The notes: generated by a model not told the origin, from the letters alone. Positions 1-64,000 are shown, numbered from the stretch's first letter. The stretch is DNA of 64,000 nucleotides from an uncultured Candidatus Saccharibacteria bacterium (GCA_964573015.1 CAZNHZ010000002.1:66144-130143); one strand, 5' to 3'. Numbers and translations: made by a program.

Positions 1-698
1 GCAACCGCATCCTTAATCTTTCCGGCGAAAACAAGCAGTAACTTCGGATGCTTTTTGAGCAGGAGTTGGTGAGCATGGATGAGTCGGCGTACGTTTTTAT
101 GCTCATTTTGTTGGCCGACAAACAATATATATTGAGCACTGTTATCGATAATGTCTGGTTTTGTCGGAGTAGTGCTGAGTGTATCTGCAGCAAGATGTGT
201 GACAGTGATTTTTTCTGGTGATATACGAGCAAACTTCGCATATTGCTGTCGTGTAAATTCACTGATAGTTAGTATATGTCTAGATGTATGTCCGATGACG
301 AAAAAGACAAGAAACCCTACCATTTTTTTAATCTGAAAGACAAGTTTATTTTTATGTTCAGGTGTTATTTTGAGTAAGGTTAGATCCAGGACTGACGTTA
401 CATGAGGTCGTAGGTAGAGGATTGGTTGTTGCGGCATACAGAAATGCACAAGGTCAGCATGCAGGCTGTAAAGCTGTCTAAAAAATCCAAACTGTTCGCC
501 AAGTGAATAACTCTTATAGTCCGATGGAACTACTGAAAAATTAGCGTTTTTCGGCTTCCAATAGTCCAGATCCGAGGATGGTATCAGTACGATATATTCA
601 TTTGTTTTATCAACGTCCTGGAGATGAGAGAGCATGCGCTCGATATACCTCCCGGTCGTACTCCGTATGATTCTTGCATCGATAACTATTCTTGCCAT
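1..698 (-). CDS. Glycosyltransferase, GT-B fold (GT4-like), partial; 3' end runs off the window start
   Basis: My own translation of the minus strand from the ATG at 698-696 gives MARIVIDARIIRSTTGRYIERMLSHLQDVDK...ILFVGQQNEHKNVRRLI, which is typical of a GT4 N-terminal half. It is absent from the ORF track because there is no stop codon inside the window. Confidence 0.65.
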   Translation of the reverse strand, partial: MARIVIDARIIRSTTGRYIERMLSHLQDVDKTNEYIVLIPSSDLDYWKPKNANFSVVPSDYKSYSLGEQFGFFRQLYSLHADLVHFCMPQQPILYLRPHVTSVLDLTLLKITPEHKNKLVFQIKKMVGFLVFFVIGHTSRHILTISEFTRQQYAKFARISPEKITVTHLAADTLSTTPTKPDIIDNSAQYILFVGQQNEHKNVRRLIHAHQLLLKKHPKLLLVFAGKIKDAV

Positions 699-806
699 TA
701 CTGATAGTATACGTCGTTGATGAGTAACATCAAAAATCAATTGTGTTGCAGGGCCTATGTCCGCCCTACGATGGTATAATAATATACAGAACAATATAGG
801 AGGATT

Positions 807-1841
807 ATGGCTGCGAAGCGAGCATTTATTACGGGTACTGCCGGGCAAGACGGCGGGCATTTGGCAAAATTACTTCATGAAAAAGGCTATGAAGTCTACG
901 GGACACTCAGAGGTCAACTGGAAGCAAGCCATCTCAGATATCAGAGCTTTAAAAGTGAATTTCCATATGTCAATGTAGTCATGGCGGACATTCTTGATCT
1001 GTCTGCGCTAACACGCGCCATGCAGGATATCAAGCCAGACGAAGTCTATAACCTTGCTGCTATCAGTCATGTCGGGTATTCATTCCGAGATCCATTGATG
1101 ACCGCCGATGTGACTGGTAAATCAGTTCTCAACCTGCTTGAAGCGATCCGTTTGGCTGGGCTGGAAAAAACAACGCGTTTTTATCAAGCATCGACATCTG
1201 AGATGTTTGGCGGCCTCGACTACAATCGTCCAGAAAAAGGATATAACGAGGATTCACCTTTTCATCCTCGTAGTCCATATGGTGTCGCAAAACTGTATGG
1301 GTACTGGATAACGAGAAACTACCGTGAGAGTTACGGTATGTATGCAGTCAGCGGTATATTGTTTAACCACGAGGGTGAGCGTCGTGGCCCTGAGTTCGTG
1401 ACACGAAAGATTAGCTTAGCGGCTGTTGCTATCAAACAAGGTAAACAAGAGGTTCTTGAGCTGGGCAATCTCGATGCGAAACGCGACTGGGGTTACGCTG
1501 GCGATTACGTCGAAGGAATGTGGCGTATTCTGCAGCAAGAAGCGAGTGAGCCGAAAGACTATGTGTTAGCAACAGGTGAAACACACTCTATTCGTGAGTT
1601 TGTCGAAATCGCTTTTAAAGAGGTTGGTACAAATATAACCTGGCAAGGTGAAGGCGAGAGCGAAGTTGGTGTTGACGAAAACGGAGTGACTCGTGTCCGC
1701 ATCAATCCAGAATTCTACCGTCCAGCAGAAGTAGATCTGCTCCTGGGTGATCCTACAAGAGCCGAACAAGAGCTGGGTTGGAAACGAGCAGTAGAGTTTC
1801 CAGGCCTTGTGAAGTTGATGATAGAACACGATCTAAAGTAA
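807..1841 (+). CDS. gmd: GDP-mannose 4,6-dehydratase
   Basis: 344 aa. N-terminal Rossmann motif FITGTAGQDGGHLAKLL, then SEMFG, YGVAKLYGYW (YxxxK) and NHEGERRG, all characteristic of Gmd. Confidence 0.95.
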   Translation: MAAKRAFITGTAGQDGGHLAKLLHEKGYEVYGTLRGQLEASHLRYQSFKSEFPYVNVVMADILDLSALTRAMQDIKPDEVYNLAAISHVGYSFRDPLMTADVTGKSVLNLLEAIRLAGLEKTTRFYQASTSEMFGGLDYNRPEKGYNEDSPFHPRSPYGVAKLYGYWITRNYRESYGMYAVSGILFNHEGERRGPEFVTRKISLAAVAIKQGKQEVLELGNLDAKRDWGYAGDYVEGMWRILQQEASEPKDYVLATGETHSIREFVEIAFKEVGTNITWQGEGESEVGVDENGVTRVRINPEFYRPAEVDLLLGDPTRAEQELGWKRAVEFPGLVKLMIEHDLK

Positions 1842-1855
1842 GCAAGGATTGATTG

Positions 1856-1888
1856 AAAAGACAAGGGCTAGATAACCCTTGTCTTTTT
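1856..1888. terminator. Bidirectional intrinsic terminator hairpin between convergent gmd and the Nudix gene
   Basis: 12-bp perfect stem aaaagacaaggg / cccttgtctttt with an 8-nt loop. An A-run lies 5' and a T-run lies 3'. It overlaps the Nudix stop codon. Confidence 0.7.
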
Positions 1889-2410
1889 ATATGCTTTATA
1901 TTGTGCCCTACCAGCTAACAATGTATAGTTACGGACTTCATTTGTGGCTATCATATGGTCGATATCTTCCTCAGTAAACCAAAAATATTCGAATAACTCC
2001 TCAGGATCTTTCTCGGCTTCTGTTTTTGAGAGGTTGCTTGCGAGGTAGACATACATTTTTTGTGATGAACGACGATTGTGCACGTAAAACCACCCAAGCG
2101 GCTCAAGTTTTTCTGCTGCAAGATTTGCTTCTTCTGCAAGCTCTCGCCTTGCACCATCTTCAGGACTCTCGCCTTTATTGACTGCCCCACCAGGTAGTTG
2201 GTAAAGTACTTCATCGGGCGGATAACTATATTCTTCCTGGATTAGAAACTTACCCTCAGTATCGACAGCAAGAACCATCGCAGCATCTTCACGTGTGCTG
2301 AAATGTAGGTACTTCGTTCGCAGGCCACAAGGTAATTGCACATCGTCTTCATACAAAGTTATACGTGGGTGATCAAATAGTTTTTTAGAGGCTAGACGCT
2401 TCCATTTCAT
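1868..2410 (-). CDS. Nudix NDP-sugar pyrophosphatase (NudF/ADP-ribose pyrophosphatase-like; positional analogue of Gmm/WcaH)
   Basis: 180 aa. Nudix box GAVNKGESPEDGARRELAEEANL. It sits between gmd and the reductase, like gmm in colanic-acid clusters. Confidence 0.8.
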   Translation of the reverse strand: MKWKRLASKKLFDHPRITLYEDDVQLPCGLRTKYLHFSTREDAAMVLAVDTEGKFLIQEEYSYPPDEVLYQLPGGAVNKGESPEDGARRELAEEANLAAEKLEPLGWFYVHNRRSSQKMYVYLASNLSKTEAEKDPEELFEYFWFTEEDIDHMIATNEVRNYTLLAGRAQYKAYKKTRVI

Positions 2411-3309
2411 GAGAGTGATAGAGCAATATCTTCTATCGTTTTTTCTATAGGAATCTGTGACACCCAGCCAGTGTCGGATTGTAGACGAGTGGCACTCCCT
2501 ACGATCTCCATAATATCGGTTGGTCGAACAAGAGTAGAGTCAATTTTATACGTCACATCATCGCGCCCTAGGGCTTTTTGGATAAGTGAAAAGATTTCCT
2601 TACCCGAATAACTCTTACCCGAACATACATTGTATAGGTTATCGCCTAATGTATCTGCGAGCGCTAACTCAGCATAAGCGCGAACTATGTCACGTACGTC
2701 AGTGTAATCACGTTTCGTGTCAAGGTTTCCGACCGATACCACTCCATTTTTTTCTGCTTTGCTGATTTTTTCAAATAGGTCAGGAACAATAAAACCAGGC
2801 ATCTGACCAGGCCCGATGTGATTAAATGGCCGAACGACGATACACTCTAATCCTCGGTTACGATAATAACAGCACTGATTTTCATTGAGTACTTTGCTGA
2901 CTGCATAGGGTGACGTATATCCTATAGCCGACCGTTCGGTTATCGGCATTGGCTGATGAGGGTCATAGATAGCTCCACTGCTCACAGCTATGATACGCGG
3001 TTTCTTTGCTTGCTTGAGAAAGTGTTCACATAGATGAGTGAGCATAGCACTGTTGAGATTGATATATGTCTGAGGATCATCATACGATGGTCCGACAGCA
3101 GCTAATCCAGCGAGATGGATAACAGCATCTGCTTCCACGATACTTTCTGGGAAGCCGTCAGCAAGATCGATCTGATAGTAATCATCAGTGAGCGAACAAG
3201 TATCTTCACGGCCTACCCCGATGACTCTATGTCCTCGGTGCTCTAGCTCTGCAGTGAGATGACCACCTACAAAGCCATTGATACCAGTGATCACAACAGA
3301 ATTGGTCAT
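2407..3309 (-). CDS. rmd: GDP-4-dehydro-6-deoxy-D-mannose reductase-like SDR (Rmd-like), giving GDP-D-rhamnose
   Basis: 300 aa. Motifs ITGINGFVGGHL, YAVSKV (YxxxK), VRPFNHIGPGQ and LYNVCSG closely resemble my recollection of P. aeruginosa Rmd. It is adjacent to gmd. The exact sugar product is not proven. Confidence 0.7.
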   Translation of the reverse strand: MTNSVVITGINGFVGGHLTAELEHRGHRVIGVGREDTCSLTDDYYQIDLADGFPESIVEADAVIHLAGLAAVGPSYDDPQTYINLNSAMLTHLCEHFLKQAKKPRIIAVSSGAIYDPHQPMPITERSAIGYTSPYAVSKVLNENQCCYYRNRGLECIVVRPFNHIGPGQMPGFIVPDLFEKISKAEKNGVVSVGNLDTKRDYTDVRDIVRAYAELALADTLGDNLYNVCSGKSYSGKEIFSLIQKALGRDDVTYKIDSTLVRPTDIMEIVGSATRLQSDTGWVSQIPIEKTIEDIALSLS

Positions 3310-3372
3310 ATCTTATAGTATACTGATTTGCTACCCAGTTTGCCACATTATCAGATATAATAGTGAGAGTCT

Positions 3373-4197
3373 ATGCAAAACATTTTGGCCAAATCTATAT
3401 CTAGATACCGCTACTCCGTCATACTGCTCAAGCAGCTCGTGATAACTGATTTCAAACTTCGATACAAAGGCTCAGTTCTCGGGTATGTCTGGACACTACT
3501 CAAGCCACTATCACTGTTTGTGGTCATGTATATCGTCTTTATCCATTTTCTAAAATTTGGTGCGGGTGAGCCGCATTTTGCAGTAGCGCTACTGCTCGGT
3601 ATCGTATTTTGGAATTACTTTACTGAAGTAACGATGAATGGCATGTCGGCTATCGTCGGCAAGGGTGATCTCATGCGTAAACTCAATTTTCCCCGCTATG
3701 TCATCGTCGTAGCAGGATCATTCTCTGCATTTATCAATCTCGTTATTAACCTTGCGGTTGTACTAGTTTTGATCGTGATAAATGGAGTAGATCTATCGTC
3801 TCGGATATTTCTCATGATTCCGATAGTGATAGAGCTCTTTGCGTTTTCACTAGGAGTGGCCTTTTTGCTGGCAGCTCTCTTTGTCAAACTCAGGGATATT
3901 AACTATATATGGGAATTACTATTACAAGTCGGTTTCTATGCGACGCCGATATTTTATCCTATCAGTATGATTACGAATGTATCGCTCGATGCTGCAAAAA
4001 TTGCTCTACTAAACCCCATGGCTCAGATGATACAGGACGCACGATACGCCGTGATATCACCAACGACTGAGACAGTATGGTCGATATTTGATATGAGCTG
4101 GCATACGATGATACCGATAGCTATTGTCGTGACCGTAACTGTACTATCGGCGTGGTATTTTAGGCATGCATCACCGGGATTTGCGGAGGACGTGTAG
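3373..4197 (+). CDS. wzm: ABC-2 type polysaccharide/teichoic-acid export permease (Wzm/TagG-like)
   Basis: 274 aa with six predicted TM segments. N-terminal FKLRYKGSVLGYVWTLLKPL is typical of the ABC-2 family. It lies 3 nt upstream of the ATPase gene. Confidence 0.85.
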   Translation: MQNILAKSISRYRYSVILLKQLVITDFKLRYKGSVLGYVWTLLKPLSLFVVMYIVFIHFLKFGAGEPHFAVALLLGIVFWNYFTEVTMNGMSAIVGKGDLMRKLNFPRYVIVVAGSFSAFINLVINLAVVLVLIVINGVDLSSRIFLMIPIVIELFAFSLGVAFLLAALFVKLRDINYIWELLLQVGFYATPIFYPISMITNVSLDAAKIALLNPMAQMIQDARYAVISPTTETVWSIFDMSWHTMIPIAIVVTVTVLSAWYFRHASPGFAEDV

Positions 4198-4199
4198 AT

Positions 4200-5387
4200 A
4201 TGGCAAATGAAATAGCAATCAAGATTCGGGATGTGTCAAAGAGTTTCAAGTTACCTCACGAAAAGATTAGCTCAGTCAAAAATTTGTTTGTTAATCCATT
4301 TCGTTCGAGACAGGCGATGAAGACTGAGACTCAGCATGCACTAAAGAGTATCGATTTTGATGTTAAAAAGGGTGAGTTCTTTGGTATTGTCGGTCGTAAC
4401 GGATCCGGCAAGAGTACGCTGCTCAAAATTATCGCAGAGATTTATCAGCCTACAAAGGGTCGAGTGACGGTCAATGGTCGCCTTGTACCATTCATTGAGT
4501 TGGGCGTAGGCTTCAATCCTGAGCTAACAGGTCGTGAAAACGTCTATCTAAACGGTGCGCTCATGGGATTCTCAGAGAAAGAGATCGATACTATGTATGA
4601 CGACATCGTATCATTTGCTGAACTCGAAAAATTCATGGATCAAAAATTAAAAAACTATAGCTCGGGCATGCAAGTGCGATTAGCGTTTTCTGTCGCGACT
4701 CGCTCGGATGCAGATATCCTACTCATTGATGAAGTACTCGCAGTCGGCGATGCTGATTTTCAGCGAAAGTGTTTTAACTATTTCAAGGAACTCAAACGCA
4801 ATAAAAAAACAGTCGTTTTCGTCAGTCATGATATGGCTGCAGTAAGGGAATATTGTGATCGATGTATATTGATTAACAATGCTGAGATTGTATATGAAGG
4901 AAACCCTGAGGTTGCCGCAGAAAAGTACCTTCGATTGTTTAATGATGGGGTTACAACAAACGAAAATGAGCGCACTCGCAACGAAAAACGTTGGGGAGAT
5001 AAATCAGCCCAGTTTAAAAACGTTTCTATCACTCACGACCAAGACTATGTGAACATAACATCAGTGATTAGAGGCGGCACAGAGGATATACAATATCCGA
5101 TTCTAGGATTTAATATCTCTAGTTCGACAGGAGATGTTCTGTGCGGTACAAACAATAAGATATTACAAAAAAAGGTATCGATTATCCCGGCCAATGGAGA
5201 GATGACAATTACCTGGAGGGTGCCAAACATATTCGGCGATGATACACTACACATTAGTATGGCGATTACGCATCCAGATGGGGTTAAGCAAATCGATTGG
5301 TGGAATGATGCTGCCAAGTTTAAAAATATTAATGAAAAATCAACACCTCATCCTGTCAGCCCTAATATTGATTTTCAAATAAAATAA
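4200..5387 (+). CDS. wzt: Polysaccharide ABC exporter ATPase with C-terminal beta-sandwich (Wzt_C-like) glycan-binding domain
   Basis: 395 aa. Walker A GRNGSGKST, signature YSSGMQVRL and Walker B ILLIDE. There is a ~140-aa C-terminal extension after the nucleotide-binding domain. Confidence 0.9.
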   Translation: MANEIAIKIRDVSKSFKLPHEKISSVKNLFVNPFRSRQAMKTETQHALKSIDFDVKKGEFFGIVGRNGSGKSTLLKIIAEIYQPTKGRVTVNGRLVPFIELGVGFNPELTGRENVYLNGALMGFSEKEIDTMYDDIVSFAELEKFMDQKLKNYSSGMQVRLAFSVATRSDADILLIDEVLAVGDADFQRKCFNYFKELKRNKKTVVFVSHDMAAVREYCDRCILINNAEIVYEGNPEVAAEKYLRLFNDGVTTNENERTRNEKRWGDKSAQFKNVSITHDQDYVNITSVIRGGTEDIQYPILGFNISSSTGDVLCGTNNKILQKKVSIIPANGEMTITWRVPNIFGDDTLHISMAITHPDGVKQIDWWNDAAKFKNINEKSTPHPVSPNIDFQIK

Positions 5388-6368
5388 TCAATCTTTTCGT
5401 GCGATAACAGCATAGTCAGCGTAACCAAAAATTGTACTATGAAGTTTTTTGAGATGGGTATTGTCCGTCTCTAATTCTTTTTCTAGCCGGTGCAAAGGAA
5501 CAATTGTTGCCGCAAATCCAACATATTCAAGCATAAATGCGAGTAGTTCTGAAGGTACAGGCCTTTGGTGCGATGGATCAAAATAAAATGTATTTGCACC
5601 AACATACAGACATGATGGGTTTGGCGTCTCAAATAGAACAAACCCACCGCGCGCAGTCACTCGATAACATTCTTCAAATATCTCCATTAAAGATTCAAAT
5701 GGGATATGCTCAATGATGTGAAATCCTGTAATTGCAGAAATGCTACCGCTCTTTTGCTTTTGCAAATATGAAGCAGCATCATTTTTTACTGCCTTCAGGC
5801 CTAGGCTATTCGCCCGATCGACCATCTCTCCATTCATATCAACACCAACTGCTTTAAATTTATTTTTCTTCATGACGCTCAAAAATTCACCTCGTCCACA
5901 ACCGATATCGACGATTGGTAGCTTTTTTAGACTATCAGCCATAGATTGAAAAAGAGGCAGATGTTCTGAGACTCTATCTTGTATCTCTTTTTCACTACCA
6001 CGGAAGCGATCTTCAAATAATTTATAAAAATTATCAAAATTATCATTATCAGAGACGGTATTGTTGATCGTAACCTTGCTATCGGATGAGATAGTTTTCG
6101 AGACATTTTTTGATAACTGGTGTTTGATATCACTAATCTTATTATCGAGTGCATCAAACGAATCTAGGCGATTCTTTAAACGGTTGATTATCTCGTTTTT
6201 TTGATCGATATCATTAGATAATTTTTTAATTGTACTTTCTTGCTCTGCTAGTTTTGCGTCGATAAGTTTAAAATAGTTTTCAAAATGACTAGTGTATTGA
6301 GGGAGTCGTAATGTCTGAGATATTACACGGAGAGGATAAGGCTTGGATGTCTTAGGATCTTTTTTCAT
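5388..6368 (-). CDS. Class I SAM-dependent methyltransferase with N-terminal coiled coil (WbdD-like chain-terminator candidate)
   Basis: 326 aa. The N-terminal ~100 aa are heptad/charged-rich (KLAEQESTIKKLSNDIDQKNEIINRLKNRLDSF). Motif I is VDIGCGRGEF. Confidence 0.8.
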   Translation of the reverse strand: MKKDPKTSKPYPLRVISQTLRLPQYTSHFENYFKLIDAKLAEQESTIKKLSNDIDQKNEIINRLKNRLDSFDALDNKISDIKHQLSKNVSKTISSDSKVTINNTVSDNDNFDNFYKLFEDRFRGSEKEIQDRVSEHLPLFQSMADSLKKLPIVDIGCGRGEFLSVMKKNKFKAVGVDMNGEMVDRANSLGLKAVKNDAASYLQKQKSGSISAITGFHIIEHIPFESLMEIFEECYRVTARGGFVLFETPNPSCLYVGANTFYFDPSHQRPVPSELLAFMLEYVGFAATIVPLHRLEKELETDNTHLKKLHSTIFGYADYAVIARKD

Positions 6369-7584
6369 ATAAATCCATTATAGCGTTTAAAAATTTCTTT
6401 GAGTAACGTCTCCAACTATATTGTTTAGAATGCTCATATCCGCCTTTTGTAACACTCATTACCAAACTAGGGTCATCTAATATATGGGTGATTTTTTGAG
6501 TTAAGTCACTCACATTACCTGATTTTGCCAGAAGAGCGTTACCGTCACTCACTTCAGGTATAGAAGAGTTATCATATGCCACGACCGCACAACTATTCTC
6601 AAATGCCTCGAGCACTGGTATTCCAAAACCTTCATAAAGTGTTGGGAACACAAAGCATTTCGCATTCTGATAAAGCCACAACTTTTCACTATCATTTATA
6701 AACCCTAGAGTGTAAATATCAGTTTTGTATTTACTTTTCTTGATAGAATTTCTGATGTCCAAGTTGGGTATTTTATCAACAATCTCAAATTCCTTCCCGG
6801 CCAGAACAAGTTTAATTCTTTTGCCCGAGCCCTTTATCACATCAAACGCATCCACAAGATCTTGGACACGTTTTCTTTTGTCTGTTGCACCAATATACAA
6901 AAGGTAATCACCAATATCTTTAGGGATATTTTGTGGGCGAGTCGGTGTTTGAGTATTGATCACTGGTGCGAGTGGTATGGTTATAATTTTACTCTTTGGT
7001 AAATCAAGAACATCAACAAGAGACTGTGATGTAAAGTTAGAAATGCTAAGAATAAGGTTTGCTTTAGAAAAGTTTTTATAATGTAATCTATAGCGTTGCT
7101 GGTAGTAGTGTGCACGCAAAAATTTCTTAGCCTTTTTAAAAATTCCTTTATGTAATTTAAATTCATGAAGGGGTGTTGGTAAGTAGTCTTCTTTAAAAAG
7201 CAGCGGAATAAGATCATAGGCAATCAATACATTTTTGACACCCGCAAAACGAGGCATGCCTAGCATAAAATCAAATTGTACAAAAATATCAATATTTTTG
7301 TTTCGGAGCGGAGCAAACTTGTGAAAAATTATTTTTGATAATTCAGCGAAGTCTCTCGGCCTATCAATGGATTTTTTTACCAACGGAGTAGTGACTCGTT
7401 CATAGGGGACATGTAATGTATAACCAAGCTTAACGATAGGGTCATAATTATCATACGTGTACACAACATACTCTACATTTGGCTGAGGCGTAAGATGCTC
7501 GAGCAAGCTTCTCACGTGCATACCGATACCACGACTTTCATGCCCCATTTGCAAGCAGCGAAGATCAAGACATATTCTTACCAT
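6352..7584 (-). CDS. Glycosyltransferase family 4 (GT-B)
   Basis: 410 aa. The C-terminal FVFPTLYEGFGIPVLEAF matches the EX7E motif. Confidence 0.8.
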   Translation of the reverse strand: MVRICLDLRCLQMGHESRGIGMHVRSLLEHLTPQPNVEYVVYTYDNYDPIVKLGYTLHVPYERVTTPLVKKSIDRPRDFAELSKIIFHKFAPLRNKNIDIFVQFDFMLGMPRFAGVKNVLIAYDLIPLLFKEDYLPTPLHEFKLHKGIFKKAKKFLRAHYYQQRYRLHYKNFSKANLILSISNFTSQSLVDVLDLPKSKIITIPLAPVINTQTPTRPQNIPKDIGDYLLYIGATDKRKRVQDLVDAFDVIKGSGKRIKLVLAGKEFEIVDKIPNLDIRNSIKKSKYKTDIYTLGFINDSEKLWLYQNAKCFVFPTLYEGFGIPVLEAFENSCAVVAYDNSSIPEVSDGNALLAKSGNVSDLTQKITHILDDPSLVMSVTKGGYEHSKQYSWRRYSKKFLNAIMDLYEKRS

Positions 7585-7587
7585 CGC

Positions 7588-8733
7588 TTACTGCGTTTCC
7601 TTAAGCGTTTGCAATAATTTTTTAGCAGAATCTTCCCATGTGTATTTTTTAACTTGTTTTTTACCCTTTTTAACCATAGTTGATTGAAGCTCAGGATTTG
7701 TTACAACCTTGACTATGCCATCAGCGATACTTTGTGGAGATAATGCATCAACAGTAATCGCTGCATCGCCTACGGCTTCAGGTAACGATGAATTATTCGC
7801 GCACACTACAGGTGTACCACACGCCATAGCTTCAAGTGGCGGCATGCCAAATCCTTCATAAATACTCGGATAAACAAATACCGAAGCGCCAGTGTATATT
7901 GCTGATAAATCCTCATCTATCACATACTTACTAGGAAACATAACTTTGTTGCCGTTTTTCCTGAGGCGCTCAATGATTGTATGGATCTCATTATTTTGCC
8001 AACCGCTCGCACCTACTAAAAGGAGAGGATGTTTCGTCCTGATTGATTGTGGTAATAACTCATAGGCAAGAAGCAAATTTTTGATATTTTTTCTGGGTTC
8101 AATATTGCTCACAAACAATATGTAGTCATCGTCAATCGCATATTCTTTTTTGACACGAGCGATATCTTTTACAGATGCTCTAGTAAATTTGCTTGTGTCA
8201 ACAGCTGGATATAGTATCTCAATTTTTGATGGATCAATACTGTAGAACTCTGCAACCTCATCTTTACTATTTTGAGAGATAGTTATTACGGCATTAGCAC
8301 GACGAAGAGATTTCTTAACCTGAGTAGATAAAAACTTTTGATTATTCGGATCAGCAAACTCTGGGTAGAGTTCATATGAGATATCATATATAAAAGGTAT
8401 GCTTTTTGAAAATAACAGTGGCCACGATGTAAAGTTCGGAAATAGGTAAATCCCTTTTCCATAGATCATGTCGAGTGGCGGCTGGCGGTTTCGAATTTTT
8501 AGCGCATTGGCCACTCGTAATGAGAACGGGGAAGGCAGTATTCTGATATATTTAAATCCATACGAACGTGCTTTTTCTAGATGTCGAAAATGAACTATCA
8601 GGTAAAAGTCCAACTCTTTGTACTCGGGTAGCAACCCGTCCACGGCATATAGTAGATCACGAGTGTAATGACCGATGCCGCTGAAATGAGGATTTATAAG
8701 AACGTCAGCATCCACGAAAACTCTTTTTACCAT
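7588..8733 (-). CDS. Glycosyltransferase family 4 (GT-B)
   Basis: 381 aa. FVYPSIYEGFGMPPLEAMACGTPVV matches the EX7E motif. Confidence 0.85.
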   Translation of the reverse strand: MVKRVFVDADVLINPHFSGIGHYTRDLLYAVDGLLPEYKELDFYLIVHFRHLEKARSYGFKYIRILPSPFSLRVANALKIRNRQPPLDMIYGKGIYLFPNFTSWPLLFSKSIPFIYDISYELYPEFADPNNQKFLSTQVKKSLRRANAVITISQNSKDEVAEFYSIDPSKIEILYPAVDTSKFTRASVKDIARVKKEYAIDDDYILFVSNIEPRKNIKNLLLAYELLPQSIRTKHPLLLVGASGWQNNEIHTIIERLRKNGNKVMFPSKYVIDEDLSAIYTGASVFVYPSIYEGFGMPPLEAMACGTPVVCANNSSLPEAVGDAAITVDALSPQSIADGIVKVVTNPELQSTMVKKGKKQVKKYTWEDSAKKLLQTLKETQ

Positions 8734-8826
8734 ACACTAATTTTACCTCAAAATTCGGTAATGGTGAGTAAGATCGCGTAGGAGTACTTTAATATAATGC
8801 CTGGTCAATATACAATTATTTGAGAA

Positions 8827-9651
8827 ATGACTACTCATTCTAACGCCCAACCGCTAGTCTCCGTAATTATTCCAGCGTATAATTGCTCGGAATATATCAA
8901 CGATGCCCTTGAAAGCATCTCGAATCAAACATATAAAAATATTGAAATAGTCGTCGTTGATGATAGAAGTACAGACGGAACATGGGAATTGATCAATCAA
9001 TATAAATCAAAAGAAAACCGCCTACGCCCTTTTCGGAACTCCAAGAACTTAAAAATAGCTAAAACTCTCAATAGGGCTATTAGTGAATCAAAAGGGAAAT
9101 ATCTTGCTCGAATGGATGGAGATGATATAAAACTTCCTACGTCCATAGAGAAACAAGTTGCCTATATGGAGTCAAATGAGGGAGTCGTTATCGTCGGCAC
9201 TAATGCATATATATGTGACGAAAAAATGAATAAAATTAATGAAAGAGAATACGCGGTCAGTGATGATGCAATTCGCATTAAGATATTCCGATATTCTCCT
9301 TTTACACATGCTTCAATACTTCTCCGTGCTTCAGCTGTGCCCGATAACCCATATCAGCTAGATTGGGTGGAAGATTATGATTTATATTTCAGACTAGGTA
9401 AAGAGGGAAAATTCGCAAACATACCCGAACCGCTTTACTTGATTAGGACACATGCTGATTCAGTCTCACAGTCAAAAGTAAGAACTCAAGAATTTAGAAC
9501 GCTCTATATTCGGCTGAAAGCAGTATTTGAATATGGATACACAATGAGTTTTGGTGATAAACTTTATTTCTTTATGCAGCTTATGTCTATGTTTCTTATA
9601 CCATCGCGTTTTAAATTCTGGATATTCAATGCTCTAAGGAGGTATCTATGA
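8827..9651 (+). CDS. Glycosyltransferase family 2
   Basis: 274 aa. VSVIIPAYNCSEYINDALESISNQTY...VVVDDRSTDGT and RMDGDD (DxD). Confidence 0.85.
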   Translation: MTTHSNAQPLVSVIIPAYNCSEYINDALESISNQTYKNIEIVVVDDRSTDGTWELINQYKSKENRLRPFRNSKNLKIAKTLNRAISESKGKYLARMDGDDIKLPTSIEKQVAYMESNEGVVIVGTNAYICDEKMNKINEREYAVSDDAIRIKIFRYSPFTHASILLRASAVPDNPYQLDWVEDYDLYFRLGKEGKFANIPEPLYLIRTHADSVSQSKVRTQEFRTLYIRLKAVFEYGYTMSFGDKLYFFMQLMSMFLIPSRFKFWIFNALRRYL

Positions 9652-10700
9652 AACAGATGTGTATAGCTTTTCATATGCCTTATCCAACAACTATCTATGC
9701 CAATAGGACTATTTATAACGGATTTAAAAATGCGTTTGAATCGTTAGGCTGTACCTTTATAACTTATACACCAGACGATGAGCTTGAATTTTTCTTAGAT
9801 CAAAACCAACCAGACATGTTCATCACCGCCTCACACTTCTTTTTTCGTAAGCAACTTGACTACCAGATTTTGAAAAAATATCGTCAAAAAGGGATGTTGC
9901 TACTGACAAAGATCGATTTCTGGGACTCACCACTCGGAAAGCTAAGGGTTAATGAGGCGCCTAGTATGAAGGATGATACAACAGCCAAAGATCTCATAAC
10001 CAAAGGCCTTTTAGGAGACATTTACTACAGTACGGCAACGGAAGCAGATGGTCGAATGAAAGGCTTTCGAGAGTTTGCTAAGCAAGGTTTTATCACGGTA
10101 CCACTTGCCGCCGATCATCTAACCCTGAAACCACATTACCAGGAAAGGTTTGCTGGCGACATACTGTACTTAGGGACGAACCTACCCCAGAAAAGAAAGT
10201 TTTTTAAAGAGTGGGTGCTCCCTCTCAAAAAGGAATACGATGTCCGACTATATGGACAAGATTGGACATCTTATGATCGAATGGTCGGTAGGGCAGCTAA
10301 AGCTGGACAGTTTTTTAATATTCCTGGTCTACGTTCAATTCAGAAACCAAAATTTGACCTTAATGACGAAGCGGATATGTATGCGAGCGCAAAGATACTA
10401 ATAAATATACATGAGGACTATCAACGGCATTATGGCGGTGATTGTAATGAGAGAACGTATAAAATACCATACTGTGGCGGTTTTCAAATCGTGGATGACG
10501 TTGCGGTCATAAGGGAGTACTTCAAAGACAGCGAGGAAATTGTCATAGCTAAAGACAAAGATGATTGGTTCGACAAGGTTTCATATTACTACACGCACGA
10601 GAAAGAGGCGCAAGCGATTGCAGAAGCAGGCAGAAAACGTGTATTGCGCGATCACACTTATGTCAATCGCGCCAAACAAATACTAGATTTACTGGACTAA
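9648..10700 (+). CDS. CgeB-like glycosyltransferase-family protein (DUF3880 / Glyco_trans_1_2-like)
   Basis: 350 aa. The C-terminal segment NERTYKIPYCGGFQIVDD...AEAGRKRVLRDHTYVNRAKQILDLL resembles the CgeB family. It overlaps the upstream GT2 gene by 4 nt. Confidence 0.55.
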   Translation: MKQMCIAFHMPYPTTIYANRTIYNGFKNAFESLGCTFITYTPDDELEFFLDQNQPDMFITASHFFFRKQLDYQILKKYRQKGMLLLTKIDFWDSPLGKLRVNEAPSMKDDTTAKDLITKGLLGDIYYSTATEADGRMKGFREFAKQGFITVPLAADHLTLKPHYQERFAGDILYLGTNLPQKRKFFKEWVLPLKKEYDVRLYGQDWTSYDRMVGRAAKAGQFFNIPGLRSIQKPKFDLNDEADMYASAKILINIHEDYQRHYGGDCNERTYKIPYCGGFQIVDDVAVIREYFKDSEEIVIAKDKDDWFDKVSYYYTHEKEAQAIAEAGRKRVLRDHTYVNRAKQILDLLD

Positions 10701-11638
10701 TACTTTTTTTTGATCACATACAGTGGGCGGTTTTGAGTTTCTGAATATATCCGCGCGACATAGAGGGCTAATAATCCTTGTCCGACCAACAATATTCCGA
10801 CAAGAAAGAGGATCATGAGCCCTAAGAACGCCGTACCAGTTATATTAAGAGAAAGCGGGTCTTGAAGAAGATATTTCTCGATAACAACGAATACACTTGC
10901 AATAAAACTACTGAGAACTATAAAAATCCCAATATACCCTGAAAAATACAAGGGGAAGAAACTTAATGAAACAAATCCGTTCATTGCGAGCTGAACAAGT
11001 TTCCTAAAAGAGTAGCTTGCCTGCCCATGTTCTCTGGCTTTTGCATTGAATTCGATTATTTTCCTGTCAAAACCTAACCAGTCAATTAACGATCGAGTAA
11101 TCCGAGAGTGCTCTGTCAGTTTTGTGAACTCGTCGGCAACCCGGCGACTGATGATTCGAAAATCAGTTGATCCCGGGATTGCATCCACCACTCCAAAATA
11201 CCTTAAAGATTTATAGAATAATTTAGAGCCAAGTTTTTTAATTATACCTTCTTTTTGATTAGATCCCCTTACTCCAATAACTACGTCTGATCCCTGTTGT
11301 AACTCGTTGATAAATTTAGGTATAAGCTCGACTGGGTGTTGACCGTCTGCATCAAGTATCATTATTGCCTCTCCCTTAGAGGCGTGAATACCAGCGCTAG
11401 TAGCCATTTCTTTGCCGAAATTTTTCGAAAACTCAATAACAACAACATCTTCGTTGGTTGAGGCGATTTCACACAGATGTTTAACAGAATCATCCCTGCT
11501 TCCGTCGTCCACGTAAATAATCTCGTGACGATATTTTAGCGAGCTAAGGACTTCCATGAGGCTTTTATGGAAAAATAGAATTCCTTCTGCCTCGTTATAA
11601 ACCGGAACAACGACTGATAATGACTTAATCTTTTCCAT
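10697..11638 (-). CDS. Polyprenyl-phosphate glycosyltransferase, GT2 (GtrB/CsbB/ArnC-like)
   Basis: 313 aa. LSVVVPVYNEAEGI and LDADGQHP (DxD), plus two C-terminal TM helices as in GtrB-type enzymes. Confidence 0.85.
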   Translation of the reverse strand: MEKIKSLSVVVPVYNEAEGILFFHKSLMEVLSSLKYRHEIIYVDDGSRDDSVKHLCEIASTNEDVVVIEFSKNFGKEMATSAGIHASKGEAIMILDADGQHPVELIPKFINELQQGSDVVIGVRGSNQKEGIIKKLGSKLFYKSLRYFGVVDAIPGSTDFRIISRRVADEFTKLTEHSRITRSLIDWLGFDRKIIEFNAKAREHGQASYSFRKLVQLAMNGFVSLSFFPLYFSGYIGIFIVLSSFIASVFVVIEKYLLQDPLSLNITGTAFLGLMILFLVGILLVGQGLLALYVARIYSETQNRPLYVIKKKY

Positions 11639-12908
11639 GAGACTCCTTTAGTGAGATGAATATATATTGTACGCTCAGCACAAATAATGCAATACAGTAT
11701 ATAACTGTAAGAGACGTAATAAACGATTGAACGGTCGCATTATTTCTCGATACGGCTATTAACAGGGTGAATATTAAGATGCAGAAAAAAACCGTTCGTC
11801 GTGGAATATGGAGTGCAAGTACTTGGAGTAGAAGTACAGTCAATGATACAAATGTCATATACAATCCAAAACGCCATAACTGGGTACTTATTTCCAAGTA
11901 CGGTGAGCCATAGAGATCGAGCAGTACGGAAGGCATAAATATGAATATGAGCATCACTCCAATACCTATAGTAATTGACATTAAGATAATTTTTAAGAGT
12001 AGCCGCCAGGCGCTTTGCGGTTTACCGGGCGTCACATGGGAGATGAGAATATTTATCATTGGTAGTATGGTAAATATTATTATCGTGCCAAGGGTTGAAG
12101 CAGCTGAGTAAAGGCCACTTGTATGACCATCAAATATACCGCGAGCAAGAACTATATCTAATGAGACAAAAATGGTGAGAAAAGCACTAACTACTACCAA
12201 AGATAGAATGTTTGGGAGGTAGGGGCGAATAGCGTTTACTTCATCAAATCGGAGTATAATCCGACTTAACATTGATCTCAATTCATCCAGGCTGAAAGCT
12301 AACTTTGAACTATATGCGCCCAATAGAGTCATTGCAATTAATTGACTGAACGCAATAGATATCAATGCACCGTTGATGCCCCATTTAGCGGTGAGAACGA
12401 CACCAATAATTAGTTTCAGGATTACACTTGCAAGCTGAAAAAGTGCGGCAAGTAACAATTGACGCTTACCGATTAAATAGCCAAAGATAATGATAAATGG
12501 AAGAGAGATGAGCAAATCAACCAAGACTATATAAACACCTGCGACGCTATCGATTCGCATGTAGGAACGTATAGGCTCTTGAAAAGCAAGTATAACTAAA
12601 GCAATTAAAATAATAAGGAGCGAAAGAATTTTTTGTAATGTGAAGAGAAGTCGATTAGCAAGTTCTGTTTTGATTTTAACAAGATAAATTGCTACTACTG
12701 CTAAACCAGCAAATAACGCCCCGGACTGTGAGAGCAAAGTTAATAGGGCTTGTGAGGCACCAAAATCATCTGTGCTGAGTCGCCTAGCAATCATAGGGTA
12801 GAATGCATAGTTCAGTGCACCGCTACATAGTGATAAAAATACGAATATCCCGTTTTCCCAGTACTTGGCCAGTTGGGGTTGTTGTGTGAAGTGTTTCTGC
12901 GTTTTCAT
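11625..12908 (-). CDS. Polysaccharide/lipid-linked sugar flippase (MOP/Wzx-like)
   Basis: 427 aa with about 12 TM segments. It overlaps the GtrB-like gene by 14 nt. Confidence 0.65.
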   Translation of the reverse strand: MKTQKHFTQQPQLAKYWENGIFVFLSLCSGALNYAFYPMIARRLSTDDFGASQALLTLLSQSGALFAGLAVVAIYLVKIKTELANRLLFTLQKILSLLIILIALVILAFQEPIRSYMRIDSVAGVYIVLVDLLISLPFIIIFGYLIGKRQLLLAALFQLASVILKLIIGVVLTAKWGINGALISIAFSQLIAMTLLGAYSSKLAFSLDELRSMLSRIILRFDEVNAIRPYLPNILSLVVVSAFLTIFVSLDIVLARGIFDGHTSGLYSAASTLGTIIIFTILPMINILISHVTPGKPQSAWRLLLKIILMSITIGIGVMLIFIFMPSVLLDLYGSPYLEISTQLWRFGLYMTFVSLTVLLLQVLALHIPRRTVFFCILIFTLLIAVSRNNATVQSFITSLTVIYCIALFVLSVQYIFISLKESHGKD

Positions 12909-12940
12909 ACGTCAATTACTAGTATACAATAGGAGCATAT

Positions 12941-15076
12941 ATGGGTTTATCATGGGGTATTTTACGACCCAAAAGTAAAAAAAATGAATGGCTCTTCGCC
13001 TTTGTATTGTTTACAATAGTTAGCTTTTTATATATGGGTGGGGTTACGCCGTTCAATTGCACAACGACATTTGTAGGTTTACCCGGTGACAGCAGTGGTG
13101 GTCTAGCATGGTTTCAGTGGGCCGACGGGAATGATCCCGTTTGGGATTATAGCCATGCCAGCAATTTTCCAGATGGAGAATCGTTACGACGGCCTCAGTT
13201 CATAACATCATATGCCCAGTTTGGTGTATATTGGCTCTTTTCCATACTTACCAACCAGATATGTGGATTGAACCTGATGGTTTTACTGGGCTATCTTACA
13301 GGGTCTCTTGTGATGTTCGGTTTTTTGCGATGGCTCAAAATGCCGTTCCATATCGCACTGTTTGGCGCTTTCGCTGCGACATTCGTACCCTATACGGTAA
13401 TTAAAGCTGGTGGACATATACCTTATATGTTTAACGCGATATTTACGGGTATTATCTGGGCATACTTTGCCTATATTCGTTCGAATCACTATAAACCACT
13501 ACTTATAATGGCATGTATTGCAGTTTACAGTATGTACTTTGATGGTTACTACATTCTTATTACTGGAGCGCTACTGGCCGTTTTATTTTTACTGACGATA
13601 TTGCAATTTTTCGTAGGTGTGTCGTTGACCGAAAAGAAGTTATGGATAAAACAAAATTCATTTCGAAATTTCATGCGGGTGCATGCGAAAAATATCACTC
13701 TCGTATGCATCCTATGTCTATTATTAATAACACCACTAGCCTATATTTATAAAGAACAAGGAACCGAGATACAAGGAACACTTAATAGTGTTCGAGCACC
13801 TATTCAAGTCGAAGCGCAGCTTTATGGCACAAGATTGGGTGATTTTCTCTATCCTAGTGCATACCATCCACTTGCCTCATTCGAGTATAAGGAATGGCGT
13901 TCAAAACATATTCATGGAGCAAATTTGGGTGAAAACACTCTTTATATCGGATATGTAATCATCGCCCTAGCGGTTTATGCAGTAATTTTCGCTATCCGAC
14001 ATCGTAAGAGAAAAATTATTACACATGAGAGTCGATATGTTATTCTTGCGTGCATTGCTATTATCCTTGTCTTGGGGTCCCTAAGCCTGCCGCCAGTGGT
14101 TAATGTATTTGGTATCAATCTCTCATCTCCTTCGGAGATTCTGATAAGTATGACGGCAAAATGGCGTGTATTATCAAGGTTTTTTATTGTTATCCATCTT
14201 GCTTGGGTGGTGCTCGCGGTGTATGGGCTTCGTTTTCTCTTAGAAATGAGGAATCGACGGCTCGGTATGGCTCTGACGATCCTAGCCTTTGTTGCACTAT
14301 TCATTGAATTTGCACCTCCTTTCAAAGATGCATCCTGGAGTCTAGTTAATGACAGTCCGGAAGTCTATAACAAAGTACACAATGACATATCTGTTGACCT
14401 TGTTGCTGAGTATCCTGTGACGGATCATCCTTCAGAAACTCTGCCTTTTACCTTCACTTTTCAACAGATTTCAAATAAACCTATTCTTAATGCCAATGAT
14501 GCTCTTACTACGGGACATTTTCTACGTCAAAGCATTGCAGGAATTAATGATAAACAAACCATACCCGTTCTTAGAGGTTTGGGAGTAGACGTAATTATCG
14601 TATATAAGGTACCTGTTGATAATCCTAGTCTTAGCGTCTATCAACCACCAGATCGAAAACTTGATTTGTTAATAGGAAGGCTGTATGCGTACAAAATAAA
14701 TCCCGGTGAATCGGCTAACGAGGCGGCGGTATTTAGAGAAGGCTTTATACTTGATATAAACAAAGATAATAACAGAAGCAGTATGCTATTGAGTAATAAG
14801 GGTGTATTCACGATTGATGCTGTCAGGAAAAAAAGCTCTGAACCAATAAATGATGACTCAGTAAGTACGTTAGATTTTAAATTAGGTGCTTATACGCAAG
14901 GTGAGATCCATAGAGTCAGGATGTTCCAGAACGATCAGGCTATATTTGATAGCATGATTGGTAGTGAGGCTAACTATAGCTTAGAAGTTAAAGATAATAG
15001 TCCAATCCAAGTCAGGATAGACGGGAGTAACGTGAACCCTGTTATACGCATATCCGACGCAATCGTGAGGAGATAA
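12941..15076 (+). CDS. Large polytopic membrane protein, candidate GT-C fold glycosyltransferase (YfhO/PMT-like)
   Basis: 711 aa. The N-terminal ~460 aa are multi-TM, with an acidic first loop (GLPGDSSGGLAWFQWADGNDPVWDY). The C-terminal ~250 aa are a soluble domain. It sits next to the GtrB-like gene and the flippase. Confidence 0.45.
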   Translation: MGLSWGILRPKSKKNEWLFAFVLFTIVSFLYMGGVTPFNCTTTFVGLPGDSSGGLAWFQWADGNDPVWDYSHASNFPDGESLRRPQFITSYAQFGVYWLFSILTNQICGLNLMVLLGYLTGSLVMFGFLRWLKMPFHIALFGAFAATFVPYTVIKAGGHIPYMFNAIFTGIIWAYFAYIRSNHYKPLLIMACIAVYSMYFDGYYILITGALLAVLFLLTILQFFVGVSLTEKKLWIKQNSFRNFMRVHAKNITLVCILCLLLITPLAYIYKEQGTEIQGTLNSVRAPIQVEAQLYGTRLGDFLYPSAYHPLASFEYKEWRSKHIHGANLGENTLYIGYVIIALAVYAVIFAIRHRKRKIITHESRYVILACIAIILVLGSLSLPPVVNVFGINLSSPSEILISMTAKWRVLSRFFIVIHLAWVVLAVYGLRFLLEMRNRRLGMALTILAFVALFIEFAPPFKDASWSLVNDSPEVYNKVHNDISVDLVAEYPVTDHPSETLPFTFTFQQISNKPILNANDALTTGHFLRQSIAGINDKQTIPVLRGLGVDVIIVYKVPVDNPSLSVYQPPDRKLDLLIGRLYAYKINPGESANEAAVFREGFILDINKDNNRSSMLLSNKGVFTIDAVRKKSSEPINDDSVSTLDFKLGAYTQGEIHRVRMFQNDQAIFDSMIGSEANYSLEVKDNSPIQVRIDGSNVNPVIRISDAIVRR

Positions 15077-15087
15077 TAATTCATAAT

Positions 15088-16407
15088 ATGGTTAGGTCTA
15101 CACAATCAAAGGAAAACATATGGCTAGACGTAACCGATTTATTAGTTTGGAGAGGTAATTTTACTGGAATCCAACGAGTTATTTATGAATATGCCCTCCG
15201 TTTCAGCCGAGAGGGCGCGCATTTATTCGCATATGATAATGTAGATAACAGGTTATTCGAACTGACTCTTGATGATTTAAATTTTGATATAGAATTTAAG
15301 AGAGGTGGCGTTGTTAGGCCTCTTCGGCTTCGCAGAAAGATTCGGCATATAATAGGTAAACCGTACTATAAACTCTCCGATGAAAAAAGGGCATTTCTCG
15401 CTCCTTACGTACATGCAGCTAACCATACGGTCAGATCGACCCTGCATGCACTAAAAAGACATGATAACGAAGAAAAAGACCACTCGCCTTATGAAGACTT
15501 CGCTCCTGCTTCGTTCCAGCAATATGACACGGCGGTGTTGATAGGAGCAAGCTGGAATGAACCTGGTGCACTCAGGCTACTTTCCGAGCAAAAGCAATAT
15601 AGTAATATTAGAATCGTCCAGCACATCAATGATTTATTACCAATTTATCAACCGCAACTGTTTGCTGAAGAGCTTATCCTTTCCTTTAGTAAATACATGG
15701 AGTTGACGGTACTGCACGTAGATATCTTTACGGTTATTTCTGATGCGACGAGACGAGATCTAGTTGCCTATTTCAAACAAAACACTATTAAGAAACCACG
15801 AGTAGAGGTTGTTAGGCTTGGTGATAATCCAGCTGGAAACGAAACTGCAAAGAAGCCCAAAGAATTAGTCGCGGATAAATATATTTTAGCAGTAGGGACA
15901 TTTGAGGTAAGGAAAAACTATATCCTACTATATCAGGCTGCAAAATTGGCTCAAATAGAAAAAAAAGAAATCCCTCAAATAGTCATCGCTGGTCGGCAGG
16001 GATGGTTGAGTAGTGATTTACAACACCTTATAAAACATGACCCGTATACGCATGAAAGTATTCTCTGGTTGGAGAACATGACAGATGGCGAAATAAAGTG
16101 GCTTTATGAACATTGTTTGTTTACAGTGTTTCCGTCTATTGCGGAAGGCTGGGGGTTGCCGATCGCGGAATCATTACAACATGGAAAGTTTTGTTTGACA
16201 TCCGGGACATCTTCGATGCTAGAAATCGGCAAGGGGCTTGTCGATTATTTTCTGCCATACGATGCACGAGAGCTTGTGGAAAAGATTCACTACTACATGG
16301 CAGAGGAGCGTTACAGGTTTATGAATGAGAAAGCCAAGTCGGATTACAAAGTATTTACTTGGAATGAATCTTACGAGCAGTATTTAAATGCTCTGCAATC
16401 TAAGTAA
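15088..16407 (+). CDS. Glycosyltransferase family 4 (GT-B)
   Basis: 439 aa. FTVFPSIAEGWGLPIAESL matches the EX7E motif. Confidence 0.8.
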   Translation: MVRSTQSKENIWLDVTDLLVWRGNFTGIQRVIYEYALRFSREGAHLFAYDNVDNRLFELTLDDLNFDIEFKRGGVVRPLRLRRKIRHIIGKPYYKLSDEKRAFLAPYVHAANHTVRSTLHALKRHDNEEKDHSPYEDFAPASFQQYDTAVLIGASWNEPGALRLLSEQKQYSNIRIVQHINDLLPIYQPQLFAEELILSFSKYMELTVLHVDIFTVISDATRRDLVAYFKQNTIKKPRVEVVRLGDNPAGNETAKKPKELVADKYILAVGTFEVRKNYILLYQAAKLAQIEKKEIPQIVIAGRQGWLSSDLQHLIKHDPYTHESILWLENMTDGEIKWLYEHCLFTVFPSIAEGWGLPIAESLQHGKFCLTSGTSSMLEIGKGLVDYFLPYDARELVEKIHYYMAEERYRFMNEKAKSDYKVFTWNESYEQYLNALQSK

Positions 16408-16412
16408 GTTAC

Positions 16413-18464
16413 TTAGCGAACATTGATGGCGAAATTCAGGCCAAGATTATCCATCCATGATATGCCTTCAGCAACTGGGTTGAAGTACTCTAAGCTCTTG
16501 CCGGGAGTATTAGGGGCTTTGAGCCAGAATTCAAACGTTCCAATTTGACCGGGTGCTACTTGGCTTTCAATAAGCCTAGTTGGACGACTACAACCATACC
16601 ACTCAGTTGAGCAGAAACGACTGGATCTGTCGTAAGGATTTGATGTCCCTAAGCTAACAGGGTAATCCCCACTATTGCTCCACACTGTGTTTCCATCATT
16701 CTTGATCCTCATTCCTACTAGGATCTTTTGATCAGGCATCATATTATCGAGTCCGACAGGATTGGTCTTGGCGGCATCCGAGAATGCGTATTGTGAAACA
16801 ATCGACCATTTATACTCGGGCTTAATGACTGATATAGCATAATTTAAGCCGATATCTTGCAGCCAAAGTTTATTCTCTATTAACGGGCTAAAGTACTCCC
16901 TGGACAATCCTGGTCTATTTGCAGGTGCTTTTACCCAGAATTCGAAAGTAGCATACTGACCAGGTAACACTGCAGCTTCCTGCATACTAGCCGGGCGGGA
17001 TGGTCCTAGCCATCCTGTATCCATGAAGGCGCTATGACGTTCAAATGGATGGGTTATGCCCAGTCTAAGAGGGTGATTGCCGCTGTTTTTCCACGTTACG
17101 TTACCAGTATTTTGTATTCGTAATCCTAAATAACGCCGGTCGCCAGGCTGGAGGTTATCCAATCCCGTGAGAACTTCCTTAGTATTATCGGTATAGGCAT
17201 ATTGGGAGACGAGCCGCCACGAATAATTAGCAGGTTGGACGGTAATGCCAAAGTAAAGCCCTATATCCGGCATCCAGGTTTTACCTTCGGCAAGAGGTGC
17301 GAAGTACTCAGTGAAATTAGTTAAGTTACCCTCAGGCGCTTTTATCCAAAATTCGAAAGTCCCGATTTGTCCAGGCGCGACAGACGCCTCCTGTAAAGTA
17401 GCTGCCCTGCTAAACCCTAACCAAGTCGCGTCGTAGAATGCACTTGACCTATCATATGAGCGAGATGTACCAAGTCGAACTGGATTTTGCCCACTATTAC
17501 TCCACGTCGCGGTACCGGTATTACGTATTTTTACACCTAAATAGATGCGTTGATTGGGTGACAAGTCATTTAATCCCACAGGCATGGTTTTCGATGAATC
17601 AGTAAAAGCGTATTGCGTCACAACATCCCATGAATATGATGCGGTTAACGGAGATCCAAACCATATCTCAAAGAAATAAACGAAGTTATAGCTGCCGCTA
17701 TAGTAGCGCCCGACAGTACCGAATGGCTCGCGTCCGTACAAGCCTTGTGGATTGTTGTATGCATGAGGAGTGTAGCAATACATTGATGAGGTAGCCGCAT
17801 TCGCCAGGTAATATGTACGGTACGCAACACCGTCTTGATCAATAAATGTTACGTTTTGATTTGGATAGAGACTTGGTGTGTAGAATTTTCGGTCTCGTCC
17901 GTCACAGACCCAACCTGATGATGGCTTCCACCAGTTATAGTTTCCGCTGGCCCTCTCATAATTATAGCGGAGAGTCCAAGTACCCATGTCAACCTGTTCG
18001 AAAAATCCAGCCGTCGTACATGTGCCCGTCGTCGGACAACCGTACCCCATGGCGTAATTAAGATCGATACTATCTGGATATGGGTTGGTAATTAGGCTTT
18101 GCTCTTTTTGCAGAGTTGCGAGTATTACCTGAGGATTAATTCCGTATATTTGAGCAGCATAATAGATGATTGCTGAGGCTCGGACCACTTGCCCGCAAGG
18201 TGCGCCGATGGCCCTGTACCATTGCTCGGTTTGATAATCATAGGCGCAGTTGAACAGAAAAGTCTTTGAAGTGAGACCGCTGTTCTTTGAAGCGAGAAAG
18301 CTTTGGATATTATTTTCCGACATAGAGGCGGCATTGAGAAATATTGTGTTATCGACTATTCTCGCGCCATTATAGACGGCACTACTCGGTGTTTGTGCGA
18401 AGACGGTGATACCTAGACTCAAGGAGAGTGCGAGGATGGATTTATAGATAAAGCGACTTTTCAT
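16413..18464 (-). CDS. Secreted protein with an N-terminal putative cell-wall-active domain and three NBR1/Ig-like repeats
   Basis: 683 aa. Signal peptide LALSLSLGITVFAQT. The N-terminal domain contains YGINPQVILATLQKEQSLI. Three ~137-aa repeats follow. Confidence 0.7.
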   Translation of the reverse strand: MKSRFIYKSILALSLSLGITVFAQTPSSAVYNGARIVDNTIFLNAASMSENNIQSFLASKNSGLTSKTFLFNCAYDYQTEQWYRAIGAPCGQVVRASAIIYYAAQIYGINPQVILATLQKEQSLITNPYPDSIDLNYAMGYGCPTTGTCTTAGFFEQVDMGTWTLRYNYERASGNYNWWKPSSGWVCDGRDRKFYTPSLYPNQNVTFIDQDGVAYRTYYLANAATSSMYCYTPHAYNNPQGLYGREPFGTVGRYYSGSYNFVYFFEIWFGSPLTASYSWDVVTQYAFTDSSKTMPVGLNDLSPNQRIYLGVKIRNTGTATWSNSGQNPVRLGTSRSYDRSSAFYDATWLGFSRAATLQEASVAPGQIGTFEFWIKAPEGNLTNFTEYFAPLAEGKTWMPDIGLYFGITVQPANYSWRLVSQYAYTDNTKEVLTGLDNLQPGDRRYLGLRIQNTGNVTWKNSGNHPLRLGITHPFERHSAFMDTGWLGPSRPASMQEAAVLPGQYATFEFWVKAPANRPGLSREYFSPLIENKLWLQDIGLNYAISVIKPEYKWSIVSQYAFSDAAKTNPVGLDNMMPDQKILVGMRIKNDGNTVWSNSGDYPVSLGTSNPYDRSSRFCSTEWYGCSRPTRLIESQVAPGQIGTFEFWLKAPNTPGKSLEYFNPVAEGISWMDNLGLNFAINVR
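16416..17636 (-). repeat. Three tandem ~411-nt coding repeats (aa 277-413, 414-550, 551-683)
   Basis: Each unit starts Y(S/K)W..V(T/S)QYA(F/Y)(T/S)D. Each contains R.YLG..I.NTG..TW.NSG and VAPGQ(I/Y)(G/A)TFEFW.KAP. Confidence 0.85.
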
Positions 18465-18469
18465 ATGCG

Positions 18470-19045
18470 TTACCTAAATCGTATAGGTATCCTTACATGA
18501 TTTGACTCAACCCCGTCTGGAGTCATCGTAAACAGGTCGATTCTTCCGGTCGATGCGGTAGTAGAAAAGTTAAATGTGCCAGCGAACTTGCCATCGACTA
18601 CGTTTATCGAACCGCTGGCTATGACACCCGAGACATTATCGGCGAGTCGAAAGGACACGGTACTTGCTGTCGATTTTCCACTGAGTTGTTGGCCATTCTG
18701 GACTAGGCTGTCTTTTAAGGGAGAGAAGACACTGATCACACCGCTTTCTGAGGTTAGCCATTGGCTTTCTGGCGGAACAGAAGATACAGCACCGTTATTA
18801 TCGCTCATGGTACCTTCATTAGTCGTTGTCTGAATAGGCTGTCTGTCATTGCCACCTGTAAAGTTACTTTGAGCCGAAGGTGCCTGGCTGGTCGTTTGGT
18901 CTGTAGAGTTGCTCAAAGGCGATTTAATGAAGTCGGTTATATGCAATTTTTCTAAAACAAACAGAGCCAGCGCCCCAATGAAAGCAATCAATATGATTGA
19001 TAGAATGATATTTTTTTTCGTATTTTTTCTTTTTAACATATTCAT
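18470..19045 (-). CDS. Membrane-anchored secreted hypothetical protein
   Basis: The ORF track starts at 19132, but a start at MNMLKRKNTKK (ATG at 19045) is preceded by AAGGA and followed by a TM helix (IILSIILIAFIGALALFVL). The C-terminal part is Ser/Thr-rich and beta-rich. Confidence 0.5.
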   Translation of the reverse strand: MNMLKRKNTKKNIILSIILIAFIGALALFVLEKLHITDFIKSPLSNSTDQTTSQAPSAQSNFTGGNDRQPIQTTTNEGTMSDNNGAVSSVPPESQWLTSESGVISVFSPLKDSLVQNGQQLSGKSTASTVSFRLADNVSGVIASGSINVVDGKFAGTFNFSTTASTGRIDLFTMTPDGVESNHVRIPIRFR

Positions 19046-19407
19046 GTCATCCTTTGTATATTCTAGCACAAAAGCAGTTAATAGCAACACGCTTATGTGT
19101 CTGTGTCTATACGGATTAAAAATACAACTCAATGATAAGCAGAGCGAAAAGAATCATAAGAGACTGCTTCGGCTTATCTCCCAACACAAAGCAGATTGAA
19201 ACCTGATTCATAAAAAGGAACGGCCTGTTCGTACGGTCTTTAAGTGTTTTTTATCTGGTTCAATGAGATTTACAGTTTAACCTGATTGTGCAAAAAGAAC
19301 AGCGCTAGTCAATCCGAGATAGCTCACACCAAGCACATCAATAGTAGGGTGGTTGCATAAATTATAGATTATTCGTGAAATGTGTGGCTCCACTATATAA
19401 TAGGTTC

Positions 19408-20454
19408 ATGATCACAGTTATAATTGCAGGTGGATCCGGCACCCGACTATGGCCGCTATCTACTTCTCACAACCCAAAACAACTACTGAAACTGACCAAT
19501 GATTATTCGATGGTTCAGAATACATACAATAGAGCCACGACTTTTTCCAGAGAGATATTTGTTGTACCTGATATATCTCACTCTGACTTATTGCGAGAGC
19601 AGCTGCCAGTACTCGATGACCAGCATTGCGTCGTGGAGCCAGGGCGTCGGGGTACGGCTAACTGTATCGTGGCTGCGCTTGCCCATATTGAAAAATCCGG
19701 CATCGACCCCGATGAAGCAATAGCCTTCATATCAGCAGATCACAATGTCAGGGATGCGAGCGGGTTCGCACGTTCATTTCAAGCAGCTGCTGAGGCGTCA
19801 AACAAAGTAAAAAAGTTAGCATTAATTGGTATCGAGCCTACATATCCAGCTACTGGGTTTGGGTATATTGAGCGAAATGGTGAAATTGATGGCCTGCCAA
19901 ATACGTATACTGTTAAAAGTTTTAAAGAAAAGCCGGATTTTGAAACAGCTCGCACATATATGCAATCCGGTAACTATTTATGGAATTGCGGATACTTTGT
20001 TGGATCACTAAGAACGTTTACGAATGAGATGAAAGAAAACTCCCCTGGGCTTTATGCCAACTATCAGGCCCTAGTTAAACTAGATGGCTCTGGCGATGAG
20101 GCATATGCAGAGACGTACTTAGGATTTGAAAACGATACTATCGATTATGCACTTATCGAAAAAACAAAGGATCTTATCGTAGTACCTGCATCATTTGATT
20201 GGATGGATGTTGGTAATTTCAAAGATCTACATGATGCTAACCAAAGAGATGAGCAGGACAATCATTTCCAGGGTGACAATATTCATAATATAGAAGTTCA
20301 AAATGCATACATTCGCAACGAAGAACCACATAAGCCAATAGCAGTCATCGGTCTCGACAATGTCGTCGTTGTCAATACTCCCGACGGCGTCTTGGTTGCG
20401 CGCAAAGACCTCAGTCCCAAGGTTGGCGATATCGCCAAAAAAATACAGCCTTAG
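19408..20454 (+). CDS. manC: Mannose-1-phosphate guanylyltransferase (GDP-mannose pyrophosphorylase)
   Basis: VIIAGGSGTRLWPLS and GIEPTYPATGFGYI. The likely ATG is at 19408; the track ORF starts at a GTG at 19375. Confidence 0.9.
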   Translation: MITVIIAGGSGTRLWPLSTSHNPKQLLKLTNDYSMVQNTYNRATTFSREIFVVPDISHSDLLREQLPVLDDQHCVVEPGRRGTANCIVAALAHIEKSGIDPDEAIAFISADHNVRDASGFARSFQAAAEASNKVKKLALIGIEPTYPATGFGYIERNGEIDGLPNTYTVKSFKEKPDFETARTYMQSGNYLWNCGYFVGSLRTFTNEMKENSPGLYANYQALVKLDGSGDEAYAETYLGFENDTIDYALIEKTKDLIVVPASFDWMDVGNFKDLHDANQRDEQDNHFQGDNIHNIEVQNAYIRNEEPHKPIAVIGLDNVVVVNTPDGVLVARKDLSPKVGDIAKKIQP

Positions 20455-21464
20455 GTGCGGTAACCGTTAGGGTTTTTAGATTGCCAGCGCCAAGAATCTT
20501 CGCAAGCGTCGTCGATAGTTTTTGTGGTTTTCCAGCCTAATTCTTTTTCTGCTTTGGTGGCATCGGCATAGCATGAAGCGATATCACCTGGTCGACGATC
20601 AGTTATTTCGTATGGTATCGTTTTGCCCGCAGCTTTACTAAAGGCGTTGATGAGCTCAAGCACAGACGTACCTTTGCCGGTAGCAAGATTGTATATTTGA
20701 GTACCAGGTTTGGAGTGCTCTAGGGCGGCGATATGGCCTCGCGCCAGATCAACTACATGGATATAATCACGGACACCAGTACCGTCAGGAGTGTCGTAAT
20801 CGTTGCCAAATACACTTACTTTTTGACGCTTCCCAACAGCTGTTTGAGCAACATAGGGCAAGAGGTTGTTCGGGATATCCGCTGGATCTTCGCCAATTAG
20901 TCCGCCGACATGAGCACCTACTGGATTAAAGTAGCGCAAAATAGTAATTTCAAGTGACGTGTCGGCCGTGGCGATGTCTTGAAGGATAATTTCGTTCATG
21001 TATTTTGTCCAGCCGTAGGGATTAGTTATGCCAACTCCTACTCGACTGTCTTCGGTGAGCGGCAGAGATTCTGGATTACCATAGACAGTGGCGGACGAGC
21101 TAAATACTAGCTTTTTGACGTTATGACGTTTCATAAGTTCGATGAGTGTGAGTGTGGAATTAATATTGTTTCGATAATATTCGAGTGGTTTTTGGATTGA
21201 TTCACCTACTGCTTTGAGCCCGGCAAAATGTATGACACCGTCAAATGCATGTTTTGCAAAAACTTCATCTAGTTTTGTTTTATCACAGGCATCTATTTCA
21301 TAGAACGGAACTTGTTTGCCGGTAATTTTCTCGATTCTTTTTACTGATTCTGGAGAGCTATTTATTAGATTATCGGCAATGACGATGGTGTGTCCTTCGT
21401 CAAGTAATTCAAATGCTGTATGAGACCCAATATATCCTGCGCCACCTGTAAGAAGAATATTCAT
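20451..21464 (-). CDS. galE: UDP-glucose 4-epimerase
   Basis: 337 aa. MNILLTGGAGYIGSH, SSSATVYG and YGWTKYMNE (YxxxK). Confidence 0.92.
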   Translation of the reverse strand: MNILLTGGAGYIGSHTAFELLDEGHTIVIADNLINSSPESVKRIEKITGKQVPFYEIDACDKTKLDEVFAKHAFDGVIHFAGLKAVGESIQKPLEYYRNNINSTLTLIELMKRHNVKKLVFSSSATVYGNPESLPLTEDSRVGVGITNPYGWTKYMNEIILQDIATADTSLEITILRYFNPVGAHVGGLIGEDPADIPNNLLPYVAQTAVGKRQKVSVFGNDYDTPDGTGVRDYIHVVDLARGHIAALEHSKPGTQIYNLATGKGTSVLELINAFSKAAGKTIPYEITDRRPGDIASCYADATKAEKELGWKTTKTIDDACEDSWRWQSKNPNGYRT

Positions 21465-21509
21465 ATCTCTAGTGTAATATAACCTAGTAGCTAACTGTCG
21501 GAAGGAAAT

Positions 21510-21954
21510 ATGAAGATAGTAATTGTCAGTAGTTTTTTCAATCCTCTACACGGGGGGCATCTTGATCTCGTAGAAGAAGCTGCAAAATTGGGCGAGTATT
21601 TAATTGTTATCGCTAACAATGATGCTCAGCAGATTTAAAAAAGGAAAAATTATTCTTGATGAGAAAAATCGTGTCAGATTAATGAGTGCTCTAAGAGATG
21701 TCGATGAGGTAGTTCTTGGAATTGATCCTGCGGGAAATCATTGGCCAAGCACGAAAACGATTGAGCTAGTAGCTGATAAGTACCCAAATGATGAGCTGAT
21801 ATTTGCAAATGGTGGTGATCGACCAGATCCAGATGCATTGCCAGGCCCAGAGGCGGAGATGTGTCGACAAAAGGGTATAAAGATGGTTTTTGGTAGAGGA
21901 GGAGACGTAAAGACCGATTTATCAACGCGCATCAACCGAGCAGTTGGTCACTAA
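21510..21954 (+). pseudogene. Cytidylyltransferase-family nucleotidyltransferase (HxGH), interrupted by a +1 frameshift at a T3A6 run
   Basis: The ATG at 21510 has a GGAAGGA SD and gives MKIVIVSSFFNPLHGGHLDLVEEAAKLGEYLIVIANNDAQQI, ending at a stop at 21636. The family sequence resumes in the +1 frame (FKKGKIILDEKNRVRLMSALRDVDEVVLGID...). Confidence 0.7.
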
Positions 21955-22055
21955 ACAAATTAGTTGTAATTATAACATTTTACTAAAATATAAAATTTTT
22001 TATTATTCCCGAGTATAATTAGCTTGAACGTTATCAAGAAACGAGAAAGGCTATT

Positions 22056-23882
22056 ATGTGTGGGATTGTAGGGTATATTGGATCTAAAGAATCTCAACCG
22101 ATATTATTATCGGGACTTAAGCAACTTGAATATCGTGGCTATGACAGTGCAGGTATTGTGACAGCTGATAAAAAAGGAAAAGCTACCCTGCTCCGTGCTA
22201 AAGGAAAAGTTGCTGAGCTTGAGACAAAAGTTCAGCAACATAAAAAAAGCGATACAGTTGGCATCGGTCACACCAGGTGGGCAACTCATGGGGCGCCGAG
22301 TAAACGAAACGCTCATCCACACAATGTTGGCGATATTTATTTAGTACATAACGGAATTATTGAGAACTACCAAGAGCTCAAAACTATTCTTGAGTCTAAA
22401 GATTATATATTTAAGAGCGATACCGATACAGAAGTATTGACGGCACTAATAGACTCTTATTATCAACAGAATTTTGATCTTTTGTTTGCTGTTGGTGCAG
22501 CGCTTCATGATGTTGTAGGTGCCTATGGTATAGCAGTGATGTCTACAAAAGATTCGTCAGAAATAGTTGTAGCGCGAAAAGGAAGCCCTCTGATAGTCGG
22601 TATGGGTGATGGTGAGATATTTATTGCCAGTGACGCATCTGCACTTGTTGGTCGTACGGACAGAGTTATCTACCTACATGATGGTGAAATGGCCATGTGT
22701 ACACGCGAGGGTATACAGCTGTATGACATTGATTCACATAGTGTAGAAGCTACTATCGAAAAACTTGATCTTAATGTCGAATCGATTCAAAAGAAAGGCT
22801 TCGATCATTTTCTGCTAAAGGAAATTTATGAGCAGCCAGATAGTCTGAGATCAACACTTAGCGGACGTGTCGATAGCGCTACGCATCGCGCAAAGCTTGG
22901 TGGACTCAATATGACTGACAGGGAGCTACGGTCGATAGAAAACATCATGATAATTGGATGCGGTACGGCATACTATGCAGGTGTAATGGCGGGATATTTT
23001 ATAGAACAATTTTCGAGTGACATCCAGGTAAATTCGTACGTAGCATCAGAGCTTCGCTACCGATCATTCCATGTGCCTAAAAGTTCTGTAGCACTCATTG
23101 TCTCTCAGTCTGGTGAAACGGCTGATACACTTGCATGTTTGGAAGAGCTGAAACGTCGTGGTGTGAAATGTCTTGGAGTGGTTAATGCTGTTGGCTCGAC
23201 AATAGCACGCAGTGTTGATGGTGGGGTATATGTTCATGTAGGTGCGGAGATTTCGGTGGCCAGCACTAAAGCATTTACATCGCAAGTTGCGGCAATAATA
23301 ATCTTTGGTCTAATGGTCGCACAGGCAAAAGGTGTTAGTACAAAAACACTTGACGAATATATCAAGGAGCTTGAAATGCTCCCAGTCGAAATAGAGAAAG
23401 TTCTCGACAAGCTACCAAAAGAAATACAAAAGATTGCAAAAAGATATGCAAAATATGATCATGCCCTATATGTCGGACGTGATACACAATTCCCTGCTGC
23501 GCTCGAAGGAGCTCTCAAGTTAAAAGAGATTAGCTATATTCACGCTGAAGGTTACGCGGCGGGTGAACTCAAACATGGGCCAATTGCGCTTATCGACGAT
23601 CGGTTCTTTGAAGTATGCTTCTTGCAGGATAATTGGCTGTACGAAAAAACTCAAAGCAACATTATTGAGATGAATGCTCGTGGTGCACATGCGATTGTGA
23701 TTACAGACAGTGATAAGCGAATAAATGCCGAGGAAGTTATTCGTGTTTCAACAAAACTAAAGGTACTCACTCCACTGGTATTTAATATCATCTCTCAGCT
23801 ATTTGCGTACTATGTTGCTGTCGCGCGTGGTAACGATGTTGATCAGCCGCGCAACTTAGCTAAGAGTGTAACGGTTGAATAG
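22056..23882 (+). CDS. glmS: Glutamine--fructose-6-phosphate aminotransferase
   Basis: 608 aa. N-terminal MCGIVGYIG with the Cys2 nucleophile, two SIS domains, and a C-terminal ...NLAKSVTVE. Confidence 0.97.
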   Translation: MCGIVGYIGSKESQPILLSGLKQLEYRGYDSAGIVTADKKGKATLLRAKGKVAELETKVQQHKKSDTVGIGHTRWATHGAPSKRNAHPHNVGDIYLVHNGIIENYQELKTILESKDYIFKSDTDTEVLTALIDSYYQQNFDLLFAVGAALHDVVGAYGIAVMSTKDSSEIVVARKGSPLIVGMGDGEIFIASDASALVGRTDRVIYLHDGEMAMCTREGIQLYDIDSHSVEATIEKLDLNVESIQKKGFDHFLLKEIYEQPDSLRSTLSGRVDSATHRAKLGGLNMTDRELRSIENIMIIGCGTAYYAGVMAGYFIEQFSSDIQVNSYVASELRYRSFHVPKSSVALIVSQSGETADTLACLEELKRRGVKCLGVVNAVGSTIARSVDGGVYVHVGAEISVASTKAFTSQVAAIIIFGLMVAQAKGVSTKTLDEYIKELEMLPVEIEKVLDKLPKEIQKIAKRYAKYDHALYVGRDTQFPAALEGALKLKEISYIHAEGYAAGELKHGPIALIDDRFFEVCFLQDNWLYEKTQSNIIEMNARGAHAIVITDSDKRINAEEVIRVSTKLKVLTPLVFNIISQLFAYYVAVARGNDVDQPRNLAKSVTVE

Positions 23883-23883
23883 T

Positions 23884-24999
23884 TTAGCTGTTGTCAGCAA
23901 CAATCTTACGAATTTTCTGGATGAACAGTGTTTTGGCGAATCGTTTTGCGGTGCGTGAAAGTTTGCTTGGACTGTAGGTGCGAGACTCGAGTAGCTGAAT
24001 TGCCTCGACGACATCGTCAACAGTCTGGCGCTCAAAAAGTACTCCAAGCTCTTCACTGGTGATAATGTCGGTCGTGCCGCCCCGAGCCAGTCCAACTACA
24101 GGTGCTCCTGCCGCCAAAGCTTCGACGGTCACTATACCGAAATCTTCCTCGGTTGGAAATATATATCCACGTGCCGTTGTGAGCAGTCGTTCGAGCTCAC
24201 CGTCAGAAGCATCACCATAACGATCGGTACGGAATTCTATTGTTGGTCCTGCGATTGAAACAAGTTGTTTGTGCATCGGGCCATCACCAAATACGTATAG
24301 TTTCTTACTAAGTTTTGTCGCGGCTGCAACTGCTAGGTCATGACGTTTGTATGGCAATTGTCTCCCGCTTGTTACGTAGTGTTCAGCTCGAGTTTGTTGT
24401 GGGGTGAATCGCTGGATATCTACAGGTGGATAAACTACAGTTGAGCTACGACCGTAGTATTTCTTGATCCTTTTTTGGGTTTCGGTTGAATTAGCGATAT
24501 ATACATCAACATTTTTGGCAGCGGCAATATCAAGGCGGCGTTGCTTTGGTACCATTAGTGGCATAAGAGATCGAACGATAGGGTTGAGTTTGCCAAACCC
24601 TGGGTTACGACGGTATTCGTCATAGTGGCTCCAGTAATATCTCGGTGGTGTGTGGCAGTAGGCGATCACGATTTGGTCAGGACGCGACTTGGTCACGTGG
24701 TGGCCAACCAAATAGGTGCTGGTCAAGATAACGTCATATGCCGAAAGGTCAAGTTTACTTATGGCTTTTGTGGCAAGCGTCGGAAACAATTTATGATACT
24801 TACGTAACTGCTTTGGCAATCGATGGAGGTGTGAAGTGCGAACATCGAGCTCGCGAAATGCAGGCATATTTTTGTCATTGTAAATTGCGGTATATATCGG
24901 CGCGTCGGGAAACGCTTCGTGCATAGCAAGCACCACATTTTCTGCACCACCCATTGTCGTCAAAAAGTCACAAACAATCGCCACTTTTGGTACTGACAC
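23884..24999 (-). CDS. Glycosyltransferase family 4 (GT-B)
   Basis: 371 aa. YIFPTEEDFGIVTVEALAAGAPVV matches the EX7E motif. It abuts the phosphoglycosyltransferase gene. Confidence 0.85.
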   Translation of the reverse strand: MSVPKVAIVCDFLTTMGGAENVVLAMHEAFPDAPIYTAIYNDKNMPAFRELDVRTSHLHRLPKQLRKYHKLFPTLATKAISKLDLSAYDVILTSTYLVGHHVTKSRPDQIVIAYCHTPPRYYWSHYDEYRRNPGFGKLNPIVRSLMPLMVPKQRRLDIAAAKNVDVYIANSTETQKRIKKYYGRSSTVVYPPVDIQRFTPQQTRAEHYVTSGRQLPYKRHDLAVAAATKLSKKLYVFGDGPMHKQLVSIAGPTIEFRTDRYGDASDGELERLLTTARGYIFPTEEDFGIVTVEALAAGAPVVGLARGGTTDIITSEELGVLFERQTVDDVVEAIQLLESRTYSPSKLSRTAKRFAKTLFIQKIRKIVADNS

Positions 25000-26465
25000 T
25001 ACTTTGCTCCTTTGCCAAACAATACAACGCCAATGGTTTTGATCAAGATTTTAATATCCAACCAAAAGCTCCAGTTTTGTGCATAATACAGCTCCAGTTC
25101 AACACGCTCATTAAAGCTGAGATCACTACGACCGGATACTTGCCATAGACCTGTGATGCCGGGACGGACACTAAAGAGCAGCGGTGCGCGATTTTTGTAA
25201 TACGGTTTCTCTTCTTTGATAATCGGTCGTGGTCCAACAAGGCTCATTTGTCCAAGTATGACGTTAAATAATTGTGGCAATTCATCGATAGAAGTTTTGC
25301 GGAGGATATTACCAAACCACGTGATGCGCGGGTCGTGTTCGACTTTGCGATATTTGATGTATTCTGCCACCAGATCATCTCGGCCCATATCGGCAAAGAT
25401 TTTTTCGGCGTTTTCACCGCAATATTTCCACACCATGGAGCGAAACTTATAGGTATAAATAGTCTTGCCGTGTAGTCCGAGCCGTTTGCTTTTGAAAAAT
25501 ATCGGGCCGGTATTAAATATAATTTGCAGCAACGTTACGATGGCCATAAACGGCACCCACACCGGAGCGCTGATGGTGATGAGTGCTAGGTCAAAAATTC
25601 GTTTAGCAACTTCGCCCCAGCCGACTAGCGGCGTTTGGTAAACACTTATCATCGGGTAGCCCAGGAAGACATCGGTGATGTTTTTGCCCGAATAGAATTC
25701 CGCTTCACCCGGTATGAAACTATACTGCAAATGACGTTCTTGGGCGGCGTTCATAATCTGTTGGTTTTTGGCCGGATCGTCGTACAGACTGGTTTGAATT
25801 ATCGTTGTGATACGCATATCTTTTAATTTATCGAGAGCGGCATTGACGCTTGTGAATACTCGTGCCGATGTGTGTGGTGGTGCTTTGCCGGCGATTGCGA
25901 CAACCCGGTAGCCCGATCGATGAGTGATGGCTAGGTTTTTGGCGATATCGGCGGTAGCTTCGTTGTTGCCGATGATTAATACCCGTTGTGTGCCAATACC
26001 ATATATATATAATGTATCGCGAATTGTTCGTAGGATTTCACGGAACAGTACAAGCAGCAAAAATACCAGTATCGCGGCGTATCCGGCGACCAGTCGCGCA
26101 GGGAAAACCGGCTCGTTGATGACAAACGCGTAGCCAATCACTATCAAAATGCCGATAAATGACGCCATGACGAGCTTACCGTATTCGGTGAGACGCCGCT
26201 GGTAGACCCGCGGTGAGTACAATCCCAGCGCCCAAAATGTTACCAGCCAAAACGGCAACAGCAGCAAAAATGTCCCAAAAAAATCCAAAGCGGTAATTTG
26301 ATTGACAAGCGGACGTGTATCGAGTTGCACCCTGAGAATATATGCGATCGTAAAGGCCAGCAATACTGAGATGCTATCTGCCAGTAGCAGAGAAAATGTG
26401 TAAAATCTGACAGTTTTGACAGGCATAATACTATTAAATATTGTACCATTAGAGGTGATGATCAC
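24999..26465 (-). CDS. Polyprenyl-phosphate glycosyl-1-phosphate transferase (WbaP/EpsL-type initiating enzyme)
   Basis: 488 aa. N-terminal TM bundle and a central Rossmann-like domain. The C-terminal bacterial sugar-transferase motif is SIDELPQLFNVILGQMSLVGPRP. The true start may be MPVKTVRF at 26426. Confidence 0.9.
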   Translation of the reverse strand: MIITSNGTIFNSIMPVKTVRFYTFSLLLADSISVLLAFTIAYILRVQLDTRPLVNQITALDFFGTFLLLLPFWLVTFWALGLYSPRVYQRRLTEYGKLVMASFIGILIVIGYAFVINEPVFPARLVAGYAAILVFLLLVLFREILRTIRDTLYIYGIGTQRVLIIGNNEATADIAKNLAITHRSGYRVVAIAGKAPPHTSARVFTSVNAALDKLKDMRITTIIQTSLYDDPAKNQQIMNAAQERHLQYSFIPGEAEFYSGKNITDVFLGYPMISVYQTPLVGWGEVAKRIFDLALITISAPVWVPFMAIVTLLQIIFNTGPIFFKSKRLGLHGKTIYTYKFRSMVWKYCGENAEKIFADMGRDDLVAEYIKYRKVEHDPRITWFGNILRKTSIDELPQLFNVILGQMSLVGPRPIIKEEKPYYKNRAPLLFSVRPGITGLWQVSGRSDLSFNERVELELYYAQNWSFWLDIKILIKTIGVVLFGKGAK

Positions 26466-27762
26466 ACAGGGCTATGACAGGATATTGAAATACAGCCTAG
26501 GGGTGCTGTTGGGAATTATCATGATCTTGCCGCTGCATCCATTTGTCTCGACATGGGGCGGCGTGATTGTCGGGCCGTTACTGGTATGGAAGTCGTGGAA
26601 AGAATTAGTGTTGCTGGCTGTATTTGCAGTATTGGTAGTGTGGGGCGCACGTCAAGGCAAGCTTCGCTCTTTGTTTAAGGATAGAGTTATCCAATTGGTG
26701 ACGGTATATACGTTATTTGCTCTCATGATTACGTTTGCAATGGGGTATATACAGTCGACATCTGTTGCCGGGATAGGTATGGGGCTGAGGTATTTGCTGA
26801 TATTTGCCATGATGTATGGCATTGCTCAGTATCTTGTAGTAAGTGATCGTATGCGTGAGCGCTTGTTCAAGGTGATTGCCGTATGGGGAATTGTCTTGGC
26901 GCTGCTTGGTATCATCCAGGTGTTTATGCTGCCGGGAGATTTTTTGGCGCACTTTGGCTATGTCAAAGATGTTACGATTGCACCGACGACGACTATTGAT
27001 AGTAACGATGCGGCCAAGCGTGCATTTGCCACATTGCGCGGTCCAAACGACTATGGAGCATATATGATATTGCCGCTAATTATAGCGCTAAGCGGTATGC
27101 TTTCACGTAATTTGGGGGTGGTAGTGGCGTTACTAAGCTCCTTTGCTATCGTACTGTCCGGATCAAGAAGCGCCTGGCTCGGAGCAGCGGTGGCGCTGAC
27201 TACATATATTGTCATGACACGAGGCATCAATATTGTGCGACATCGTTATTTCAAGCCTGCACTTGTCGCGGCGGTGATTGTCATGACAGGATTTGCATAT
27301 GCCTCCGTCAATTTTGCACCGCTCCGTCTCGCCGTGTTTCACTCTAGCCCCGGTGATTCGCATTTGTTTGAGGGCTCAAACGACGCACATATTCAGTCAA
27401 CAACCAATGGCATACGTCGCGTTATGGCAAATCCTCTTGGCTGCGGTCTCGGCTGTGCCGGTCCGGCATCATATTATGGCAACGAGCCCAGGATTAGTGA
27501 AAACTACTACGTACAAATAGCCGAAGAAGTCGGCGTTGTAGGGCTATCTATATGGCTGGCGATTTTTGTCGTTATTATGCGACGATTGTGGCGAGTCCGT
27601 CATGAATATGCCGCGCAGATACTCTTCGCAAGCGGTGCTGGCTTTGCCATTATCGGTTTCCTACTCCATGTCTGGGCAGACGACCCACTTAGTCTAACTT
27701 GGTGGGGGTTGGCCGGGTTGGTGAGTGGAACACACGCATATCAGTCTCGACGTTCAAAGTAA
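26458..27762 (+). CDS. O-antigen ligase / Wzy-like polymerase family membrane protein
   Basis: About 12 TM segments, with the loop motif SGSRSAWLGAAVAL. The ATG at 26458 is preceded by AGAGGTG; the track ORF starts at 26416. Confidence 0.7.
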   Translation: MITQGYDRILKYSLGVLLGIIMILPLHPFVSTWGGVIVGPLLVWKSWKELVLLAVFAVLVVWGARQGKLRSLFKDRVIQLVTVYTLFALMITFAMGYIQSTSVAGIGMGLRYLLIFAMMYGIAQYLVVSDRMRERLFKVIAVWGIVLALLGIIQVFMLPGDFLAHFGYVKDVTIAPTTTIDSNDAAKRAFATLRGPNDYGAYMILPLIIALSGMLSRNLGVVVALLSSFAIVLSGSRSAWLGAAVALTTYIVMTRGINIVRHRYFKPALVAAVIVMTGFAYASVNFAPLRLAVFHSSPGDSHLFEGSNDAHIQSTTNGIRRVMANPLGCGLGCAGPASYYGNEPRISENYYVQIAEEVGVVGLSIWLAIFVVIMRRLWRVRHEYAAQILFASGAGFAIIGFLLHVWADDPLSLTWWGLAGLVSGTHAYQSRRSK

Positions 27763-28292
27763 AATTTATCAGCGTACATAGAGCATGAAAAATAATATCC
27801 CGGCTTACCTGGATCGGTGTACTCTCTGTCGGCCAGCACACAGTAAGCGTCAGAATTGTTTGCTGGATTTATATTTGTGACAGACATCACGATGCTCTTA
27901 TTGGCATTTGAAGCAATATGCTGTGTGTCTAGAACTTTTGTATAATCGTTTATCAAGACGATATTTAAATAGTCCTTGTACTTTGTATCGCTGTTCACGG
28001 CAGAGCCATTTGTCAGAGTCATATAACATGATATCCTGTCATTTCGCGAGACGGTACTTCCTACACCCCGGCAATATTCATCATATGTCCATCCTTTATC
28101 GATAGCATTAAACTTGAATCGTAATGATAAGACACTATTTTTTAATTCAACGATCCGGGGTTTTGCAGATAAGCTATTTATTGCGATTTTATATATTAAT
28201 ATACTACCCACTAAAATTCCTATAATGATAATAATTTTGGTTATAGTTTTGGATATGCTCTTAATTTTGGCAGGTTTTTTTATCATGCTCAT
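27741..28292 (-). CDS. Membrane-anchored hypothetical protein
   Basis: 183 aa with an N-terminal TM helix (IIIIIGILVGSILIY). No recognised domain. Confidence 0.4.
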   Translation of the reverse strand: MSMIKKPAKIKSISKTITKIIIIIGILVGSILIYKIAINSLSAKPRIVELKNSVLSLRFKFNAIDKGWTYDEYCRGVGSTVSRNDRISCYMTLTNGSAVNSDTKYKDYLNIVLINDYTKVLDTQHIASNANKSIVMSVTNINPANNSDAYCVLADREYTDPGKPGYYFSCSMYADKFYFERRD

Positions 28293-28384
28293 AGCATAAA
28301 CTGTTTGGGTAGAGAATTACAATAAACTCTCGCTTTATTTTTATTGCGGGTGTACAATCTGAGAAATAACCTGGGAGAGGTGAT

Positions 28385-31300
28385 ATGAGGCGAGTAAAGA
28401 GACGGCAGATCTTATTGACACTCGTTTTTGCGGCCTCGATCACGGCTGTGACTAATTTGTCGGCTGTGGATACTTCAGTATGGGTTAATTCCGGGCAACC
28501 ATACAAAGAATTAGTCGGACAGTCTGTGGCCGGTAGTTCAAGCGATAAATATTGTCAGTATCGTAACGAATATGAACTTCAATACCATACCCTGTATGGG
28601 CAAAGACTATCATTTTATGAACTAGTTCCAGTATGGGGGTGTTGGTACAATACCGGTTTTGGTGTAATAGGATCGGGCTCCACGGGGTACTTGTACATCC
28701 AAGCTAGCGGAGATCCGGGAATTGTACGGTATAGAGGTGAATTATCTTTGCTTAACCACCCGCTAAATGATAGTAATGGAATAGCCTCAGCCACAAAATC
28801 GATAAAAAACGGTATAAGTTTCACCGATCTTTATATTATAGATGATTTGCAATCCCGACTTCATATCAACAAGACAGGAGCTTATGACCAATACAGCCTA
28901 TTGGGCGGAACAACCTGGAGCCTGAACGCATCGGAGAACAATGTTAGAAGCGTGGGTCATGTGGGGTCGTCAAAAAATGGCAAATGGATTATCGCGGAAG
29001 CTGGAGGTGTTTTTGTAAGAGTCAATGTAGTGACCAAGGAGGTGTTATCATTTGAGAAGTCTATGTTTGGTTACGGGTACGGCCTAGACCCATATTATGA
29101 GCTAACCGTGTCAGATGATGGCAGATATGCAATTATCTCGGGCGGAAATATCTATTCACGGATATCTAACATCTATGATCTTGCCAGCTGTCAGGCGGTA
29201 GTTGGGCAGCCCTTTACGGTTGCATCCGGATGTGGCAAGAGGAATTTTAAGACAGATGTTTTTCCGACTATGGAAGCAGACAGAAGCCCGTTTCGTTATA
29301 TTTTTAATGATGATGCAACCAACATTTCGGTGGATGTGCCCAGCGCATCCGGCGTCGGCAGTGATCGATATATCGTAACAGCGCCCGGTGTCGAGCCTCA
29401 CTACTTGGACTATCTGGCGCTTGGTGATTCATACACGTCGGGTGAGGGTGAATATGATGGAAACAAATATTATGTACCAGGCACAGATGGTAATGGGGCT
29501 AATCTCGCAATTTGGCGAACGGGCTTAGATAATTTTCCGTATCAACGTGAAAAATGCCATCTTAGTACGAGATCGTATCCATATTTGCTAGCCCGGAGTG
29601 CTGGCGTGTCGAACGACCAGTTTCATAGTGTAGCGTGTTCGGGGTCAACGATGAATGATGTCATCAATACTTCGTCCGAGTATTTTGGTAGATATGAACA
29701 ATTAAAAAATGACACATATAGTGATAAAAAAGTTGATATAAAATTAAGTGCAGTTCAGAAATTTATTCCAGGTCGCGCAGCGCAAATTGAATTCGTCAAG
29801 AAATACAAGCCCAAAGTAGTGACGATCGGTATCGGTGGCAATGACATTGGATTTTCGAATAAAATCACCGATTGTTCGGTGCCGGTCAAAACATGTGATT
29901 GGACAAATGAACTTCGATTTCATGCTGGTAAAGAAGCTCAAATCAATCTTTATTTTGGCCTTGACGAAATGTACAAGAAGCTGAAAAACGCATCACCGTC
30001 GACAAGATTTATCGCTGTGGGTTATCCGAATATTATTTCTGATCAAGATGATATTTGTGCGCCGAATGTTTGGCTGAATACATACGAGCGTCAATTCGCA
30101 CGTGAGTATGTGCGCTATATAAATCAAGTAGTCAAGGCAGCTGCCACTAACAATCATATTCAATATATTGACATCGAAGAGAGTTTGGCCGGCGATAGGT
30201 TATGCGATGCATCGTATGACGGCAAAGCAGTTCAAGGGTTGGTATATGGTAAAGATATGTCCATTCCGATTATCATTCCTGCACCTTTTGGTACGATTAG
30301 TACCTATATCGGAGTAGACTCAGAATCATATCATCCGACACATATAGGCCACCAGATGATTGCTAACTCGATCCAGTCTCAAATGGGTAGTGACAATATA
30401 ATGACTTATAATACCTGCCCCGCTCAAGCGCCTTTGGTCTGCTACCCCGTAACCACAATCAGTCCACCTTTGCCTGCGTATTTCACATCCTACAATACGC
30501 CGAATATTGAAGCGTCCGACCAAGTCACAGCCATAGAGAGTGCGTACATGATCGATAATAAAGCTGCAGTACAACAGGGCCAGAATATCACTGTCACTCA
30601 GCCTAGGCTTAAGAATGGTGAAATGACTAAGTTGGCGCCGAACCAAACGGCTCCTATAACTATGCGTTCCGACCCGCAACAAGTCGGTACTATACAAACT
30701 GACGCAGAAAGTGTTCCTAGCGGCAGTGTCACCATACCCGAGAATACCGAGCCCGGTTATCACACATTAATCATCGAAATGAAAAATTCTCTATATCAAA
30801 ATGTAGCTTTGTATCAGCCGATATTCGTTTATGACACTATCGAAGATTTTGACGGCGACGGCACTCCGAATGACAAAGAGGTTTGCGGGTTGGTTGAGCC
30901 GGCTGGGCAAGATCGAGATCGTGATGGGGTGGACGATGCATGTGATGGTATTATCAGTGAACCACCAGACACGACGCCGCCAACCGTCACGGCAAAACTG
31001 GTTTCACAGCCAAACGAAAATGGATGGTATGACAAACATGTCACCATACAGTGGGATGTGACGGATGACAAAGATACCGATATTGCTCCGCCAGCCGATA
31101 TCGTGGCAGATAAAGAAAGCGAACATACCTACACGTCGGCGGAAGTTTGTGACGCTGCGGGCAACTGCGCGAGTGGCTCTATCACTCTCAAAGTCGACAC
31201 GACACCCCCCATAATTACAGCGCCCACATTTAGCACTAATCCGAAATCCGTAACAGAACACTCTACGATGAGTGCGGGAGTCACGGAAATAACAAGTGGT

Positions 31301-31993
31301 CTTGCTGAGGCTGAATATTTCATTGCGGATGATCCTGGTTTGGGCAATGGCGCAACGATGACAATCAATGATTTGACCACATTGACCGAATTTGGCACTG
31401 ACTTTGTTACTGGGGTTTACAAAATCTCTGTTCGTGCCCGGGATAAAGCCGGAAACTGGAGCGCGCCGTCTAGTGATTATCTCGCGGTTTACGATGTATC
31501 TAGCGGGGTGCGGTTTCGCGGCGCGCGTACGCTGAATTTGACCAATGGTGACAATAAATTGCCGTGGGTCACAAACCCGTCTATTAAACCAGGCAAGTTT
31601 GCATTTAGCGTACGTTACGGTAACGATGGTACGGTTACGAGACAGAGTGATTTCCAGTTTGCATACAAAACAGGCGAAAATTGTCATAAACCGGCTATAA
31701 CCAAAGACTGTCATTCCGTAGAGCTGAACGCATCACGTATATCATGGCTCACGACCGGCGGCAGTAATCAATCGTACGGTGTATTCCATGGAGAAGGTGT
31801 TTTACGATTAGACAACCAGACACAAAATATATCATTTACGGTGCATGGCGTAGATGGTGAACGGCTGAGCCCAGTTGACAACGATGAATTTAGTCTCACT
31901 ATATATCCGCCGGATGCTATGTTATCCTCCGAACCTCTATATTTTATCGCACCGTCAGATCTGAAGCGTGGGGATATAAAAATTAGGTTTTGA
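28385..31993 (+). CDS. Large secreted multidomain protein with a central SGNH/GDSL hydrolase domain
   Basis: 1202 aa with a signal peptide. GDSL block I is YLALGDSYTSGEG, block II is IGIGGNDIGF, and block V is SYHPTHIGH. A thrombospondin-type-3-like Ca-binding motif is DFDGDGTPND...DRDRDGVDDACD. Ig-like modules occupy the C-terminus. Confidence 0.8.
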   Translation: MRRVKRRQILLTLVFAASITAVTNLSAVDTSVWVNSGQPYKELVGQSVAGSSSDKYCQYRNEYELQYHTLYGQRLSFYELVPVWGCWYNTGFGVIGSGSTGYLYIQASGDPGIVRYRGELSLLNHPLNDSNGIASATKSIKNGISFTDLYIIDDLQSRLHINKTGAYDQYSLLGGTTWSLNASENNVRSVGHVGSSKNGKWIIAEAGGVFVRVNVVTKEVLSFEKSMFGYGYGLDPYYELTVSDDGRYAIISGGNIYSRISNIYDLASCQAVVGQPFTVASGCGKRNFKTDVFPTMEADRSPFRYIFNDDATNISVDVPSASGVGSDRYIVTAPGVEPHYLDYLALGDSYTSGEGEYDGNKYYVPGTDGNGANLAIWRTGLDNFPYQREKCHLSTRSYPYLLARSAGVSNDQFHSVACSGSTMNDVINTSSEYFGRYEQLKNDTYSDKKVDIKLSAVQKFIPGRAAQIEFVKKYKPKVVTIGIGGNDIGFSNKITDCSVPVKTCDWTNELRFHAGKEAQINLYFGLDEMYKKLKNASPSTRFIAVGYPNIISDQDDICAPNVWLNTYERQFAREYVRYINQVVKAAATNNHIQYIDIEESLAGDRLCDASYDGKAVQGLVYGKDMSIPIIIPAPFGTISTYIGVDSESYHPTHIGHQMIANSIQSQMGSDNIMTYNTCPAQAPLVCYPVTTISPPLPAYFTSYNTPNIEASDQVTAIESAYMIDNKAAVQQGQNITVTQPRLKNGEMTKLAPNQTAPITMRSDPQQVGTIQTDAESVPSGSVTIPENTEPGYHTLIIEMKNSLYQNVALYQPIFVYDTIEDFDGDGTPNDKEVCGLVEPAGQDRDRDGVDDACDGIISEPPDTTPPTVTAKLVSQPNENGWYDKHVTIQWDVTDDKDTDIAPPADIVADKESEHTYTSAEVCDAAGNCASGSITLKVDTTPPIITAPTFSTNPKSVTEHSTMSAGVTEITSGLAEAEYFIADDPGLGNGATMTINDLTTLTEFGTDFVTGVYKISVRARDKAGNWSAPSSDYLAVYDVSSGVRFRGARTLNLTNGDNKLPWVTNPSIKPGKFAFSVRYGNDGTVTRQSDFQFAYKTGENCHKPAITKDCHSVELNASRISWLTTGGSNQSYGVFHGEGVLRLDNQTQNISFTVHGVDGERLSPVDNDEFSLTIYPPDAMLSSEPLYFIAPSDLKRGDIKIRF

Positions 31994-32550
31994 TAGGATA
32001 TAATATCCACAACTATGAAAAAGAAAAACGAAATTAAATAAATTTATAACAGCTATTATTTCACTGGTATTTTTAGGATTGATTATCATCGTGACTTTTA
32101 CGTGCTACGTTTCACTTATATCTGATGAATTAAAGAAAGTTACTCAAATGAAACAGCAAATGCAACAAATTTATAATGACCTGTCTAGAGCTGCGTCGGG
32201 ATGGGATTATATGGAGAGGTCTACGGTAACGGCAAAGAAATTGAATATCAAGCTCTTGATTGCCAAGTTTCAATACAAAAAAAGATGTCGTTAACTGACG
32301 CGCGAGCTCATCATGATCAGTATAAAGATACGATAAAAAATAACGGGCTATAAAGAGATATAACGATCTGATTTTACAGAGGTATTCTCAGGTGACAATA
32401 TTAAATGCTACACACAGTATTAAGAAGAAAAAAGTAAGTATTATATTATATGTAGTACTCCATCCTCAAAGTTTTATTTCCCATATATGAGTCGATAATA
32501 ACGATTACATACTAGCAAAATAAGATAAAAAGCACTATCATTAATGCAAC

Positions 32551-33057
32551 ATGTCCAAAAAAAATAAAAAAACGAAATTTAAACTACTGATTGAGTTTAT
32601 CAAGGTTCAGATTGCCGGAAATATTCTTTTTTGGGTGACCTATGGGTCGTATTTTATTTTTGACTCAATAGCGCGCATACCGTATCCGGTAAGTTTTGTC
32701 ATGGCGTCAATCACTGGCAATATCGTCTTTTTCTTGGTCGATCGGCACTGGATATATAATGCGAAAAACGGCAAACGAAAATCATCGCGCGAGATATTTC
32801 GGTTTATCATTTTTATGGTTGTAAACTTTTTCTTGAACCTGTTTATAGTCGAAAGCCTGAACGATCGTTTGGAAATAACGCCATACATTGGGCAGTTTAT
32901 CTCGGCAGCATTTTTCAGCGTTTGGACATTTTTGGGACTACATTTTTGGGTGTTTCAGCCGGAATATACTCGACACCCTGCCCTAACATACACTCGACGG
33001 AGGAAAAAGACAAATGGACGAAAATCGGCCAAGCAAAAAGCAGCGCGAGCTACTTAA
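32551..33057 (+). CDS. GtrA-like small membrane protein (lipid-linked sugar translocation family)
   Basis: 168 aa with four TM helices. The F.KVQIAGNILFWV... start and the ...LHFWVF end are typical of the GtrA family. A basic C-terminal tail overlaps the next gene. Confidence 0.6.
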   Translation: MSKKNKKTKFKLLIEFIKVQIAGNILFWVTYGSYFIFDSIARIPYPVSFVMASITGNIVFFLVDRHWIYNAKNGKRKSSREIFRFIIFMVVNFFLNLFIVESLNDRLEITPYIGQFISAAFFSVWTFLGLHFWVFQPEYTRHPALTYTRRRKKTNGRKSAKQKAARAT

Positions 33058-33469
33058 TTTTATCGACGGGTTTGTCAAGGGCTATGGCTATGGCCCGAGC
33101 TATCGCGAGATTATGCGAGCTCTTAATTATAAATCGGTGTCGACGGTTGCGGCTCATGTTGACAATCTTATCGCCAAAGGGCATTTAATCAAAAAAGATA
33201 ATTCCGCTCGCACGCTGGAGGCGGTATCGCCAAGTGTGACAGCCCAGCATCAACCATCTGCACATTTACATGTCGATATGCATAAGCAATGGCTGGTCGA
33301 ACGGGTAAAAATGAGGATAAAGTCGTATCACGGTAAGCCTGATGATACGAAACGGGCAAATGCTGAGACACTGATTGAGTCGGTTAGACTTTTGGTAGAT
33401 CATAGCGCCGCGGAAGAACTCGAAAAGCTGCTCGCTTCAGAGGTTTACACCTCTAAAGAAACAGGGTAA
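33014..33469 (+). CDS. LexA N-terminal winged-helix DNA-binding domain protein lacking the S24 peptidase domain
   Basis: 151 aa. KKQRELLNFIDGFVKGYGYGPSYREIMRALNYKSVSTVAAHVDNLIAKGHL matches the LexA DNA-binding domain. There is no Ala-Gly cleavage site or Ser/Lys dyad region. A GGAGG SD lies upstream. Confidence 0.75.
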   Translation: MDENRPSKKQRELLNFIDGFVKGYGYGPSYREIMRALNYKSVSTVAAHVDNLIAKGHLIKKDNSARTLEAVSPSVTAQHQPSAHLHVDMHKQWLVERVKMRIKSYHGKPDDTKRANAETLIESVRLLVDHSAAEELEKLLASEVYTSKETG

Positions 33470-33549
33470 AATAGCTCTTGTATAATTCGCCAAGCAGCGG
33501 ATCGCACCTAACAATCACCAGACCACTTCTACCAAGGTGGTCTGAACAT

Positions 33550-33624
33550 TCCGGCGTAGCGCAGCGGTAGCGCAGTTGACTGTTAATCAATTGGTCGCTG
33601 GTTCGAATCCAGCCGCCGGAGCCA
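33550..33624 (+). tRNA. tRNA-Asn (anticodon GTT), CCA encoded
   Basis: Folded by hand. Acceptor TCCGGCG/CGCCGGA, D arm GCGC-AGCGGTA-GCGC, anticodon arm GTTGA-CTGTTAA-TCAAT, T arm GCTGG-TTCGAAT-CCAGC, discriminator G, then CCA. Confidence 0.9.
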
Positions 33625-33858
33625 GACTCAGCAGGTAAATACCCAGACCGGGTTCCCTCACCAAAAGTCAGATTTACCCCTTGAGTCAGACAAAAGTACC
33701 AATTCTTACCATAAGGTACAAAACCGATGGAACCGTCCGAAAGGGCGGATCTTTCATTTCACCCCTGTAGACGAGTTTCAACCCAGTGTCTCATATCTTG
33801 AAAGAGCAAGCACCACAAAAATGACCCGTTTCCTAGACCTATTCAGGATTACCACAAA

Positions 33859-33885
33859 TTAGCACTCTTGATATGAGAGTGCTAA
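33859..33885. promoter_or_regulatory. CIRCE operator (HrcA binding site), perfect match
   Basis: TTAGCACTC-ttgatatga-GAGTGCTAA matches the consensus TTAGCACTC-N9-GAGTGCTAA. It lies 31 nt upstream of the clpB ATG. Confidence 0.9.
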
Positions 33886-33896
33886 TTTACTATAAT
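33868..33896 (+). promoter_or_regulatory. Sigma-70-type promoter of clpB, overlapping CIRCE
   Basis: -35 TTGATA (33868-33873), a 17-nt spacer and -10 TATAAT (33891-33896). SD AAGGAGG lies at 33903-33909. Confidence 0.7.
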
Positions 33897-33915
33897 TTAA
33901 TTAAGGAGGTTCGTT

Positions 33916-36051
33916 ATGCAATCAGATGATAGTAGCAAGAAATCACTTGAACAATTTGGACAAGACTTCACAGCGCTTGCACGCGAAGGCAAACTCGATC
34001 CTGTTATTGGCCGCGATGAAGAAATTCGTCGCTGTATGCAAATTTTGTCACGAAGAAGCAAGAATAATCCGGTGCTTATTGGCGAGCCTGGCGTAGGCAA
34101 AACCGCAATTGTAGAAGGCTTAGCCCAGCGAATAATCAAAGGTGACGTTCCGCAAAGTCTTAGAAACAAACGCCTGATCGGGCTTGAAATCAGCAGCATA
34201 CTGGCAGGCGCTGGCTATCGGGGCCAGTTTGAGGAACGACTACAAGCAGTCTTAAAAGAAATTGAGGAAGCGGCTGGCGAGATTATTCTATTCATCGATG
34301 AAATTCATACTATTGTTGGTGCCGGAAAGGCAGAAGGTGCCGTAGATGCAGCCAATATGCTCAAGCCAATGATGGCGCGAGGCAAACTGCATCTTATTGG
34401 TGCCACAACGCTTAATGAGTATAAGCAGTACATTGAAAAAGATGCGGCACTAGAGCGTCGCTTGCAGCCAGTGTATGTTGGCGAGCCAGATTTTGATGAC
34501 ACAGTCGCCATACTGCGCGGTCTGCAAGAGAAATACGAAGTCCATCATGGAGTTAAAATTCTTGACGATGCGATTGTGGCGGCGGCTCGTTTAAGTGATC
34601 GCTATATTACCGAGCGTTTTTTGCCCGATAAGGCTGTCGACCTGATAGACGAAGCAACGTCTGCTCTGAAGATGCAGCTTGACTCTAAACCTATAGAGCT
34701 TGACCGCTTAAATAGGCGTATTATGCAGCTCCAGATTGAGCAGACGGCACTGAAAAAAGACAAAAGCGAGACGGCAAAGCACAGAAAAGCCGAAATAGAA
34801 CAAGATATTACCACTCTATCTGAACAAGCAAAAACGCTTGAAGCGGCTTGGCAAAAAGAGAAGGCATTGATTGATAAGTTAAACACCGAGAATGAGAAAC
34901 TCGAAGCAGCCAAGACAGAGTTGGAATTGGCAGAAAACGAAGGTGACCTAAGTACTGCTAGTCGTATTAAGTATGGCGAGATTCCTGAAATTGAACAAAA
35001 CATCACCGAGTATCGACGACAGATCAATATGATACCAGCCGATAAGCGGCTGCTAAGAGATGAGGTTACTGCTGACGACATTGCTGCGGTTGTGTCGCGC
35101 TGGACCGGTATACCAGTGGATCGCTTCAAAGAGAGCGAAACTCAAAAACTCACTCACCTAGAAGAAGACTTGCACAAGCGTGTAATAGGACAAGACAGAG
35201 CAGTTCAAGCTGTAGCAAATGCCATTAGGCGCTCGCGCGCCGGCATAGGCGACCAAAAGCGACCTATCGGCTCGTTTTTGTTCCTTGGCCCAACAGGAGT
35301 AGGCAAAACCGAACTCGCAAAAAGTCTGGCGGCATCTTTGTTTGATGATGAACGGGCGATTACGCGAATCGACATGAGCGAATATATGGAAAAGCATGCG
35401 GTCTCTCGCTTGATAGGCTCTCCTCCGGGGTATATAGGGTATGAACAGGGTGGTCAGCTCACTGAAGCAATACGCCGCAGGCCTTATAGTATTGTGCTCT
35501 TTGATGAGATTGAAAAAGCACATCAAGATGTCTTTAACGTATTATTGCAGGTCTTAGATGACGGCAGACTCACAGATGGTCAAGGGCGAAATGTAAACTT
35601 TTCTAACACAGTCATCATTATGACCAGTAACATTGGCTCGCAGTTTATTCAAGAATGGGACGGTAAGGATTTCAATAATCTAGAAGTAGCCTTGCACAAA
35701 GAGCTAGGTAAACATTTCCGACCCGAATTTATTAATCGCATTGACGATATTGTTATTTTTGACCGCATCAAAAAAGAAGACATGAAGCATATTGTTGAAG
35801 TTCAGTTACATGCTATGCTTGCGGATATTGAGAAATCGAAAAATATAAATATCCTCTTTACACCCCAAGCAAAAGCGGCGCTGGCTCAAGAAGGTTACGA
35901 TAAAGCTTTTGGTGCACGGCCATTGAAACGAGTAATACAAAAACGCATTCTCGATGAGCTCGCTCGACAAATCATTGTAGGTAAGGTGTCAGAAAACTCG
36001 AAAGTTACCGTTGACTATGATGGCGAAGATTTTTCAATAAAAACGATATAA
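33916..36051 (+). CDS. clpB: ClpB disaggregase, short form lacking the N-terminal domain
   Basis: 711 aa. It starts just before NBD1 ([13 protein letters not shown]; Walker [10 protein letters not shown]). It has a coiled-coil M domain and NBD2 (GPTGVGKTE). Confidence 0.93.
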
Positions 36052-36189
36052 CACGACACCTAACGGATGTTGGTTGAAATATAGTAACCTTAAAGTCGTT
36101 ATTAGATATAGTTGGTTAGAAATCAATCCTAACGTAAAAATGCTCTAAGTAGTTCGTCATAGCCACGAAATTCACAAAAGTAGATTGAA

Positions 36190-36216
36190 TTAGCACTCTT
36201 GACATGAGAGTGCTAA
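36190..36216. promoter_or_regulatory. CIRCE operator (HrcA binding site), perfect match
   Basis: TTAGCACTC-ttgacatga-GAGTGCTAA, lying 74 nt upstream of the hsp20 ATG. Confidence 0.9.
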
Positions 36217-36227
36217 TTTTCTACACT
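36199..36227 (+). promoter_or_regulatory. Sigma-70-type promoter of hsp20, overlapping CIRCE
   Basis: -35 TTGACA (36199-36204), a 17-nt spacer and -10-like TACACT (36222-36227). Confidence 0.6.
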
Positions 36228-36289
36228 GAATATAGAAGCTTAGTATGCTTCTCTGGAAACCATTAAAACAATGATGAAAGGAGAAAATT

Positions 36290-36715
36290 ATGAGCAATCT
36301 TGTAAAGTGGGATCCGTTTGTAGAACTCTCTGCACTACAAAAGCAATTCTTTGGTGATGACTGGATGTCGCCACTAAAAGGCGTTAACATCCCAACAACT
36401 GACGTATTCACTAAAGACAACAACCTAGTAGTCGAGGCACATTTACCAAACTTCGAGCAAAAGGATGTGAATATTGAAGTGGAAAACGGTGCTCTTGTAA
36501 TCAGTGCGGAGCGACACGAGAAAGAAGAGGATAAAGGTAAGCAATACGTCGTTCGCGAAAGCTCCAGTAGCTTTTACCGCCGAATTGCGCTACCGAAACG
36601 AGCTAATGCCGACAAGATTGAAGCACACTTGGACGATGGCGTGTTGAAGGTCAGCGTACCCCTAACACCGCTACCAGAACCTAAGAAAATCGCCATCAGT
36701 TCGAAGAAAAAGTAA
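36290..36715 (+). CDS. hsp20: Small heat-shock protein (Hsp20/alpha-crystallin family)
   Basis: 141 aa with an alpha-crystallin domain (...FYRRIALP...AHLDDGVLKVSVP). SD AAAGGAG lies at 36277-36283. Confidence 0.9.
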   Translation: MSNLVKWDPFVELSALQKQFFGDDWMSPLKGVNIPTTDVFTKDNNLVVEAHLPNFEQKDVNIEVENGALVISAERHEKEEDKGKQYVVRESSSSFYRRIALPKRANADKIEAHLDDGVLKVSVPLTPLPEPKKIAISSKKK

Positions 36716-36732
36716 CATTGTAGGATCCGACT

Positions 36733-36762
36733 AAAGAGGCTCGTTATTGAGCCTCTTTTTTT
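36733..36762 (+). terminator. Intrinsic terminator of hsp20
   Basis: 10-bp stem aaagaggctc / gagcctcttt with a 6-nt loop, followed by a T-run. Confidence 0.8.
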
Positions 36763-36890
36763 ATGACAAGTGCGGTATTTGTTCGTTAAATACCATAATA
36801 AATGAGACACTTCAAATATATGCGTTTCGTGTCTCATTTGTCTCATTTTGTTTTCCCCAACTCTGTAATAGTTCGTGACCAGTAAGCTTA

Positions 36891-36931
36891 GCCATAGAAA
36901 AGCCACCCCTTGTGGGTGGTTTTTCTATGGC
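36891..36931. terminator. Strong 18-bp hairpin (bidirectional terminator-like) in a non-coding region
   Basis: gccatagaaaagccaccc-cttgt-gggtggtttttctatggc. The inner GC stem is followed by T5 on the + strand. Confidence 0.55.
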
Positions 36932-36991
36932 TTTCCCGTCGGTCTGGTTCCGTACCATCGACTCGGCAGCATAGCTGCCGAAATTCGCTGG

Positions 36992-37088
36992 TACGGCGTA
37001 GCGCAGCGAAGCGAGAAAAGCACTAAGTATTTTTTTCGCAAGCAAGCGGAGGAGTCAGCCGACTGGCGGACGCTATCCAGCCGCCGTG
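36992..37088 (+). other. tRNA-like degenerate element (97 nt) sharing both ends with tRNA-Asn
   Basis: 15-nt identity cggcgtagcgcagcg (36994-37008 vs 33552-33566) and 12-nt identity atccagccgccg (37075-37086 vs 33607-33618). A 7-bp acceptor-like stem TACGGCG/CGCCGTG and a D-arm-like GCGC-AGCGAA-GCGA are present. There is no canonical T loop or anticodon loop. Confidence 0.4.
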
Positions 37089-37327
37089 TTAAAATCGGAA
37101 ATATTATATCTGTTCAGGGTTAGATTCTGCTTCAATAACCGAGATTGTTGAGTTTATAAATGCAATTCGAAGAGATTGTATAGCCTGTGCAAAAGTAAAT
37201 TTTTGCATAATGTGAGTTATCGCAGTGACAATCTGGGGCGGTAGAGGCATCAATTGTAACGATGATAAATATAATGAATACGAAACAAATATAGCGTATA
37301 CTACGTAAATGATTGAGATGATAAATC

Positions 37328-38614
37328 ATGACGACTAAGATTGTTATTTTTGGCATAACGGGCGATCTGTCCAGGCGGATGCTGTTGCCGGCGCTAAGAA
37401 AAATTGTAGATAAAAAAATAATTGGCAAAGTGCGGATAATCGGTGTGTCGCGGAGTGACATCGATATCAAAAAAATCGTCGGTCAGGAATTAGCCGCCGT
37501 AGCCAGCAGCTGCCGAGTAAATTTGGCGGAAATAAACGACTACAAGATATTGAAAAAGCAGCTGGCGCTCCAAGCCGATGAGCAACTTGTGGTGTATTTG
37601 GCCGTACCGCCTCTGGCGGCGACGCGGATTACAGAAAATATCGGTGCGGTCGGACTCAATACAAAAAATGTAAAAATATTATTTGAAAAACCGTTTGGTA
37701 TTGATTTGCAATCGGCGCGCGAGATGGTGGCCGATACCGGCAGGTTTTTTGCCGAGGAGCAGATTTATCGAATTGACCATTATCTGGCTAAAGAAATGGC
37801 CCAAAACATCGTCGCCTTTCGCAGCGGCAACGCCATACTCAGAAATGTCTGGAATCGACAATCGATAGAAAGCATCACCATTCTTGCTTTAGAAAATGTC
37901 GGTGTCGAGCACCGGGCGGATTTTTATGAGCAGGCCGGGGCGCTACGTGATGTCGTGCAGGGACATTTGATGCAGCTTTTGTCGCTGATCTTGATGGACA
38001 CGCCGTCGCGACTTGATTGGGATCAGTTGCCGTCACTGCGCCATCAGGCGATTGCCCGTCTGCTGCCGGCCGATCCGGCGCGGGCGTATCGTGCTCAGTA
38101 CGATGGCTATCAGACAGAGGTCGATAATCCGAAGAGTCGGATCGAAACGTTTGTGGCGGTGGAGCTTTTTAGCAATTCCGGTCACTGGGAAGGTGTGCCG
38201 CTGTGGCTGATAACCGGCAAAGCGCTTGACAAAAAAAGCACGGAGATCAAGATTAAGTTTCGGGCGGCGAACGATGAGCAGAGTAACTGTCTGCGATTTC
38301 AGATACAACCGGACGAAGGCATCGCGATTGATTTATATACAAAGAAGCCAGGATATGATCGGGAATTTGAGACGCAACAGCTAGCTTTTCGCTATCCTGA
38401 AGACACGATTTTGCCCAAGGCTTACGAACAAGTCATTGTTGATGCGGTGTTGTCGCGCAAAAGCTTGTTTACCGGCAGCGATGAAATAATCGACAGCTGG
38501 CGAGTGCTTCAGCCACTGCTGGATGCGTGGTATATGGACGACCGACCGCTCTATCAATACAAAAAAGGCAGTGAATATAGCGATGTTTTAGGCAATCAGT
38601 TTTTGTCACGATGA
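37328..38614 (+). CDS. zwf: Glucose-6-phosphate 1-dehydrogenase
   Basis: 428 aa. IFGITGDLSRRMLLPAL (NADP site) and the active-site signature RIDHYLAKE. Confidence 0.9.
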   Translation: MTTKIVIFGITGDLSRRMLLPALRKIVDKKIIGKVRIIGVSRSDIDIKKIVGQELAAVASSCRVNLAEINDYKILKKQLALQADEQLVVYLAVPPLAATRITENIGAVGLNTKNVKILFEKPFGIDLQSAREMVADTGRFFAEEQIYRIDHYLAKEMAQNIVAFRSGNAILRNVWNRQSIESITILALENVGVEHRADFYEQAGALRDVVQGHLMQLLSLILMDTPSRLDWDQLPSLRHQAIARLLPADPARAYRAQYDGYQTEVDNPKSRIETFVAVELFSNSGHWEGVPLWLITGKALDKKSTEIKIKFRAANDEQSNCLRFQIQPDEGIAIDLYTKKPGYDREFETQQLAFRYPEDTILPKAYEQVIVDAVLSRKSLFTGSDEIIDSWRVLQPLLDAWYMDDRPLYQYKKGSEYSDVLGNQFLSR

Positions 38615-38831
38615 TGTAACGCGTGGTGTATCGTACCTTTGCTATATTACACTACATGATACCGTGGTTATTGTTTGAGACTTGTTTGATACTGCTGATC
38701 ATTTCGGTGCGTCGTGATCTGCGGTCGTTTCTCAATGCGGTGCTGTTGTTTCTCGCCCTCGGATTTTTATTTTTAGCGGTGACGGTGACGGCCTATAGGA
38801 CGGTTTGGCATGATAGCATGTTGCTCATTCT

Positions 38832-39041
38832 CTATGTGCTGCTGCCGTTTTCGATCAGGGCACGGTCGACGATCGCTTTCATCTCGTCCAGTGAGATATC
38901 CGGCTGTTTGAACGCGCCGTTTTCGTAGCACAGCGAACACCATTTTTCACTTCGACGGCCGTCGGCTCCCGTCCCGCGGCAATCGCCAGCATTTTTTGTG
39001 CTGAGCGGCATGCCGCAGCTTTGACATTGTTTTGATCCCAT
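38832..39041 (-). CDS. Zinc-ribbon domain protein
   Basis: 69 aa. CQSCGMPL...(x)...CSLCYENGAFKQPDISLDEM is a four-Cys pattern typical of the putative zinc-ribbon family. Confidence 0.65.
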   Translation of the reverse strand: MGSKQCQSCGMPLSTKNAGDCRGTGADGRRSEKWCSLCYENGAFKQPDISLDEMKAIVDRALIENGSST

Positions 39042-39062
39042 ATGTCTCCTACCGCGTTTGGT

Positions 39063-39368
39063 TTAAATGATAGTACCTTGTTTTTTAAGAATACCACGTA
39101 CTGAGGGACTGATCACTTTGTCGGTGCGATGCGTGCAACCCAGCCAGCAACAAGGCCGACGTTCACCGTGAGCTAATTTGTCGACTGCAACCATGATCCG
39201 ACGTGTTCGTGTTTCGGGCTTTTTGGCGTCTTCGATCCAACAAATAAATTCATTACGGGCGAGCGGAGTGAGGCTTTGCCATGTTTCGGAAAGAGCAGCA
39301 TCGGCGATCAGGGTCTCACGTAAGTCGTGCGGTAAGGCATGAACTGTTCCGGACGGCAGCTTGTTCAT
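39063..39368 (-). CDS. YdeI/OmpD-associated family protein
   Basis: 101 aa. LTPLARNEFICWIEDAKKPETRTRRI resembles the YdeI/OmdA family. Confidence 0.65.
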   Translation of the reverse strand: MNKLPSGTVHALPHDLRETLIADAALSETWQSLTPLARNEFICWIEDAKKPETRTRRIMVAVDKLAHGERRPCCWLGCTHRTDKVISPSVRGILKKQGTII

Positions 39369-39416
39369 AAACCTATAATAACATTATCGATGCGAGGTCG
39401 ATAAAATGCCGGACGG

Positions 39417-40694
39417 TTACGATGTGTAAACTGGCTTATGTACCTTAATATCCGGTTCTAGCTCAGCGATGCGCAACAACTCGTTATATTTTGCGACACG
39501 ATCGGAGCGGGATAGTGAGCCGGTTTTTATCTGTCCGGCACCGGTACCGACAGCAAGGTGGGAGATAAATACATCTTCAGTTTCGCCGCTGCGATGAGAA
39601 ATAATCGTACCGAAACCGGCTTGCTTTGCTAGATTTATGGCTTCGATAGTTTCGGTTAGTGTACCAATTTGGTTGACTTTGATGAGGATGGCGTTGCCGG
39701 CTTTAAGGCTGATCGCTTTTTGAAGCCGCTCGACATTCGTGACCAGTAGATCATCACCAACAATTTGAATACCGGGCAGAGTGGCGGTGAGTTGTTGCCA
39801 ATTATCCCAATCATCTTCGCTTAAGCCATCTTCGATGGAAACCAGCGGATAATCATGAGTGAGCCGTTTGTACCACTCGATCATCTCAGATGAGGAGCGT
39901 GTAAGATGCTCGCGCTCCAGTCGATACCCTCCTTGCCCGTCGTATAATTCACTGGCGGCAACATCAAGTGCGAACATGACATCACTGCCCGGTGTATAGC
40001 CGGCGTTTGCAGCAGCGAGGCTGAGCAGGTCAAGCACTTCGTTGTTGTCGGTAACAGCGATAGCAAAACCGCCTTCGTCGCCTACTTGGGTCGATAGATG
40101 GTGGCTAGCTAAATGTTTTTGTAAAGCATGGAATATCTCGCTGCCCATGCGTATGACATCAGCCATTGATGCTGCGCCGACAGGGATAATCATACCCTCT
40201 TGAATATCGGCACCGCCGAGTGCATGTTTGCCGCCGTTGACGATATTCATCATTGGCATCGGTAGTGTCATCTCGGGCGCACCGGCTATATCATTGAGAT
40301 GACGAAAAAGAGGTACGCCACGCTCATTGGCTGCCGCTCGGGCACATGCCAGTGAAACAGCCAGGAGAGCATTGGCGCCGAGACGTGACTTGTTTTCGGT
40401 GCCATCGCTTTCACGCATCAGGTGATCTAATTTGAACTGATCATCGGCTCGGGTACCTTTGAGGATTGAGGCAATTTCCTCATTGACGGCGGTAACTGCT
40501 CGCAATACGGACATACCGTTATAAAGAGACGGGTCTTGATCGCGTAGTTCGTGGGCTTCATGTGTGCCGGTTGAAGCACCTGACGGGACAGCCGCTCGTC
40601 CCATTACCCCCGAAGCGAGTGTGACGTCGGCTTCGATAGTCGGATTGCCGCGGGAATCGAGGATTTGTCGAGCACGTATTGAAGTGATATCCAT
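39417..40694 (-). CDS. eno: Enolase
   Basis: MDITSIRARQILDSRGNPTIEADV..., SHRSGETED and LLRIAE. The start is taken at the ATG at 40694; the track ORF begins 18 nt upstream. Confidence 0.95.
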   Translation of the reverse strand: MDITSIRARQILDSRGNPTIEADVTLASGVMGRAAVPSGASTGTHEAHELRDQDPSLYNGMSVLRAVTAVNEEIASILKGTRADDQFKLDHLMRESDGTENKSRLGANALLAVSLACARAAANERGVPLFRHLNDIAGAPEMTLPMPMMNIVNGGKHALGGADIQEGMIIPVGAASMADVIRMGSEIFHALQKHLASHHLSTQVGDEGGFAIAVTDNNEVLDLLSLAAANAGYTPGSDVMFALDVAASELYDGQGGYRLEREHLTRSSSEMIEWYKRLTHDYPLVSIEDGLSEDDWDNWQQLTATLPGIQIVGDDLLVTNVERLQKAISLKAGNAILIKVNQIGTLTETIEAINLAKQAGFGTIISHRSGETEDVFISHLAVGTGAGQIKTGSLSRSDRVAKYNELLRIAELEPDIKVHKPVYTS

Positions 40695-40750
40695 ATAAAT
40701 ATATTTGCACATTGTTTATGTTTATTCTAGCTCTACCATGACGCTTATGC

Positions 40751-42427
40751 ATGTGCAATAATGAAGCCATGGCACTAATTTATTTTTATGATGCATCGGA
40801 ACTAGACAAGCAGCAAATCGCCGAGGGTATGCAGGCAACCGATCATCACTGGGAGTTTTTGGAAGAAGAAATCAGCCCAGACAATTTGCATCCTGATACC
40901 GAGGTAATATCAGTTTTTGTAACCAGTACGGTGACAGCGGAAATAATAGAAAAATTGCCGAAACTGCGGCTGATAGCCTGTCGCTCGACCGGTTTTAACA
41001 ACATCGATCTCGCCTCGGCGGATGCCCATGGCGTGACAGTAGTCAATGTACCTACCTATGGCGAGTCAACCGTAGCCGAATATACTTTTATGCTGCTGTT
41101 GGCACTTTTGCGTAAGTTACCGCAAAGCTTGAATTTTTTGAGCAAAGAAACCGAAGTCAGTGAGCTGATGGGCTGTGATTTGCACGACAAGACAATCGGT
41201 GTGATCGGCACTGGTCATATCGGACAGCGTGTAATCTCTATCGCCAAAGGTTTCGGCATGCGCGTGGTTGCCTATGATCCGTTTGCAAAGACCGAGCTGG
41301 CAAAATCGTTTGGATTTGAGTACGCTTCGCTTGAGGAATTGCTAAAAATGAGCGATATCGTTACCTTGCATGCGCCTTTGACACCTGACAATAAACATTT
41401 GATCTCGACAGAACAACTCGAAGCTATGAAACCTGGCGCCGTGCTTATAAATACGGCGCGCGGTGAGCTTGTAGACACCGAAGCATTGGCCGAGGCTCTC
41501 AACCAAAAAGTAATTGCTGGTGCGGCGCTTGATGTCCTGGAGGGCGAGCAGTTATTTGATGCTCATGAGGAAGTAGCGTTGCTGCGTCGTAATGCTTTGC
41601 CGGCCACGACCGCCGAGCAGAGTGTCGTACTGATGGCTCTCAATAAGTTACCAAATGTCATCCTAACACCGCACAATGCCTTTAACACCCAAGAAGCGAT
41701 TGGACGAATTAATCAAATCAGTTGTCAAAACATAATCCGGTTTTGGTATGGCGAGACGCCAAATAAAGTCAAGCCGCTTAGCAAATCGTATGGCAAGCTG
41801 ATATTGGCTCGACATGCCGAATCAGAGTGGAACGCCACCGGCAAATGGACCGGTATTACAGACGTACATTTGTCTGAAAAAGGTTTTCATGAGTCGGCTT
41901 TGCTTGGCTTGGCCCTGAAAGATACCGAGCTTACTGTCCAGCAGGCATATTGCTCCAATCAGGTCAGAACACTCGAGACCCTACAGGGTATCCTTAACAC
42001 CTCGCAGCAGCTTGATGTTCCGCTGTTGCGCAGCGAAGCACTCAACGAACGTGACTATGGAGAGTACACCGGTAAAAATAAATGGGATATGCAGAAATTG
42101 GTCGGTGACAAAGAATTTACAGCGATTCGTCGTGGCTGGAACCATCCGGTGCCGGGCGGCGAAACACTCAAAACGGTTTATCAACGAGTCGTACCTTTTT
42201 ATCAGCAAAGTATTTTGCCAAACCTGATCGAGGGCAAAAATGTTTTGGTGGTGGCTCACGGAAATAGCTTACGAGCGCTTATAAAATATTTAGAAAAAAT
42301 CTCCGATGCAGCTGTCGAGGATCTGGAAATGCCGTTTGGCAACATATTGATATATGATGTTGACAACAAAGGGCGGATGACAGCCAAACAAGAAGTGCGC
42401 ATAGATACACAACCGCCGAATGCCTGA
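40751..42427 (+). CDS. Fusion protein with an N-terminal D-isomer-specific 2-hydroxyacid dehydrogenase and a C-terminal 2,3-BPG-dependent phosphoglycerate mutase
   Basis: 558 aa. The N-terminal part has GVIGTGHIG, NTARG and TPHNAF. The C-terminal part, from ~aa 345, has LILARHAESEWN (the RHGxxxWN motif) and VVAHGNSLRAL. There is one uninterrupted frame across the junction (~41760-41790). Confidence 0.85.
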   Translation: MCNNEAMALIYFYDASELDKQQIAEGMQATDHHWEFLEEEISPDNLHPDTEVISVFVTSTVTAEIIEKLPKLRLIACRSTGFNNIDLASADAHGVTVVNVPTYGESTVAEYTFMLLLALLRKLPQSLNFLSKETEVSELMGCDLHDKTIGVIGTGHIGQRVISIAKGFGMRVVAYDPFAKTELAKSFGFEYASLEELLKMSDIVTLHAPLTPDNKHLISTEQLEAMKPGAVLINTARGELVDTEALAEALNQKVIAGAALDVLEGEQLFDAHEEVALLRRNALPATTAEQSVVLMALNKLPNVILTPHNAFNTQEAIGRINQISCQNIIRFWYGETPNKVKPLSKSYGKLILARHAESEWNATGKWTGITDVHLSEKGFHESALLGLALKDTELTVQQAYCSNQVRTLETLQGILNTSQQLDVPLLRSEALNERDYGEYTGKNKWDMQKLVGDKEFTAIRRGWNHPVPGGETLKTVYQRVVPFYQQSILPNLIEGKNVLVVAHGNSLRALIKYLEKISDAAVEDLEMPFGNILIYDVDNKGRMTAKQEVRIDTQPPNA

Positions 42428-42502
42428 TTTGATAATCATATACATAAGCGGTATCATAATAATAAAATGATATAGAATAAATCGTGAAAGGTGGGCGTTG
42501 GT

Positions 42503-44878
42503 ATGTACAAATACCTAAAATTTTTTGAGGAATTGTCGATAAACGATATTCCGCAAGTTGGCGGCAAAAACGCTTCTTTGGGAGAAATGTACCATCATCT
42601 ACGCCCGCAAGGTGTCAATTTGCCAAATGGCGTGGCGACGACGGCCGATGCCTATCGGCATTTTTTGCGCGATGCCGGGCTAAGTGATCAGATATCCCGG
42701 ACGCTAGAGGGTTTGGATGTCAACGATGTACGAGAACTTGCCAAGCGCGGATCGGCGATACGCGATATGATTGTAGCCGCCAAGCTACCGGACGATTTTG
42801 AGGATGAGATCAAGCGCGGCTATCGTGATTTATGCCAAAGATGCGGTCATGGTGACAATGATATGGTAGTGGCAATTCGATCGTCAGCAACGGCTGAGGA
42901 TTTGCCAAATGCTTCGTTTGCCGGTCAGCAAGCGACTTTTCTAAATATTTCCGGTGAGGCTGATGTACTAAGAGCAGTCAAAGAATGTATTGCCAGCCTG
43001 TTTACCGACCGAGCGATTGTATATCGTGTCACCAATGGTTTCGATCATATGAAAGTGGCACTTAGTGTCGGTATCCAACAAATGGTAGCGGTTCGCTCGG
43101 AGTGCGCGGGTGTGCTGTTTACAATCGATACCGAATCGGGCTTTAAAAATGCTGTGGTCGTCAGTTCGATTTACGGACTTGGCGAGAATATTGTCCAAGG
43201 ACATGTCAGTCCGGATGAGTTTATCGTCTTCAAACCGACTATGGCGATTCTCAAGCGCAAACTGGGTACTAAAAAAATGAAAATGATACCAACTGGCGCC
43301 AATCGTACCAAAAATATTGCCGTGGCAGTTCATGATCAGGAGCGTTTTTCGATTACCGACGATCAGGTTCGTACGCTGGCTGATTGGGGTATGAAGATCG
43401 AGCAGCACTATGGACACCCGATGGATATTGAGTGGGCGCTTGATGAAGATGACAAACAACTTTACATCGTCCAAGCTCGGGCCGAGACGGTGCAGTCGCG
43501 CCGCGATGAAAATCGTATCGAACAATACAAGCTCATCGAAGACGGTAAGGCAATTGTTCGCGGTACCAGTGTCGGCAGTAAAATCGGTCAAGGCAAAGCC
43601 AGCCGTATCATGAGCGTTAAAGATATCGATGACTTTAAAGCCGGTGATGTACTGGTGACTGAGATGACCGATCCTGACTGGGTGCCGATTATGAAAATCG
43701 CCAGCGCCATCGTGACCGACAAAGGCGGTCGCACCTGTCATGCGGCAATTGTATCGCGTGAACTTGGTATTCCGTGCGTGGTCGGAACCGGTAATGCTTC
43801 TGAGCTTATCAAAGACGGTCAAGATATTACGGTGAGTTGTGCCGGCGGTGGTGATGAAGGTACGGTATATGAAGGGATTGTCCAGTACGATATCGTGACA
43901 ACTGACGTCAAAGGTTTGGAGCGACCCAAGACAAAGATTATGATGAATATTGGCGAGCCGGAACGAGCCTTTGCCTACTCGCTTTTGCCAAATGACGGAG
44001 TCGGACTGGCTCGTGAAGAGTTGATTATCGATACACATATCAAGATTCATCCGCTGGCCTTGCTGCAGTTTGATCGTGTGAAAGATAAGTCGGTACGGGC
44101 GCGGATCAACGAGCTGACGAAAGGCTACGACGATAAGGCTCAGTATTTCATCGATAAACTTGCCGAAGGCATCAGCATAATCGGGGCGGCATTTTATCCA
44201 AATGATGTTATCATCCGGTTTAGTGATTTTCGTTCCAATGAATATGCTAACTTGATTGGTGGTAAGCAATTTGAGCCGGAAGAAGAACGCAACCCAATGA
44301 TAGGATGGCGTGGTGCTAGCCGTTACTATGATCCTAAATATCAAGCGGCATTTGAACTTGAGTGTCAAGCGCTCAAGAAATGCCGCGATGAGATGGGGCT
44401 TACGAATATCAAAGCTATGGTTCCGTTTTGTCGCAGCCTTGAGGAGGGTCGTAAGGTACTTGACATCATGAAAGCACAAGGGCTCAAGCGTGGTGAGAAC
44501 GGCTTTCAGGCTTATATGATGTGCGAGATACCGTCAAACGTTATATTGGCCGAGCAGTTTGCCGAATTGTTTGACGGATTTTCGATTGGCAGTAATGATT
44601 TGACGCAGTTAACGCTGGGCGTTGATCGGGATAATCATACTGTTGCTCATGTCTACGACGAAAATAACCAAGCGGTCAAAGCCATGATTCGTCAAGTCGT
44701 CACAATTGCCAAGAAAAAGCACGTCAAGGTCGGTATATGCGGCCAGGCACCGTCGGATTATCCGGAGTTTGCACGTTTCTTAGTAGAGATCGGTATCGAC
44801 AGTATCTCGCTTACTCCGGACACAGTGGTCAAGACAACTGTCGATGTAGTCAAAACTGAGAAAAAACTCGGACGCTAA
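42503..44878 (+). CDS. ppsA: Phosphoenolpyruvate synthase (pyruvate, water dikinase)
   Basis: About 791 aa. ATP-grasp N-terminus, phospho-His domain GGRTCHAAIVSRELGIPCVVG and a C-terminal PEP-utilising TIM barrel. The ATG at 42503 follows AAAGGTGG. Confidence 0.95.
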   Translation: MYKYLKFFEELSINDIPQVGGKNASLGEMYHHLRPQGVNLPNGVATTADAYRHFLRDAGLSDQISRTLEGLDVNDVRELAKRGSAIRDMIVAAKLPDDFEDEIKRGYRDLCQRCGHGDNDMVVAIRSSATAEDLPNASFAGQQATFLNISGEADVLRAVKECIASLFTDRAIVYRVTNGFDHMKVALSVGIQQMVAVRSECAGVLFTIDTESGFKNAVVVSSIYGLGENIVQGHVSPDEFIVFKPTMAILKRKLGTKKMKMIPTGANRTKNIAVAVHDQERFSITDDQVRTLADWGMKIEQHYGHPMDIEWALDEDDKQLYIVQARAETVQSRRDENRIEQYKLIEDGKAIVRGTSVGSKIGQGKASRIMSVKDIDDFKAGDVLVTEMTDPDWVPIMKIASAIVTDKGGRTCHAAIVSRELGIPCVVGTGNASELIKDGQDITVSCAGGGDEGTVYEGIVQYDIVTTDVKGLERPKTKIMMNIGEPERAFAYSLLPNDGVGLAREELIIDTHIKIHPLALLQFDRVKDKSVRARINELTKGYDDKAQYFIDKLAEGISIIGAAFYPNDVIIRFSDFRSNEYANLIGGKQFEPEEERNPMIGWRGASRYYDPKYQAAFELECQALKKCRDEMGLTNIKAMVPFCRSLEEGRKVLDIMKAQGLKRGENGFQAYMMCEIPSNVILAEQFAELFDGFSIGSNDLTQLTLGVDRDNHTVAHVYDENNQAVKAMIRQVVTIAKKKHVKVGICGQAPSDYPEFARFLVEIGIDSISLTPDTVVKTTVDVVKTEKKLGR

Positions 44879-44881
44879 TCT

Positions 44882-45142
44882 TTATAAATAGCGATGAGTG
44901 ACCTGGTCTTTGTTGATACCGTTTTCGATATCGGTAAATCCAAACTGCCGCAAAAACGGTATAGATGAGTTTGACCGCGCGCCGGAACGGCAATAGACAA
45001 CGAGCTTAGTGTCTCGAGGCAGCTCTTTGAGTGCTTTGGGTTCACCATGCATAAGAACTGTAGGCGGAATGTTTAGCGCGCCCTTAACATGTCCGGTGGC
45101 AAATTCGTAGGGCTCTCGTACATCAATAAAAACTGTTTTCAT
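44882..45142 (-). CDS. Single-domain rhodanese-like sulfurtransferase
   Basis: 86 aa with the active-site loop VVYCRSGARSN. Confidence 0.8.
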   Translation of the reverse strand: MKTVFIDVREPYEFATGHVKGALNIPPTVLMHGEPKALKELPRDTKLVVYCRSGARSNSSIPFLRQFGFTDIENGINKDQVTHRYL

Positions 45143-45300
45143 ATATATCCTTTAACTTCCAGTATAAACCATTAAGTTGTGACAGCGATTGTGCGCTGAT
45201 AAAAATGACTCATCGCGTAACAAAAAGTAATAATTAGATAGTTGCTGCTTATGCTAAAGTGTTGTATGCTACGGATATAACATAATACAAAGGAAAACTC

Positions 45301-45807
45301 ATGAGAAATAAGCTTCTTGTTGCGGCGGTTGTCTTAGTAGGACTTGCTTCGGTTGCCTACGCAGCATTCACGCAGACATTGACGATCTCCGGTACTGGTA
45401 CGGTGACCGGTGATTGGAGCGTTGAAATTACCAGTATAACCAGAACTGCCGGTACGGCCGGCGCGACTGATGCGGCATCTACTCCGTCACGAAGCGCAAC
45501 CACTGCAACGTTTGATGTTAGTTTTGCTACTCCCGGTGATTATGCGACGTATGATGTCGTTATAACCAACAAAGGCTCAATTCCGGCCAAGCTGACATCA
45601 TTGCCTGACTTGACAACAATTAACGTCGCTGAACCGGCTGATGTCAAATTTACTATTGTATCTGGTCCGGCACTTAACGATATCCTAAATAACAATGATA
45701 CCGCGACTGTAAAAGTCAAAGCTGAATGGCTGAGCTCAGCGGTCAGCAATCCGACTACGGTTTCAAAGACTGCCTCAATTGAATACGGATTTACGCAAAG
45801 CCCGTAG
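45301..45807 (+). CDS. Small secreted fibre-subunit candidate with SipW-cognate-type signal peptide (TasA/bundling-pilin-like)
   Basis: 168 aa. MRNKLLVAAVVLVGLASVAYAAFTQTLTISGTGT, followed by a Thr/Ser/Val-rich beta-type sequence. SD AAAGGAAA is present. Confidence 0.65.
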   Translation: MRNKLLVAAVVLVGLASVAYAAFTQTLTISGTGTVTGDWSVEITSITRTAGTAGATDAASTPSRSATTATFDVSFATPGDYATYDVVITNKGSIPAKLTSLPDLTTINVAEPADVKFTIVSGPALNDILNNNDTATVKVKAEWLSSAVSNPTTVSKTASIEYGFTQSP

Positions 45808-45923
45808 GTAAAACAGTATTTGTCGAGCGGGTACTCTGCTCTAGCGTCAGAGTACTGCTTGTGACGGCCGACCGATAAATGATATAATTTTTCTAGACAA
45901 TACTGTACAAACAGGAAAAAATT

Positions 45924-46421
45924 GTGAGAAATAAAATTATACCTCTGGCCATCATGTTAATTAGTGCGGCATCGGTTGCTTATGCATCGTTTGCGACTAA
46001 TCTTACGATCAGTGGTACCGGTACGGCAACCGGTAACTGGGCCGTAGAAATAATCAGTATCACCCCGACCTCGCAAACTGGCGCTACTGATCACGTCGGC
46101 ACACCATCATTTACGGCCACATCGGCTACGTTTAATGTCGATCTAGCTTACCCGGGTGCGACTTCATCATATCAGGTTGCCATCAAAAATAAGGGTAATA
46201 TCAATGCCAAGCTCAGTACGATTACCGATCTTACTACTGTAAATAACGCTACGCCGACGTATTTGACATATGTAGTAAGTGGCGTAGCAGTCAATGATAC
46301 ATTGGCACCAAATGCCACCGTTACCGCCACAGTGACGGTTAGCTGGGCAGCGAGCGCCAACACTAATCCCAGCGGCGCGTCAAAGTCGGCGACGATCTCG
46401 TTTAATTATATTCAAAATTAA
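45924..46421 (+). CDS. Paralogous small secreted fibre-subunit candidate (SipW-cognate-type signal peptide)
   Basis: 165 aa with a GTG start. MRNKIIPLAIMLISAASVAYASFATNLTISGTGT. It aligns along its length with the 168-aa protein (GNWAVEIISITPT / GDWSVEITSITRT; KNKGNINAKLSTITDLTT / TNKGSIPAKLTSLPDLTT). Confidence 0.65.
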   Translation: MRNKIIPLAIMLISAASVAYASFATNLTISGTGTATGNWAVEIISITPTSQTGATDHVGTPSFTATSATFNVDLAYPGATSSYQVAIKNKGNINAKLSTITDLTTVNNATPTYLTYVVSGVAVNDTLAPNATVTATVTVSWAASANTNPSGASKSATISFNYIQN

Positions 46422-46439
46422 TAAAAAGGGGTGGCGTAA

Positions 46440-47246
46440 ATGAGCCGAGGCAGTTCGCGATCAACGCTACGGCAGCTGATAATGCTGCTAACAATGCCGC
46501 TTTTGTTGGTTAGCACTACCTATGCATTGTTCAATCAAGAGCTGTCAATCAATGCTTCCGGATCAGGTGTATCTTATGTGTCAAATAACTACACACTCAT
46601 GACCTATAACAAGACCGCTACCCAAGCCGGTAGCACGTGGACCTATAGCCTCTCCCCGGTGACAATCAAAAACAACGGTGTAACCTCGATAACTGCTTGG
46701 CAGGTGGTGTTTGATATACCTTCAGATGCGCCAATGCCAACTTGTGCCAGTACAGTATTGTGCACCAAATCAGGAACTAAGGTTACCGTCAAAAACGGCG
46801 CCGGTAACGGCACACTAACAGCCGGCGGGTCAACGACTTTCTCATTGTCGTTTACTACCGCAACAGCCGCCTATACGCTTCAAAATGTCGTGATATCAGC
46901 GACCTACGATACGGCATTTCAGACAATCGCCGGACTGAGTGTCACGATAAGCAATACCGGCAGTAAGGTAAAGGGTATCTGGACTTGGACACCCACGATC
47001 ACCGTCACCAATAATTCCGGCCAGTCACTGAGCGGCTGGCAAGTGACGGTGACGCCATGGTCAACATCATATTCGGTAGCTTCGACGATGCCGAGTGGTC
47101 TTAGTTTTACGACCAGCAGTACGCAACTGGTTTTTACCAGCACCAACACTATTGCAAACGGTACATCATATCAGTTTACGCCAACGATAAAAACCGGAAG
47201 TATCTCTAACTGGAATCCATCTGCTTCCGTGAAAGGAAGAGGCTGA
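46440..47246 (+). CDS. Secreted accessory/tip protein with the same signal-peptide class and two CBM2-like beta modules
   Basis: 268 aa. LLLVSTTYALFNQELSINASGS. Two modules begin ITAWQVVFDIP... and LSGWQVTVTPW.... Confidence 0.6.
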   Translation: MSRGSSRSTLRQLIMLLTMPLLLVSTTYALFNQELSINASGSGVSYVSNNYTLMTYNKTATQAGSTWTYSLSPVTIKNNGVTSITAWQVVFDIPSDAPMPTCASTVLCTKSGTKVTVKNGAGNGTLTAGGSTTFSLSFTTATAAYTLQNVVISATYDTAFQTIAGLSVTISNTGSKVKGIWTWTPTITVTNNSGQSLSGWQVTVTPWSTSYSVASTMPSGLSFTTSSTQLVFTSTNTIANGTSYQFTPTIKTGSISNWNPSASVKGRG

Positions 47247-47584
47247 TGCTTAGAAAACTACGTCGTATCAAACCGGCTGCATGGTATGGCGTGGCGGCAG
47301 TATTGGCTATGACGGGGCTGCCGTTAGCCGAGGGGTTAATTAACGGTACGGATAATCTCTTTTCTTATGCGATAATTCAGCTAATAGGTGCTATAGTTGC
47401 CGCTTTGTTTGTTCGGCGATTAGTAAACGGTCAGTCGGACAGGCTGCGTCGCTCTGTAGATAAAAGCTGGATGATCGGCTCGGTATTGGCGGTGTGGTTT
47501 GTGGTGTATTTGTCTCAGGCCTGGCCGTCACATATGTCCACAACGTTGTGGCGCCGAGCTGGCAGACCATATTGTTTAACGTGA
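47246..47584 (+). CDS. Small polytopic membrane protein (three TM), possibly the N-terminus of the following gene
   Basis: 112 aa. Its start overlaps the upstream stop (TGATG). Its last 91 nt overlap the next ORF in another frame. Confidence 0.45.
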   Translation: MLRKLRRIKPAAWYGVAAVLAMTGLPLAEGLINGTDNLFSYAIIQLIGAIVAALFVRRLVNGQSDRLRRSVDKSWMIGSVLAVWFVVYLSQAWPSHMSTTLWRRAGRPYCLT

Positions 47585-48420
47585 TAGTAGTTGGTATGAC
47601 CGCGGCAGCAATTGAGTACGCTAGGCATGGTATCATGCAGCTGGGCGGTCGCCGCAATGCACTCTTTTTCGGTGTGATAGTGAGTGTGGTATTTATGATC
47701 TTGCAAATAAACATTTTGCATATTGCCGAGATGCACACGGCAGATGAGATAATAAAATTTGTCGTTTCCGATATCATGCCGAGCGCGGCAAATAGCTTAC
47801 TGCTTACCTATCTTGCGATAAGCGCCGGCTTGTGGCCGCAGCTAGTGTATCGCTTGGGTATTGTTGCTATGGTATACATACCACCGATTATTCCAAAATA
47901 TGACTGGTACTTGAGCGGTGTGGCGTGGTTGTTGTTGGCAGTGGCTACATACATTGTTGTTGATCGGACCAATCGTGATGATAGACGAACTTCCAGGGAT
48001 GTAAATTATCGCCGTCTGCGACTTAGGTATGTTTATCATATTATGTACTTGGCGGTTCTCACCGGCTTAATGTTTTTTATGGTAGGAGTATTTACCTATA
48101 AGCCGCAAGCTATCATGTCCAACAGTATGCAACCTGTGTTTGGTCGGGGGTCTATCGTAATTGTGCAAAGAGCAGATGGTATGCAAGTACAAACCGGCGA
48201 TATTATCCAATACGTGAGTGCGGGTCGTTCTATCACTCATCGGATCATAAAAATTGACCAGAGTAGCGATGGATCGGGACGCCGAATCATTATAACCAAG
48301 GGCGACAACAGTCCGAGCGCCGACAAGCCGATTACGGTCGAACAGGTTGTCGGCACGGTTCGCGCCCAAATACCGCTTTTGGGTTACCCAACCGTTTGGT
48401 TACGGGAGGTGGTACAATGA
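47494..48420 (+). CDS. SipW-class (ER/archaeal-type S26B) signal peptidase I fused to an N-terminal polytopic membrane domain
   Basis: 308 aa. The C-terminal ~110 aa read IMSNSMQPVFGRGSIVIVQ...GDIIQY...SITHRII...ITKGDNSPSAD. This gives a Ser nucleophile, a His general base and the KGDN box seen in SipW. The N-terminal ~190 aa have about 5 TM helices. Confidence 0.75.
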   Translation: MVCGVFVSGLAVTYVHNVVAPSWQTILFNVIVVGMTAAAIEYARHGIMQLGGRRNALFFGVIVSVVFMILQINILHIAEMHTADEIIKFVVSDIMPSAANSLLLTYLAISAGLWPQLVYRLGIVAMVYIPPIIPKYDWYLSGVAWLLLAVATYIVVDRTNRDDRRTSRDVNYRRLRLRYVYHIMYLAVLTGLMFFMVGVFTYKPQAIMSNSMQPVFGRGSIVIVQRADGMQVQTGDIIQYVSAGRSITHRIIKIDQSSDGSGRRIIITKGDNSPSADKPITVEQVVGTVRAQIPLLGYPTVWLREVVQ

Positions 48421-48441
48421 ATAGAGTAAACGGGTGGAATT

Positions 48442-49578
48442 ATGGCACTTGGTATTGATAACTCTGAGCACGCGCGTCGACCGATAGGGTTTAGTGTTAT
48501 TGGTGTTTTTTTGCTGATGTTTTCGTTTTTTGTAACCTATGATATAACTCAGGGTCAGCCTGAATCCGCGCCAGTTGCAGCTGCCTATGAATATACGGTC
48601 AGTCAATCAATTGATACGAATGTCGATTATTTCAAAAGCAGTTTTTTTGAAAAAGGACCGGGTACAAACACTGCATATGTCGCCGATTTAACTGATATTA
48701 TCGGAGCAACATTTCACTACAATTTTCATGGTTCGGAGTCGATTAAGCTCAGTTATGCTTACGAAGTAACAGCAAGCGTCAGGGGTAATTATGCTTTGCA
48801 AACTGACCCGCAAAAAATTCCCAGCGTGTGGAACAAGAATTATCAGTTGGTAGCGCCAACCCGCGAAGCTATCAGTGGTCATGATATTACGCTAAGTCCT
48901 GAAGTAAAGATACCGTTTGCTGACTATAAAAAACAAATAGATCAGTTTAAAACCGCACTTAGTTTGCCGCTCAATAGCGAGGTAGTGGTTACCTGCACTA
49001 TAGAGGTTAAAGGCACCGTAGGCGATACGTCTTTTCAGGATAAACGAGTCGCGACCATAACGGCTCCGCTTGATCAAGTCGTTTATACCCTAGGCATAAA
49101 GTACGACAAGCAGGATAAAAAGCAGGTGGTGGCTCAGGCGACTAAGGACTCACAACAGCTATATCAACGCTCAAAGATTTTTGTAGCAATTGGACTGGCG
49201 GCAGCCGGGTTGGCGGCGATTGGCTATGGGCTGCGACGGCAAATCTTTAAGTCACCATACCAACGCGAGCTGGAGCGCATTTATCGTTATCATGACGGAA
49301 TTATAATACGAGCTAAGCAACCGGCAGAATTGGCGGGTAAACATACGGTGCCGGTAATGAGTTTTGATGATTTACTAAATCTTGAAGAAGAGCTAAAGAC
49401 GCCGATTGTAGCGGCACCTGCCGGAGGAGAATCGACGCAATTTAGCATTATTCATAACGATGTCATATACATGTATATACTAGGAAAGCCCTTGATTGAG
49501 GAATTGCCCTCTGCCGCTCTTGATACAGATGATGAGGTTGCTAAACTATGGCGTCACCGCAAAAAACCTAAAAAGTAG
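48442..49578 (+). CDS. Two-TM membrane protein with a large extracytoplasmic beta-rich domain (DUF5305-like, from memory)
   Basis: 378 aa. TM1 is IGFSVIGVFLLMFSFFVTY and TM2 is IFVAIGLAAAGLAAIGYGL. The cytoplasmic tail reads ...VPVMSFDDLLNLEEELKTPIV. Confidence 0.55.
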   Translation: MALGIDNSEHARRPIGFSVIGVFLLMFSFFVTYDITQGQPESAPVAAAYEYTVSQSIDTNVDYFKSSFFEKGPGTNTAYVADLTDIIGATFHYNFHGSESIKLSYAYEVTASVRGNYALQTDPQKIPSVWNKNYQLVAPTREAISGHDITLSPEVKIPFADYKKQIDQFKTALSLPLNSEVVVTCTIEVKGTVGDTSFQDKRVATITAPLDQVVYTLGIKYDKQDKKQVVAQATKDSQQLYQRSKIFVAIGLAAAGLAAIGYGLRRQIFKSPYQRELERIYRYHDGIIIRAKQPAELAGKHTVPVMSFDDLLNLEEELKTPIVAAPAGGESTQFSIIHNDVIYMYILGKPLIEELPSAALDTDDEVAKLWRHRKKPKK

Positions 49579-49586
49579 GCTGTTTA

Positions 49587-50132
49587 ATGGCACTGGAAAT
49601 TAATTCACGACGTAGCGCATATCGACATGGCCATAATATGCTGGCTCGTCAGCGTCGTCGCAAACAAATAGTACGAGTGATTGTTTCTATCATGATCTTG
49701 TTGATGCTAATTGTAGTCGCTGCTTTAATTTATATATGGTACACGGGACGCTACCAACCAGCCCCCCCGGCCCCGCCGCCGTCACGGCCAAAAGTTAAAG
49801 TTGATCAACCGAAAGTGGTAGTTGATGAAACGGCTGCTGTCGGCGTATCATCACAGCTTTTTACCAACAAAGTGCCGCAAGGGAAAAATGCTTCACTGAC
49901 AATCAAGACCAACCCGCTTGCGGCATGTTCGATTAGTGTGGAATACAATAAACAAGCGAGTAAAGACTCAGGTCTGGTGCCAAAAAAGGCCGATGAATAT
50001 GGCGTGGTTAGCTGGGCATGGACTGTCGAAGCTTCGCGGCCGATTGGGTCGTGGCCGATTGTCGTCACTTGTGCGAATGCAAAAAAATCGGGGGTTTTAG
50101 AGGTTAATATCGAAGTCGTGCCAGCAGAATAA
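49587..50132 (+). CDS. Membrane-anchored protein with a Pro-rich linker and an Ig-like domain
   Basis: 181 aa. TM helix IVSIMILLMLIVVAALIYIW, then PAPPAPPPSRPK, then a beta-type domain. Confidence 0.5.
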   Translation: MALEINSRRSAYRHGHNMLARQRRRKQIVRVIVSIMILLMLIVVAALIYIWYTGRYQPAPPAPPPSRPKVKVDQPKVVVDETAAVGVSSQLFTNKVPQGKNASLTIKTNPLAACSISVEYNKQASKDSGLVPKKADEYGVVSWAWTVEASRPIGSWPIVVTCANAKKSGVLEVNIEVVPAE

Positions 50133-51017
50133 TCAGTCAAGTGAAGCTATGTATGCCGACCAAGTTTCGTTTTTGATTTGCAAAGGTGACTTTATGAGAA
50201 TCAATAGACGTTTTTTGGTGAGAATAATTGATTGAGGACCCTTGGATGATGTACCTATAAAATAGACAGTTGCGTCATCTGCTACGACGCGCTCTTTGGC
50301 ATTGAACTCAAGCGCCATATTTTTTATTTCCTCATCGGGATCAGTTGAAAAGTTTTGTGGCAGTGGTTGTTGGCTGACGGTAATATTGACTTTATTTATA
50401 GTATCGACGTATGCAAAAACCGGATTACGATCGGGCGGACTGACCCGTTTCCAGCCGCCGAGCTGTTGGATCGACTTTCCGTTGGGAAGTAGCGTGTCAA
50501 ACTCAGGAGTTAAACCGCCAATCGACTGATTCGGTTTAGATGATTGATTAATGAACGGAATTGATACTGGCGAAATTTGTCGGTAGCTGACAAACCAAAT
50601 ACCAACTAAGAATAGCCCTACAATAAGTATGAGTTTGATAGACGGCATATTTATTGTGAACTGTCTTGTGTGGTTAACGGATGGCTTGATCCATGTCGTT
50701 GTCCGACGAAATACCGCGGTTATAAATCGAACAATATGTCGGATTAATCGTGTGACAAGCGGTATGATTTCACTGACTAAGATATGACCAATAGTGCCAA
50801 TTGTATCTTTGACGCGGTCTAGTCGCGGATCGGGATCAGTTGTATCGATAATTGGCTTGGTGGTTCGAGCATTTAAAACTTCGCTTGAGGCCTCCTGATC
50901 TGACTTGGTTGAGGTTGGTAACGCCTGTGAGGCAGACGCTCTATTGGAACGAGGTTTAGGTTTTTCAGCGGAGCGTGCTGGTGGGGGGCTAAGCGAATAA
51001 GTGCGGTATTTCATCAT
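50133..51017 (-). CDS. Membrane-anchored protein, last gene of the minus-strand surface operon (C-terminal domain DUF4367-like, tentative)
   Basis: 294 aa with a central TM helix (LILIVGLFLVGIWFV). Its start overlaps the stop of the 1890-aa gene by 4 nt. Confidence 0.5.
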   Translation of the reverse strand: MMKYRTYSLSPPPARSAEKPKPRSNRASASQALPTSTKSDQEASSEVLNARTTKPIIDTTDPDPRLDRVKDTIGTIGHILVSEIIPLVTRLIRHIVRFITAVFRRTTTWIKPSVNHTRQFTINMPSIKLILIVGLFLVGIWFVSYRQISPVSIPFINQSSKPNQSIGGLTPEFDTLLPNGKSIQQLGGWKRVSPPDRNPVFAYVDTINKVNITVSQQPLPQNFSTDPDEEIKNMALEFNAKERVVADDATVYFIGTSSKGPQSIILTKKRLLILIKSPLQIKNETWSAYIASLD

Positions 51018-54000
51018 TGTGCGTAGGTTGGAGTATCAATTGGTTGTTGGAGTCCACCGGTAAAAGTGCGTCCGTGCATCAGGCGCTTACTCGGATCTGC
51101 GGTAAACTGAAGACTAAGATCGGTTATTGTCGGCCCGCGACTGACATCGTCCGGGTATCCAAAGGCTTGCGAGCTATCGACTGTGACATTGAAGAAGAAG
51201 TACCTGCCACATTTGATATCTGTACCGCCACTGTCTTTGACGATATATGCCCCCGGTGTGCCAAGTGTGACGTCGCCAAAATGAGTCTCCTGTCCCCAGG
51301 TAGTCATGGTTGCGCATTTGGTGGAGGTAAGTTGGTTGGCCATACTGCGGTATTTGAGCTGCCAGCGGGCGCCGATGGAGTTATCGAGGCCGTTTATCAG
51401 CCAGTAATTTGGGAACACATCACTGTCGGTATCTACCATAATGGAGTATTTGGCGACCTGTGGCTGGGAAAGCAGGGTCGTTTGCTGGGCGGTGTTTGCG
51501 CCGCTCGGGTAGGCCAGGGTCGCACCGCAGCCGCCGCCGAGCACGTAGAGTTTGCCGTCGCTGTAGACTGCTGCCGCTCCGTAGCGGTCGCCGGCAAAGC
51601 GCTGGTTGGTCGATGACCATTCACCGACGCCGGTTGGCATATTCCCAGATGCTATAGTCGTGTTGGCGCTGACAGGAGCGAGCAGTGTACTGGGCGCGCA
51701 GGTTGTCGGACTGTTGCGTCCCCCTATGAGGTAGATATAGCCGTTGGCAGCGATAGCATCGGCGTCGGCTAGCTGTTTGGGTAATGATGTGCTGTAGAGC
51801 CAGTTTCCGGCAGTTCCGTTCGTAGTATTTAGTTGTGAATACGATGTGTCACTGAGGTAGTTGCCGCTGCCGTCTATACCGCCAAAAACATACAGGTTAT
51901 TGGCGTAGGCGACGCTGGCGAGGCTGCTGCGGGCGACCGGCAGGCTCGTGCTGGCGGTCGACCAGGCGCTGGTAATATTGCCGCCACTCGTGAGCTGCGG
52001 GCTGACGTAGACTGTAGCAGTTGGAGTGCCCGCAGAGTTATTGCCGCCCACGACGTAGAGCCGTCCATTCCAAATGGCGACGCCAAATTTACTGCGGGCA
52101 CTAGGTAGCCCATTGGTCGCCGTAGACCAACTCCCGATAGTCCCGCCGCTAGGAGTGGCGTGGTATACGCTGTTTTGGGCTGTGCCGCTGGCGTTCTGCC
52201 CGCCAATATAGTACAGGCTGCCACCACTAGTGGCTAGCTTGCCCCAGCCACGTGCTTGAGGGAGGGCGGCTTGATCAGTCCACGTACCCACGCTGCCATT
52301 GGCATCGATTGGAGCTGATGAAACAGTAGTAACCGGGTTAGTGCAGTCGGTGGTACCGGTGCAACCGCCCGCCATAAACAGGTGTCCGTTTAATACGGTA
52401 GCACTACCGCCGAGACGTTGTTGGTTTGTCACATACTGATTTGCTGCGTTACTGTAACCGGCCGGGGTGCCGCTGTCGTTGTTGTAGACCTGGAATGTTT
52501 GTATGACATCGGTGCGTGTCGTACAGCCGCCCGGACTAGCGCCGATGGTGCATCCACCGATGACATAGGCGTAGGAATTACTGACAGGAACAGTAAGTCC
52601 CCAGCGCTGGTTGATCTCGACGGCAGACACATGCCAGCCTTCGACAAGGCTGCCGTCACTGACATTTATCTTGATAAACTCGATATCAGCGAGTACGCCG
52701 CTACTGGCTTCGTACCCGCCGACTGCATAGAGGTAACCGTTGTAGCCAAACGCCGCCGAACGCCGCCGTCCGACCGACATTTGGAAAGCTGATTCTATCC
52801 AGTTACTACCGCTGACGGCGACAATGTTATTATTGTTGTCGATCTTTGCATAACGGACAGTTTTGAGATCAACACTATTTGGTGTGACGCCGCCGATGAG
52901 ATAGATATAATTGGCATAGACCGTACCGCTCATGATGCCGAGGCCTTGTGAGCCGCCGACTGCTAGTTCGGCATCGATTTGTTGTTGCCCGCTGGTGCTG
53001 CAGCCTGTTATTGCGCCAGATGTCTGGATATTACATTTGTAGACGGCGGTGCTGTAGGACGTACAGCCGGCATTGCTGCTAGCAGTACAGCCGCCAAGTA
53101 TGTAGAGGTTTCCTGGGTTGTTGCTGGCGTCATCGGGGTTGGCACGGGCAAAGGCGTATTGGTATGACACGTTGTTGACGCCAAGTCCCGTCAAGGATTG
53201 ATTTGTCCAGGTACCGAGACTGCCGTTTGTTTGATTGATATCGGCCCGCAACAGATCATTGGCATTTCCGCCGCCCGTCAAACCGCCGACGAGGTAGACC
53301 CGGCCGTTGAATACAACCGGACTAGAAGCAGCCAGCCCACTCGGCGTGGTATTGGTCGTGTCAACGCACCATATGCCACCCTGGATAGTTCGGGGAGCGG
53401 GACAAGCAGCAGGGGCGGTCATCTTGCCGGTCGATGATATCGCTACGTAGGCGGTGTTACTGGATGTGGCATTACAGCTATTGCTCGTGCAGCCGCCGAT
53501 GAGGTACAAGTAGCCGTTGGATATAAACGAGTTGGTCAGCATGTTGCCGACATTACTCGGCATGTTGCAATTAGTTGCGCTCCCGCCGCTGCAAGGCGCG
53601 GTGCCAAACGGAACACTTTCACCCACGGTCGAGGCATCGCCGTCTTGGTTGATTTTGCCATATTGGATATCCGAGAGGGCGTTGTTGCAGTTGCCGGTCG
53701 CAGTGTTTTGGCTGCTGCAGCCACCAATCTCGTAGAGGTAGCCGCGCCAGGCAACGAGGCTCTGTCCGGTGCGGGTGTCATTGACGCCGCCGACGAGGTT
53801 CCAGCTGTCGATACTGCCATCGGCGTTGATACTTGATACCTGGGTGTCGCTGACCACAGACGTACAAAAACCGCTGGCGTTGGTGGCGGTGCAGCCGCCG
53901 CTAACATAGATATAGGCACCCCATACCGAGCCGAAGTCGCCGCCGCTAGTCATGCGTCCAGATTGCATAGGGGTAGTCGCGACCCAGTTGTTGAGGCTGC

Positions 54001-56686
54001 CATTGGCATTGATTTTATTGTAATAGACGGAGTTACTCGGTGCGCCGCCGATGGAAGTTGCACCGCCAATCAGGTACAGCCGGTCGTTATAGACTTGGGC
54101 GGCGTAACCGTACGTTGCGTTCGGCAGGTTACCTGATGAGGCCCAGGAGCCGATCGTGCCGTCAGGGATGAGGTCGGCGATGTGGACAGTGTTAGCGACC
54201 GACTTGGTGCCGCCGCTGCTGGTAATGCCGCCCATGAGGTAGAGGCGGTTATTGTAGGCTAATACTTTGATAGCGCTGCGCGGCGATGGCAGGTCAGAGG
54301 CGCGGTACCAGTACGCCCAGTTAGCTTTGTTGCCGTCAGTCGGATGCCACAGTTGCGGCTCGCCATTTGCCCCTAGTTTCGCAACGTATGTAGTTTTGCA
54401 AATCCCGCCGTCACCGGTGCCATTGGCAGCAGTGCAGCTCGCGTCTTCGCCGCCCAGTGCGTAGAGAAAGCCGTTGTAGGCAACGAGCGAAAAACTACTA
54501 CGCGGAGAGGGCAGGCTATAGGATGTAGATGTACACCAGCCACTACAGATGCCACTGCCAGGATTGGCGCTCGCGATCGTACCATTTGTGGTATCGAATT
54601 TCGCCCAACTGACGGTACTTATCGCGCCAGTTGAAGAGACGTATGAGATAATGACAAGCCCTGACGTGCCTGCCGATCCTGTATTGTCGGCTGGACCTGC
54701 GTCGCCACCAGCGCCAGCGCTACCACGATCGGGATCTCCGCTGTTGCCAGGTGTCGCCAAAACGGCAGCCATTGTATTGCCCGACCCGCTATAATAACTT
54801 GAACCACCGCCACCACCTGCAGCACCGGTGCGAAAGCTGGAGCCTGCACCACCACCACCACCATAATACCCGCCACCACCACCGCCACCACCGGCATAGC
54901 CAGTAGTTGCGTCGCGCGAGCCGCCATTTCCACCATTGCCGAATGTGCCGCCATTGTTGCCGCTGCCATCTGTACCTTGAGCGCTGCGGCCGTCGCCACC
55001 AGCGCCACCTTGTAACGAACTTCCGCTTGAGCCGGAGTTGCCACCACTAGTAATAACACCACCGCTACCGCCGCTGGAACTGGTGCCTCCTGCACCACCG
55101 CCTGACGTTCCAGATGCGCCTCCGGTTTGTCCCGTCACACCACCGCCACCGCCACCTGCGCCTCCGGGGTTCCCCGAGTTGCGACCACCACCGCCGCCAC
55201 CCGCACCCCCAGCAGCGATAATAAGATGACTAGTAACGCGACGCACACTTGAGTAGCCACCGCCGCCGCCCCCGCCTCCAGAGTTGGTGGCGTTGCCCGT
55301 GCCGGCTCCGCCAGCGCTACCTACGGTAATATATAAGCGTTCGCCTGGCGTAACAGTAAGGTTGCTTTCAGTATAGCCACCCGCGCCACCTGCGCCACCG
55401 GCATTGTTCGCACCACCACCACCGCCACCACCACCCGCACCCCACATCTTCACGCTGATCGAAGATATATCTGCTGGAACGTCAAAGTAGTCACTATTGG
55501 TCGCAGTGGTAAATGATTGCTGGCCACCACTAGGGTGGGTGCCGCCGACCGCGTAGAGGTAGCCGCCAGTCGCGGCGACGCCTTGTTTCCAGATAGACGT
55601 ATTGAGACTTAGTGTCGGGTTCCAGCTATCGAACCGTGCGCCGGTCGTGGCGGATTTTTTGATGAGCTTGTTGGCGACGTCGAAATCGATATTGGTTTCG
55701 TTGTTGCCATTCATAAACTGCTGCGCGGTGACGATATATATGCTTGGGTCGATCGAAAGCGGGTAATTTGCATCTGTAAGCCCACTGGCTTTGACGGTAA
55801 GAAGGTTGCCTTTGAGTCTGAACTCGGCTTTGACTTTTGATGCTGTTTTGTTGGATTCAACGACAGTAGGTTTAGGAATAACAAATAACAACAAGGATTT
55901 TTCGGCATTCAACTGGGCTTTTTGCAGTAGTTCCTGGTCTGACTCAGTGGCGGCAGAAACATTGTTTATAAACAGTTGATTGCCATAAACTCCAATACTG
56001 CCATCACGCTCAAGTCTTGCCTCGGTACCATTTGGTAGCTTTAGGTCATAGCTAACTTCATATTTGTCACCTTGTTCCTGCGACAAAACAATGTCTTCTT
56101 TTATTCCTTCACCGGTTGCAGTATATACAAGCCAACCTTTGTGATTACGAAAAGGATAAACTAATCGGTTCTCCTGTTGCTGGCCCTCGGCTAGAGTAAG
56201 GTGCGGTTTCATAACCAGGTCGATTTTATAAGTAGGGTCAGTGACGGTGATGCCTCTGCTGGCGTCAGAAGGAAGTATTGCCGATACAAGACTGGCTCCT
56301 GTCTGCTTGTTATCAGAACTATTTGCCATACCGTGAATAAAAGTATATTCACGTTTCTTTTCATCATAGGTAATACTCTTTGCGAGGACAGGGCTTGAAA
56401 CAGTTAGAATCTTTTCTGCTTGGCTAATGCGATATTCGTGAGGACCAAAGTATCGATAAATTTGATATCCGGCAATTGCAAGAAGTGTGGTGATAACAAA
56501 AATTATCGCAAGTTTTATGACCTGTTTTTTTTCAGGTACGGGAATAGTAAGATAGCGTTTTCCGTTTGCGGTCGATTTTATCCAGCGGTGGTTCACAGAT
56601 AAGAAATATCGTGAGTGAACTCGGTTAATGATAGAGTCTAGCCACCGATGGAAAGCCGTTCGGTTTTTTTTGTTCATACGTCCCAA
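51014..56686 (-). CDS. Giant membrane-anchored surface protein with a Gly-rich (ALK/LTK GlyR-like) domain and ~18 Kelch-like blades
   Basis: 1890 aa. TM helix at aa ~56-76. A Gly-rich block spans aa ~395-685. A recurrent blade signature appears ~18 times (examples: LYAVGG, LYLIGG, LYVVGG, IYLIGG). Confidence 0.8.
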   Translation of the reverse strand: MGRMNKKNRTAFHRWLDSIINRVHSRYFLSVNHRWIKSTANGKRYLTIPVPEKKQVIKLAIIFVITTLLAIAGYQIYRYFGPHEYRISQAEKILTVSSPVLAKSITYDEKKREYTFIHGMANSSDNKQTGASLVSAILPSDASRGITVTDPTYKIDLVMKPHLTLAEGQQQENRLVYPFRNHKGWLVYTATGEGIKEDIVLSQEQGDKYEVSYDLKLPNGTEARLERDGSIGVYGNQLFINNVSAATESDQELLQKAQLNAEKSLLLFVIPKPTVVESNKTASKVKAEFRLKGNLLTVKASGLTDANYPLSIDPSIYIVTAQQFMNGNNETNIDFDVANKLIKKSATTGARFDSWNPTLSLNTSIWKQGVAATGGYLYAVGGTHPSGGQQSFTTATNSDYFDVPADISSISVKMWGAGGGGGGGGANNAGGAGGAGGYTESNLTVTPGERLYITVGSAGGAGTGNATNSGGGGGGGGYSSVRRVTSHLIIAAGGAGGGGGGRNSGNPGGAGGGGGGVTGQTGGASGTSGGGAGGTSSSGGSGGVITSGGNSGSSGSSLQGGAGGDGRSAQGTDGSGNNGGTFGNGGNGGSRDATTGYAGGGGGGGGYYGGGGGAGSSFRTGAAGGGGGSSYYSGSGNTMAAVLATPGNSGDPDRGSAGAGGDAGPADNTGSAGTSGLVIISYVSSTGAISTVSWAKFDTTNGTIASANPGSGICSGWCTSTSYSLPSPRSSFSLVAYNGFLYALGGEDASCTAANGTGDGGICKTTYVAKLGANGEPQLWHPTDGNKANWAYWYRASDLPSPRSAIKVLAYNNRLYLMGGITSSGGTKSVANTVHIADLIPDGTIGSWASSGNLPNATYGYAAQVYNDRLYLIGGATSIGGAPSNSVYYNKINANGSLNNWVATTPMQSGRMTSGGDFGSVWGAYIYVSGGCTATNASGFCTSVVSDTQVSSINADGSIDSWNLVGGVNDTRTGQSLVAWRGYLYEIGGCSSQNTATGNCNNALSDIQYGKINQDGDASTVGESVPFGTAPCSGGSATNCNMPSNVGNMLTNSFISNGYLYLIGGCTSNSCNATSSNTAYVAISSTGKMTAPAACPAPRTIQGGIWCVDTTNTTPSGLAASSPVVFNGRVYLVGGLTGGGNANDLLRADINQTNGSLGTWTNQSLTGLGVNNVSYQYAFARANPDDASNNPGNLYILGGCTASSNAGCTSYSTAVYKCNIQTSGAITGCSTSGQQQIDAELAVGGSQGLGIMSGTVYANYIYLIGGVTPNSVDLKTVRYAKIDNNNNIVAVSGSNWIESAFQMSVGRRRSAAFGYNGYLYAVGGYEASSGVLADIEFIKINVSDGSLVEGWHVSAVEINQRWGLTVPVSNSYAYVIGGCTIGASPGGCTTRTDVIQTFQVYNNDSGTPAGYSNAANQYVTNQQRLGGSATVLNGHLFMAGGCTGTTDCTNPVTTVSSAPIDANGSVGTWTDQAALPQARGWGKLATSGGSLYYIGGQNASGTAQNSVYHATPSGGTIGSWSTATNGLPSARSKFGVAIWNGRLYVVGGNNSAGTPTATVYVSPQLTSGGNITSAWSTASTSLPVARSSLASVAYANNLYVFGGIDGSGNYLSDTSYSQLNTTNGTAGNWLYSTSLPKQLADADAIAANGYIYLIGGRNSPTTCAPSTLLAPVSANTTIASGNMPTGVGEWSSTNQRFAGDRYGAAAVYSDGKLYVLGGGCGATLAYPSGANTAQQTTLLSQPQVAKYSIMVDTDSDVFPNYWLINGLDNSIGARWQLKYRSMANQLTSTKCATMTTWGQETHFGDVTLGTPGAYIVKDSGGTDIKCGRYFFFNVTVDSSQAFGYPDDVSRGPTITDLSLQFTADPSKRLMHGRTFTGGLQQPIDTPTYAQ
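54632..55504 (-). repeat. Low-complexity GGN-rich coding tract (Gly-rich domain of the giant protein)
   Basis: The + strand shows runs such as ccaccaccaccaccgccaccacc. The protein reads WGAGGGGGGGGANNAGGAGGAGGY...GGGGGGGGYSS...AAGGAGGGGGG... Confidence 0.85.
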
Positions 56687-56734
56687 ATTATGATTGTGAT
56701 CTTCCCATTGATTATAGCATAAACAACATCTTCT

Positions 56735-59700
56735 TTATCTGTTGCTAAATGCAAAGTTGAGGTTTCCAACGTAAGCGTTAGCATTGCGGCTAACAGCTAG
56801 GTCGATTTTGAACACAATACTATCGCCCCCTACAAAACCACAGGTGGATGGGTCTGCCGCTCCGCTTGCAGAAGCTATCTGCCAGGTCGTTTGTGTGCCT
56901 GTCGAAACAGAAGTTGCACCACCACATGGCGTGGTACCGGTCGCAGGAGAATTTCTAAGAATAGTGTATTGAACAGATGAATATGCACCAGAAACGCTAC
57001 CGTTGTCCGTACGACCCATAAGTGAGGTTTGGCCTGAGTTGAAGCCTTTGAATGTGCCAGGTAGCTGATAAGTAACATAAATACTATAGGTTTGAGCGGT
57101 TGACTGTGGGCTGGTCCATTTATAGAAGTTGTAGGTTTCATCGGTGCCGCAAATGGTTGGTTGCCCGCTGGAGCCGTCGTTGATATTGAGATAATCAGAA
57201 CAAAGATCGCTTGTCATTGTGCCGATACCGGTGCCGTGCAAGACGGCGTTGGTGTACTCTGGGCTAATGGTGATGATATTATCTGGGCTGGAACCGCAGG
57301 CTCCCCAGCCATCAGCTTCGTAGCACTGTAACTTGCCGAGTGTCGTATCGTAATACATGCTACCGAGCAATGCATCGTTGTCACTGGCGATCGGTGCGCT
57401 GGCGCCGCGATCGAGGGTGAAAAGCGTAGTCGGGCCACCGTTGACACCGCCGCCAATTTGAACGTTTGGTGTGGTAACAGTGGACAGGGTCATGCTGACG
57501 GTGTCGACATAGAACGTACGCCCGGTGGCATCGGTTTGCGTAAAGTAGAGGTATGGATTGGTCGGCGCGGTCGAGCTGGTGGTGACATAACAGGTCACTT
57601 TGGTGTAGTTGGTCGAGCTGACGCCAATCGTTTGCGTGTTGTAATCGACGCACGGGGTAAAACTACTGCCACCATCAGGGGAGTAGCGAATCGTGTATGA
57701 GGTGAAGCTGCCAGAAGTGATATTGACGTATGAAGTGATGCGATAAGTTGTTGAAATGAGCGGATTGACGGCGAGTTTGTTGCGGACACCTTGATTGGCG
57801 CCCGTCGTGACGACCTGTGCGCTATCGCTGGCGTCATTGCCTGAGGTCGTACTGCGGGTGACGGTTGAGCCGCCGACCCCCGACCAGTTGGTTGCAAAGT
57901 TGGCAGCATCATTGACGCCGGGATCAGCCGAATAGTTGAGGTCGGCTGCGATGGTGACAGAGAGATTATCGACGTAGAAAGTTCGGGCAGTGCCGCTGCC
58001 GGTCTGGCGGATGAGGATTGCGTTGCTGGCAGTGATGCCGCTGATGGGGGCGCTGAAGGTACAGTTGATCTTAGTCCAGACGCTCGTGTTGACGGCTTTG
58101 GCATTTGCACACAGCAGCGTCGCAGCGCTGCCATCTGCCGAATAATAAACCTCGAGGTCGCTAAAGGTGGCGCTACCGGTGGTCAGGCGAGCTGAGAATG
58201 AGACGTTGTAATTCATCTTGGCAGTGAGGGCTGAAGTCAGCTGGTTTTTGACACCGCTACTGGCTGTGGTGCTTGTGCCAACCGACACAGAACCTTGACC
58301 GGTTGCGATGTAGTTACCAGCGGTTGTGTAGCGACTAACCGTTGCCCCGTTTATTGCCGACCAGGTGTTGTTTGGGAACGTCGTTGTGCCGCCACTGCCT
58401 ATGGTTTCGGCACCAGCATTGGAGGCGTACTCAGCGAGATTGCTATTGACTGACAGGAGTCCGGCGGCTGACTGGGTTTGAACACTGAGGAGTGTACCGT
58501 TGACTGGGTTGACTGAACTATCGCGAATCGTCAGACCATTGGTCGCGCTCGTCTTGCTGACGACAAGCTCAGCACCACCAGCACTCTGAAGAGTATTGTC
58601 GTAGGCTGCTTGCAGGGTGGTCGAGCTTGAAGCGCCGGCTGCTGTCCAGTCATTACCGTTCCAGATCATCGTGGCAGTAGTATTTTTGCGCATGGCGATT
58701 TGATTGCCCTGGCCGCCGCCGTTGACGCTGAGCGTAAAGTCTTTGCTGAGATTTGAAGCCGTCACGTAAACGACTCGGCCGGCTGTTATTATGGTCGGAT
58801 CTGGCATAAAAGCAGTCTGTCCGTCATGAGTAAATCCTACAATGACGGAAGCATTGTTATTTATCGATGATTGAGAAATTGTACAGTTTGTAATACTGAC
58901 TGATTCGGTGCCGCCTGCGAAACAGCCGGTGTCGTTTGACGCGGTCTGATAGGCTGCTGTTGCGAGTGTTACAAGTCCATTTGCGGTTGTACCTGAGCCA
59001 CCTGAAATCAGCACGTTGCCGCCGATTGCACCACTTGCGCCGCTATTGCCACCCTGAAGCGTCAATGTTCCGCCGTTACCAGTGCCGTTACCGGTAGCGC
59101 CCTGGACAGTAAAGGGATTGCCTTGAGTGTTAGCGGCTGTCTGTGCACTTGCTTGGAGAGTGGTTGGGGCACCTGCGATACCAAGAGTTACCGAGCTAGA
59201 TGAAAGGATTAACGGTGTGGTACCTGTTGACTTACCAATCACAATGTTTGTCGCGTTACTAGCGCCAATCGTCAGACTTCCGCTAGCCGCATCAACCGTG
59301 CTGGCTTGAAGCGAACCAGCCGTACCAGTGCCAGAGATATTGAAATTTGCACCGACTTGCGGTGCTGTGCCGTTTTGGATGAAATCACCAGCGGTTTTGC
59401 CGCCCAATTGCATGGCATTGAGTGCGTACGGCACGGCAGAGAGCCGCTTCATCGGAACCATTTCACCGTCACCGGCACAACTACTAAATGGCGTACAAGA
59501 GGTATTGGTATTGCCGATATTCATACTCAGCCAGAGAGTATCTTGGTTCCAATCGATACTGGTGCCAAATGGTGTAACCGACCCAAGCTCGACTGACATG
59601 AAACCGTTTTTTACAGTCACACCCTGTGAGCTGGCGTTGAGATGATCCTCAGTCCATCTGAGCGTACCGCCGGGATTGCCGGCTGATGTGCCGGTACCGT

Positions 59701-59920
59701 CCTGGTAAATTTTGAATTGAACATTGTAATAGCCGTCAGGCACGGTTGCTCCGGCGGCAGTAAAGAGACGGCCCTGAAAATTAATCGTTTGGTTGATTCC
59801 AGGAGCAGCTGAAACAGACGGCATAACCAGCAGTACCCCACTCAGTAAACTACCAATGAGGACAGCAAACAAAGCGACGATGGTCGCACGCTGACGTTGT
59901 GGTGACACGCCTAAGAACAT
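56735..59920 (-). CDS. Large secreted fibre-like protein with a tail-fibre-like N-terminal region and two CBM4/9-like modules
   Basis: 1061 aa with an N-terminal signal/anchor. NQTINFQGRLFTAAGATVPDGYYNVQFKIYQ...RLSAVPYALNA. Two modules end TFYVDNLSVT and TFYVDTVSMT. Confidence 0.7.
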   Translation of the reverse strand: MFLGVSPQRQRATIVALFAVLIGSLLSGVLLVMPSVSAAPGINQTINFQGRLFTAAGATVPDGYYNVQFKIYQDGTGTSAGNPGGTLRWTEDHLNASSQGVTVKNGFMSVELGSVTPFGTSIDWNQDTLWLSMNIGNTNTSCTPFSSCAGDGEMVPMKRLSAVPYALNAMQLGGKTAGDFIQNGTAPQVGANFNISGTGTAGSLQASTVDAASGSLTIGASNATNIVIGKSTGTTPLILSSSSVTLGIAGAPTTLQASAQTAANTQGNPFTVQGATGNGTGNGGTLTLQGGNSGASGAIGGNVLISGGSGTTANGLVTLATAAYQTASNDTGCFAGGTESVSITNCTISQSSINNNASVIVGFTHDGQTAFMPDPTIITAGRVVYVTASNLSKDFTLSVNGGGQGNQIAMRKNTTATMIWNGNDWTAAGASSSTTLQAAYDNTLQSAGGAELVVSKTSATNGLTIRDSSVNPVNGTLLSVQTQSAAGLLSVNSNLAEYASNAGAETIGSGGTTTFPNNTWSAINGATVSRYTTAGNYIATGQGSVSVGTSTTASSGVKNQLTSALTAKMNYNVSFSARLTTGSATFSDLEVYYSADGSAATLLCANAKAVNTSVWTKINCTFSAPISGITASNAILIRQTGSGTARTFYVDNLSVTIAADLNYSADPGVNDAANFATNWSGVGGSTVTRSTTSGNDASDSAQVVTTGANQGVRNKLAVNPLISTTYRITSYVNITSGSFTSYTIRYSPDGGSSFTPCVDYNTQTIGVSSTNYTKVTCYVTTSSTAPTNPYLYFTQTDATGRTFYVDTVSMTLSTVTTPNVQIGGGVNGGPTTLFTLDRGASAPIASDNDALLGSMYYDTTLGKLQCYEADGWGACGSSPDNIITISPEYTNAVLHGTGIGTMTSDLCSDYLNINDGSSGQPTICGTDETYNFYKWTSPQSTAQTYSIYVTYQLPGTFKGFNSGQTSLMGRTDNGSVSGAYSSVQYTILRNSPATGTTPCGGATSVSTGTQTTWQIASASGAADPSTCGFVGGDSIVFKIDLAVSRNANAYVGNLNFAFSNR

Positions 59921-60086
59921 GGTGGAATAGAGCCCCTGTTTTGTTTTTATGTTTTTTACTACTTATGCACATAGCAAAGTAGACATAAGGTGCGTGTGGT
60001 GGGTTTTGTTAGATATAACGTTTTTTGTGTTTGTCTCTCGTTGTATCTATAGAGATAGTAACGCTTTTGCTTAAAAATTGCAAGGC

Positions 60087-61067
60087 TTAATTGGTGACAA
60101 GTTGACCGCGAACTTTGAGGATGTGGCGTTCGCGCCGCTCGCCGAGCCAAAAGCTGGCGACAGCAGTTACAATTGCAACATATAACGGCCACAGCACAAT
60201 CAACATATTTTTTTGCTCGACAGCTGTTTGAGCGGCTACAATATCGGGCTGACCGTTGACGATTGCGGCTACTGTCAAAAAAGCTACTCGCCCATCGGCG
60301 TCGCTGGCCTGGATACCAATCTGGTAAATACCGGGTTTTTTGTAGGTATGAGTCACGGTAAAGCCAAAGTTGTCGCCGCGTGGAATCACTTTGTTGGTCG
60401 AGTCCCCCCACTGGACATTGACTGCATAAGGCGGCCGTCCGCCAATCAAATCGATATGCATGGCCATTTCTTTTTCCGGGAAGACACCGCGGATAACGGC
60501 ATCGGTGTTGATGAGGAGCTGTGTACCGCCAAAGTCAAACGAAGCGACCGGTCCGGCTTGGGTTGGCAGTGCATCGTAATAGACGGTGACAATATTTGAG
60601 TCGGGCCCAGGTTGGTTGAGGGCGTCGTAGACACGAGCAACGAGTGAATTCTGCCCAATCAGCAGATCAATCTCCAGAGTGTAGGTGCCGCTGCTGCTGC
60701 AAGCGGTAGATCCGGCAAAGATATCGTTTTTGAATATTTCAACCAGAGTGCTGGCCGGACAGGTACCGCTGATAGTAATAGGTGTTGCACTAAAATGCTG
60801 ACCATTAGACGGCGTTTGTATAGTGGCGGCTGTGGTTGGCGGTTTGGTCGGTACCGTCCCGCTGAGGCCGATTGATCCGTATTCCGGCCCGTTATAGGGC
60901 GCGGCGGCATTGACGGTAAACACCATCAGTAAGCCGCCGAGCATAGCCAGCAATACCCCGAGCGCTGTATAGTTGGTATGTTCGTGAGGTTTTAGTTTTC
61001 CGGTGTGGCTATGGTGAAGTAGACTGCCGTAGACACGCATGGCATTAGTATAGCATGCGGGGCGCAA
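60087..61067 (-). CDS. Bitopic membrane protein with Ig-like and PKD-like domains
   Basis: 326 aa. The N-terminus is His-rich (LLHHSHTGKLKPHEHTNY), followed by a TM helix. The PKD-like block is VQWGDSTN...FTVTHTYKKPGIYQIGIQASDADG. There is a C-terminal TM helix. Confidence 0.65.
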   Translation of the reverse strand: MRPACYTNAMRVYGSLLHHSHTGKLKPHEHTNYTALGVLLAMLGGLLMVFTVNAAAPYNGPEYGSIGLSGTVPTKPPTTAATIQTPSNGQHFSATPITISGTCPASTLVEIFKNDIFAGSTACSSSGTYTLEIDLLIGQNSLVARVYDALNQPGPDSNIVTVYYDALPTQAGPVASFDFGGTQLLINTDAVIRGVFPEKEMAMHIDLIGGRPPYAVNVQWGDSTNKVIPRGDNFGFTVTHTYKKPGIYQIGIQASDADGRVAFLTVAAIVNGQPDIVAAQTAVEQKNMLIVLWPLYVAIVTAVASFWLGERRERHILKVRGQLVTN

Positions 61068-61076
61068 TAACCAACA

Positions 61077-62066
61077 CTAGCGACGACGGCGTCGACCGCG
61101 GGTTTGGCCGATGATGTGCTCGTTGTAGCGACGAATTCCTATACGCAGGACTATAAAGAGTAAGAGCAAACCACCGATTACCATAGCGATTAATTTATAA
61201 GGAATAACCCAAAAGCTCAGGGATGAAGCTGTTTGCTGGTTGTTGCCATAGGTCATGATAAGATCGGCAGTATAGCGTCCGAATAAAATTTTATTGCCAA
61301 TGACGGTTTGGTCTAGGCTGGTGACAAACTTGCGGATACTGCCAGGCAATACATTACGATTCTCAAGATTTACATTTAAGTTGGCAACGTTTTGGCCAAA
61401 CATATCTTTGATGGCGATTTGACCGCGCGGCTGCTCGTGGATGTTGCCGCTATTTTTGATACGGACATAAAATTGTATTGGTGTCGATTCAAATAAACTG
61501 CCCTTTGTGTTGTTAACCGCCGTAAAGAATTCCTCGATATTCATAGCTTCTTTGGCGTCACCATTGACTCGCAGCAGCACGAGGGCTCCAAGACTGGCCG
61601 AGAGCGATACGCCAGATTGGCTTAGCCCGGGTGCTTCGGCAGTAAAGCGAATAACACCGTAATAACCGCCAGGCGCAGCATTATGCGGTATGGAAATATT
61701 GACGTTTAGTTGTTGGACTTCTTTAGGGTTGAGAGTTATCTGCGGCAATGGCGATATCCAGCTTTTTATGGAGTACGGACTGACTTCGCCCTCTTCGAGT
61801 AAGATTTTTGGCGTGCCATCCTCTTCGTTATTTGCCGTAAAGTCGTTTATTTCGTTTTTGACGAGTAGTTTTACAGGGCTAATATCGCGCAGGCTTATTT
61901 GAGCTTTAACAGTTTCGCCGGGGTTGCCGCGGACATTAAGTACCGGCGGAGCGATCTCAAGTGCTTGTCCGCTGGGTTGACCGGTAGGTGTTTGGGCAGA
62001 GGCTAACGACCAGGCGAGCATGGCAAGGATGAGACTGCCGCTGGCGATAGAGATGAATCTTTTCAT
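61077..62066 (-). CDS. Membrane-anchored two-domain beta-sandwich protein (WxL-interacting protein-like: DUF916 + DUF3324-like)
   Basis: 329 aa with a signal peptide. LEIAPPVLNVRGNPGETVKAQISL... and WISPLPQITLNPKEVQQLNVNISIPHNAAPGGYYGVIRF. The second domain has IQFYVRIKNSGNIHEQPRGQIAIKD. There is a C-terminal TM helix and an RRRRR tail. Confidence 0.6.
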   Translation of the reverse strand: MKRFISIASGSLILAMLAWSLASAQTPTGQPSGQALEIAPPVLNVRGNPGETVKAQISLRDISPVKLLVKNEINDFTANNEEDGTPKILLEEGEVSPYSIKSWISPLPQITLNPKEVQQLNVNISIPHNAAPGGYYGVIRFTAEAPGLSQSGVSLSASLGALVLLRVNGDAKEAMNIEEFFTAVNNTKGSLFESTPIQFYVRIKNSGNIHEQPRGQIAIKDMFGQNVANLNVNLENRNVLPGSIRKFVTSLDQTVIGNKILFGRYTADLIMTYGNNQQTASSLSFWVIPYKLIAMVIGGLLLLFIVLRIGIRRYNEHIIGQTRGRRRRR

Positions 62067-62069
62067 GGT

Positions 62070-63203
62070 TTAAAACAGTGCAGTACAAATGTACGTTAGA
62101 GTGGTGGTGTATGTACCCGGTGGCTGGATACCAGATACGTTGACGATGTAGGATGCAGTGTAAACTTGAGAATTAGTCGGACCAGGTGTGGCACCAACGG
62201 TGCCAAGCGTCGCCGGAGCAACCGCAGCGCTGTTGGCGACGACATCACCGGTCGTAAACTTGAATTGGTCTTGGGTCTCATAGCCGGTATAGGCCTGAGC
62301 TTTCAGTGTGTTACCGTTGGATGACGGCGAGACTTCGGCACCGAAAGCTGGTGTAGACACGGTTGTGGTATTGGTTCGCAGATTCATACCCCATTGGCTG
62401 GTGCCGCGGGCCGGTGCGGCTTTGGTACTCATACCGGGTATGGTGTTTGCGCCGCTGGTTAGCGTCGGGCCGTTAACCGTAATTGAATAACCGCTGAGCG
62501 CGTTGGTACTGGCAGCCATTTGCGAGGTAGCGACGGCGGTATCGGTCGGTGAAAATGTGCGGTCAAAACTAATCACGCCCGACGTTGATGAATTGCAGTT
62601 AAGTTGCACCGTAGCACCGGTACAAAAGATGAGTGACTCCGGCATCACGCCTGAGAGGACAATTTGTTCGGCGGTGCTGGCAGCGACAACGCCGCTATCG
62701 ACTAGTCCGGTCGAACCGTCGGTGCCGGTGTAGGTGCTTATCCGAACATAGAATGACGTGTTGTTAGCAGTTGGGTTGGTAACACTTTGGATTGGCATTG
62801 TGATTGCCGTACCGCCCGACACACTGGCGGCAGTACGAGTAAAATAAGGTGCGCCGTTGGTGGTATTGTTGAGCGTAAAACCGGTCGCGCCTACTTGTGT
62901 ACCTGATGTAGAACTGGTAGTGACTAATCCGGTCGGTGTCGTACAAGTGCCGGCGGCATTAGTACAGTAAAGAAACTTAATTGAACCGATTGAAGCAGTT
63001 GTTGGAACGGTAAAAGTAAAAACGTGATTGACGACACCACCAGCCTTTGAGCCGCCGTCACCACCGGCGCCGGCTTGGAGCGTGAGAGTCCGGGATGTTA
63101 TCTGAGCAGCGTTTGCGGTCTGGGCCTGCCAAAAAGGACTCGAAATAATTGTCAATGTCAAAACACTGAGCATCACCCACCGGAACTCTCTCCTCATTCC
63201 CAT
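62070..63203 (-). CDS. Secreted Thr/Ser/Gly-rich beta protein, WxL/SCPU-like subunit candidate
   Basis: 377 aa with signal peptide VMLSVLTLTIISSPFWQAQTANA. The C-terminus reads ...QVYTASYIVNVSGIQPPGTYTTTLTYICTALF. Confidence 0.65.
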   Translation of the reverse strand: MGMRREFRWVMLSVLTLTIISSPFWQAQTANAAQITSRTLTLQAGAGGDGGSKAGGVVNHVFTFTVPTTASIGSIKFLYCTNAAGTCTTPTGLVTTSSTSGTQVGATGFTLNNTTNGAPYFTRTAASVSGGTAITMPIQSVTNPTANNTSFYVRISTYTGTDGSTGLVDSGVVAASTAEQIVLSGVMPESLIFCTGATVQLNCNSSTSGVISFDRTFSPTDTAVATSQMAASTNALSGYSITVNGPTLTSGANTIPGMSTKAAPARGTSQWGMNLRTNTTTVSTPAFGAEVSPSSNGNTLKAQAYTGYETQDQFKFTTGDVVANSAAVAPATLGTVGATPGPTNSQVYTASYIVNVSGIQPPGTYTTTLTYICTALF

Positions 63204-63210
63204 AAGAGAA

Positions 63211-63240
63211 ATTGTAGCATGAGCGTTTCAGGGGCGTCAA
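63211..63240 (-). promoter_or_regulatory. Sigma-70-type promoter immediately upstream of the 377-aa gene (leaderless configuration)
   Basis: On the minus strand: TTGACG (63240-63235), an 18-nt spacer, TACAAT (63216-63211), then 7 nt (ttctctt), then the ATG at 63203. Confidence 0.5.
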
Positions 63241-63434
63241 CAAATAAACCTCGCAGCGGTTATCTGTTTGGGTGATTCGCCTTTGTGCAGTACTAGATGT
63301 GGTGGAGAGTGTGGTAGTAAAACGCTAGGCGACTCCTTGGCGATCGGCCGAGCTTAGTGTAAAACAAAACTCCTGCGGCGTTTGCGGGGCAAATCGGGTC
63401 AGGAGTAATGCAGTATGTAAACGACTCATATGAC

Positions 63435-64000
63435 TTAGAATGTAGCCGTACAGATATAAGTTAGGGTTGACGTGTAGGTACCGGCTGGTTGGCTACCGGG
63501 GACGTTGGCGATGTAAGATACGGTATAGATTTGGGCGTCGGTCGGCTCGGGATTGCCGGTGGCGTCGTAATTACTATCAGCTACGATATCACCGGTGACG
63601 AATTTGAATGTGTCAGCTAACGCATAGTCAGCAGTCGCCCGGCCGTTGAGATTGCTGCCGTTGCTGGCTAGATCGATTGTGGCGCTGATGGCTGGGGCAG
63701 TGCCTGGAAAGCCGGGAGCTGCCGCTGCGGAATTAGTCGTCAGATTGAGCCCAAACTGCGCGACACCTTTGGTGCTGGCCGATGGTGTCGTAATACCGGG
63801 TATGGTATTAAAACCGCTCGTCAGTGTCGGTCCGTTGACCGTTATGGCGTAGCCTGAGCCGGCATTGGTGGTCGCCGCCATTTTGCTGATGGCCATGGCT
63901 GTGTCGGTTGAGCTAAATAGCCGGTCAAACCAGATGAGACCGCTGGTAGCTGTTGAGCAATCTGGCACACCGGATGTTTTTGATATGTTTGCTCCCGTAC
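63435..64000 (-). CDS. Paralogue of the 377-aa WxL/SCPU-like subunit, 5' end beyond the window
   Basis: The frame stays open upstream of the track start to the window edge (...TGANISKTSGVPDCSTATSG...). The C-terminus QIYTVSYIANVPGSQPAGTYTSTLTYICTATF parallels the neighbour. Confidence 0.65.
   Translation of the reverse strand, partial: TGANISKTSGVPDCSTATSGLIWFDRLFSSTDTAMAISKMAATTNAGSGYAITVNGPTLTSGFNTIPGITTPSASTKGVAQFGLNLTTNSAAAAPGFPGTAPAISATIDLASNGSNLNGRATADYALADTFKFVTGDIVADSNYDATGNPEPTDAQIYTVSYIANVPGSQPAGTYTSTLTYICTATF

Follow-up and report, generated by a model that had tools for sequence, protein, structure and literature searches.

Positions 50133-64000 of the window (the whole 64,000-nt stretch of uncultured Candidatus Saccharibacteria DNA that was analysed) very probably carry the distal, larger part of a pam pilus gene cluster of Candidatus Saccharimonadales (Saccharibacteria, CPR), followed by three conserved genes for membrane-anchored surface proteins, with the pilus assembled by the steps of the Pam model. 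The cluster is an already known system and not a new one, namely the pam operon for the CPR pilus reported from Candidatus Mycosynbacter amalyticus (bioRxiv 10.64898/2026.03.03.709456), whose components are the pilins PamA, PamB and PamE, PamT, the chaperones PamC and PamD, and PamR, with NCBIfam models NF058578, NF058579 and NF058581. An earlier note on this DNA had proposed a monoderm surface complex or fibre built by strand complementation; the NCBIfam matches and the preprint agree with it, and our analysis supports identifying this surface fibre of a monoderm epibiont, with subunits expected to join by strand complementation, as the Pam pilus.

Gene layout and synteny

The features of the region are as follows.

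63435..>64000, minus strand: 401-aa two-domain Pam pilin, 3' part (C-terminal 187 codons), by NCBIfam CPR_Pam_pilin_C; the gene runs past the window end
63350..63434, minus strand: terminator-like hairpin, then UUUUGUUUU, directly 3' of the first pilin gene (RNA fold -22 kcal/mol, z -3.4 against shuffles); presumed function
63211..63240, minus strand: promoter-like site TTGACG, 18 nt, TG-TACAAT, 8 nt 5' of the 377-aa pilin start codon, from a consensus scan
62070..63203, minus strand: 377-aa Pam pilin (CPR_Pam_pilin_C, 132 bits)
61077..62066, minus strand: 329-aa membrane-anchored two-Ig-domain protein, putative PamC/PamD-type chaperone (AF2 model, Foldseek, profile searches)
60087..61040, minus strand: PamR, RbmA-like, 317 aa from the ATG at 61040 (NCBIfam NF058578), with an N-terminal signal/TM segment and a C-terminal TM helix
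56735..59920, minus strand: 1061-aa fibre-like surface protein (Pfam CBM_4_9, internal repeat, synteny)
51014..56686, minus strand: 1890-aa N-terminally TM-anchored giant (Pfam Kelch families, Gly_rich_2, TM segment)
50133..51017, minus strand: 294-aa bitopic protein (ORF coordinates, TM 119-149), its start overlapping the giant's stop by 4 nt

Seven minus-strand ORFs span the region, at the coordinates the earlier note had given, and judging from their homologues (hundreds to thousands for each gene) and their conserved order all seven are real genes. For the start codons used in that note, its intergenic distances (3, 9, 166 and 48 nt) and its 4-nt overlap at 51014-51017 are correct, and the stop codons of the convergent genes do abut at 50132/50133. 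Absent from its list is a 231-nt gap between the two pilin genes (63204-63434).

The operon had been presented as lying within the window, where it is incomplete. Contig L001, identical to the window (100% over the 601 nt compared), shows that it begins beyond the window end: the complete first pilin has 401 aa (gene at 2490-3695), and further upstream, also outside the window, lies the PamT gene (1660-2388; NF058579 274.7 bits, cut-off 240). PamT adjoins ATP synthase genes, atpD and atpC being on L001; such genes stand beside pam clusters in the preprint too (bioRxiv 10.64898/2026.03.03.709456). That the region forms one 13.9-kb operon, as first claimed, is unproven. The hairpin and the promoter-like site between the pilin genes count against a single transcript; the latter is the best promoter-like match of the region, at 10/12 positions plus the extended -10 TG, as a pattern match only.

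Twenty-five of the 26 Saccharimonadales species compared retain the order PamT, pilin, pilin, 329-aa protein, PamR, fibre protein, and the Kelch giant is found in 16 of the 20 loci that reach far enough to tell. All named homologues come from Saccharibacteria or Saccharimonadales. Conserved gene order is the rule in Saccharibacteria, where the ATP synthase genes too are always adjacent, so synteny alone is weak evidence of shared function.

Pilus components and proposed assembly

By profile match, both Thr/Ser-rich proteins are members of the Pam pilin family. NF058581 (CPR_Pam_pilin_C; cut-off 55) scores 132.8 bits on the window part of the 401-aa pilin, 124.7 bits on its full length and 132.0 bits on the 377-aa pilin. 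The two are paralogues, as had been suggested (49% identity, E 5e-111), and they share only 25-31% identity with the pilins of L028, a two-chaperone pam operon. The 377-aa pilin consists of a signal peptide, an N-terminal beta-sandwich (~38-176), a linker (~177-196) and the C-terminal Pam pilin domain (209-377); its AF2 model (pLDDT 77) has strands at 38-176, the linker at 181-190 and the C-terminal domain at 192-377. The linker is the least confident part of this monomer model (pLDDT 36), yet 181-195 is the most conserved stretch of N-terminal domain plus linker (entropy 0.40 bits), and only 221-235 in the C-terminal domain falls lower (0.29 bits). High conservation combined with low confidence in the monomer is as expected of a strand that becomes ordered only in the polymer. 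The linker and the groove of the C-terminal domain are also the most conserved pilin parts in the preprint (bioRxiv 10.64898/2026.03.03.709456).

The C-terminal motif TLTYICT(A/P)TF is kept across species. It had been read as WxL- or SCPU-like, a reading we abandon: WxL (PF13731) and SCPU (PF05229) have no match in 50 full pilins at E<=1 or in 62 pilin C-terminal domains at E<=10, and there are no WxL chains among the pilin profile matches in PDB sequences or in the top 50 Foldseek matches. These null profile, PDB-sequence and fold searches give no support to a WxL or SCPU identity of the subunits, which belong to the Pam pilin family instead. The C-terminal strand had further been proposed as the complementing one; the solved Pam filaments donate the inter-domain linker instead (bioRxiv 10.64898/2026.03.03.709456).

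What had been described as a bitopic PKD/Ig protein is PamR. NF058578 (CPR_pilus_PamR) scores 347.7 bits against a cut-off of 300, while PKD (PF00801) stays below its Pfam cut-off (23.1 bits, cut-off 23.5; partial match 46-73/80). The TM segment is at 277-300. An alternative TTG start at 61067 would give 326 aa (60087-61067); on the identical contig L001 the gene is called with the ATG, at 317 aa.

All the parts of the 329-aa protein seen earlier were found: the signal helix, the pair of beta-sandwich domains, the TM helix near the C-terminus and the basic tail, RGRRRRR. The AF2 model (pLDDT 84.6) has two beta-sandwiches and a helix at 290-327. With a matching signal peptide, two beta-sandwiches and C-terminal TM helix, the modelled protein is of the PamC/PamD chaperone type; no NCBIfam model matched it, and it is 33% identical to a chaperone of the two-chaperone pam operon.

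The M. amalyticus Pam pilins have been solved as helical filaments by cryo-EM, and donor-strand exchange and the assembly order are partly AlphaFold-based (bioRxiv 10.64898/2026.03.03.709456). The following steps are carried over from that solved system; at this locus only the components were shown. Sec would export all products. The 329-aa protein would be held in the membrane by its C-terminal helix, one of its own beta-strands capping the open groove in the C-terminal domain of new pilins. PamT, a single-domain subunit without a donor strand, would initiate the fibre and end up at its tip. The 401-aa and 377-aa two-domain pilins would then join by donor-strand exchange, the conserved linker of the incoming subunit (~177-196 in the 377-aa pilin) occupying the groove of the preceding one, until PamR stops growth and fastens the fibre to the membrane. 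No filament has so far been seen in the window's lineage.

The locus shares with M. amalyticus pilins in which a further beta-sandwich precedes the Pam C-terminal domain, the PamT tip subunit, PamR, a membrane-anchored two-Ig chaperone, nearby ATP synthase genes, a large fibre-like protein and the Saccharimonadia lineage. It has one chaperone where M. amalyticus has two, and two pilins, 49% identical and 377-401 aa long, in contrast to the 55-kDa PamA, the 39-kDa PamB and PamE; the window operon is a reduced version of the M. amalyticus operon. Compared with L028, the window pilins are nearest to the pilin in the PamE position and the chaperone to that in the PamC position, on a mapping inferred from gene and accession order. 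The place of the second pilin-chaperone pair of L028 is taken in the window lineage by the fibre and the Kelch giant.

Relation to WxL clusters and chaperone-usher pili

In a Foldseek search of the PDB, the best matches of the 329-aa protein are E. faecium WxLIP structures, 9i25_C (3.3e-10) and 9i1y_A, followed by the chaperones CfaA, CsuC, DraB, SafB, Caf1M and FimC at E 4e-8 to 9e-7. A profile of its family run against all PDB sequences likewise has EfmWxLIP1 (E. faecium WxLIP) as top match. WxLIP_PGBD (PF06030) matches 90 of 101 family members (best E 4e-11); the window protein scores 17.7 bits against a cut-off of 27.3, which is passed by three of ten individually scored relatives (up to 36 bits), one of them in a complete two-chaperone pam operon. 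DUF3324/WxLIP_HBD has no match in the second domain. Of the DUF916 + DUF3324 architecture first suggested, the WxLIP/DUF916 likeness stands, by fold, PDB profile and Pfam, and the DUF3324 half was not detected. The relation holds as remote homology to WxLIP (DUF916), not as membership by the Pfam threshold on the window protein. The preprint does not mention the WxLIP link (bioRxiv 10.64898/2026.03.03.709456).

These matches raise the question whether the region encodes a non-filamentous surface complex of WxL/Csc type, with the 329-aa protein as a permanent WxLIP anchor keeping the Thr/Ser-rich subunits at the wall, as has been proposed for the WxL clusters of Firmicutes. Its best structural and PDB-profile match would fit, as would the relatives above the WxLIP_PGBD cut-off. 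The two proteins have size and architecture in common (signal peptide, two Ig-like domains, TM helix, basic tail; PDB 9i1y, 9i25), and each is predicted to insert one of its strands into a domain of its partner. The cluster logic is parallel as well. In Firmicute WxL clusters a single WxLIP is accompanied by two kinds of WxL protein, a small one consisting of the domain only and a large one that carries binding domains at its N-terminus (PMC10599100); here one anchored two-Ig protein is accompanied by PamT, again a domain alone, and by subunits that carry a further domain at the N-terminus. However, no subunit has a detectable WxL domain, and neither a WxLIP_HBD signal nor an LPXTG partner was detected. 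Whereas WxL proteins are described as wall-bound and non-filamentous, the partners in the solved Pam relative polymerise, members of the subunit family forming the M. amalyticus helical filaments, and polymerisation accounts for the conserved linker. We consider such a complex improbable. Less probable still is an archaic chaperone-usher (Csu/SCPU-type) pilus system adopted by a monoderm, for which the CsuC-CsuA/B structures that the 329-aa protein matches by fold (5d6h_A, 1.7e-7) and the principle of donor-strand complementation might be cited; no subunit matches SCPU, no usher gene was found in the window or L001, the organism has no outer membrane, and the 329-aa protein matches WxLIP better than any chaperone-usher chaperone.

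What the Pam pilus does have in common with chaperone-usher pili (Pap/Fim, CFA/I, Caf1, Saf, Csu) is the two-Ig chaperone fold, incomplete Ig-like pilin domains and donor-strand exchange. Pam differs in having no usher or outer membrane, in its membrane-anchored chaperone and in two-domain pilins whose donor strand is the internal linker rather than an N-terminal extension, and similarity at the sequence level is absent. A bolder reading, which we put forward tentatively and think possible without being probable, is that CPR Pam pili and Firmicute WxL/Csc clusters are two branches of one ancient, usher-less, single-membrane machinery built around a membrane-anchored two-Ig protein (WxLIP = PamC/D) that completes the incomplete beta-domain of its partners by strand insertion.

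Downstream surface proteins and significance

The fibre-like protein has an N-terminal signal/anchor, a Gly/Ser/Thr-rich region, CBM4/9-like modules at ~510-660 and ~680-830 and a Cys-rich C-terminal domain. The two modules predicted in it are confirmed, CBM_4_9 scoring 33.5-39 bits on the first and the second being 30% identical to the first (E 3e-15). Its family ranges from 998 to 1790 aa, with beta-helix inserts in some members, and one homologue is labelled 'S-layer family protein' in its NCBI record. The giant likewise proves to be the TM-anchored Kelch/Gly-rich protein described before: it has a TM segment at 53-77, a conserved domain (~80-400), Gly_rich_2 (~402-627; 24.7 bits, cut-off 24.3, when that piece is scanned alone), several Kelch propellers (~690-1720) made of many repeats (Pfam down to 1e-36) and a conserved C-terminal domain. 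Both proteins contain many cysteines, and no Pam pilin domain is present in the giants. The 294-aa protein has no family match in Pfam or NCBIfam; its C-terminal half is conserved, with homologues in the same position in loci L004, L010, L011, L019, L022, L025 and L027.

The fibre, the giant and their 294-aa partner most likely serve the same attachment apparatus as adhesins that bind glycans or the envelope, held by N-terminal TM anchors of their own and not incorporated in the pilus. The common strand, short gaps, 4-nt overlap and conserved position argue for this, as do the TM anchors, the cysteines and the CBM4/9, Kelch and Gly_rich_2 modules. The other reading, which we hold to be a substantial possibility somewhat short of an even chance, is that the three are unrelated to the pilus, being independent adhesins or S-layer-like envelope proteins that lie beside the pam core in a lineage of rigid gene order. 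They have their own anchors and no pilin-type domain, and the ATP synthase genes are linked just as tightly with no obvious functional tie. The pam core is intact in the four of 20 loci that lack the giant (L005, L008, L009 and L018, the last also without the fibre), L028 has a different large protein, LRR_5, downstream, and the 'S-layer family protein' name would suit an envelope role. Against independence stand the common strand, the 166- and 48-nt gaps and the overlap, the position of the fibre directly after PamR in 25/26 species, and the preprint, which separately places a 'tail fibre-like protein' at the centre of the pam neighbourhood network across CPR lineages (bioRxiv 10.64898/2026.03.03.709456). 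The Kelch giant is not mentioned there.

Pam pili are thought to give ultrasmall CPR parasites their first contact with bacterial hosts. The window locus represents a leaner form of the system that is widespread in Saccharimonadales and has a single chaperone and two closely related pilins. The modular carbohydrate-binding fibre that almost always follows pam and the ~1900-aa Kelch/Gly-rich giant that usually does are obvious candidate determinants of host specificity. Pam has been presented as exclusive to CPR and likened only to Gram-negative Pap/Fim pili (bioRxiv 10.64898/2026.03.03.709456). Remote homology of the Pam chaperone to WxLIP gives the system relatives in ordinary Gram-positives (enterococci, listeriae, lactobacilli) and suggests an evolutionary origin, so that Pam pili and the poorly understood WxL clusters become mutually informative. 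If the two did share one machinery, WxLIP would be a pilus-type chaperone or anchor, WxL proteins might form strand-exchanged assemblies, and the pam-adjacent fibre and giant would act like 'large WxL proteins' that bear host-binding modules.

Layout and identity of the locus

An ORF scan bore out seven minus-strand genes in 50133-64000, with the coordinates and spacings assigned to them in the earlier note, and added a 231-nt spacer between the two subunit genes that was missing from its list of gaps. The first subunit gene is truncated by the window end; at the other side a plus-strand convergent gene ends at 50132, abutting the 294-aa gene's stop codon at 50133.

63435 to beyond 64000, minus strand: 401-aa pilin
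62070-63203, minus strand: 377-aa pilin
61077-62066, minus strand: 329-aa chaperone-type protein
60087-61040, minus strand: PamR
56735-59920, minus strand: 1061-aa fibre protein
51014-56686, minus strand: 1890-aa Kelch/Gly-rich giant
50133-51017, minus strand: 294-aa protein

Pfam by itself gave no names for the two Thr/Ser-rich proteins or PamR. The curated models for the Pam pilus of CPR bacteria come from NCBIfam release 20: CPR_Pam_pilin_C is found in both Thr/Ser-rich proteins (132.8 and 132.0 bits; cut-off 55), and the protein previously described as PKD/Ig is an equivalog-level PamR (347.7 bits; cut-off 300). The Pam system has been described by cryo-EM of Ca. Mycosynbacter amalyticus filaments, which identified the two-domain pilins PamA and PamB; polymerisation occurs when the inter-domain linker strand of one subunit enters the open C-terminal Ig-like domain of the next (bioRxiv 10.64898/2026.03.03.709456, hereafter the preprint). 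The same operon encodes a third pilin, PamE, a single-domain tip, PamT, and PamC and PamD, PapD/FimC-like chaperones that retain a C-terminal TM helix, while the RbmA-like PamR is proposed to act as terminator and anchor (bioRxiv 10.64898/2026.03.03.709456). Since this account, with its curated HMMs, dates from 2026, the present locus is a further Pam locus, of reduced layout.

The 377-aa pilin is also present on Logan contig L001, which matches the window at every one of the 601 nt compared. Past the window end L001 carries, in order, the remainder of the first pilin (401 aa), PamT (242 aa, 274.7 bits; cut-off 240), a 334-aa TM protein transcribed divergently from PamT, and atpD and atpC, which places the start of the operon some 2.3 kb beyond the window. 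The atp genes reproduce the ATP synthase linkage reported for pam in the preprint. The 334-aa protein (L001 564-1568, about 2.4-3.4 kb past the window end) is Gly-rich (14% Gly) with one TM segment (43-75). Its gene lies on the opposite strand between atpC and PamT in every locus reaching far enough upstream. It has no NCBIfam name and no match to the PamA-E, PamT or PamR models, its sole family signal being a weak bactofilin match (17.7 bits).

A stable hairpin with a U-tract lies just 3′ of the first pilin gene (-22 kcal/mol, z -3.4), and the best promoter-like site of the region, by pattern match, lies just ahead of the second. Together these make it plausible, from sequence features, that the region comprises several transcription units, or that attenuation raises the level of one pilin, instead of forming the single 13.9-kb operon previously proposed.

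The facing genes form a convergent operon of six genes (45301-50132, plus strand).

Within 45301-50132, plus strand: two paralogous Thr/Ser/Ala-rich secreted proteins, 165-168 aa, 49% identical
Within 45301-50132, plus strand: 268-aa protein with a CBM_2 match (30.9 bits)
Within 45301-50132, plus strand: 308-aa archaeal-type/SipW-like signal peptidase I with extra N-terminal TM segments (TIGR02228, 84.9 bits; cut-off 51.85)
Within 45301-50132, plus strand: DUF5305 protein (84.7 bits)
Within 45301-50132, plus strand: 181-aa bitopic protein, its convergent position kept in other species

Of the 'SipW/TasA-like' label once given to this operon, the SipW-like peptidase stands, but no TasA-family match was seen. 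Farther off, a pyruvate phosphate dikinase/PEP-utilising enzyme (42491-44878, plus strand; PPDK_N, 396 bits) and a tRNA (33550-33621, plus strand), the single match in an Rfam scan of the window, are ordinary housekeeping context.

Pilins

The 377-aa and 401-aa pilins are 49% identical, and PamT is about 30% identical to the C-terminal domains of both. In an AF2 model of the 377-aa pilin (50-sequence alignment; pLDDT 77) the N-terminal sandwich (38-176) is confident, the linker (181-190) has very low confidence (pLDDT 36) and the C-terminal domain is patchy. Among 50 orthologues the linker, IVLSGVMPESLIFCT, is one of the most conserved stretches (entropy 0.40 bits), along with 221-255 and the C-terminal TLTYICTA motif, and its conservation matches the pattern in the preprint (bioRxiv 10.64898/2026.03.03.709456). 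A donated strand would be expected to look like this, conserved in sequence yet disordered in a monomer model. The C-terminal motif, earlier taken for the exchanged strand, is real and conserved, but in the solved relatives the strand exchanged is the linker.

The subunits had also been likened to WxL or spore-coat-U (SCPU) domains, which proved wrong by every test used. No WxL or SCPU signal was found in 50 pilins or in 62 isolated C-terminal domains (E<=10), nor in the PDB by profile or by fold. Given the whole pilin model, Foldseek returned nothing beyond generic two-Ig adhesins (BspA, ClfA, PrgB, SpaP, CfaE; about 1e-5, TM-scores about 0.2), and the top 50 included neither a WxL nor a Pap/Fim pilin; this search carries no information, since a monomer model renders the C-terminal domain poorly. 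PDB searches with single sequences (the 377-aa pilin, the 329-aa protein and the fibre) returned nothing useful.

Chaperone and its WxLIP kinship

The assignment of the 329-aa protein to the WxL-interacting proteins (WxLIP) of Firmicutes held, as remote homology, in structure, Pfam and PDB profile comparisons. In its AF2 model (pLDDT 84.6) a signal helix precedes two beta-sandwiches (36-167 and 175-287), and a TM helix (290-327) follows them. In Foldseek against the PDB, E. faecium WxLIP comes first (9i25_C, 'WxLIP bound to long WxL', 3.3e-10; 9i1y_A, 3.9e-10), followed by RbmA and then the chaperone-usher chaperones CfaA, CsuC, DraB, SafB, Caf1M and FimC (4e-8 to 9e-7). Hinged proteins of two domains with an additional helix are expected to give modest TM-scores, such as the 0.35-0.46 seen here.

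The Pfam WxLIP_PGBD match to the 329-aa protein is sub-threshold (17.7 bits; cut-off 27.3), as are matches in 42 of 50 close orthologues. An exhaustive profile search placed 8468 clusters at 50% identity in the family (E<=1e-3). WxLIP_PGBD is matched by 90 of 101 diverse members (best E 4e-11), and three of ten scored individually exceed the Pfam cut-off (P0340, 36.2; P0330, 32.1; P0266, 27.7 bits) with matches spanning nearly the whole profile. Against all 177,635 PDB sequences the 101-member profile has EfmWxLIP1 as its top match (E 0.012), covering the whole first domain; the match in the second domain is colinear and non-significant. Among PDB sequences WxLIP was out of range for a narrow chaperone profile (A2) and was reached only with the broader A4.

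P0340 sits within a complete pam operon on another contig, L028, so Pam chaperones belong to, or lie close to, the WxLIP_PGBD family. The order there is PamT, 504-aa pilin, 339-aa pilin, chaperone, PamR, 380-aa pilin and P0340, with an MFS transporter gene three genes downstream of P0340. We infer that this corresponds to the preprint's accession order PamT/A/E/D/R/B/C; by the two orders together, the window pilins would be PamE-like and the chaperone PamC-like. L028 (1-14570; Logan SRR27098862) represents a larger pam type that has a second chaperone and three to four pilins, the 504-aa one among them; its pam core is followed by a 300-aa protein, a 1148-aa LRR_5 TM protein and the MFS transporter. 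Both operon types thus have a large repeat-containing surface protein after the pam core, though not the same protein.

WxLIP has the architecture of the 329-aa protein, and a hairpin strand of it is predicted to insert into the WxL domain; WxL clusters are described as a single WxLIP with two WxL proteins, one domain-only and one large (PMC10599100). The latter two parallel PamT and the two-domain pilins, although they have no detectable similarity to Pam subunits. The preprint nowhere mentions WxL, DUF916 or Firmicutes (bioRxiv 10.64898/2026.03.03.709456), and a literature search found no paper connecting DUF916 and CPR.

Large surface proteins and conservation of the locus

Near its N terminus the fibre has a hydrophobic segment; it contains 14 cysteines and a single Pfam CBM_4_9 match, its second module being 30% identical to this first one. 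Its 974 detected relatives (998-1790 aa), some with inserted Beta_helix/NosD modules, bear varied NCBI names ('carbohydrate binding domain-containing', 'NosD domain-containing', 'S-layer family protein'); PHROGs has no tail-fibre family for it. Many orthologues (P0394-P0426) reach 1300-1790 aa owing to inserted parallel beta-helix modules (PF13229/PF05048 NosD), and by tblastn the ends of the family are conserved and the middle variable. The fibre is a modular, fast-changing surface protein, as a host-range determinant would be expected to be.

The giant's cytoplasmic head is short and basic. Its other features are a single TM segment (53-77), a conserved domain without family match, Gly_rich_2 (24.7 bits; cut-off 24.3), Kelch propellers (PF24681, 1e-36; Kelch_1, 3e-31) and a conserved C-terminal domain. 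G+C is 0.56 at 52001-56000, within its gene, against about 0.40-0.47 across most of the window; Gly/Ala-rich coding content would account for this. The 294-aa gene overlaps the giant's stop by 4 nt, and the extracellular half of its product is conserved.

Scanning GTDB species representatives with PamR gave 26 loci; all whose titles name a taxon are Saccharibacteria/Saccharimonadales or Patescibacteria. Gene orders, mapped by tblastn and ORFs, are fixed: atpA-G-D-C, the 334-aa gene (opposite strand), PamT, two pilins, the 329-aa protein and PamR, then fibre (862-1637 aa), giant (1725-2081 aa), 294-aa homologue and the convergent 181-aa gene. The fibre follows PamR in 25 of 26 loci (L018 has none). 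Of the 20 loci that extend far enough, 16 have the giant, which is missing from L005, L008, L009 and L018.

A pilin C-terminal-domain HMM found no Pam pilin domain in the fibre, giant, 294-aa or 334-aa proteins, and docking of the giants through such a domain was dropped as a possibility. The tie of the first three to the pilus therefore comes from position, strand and conservation, and it is weakened by the loci without them and by the generally rigid gene order of this lineage. Southlakia Tn-seq data (Cell 2023, PMC10633639) could not be mapped onto these genes.

We judge the general idea of the earlier note to be right: an epibiont's surface fibre that is built by strand complementation and has large binding modules. 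Beyond the published account, the pam core is linked across the lineage to a Kelch/Gly-rich giant, and profiles and models point to a kinship of the Pam chaperone with WxLIP.
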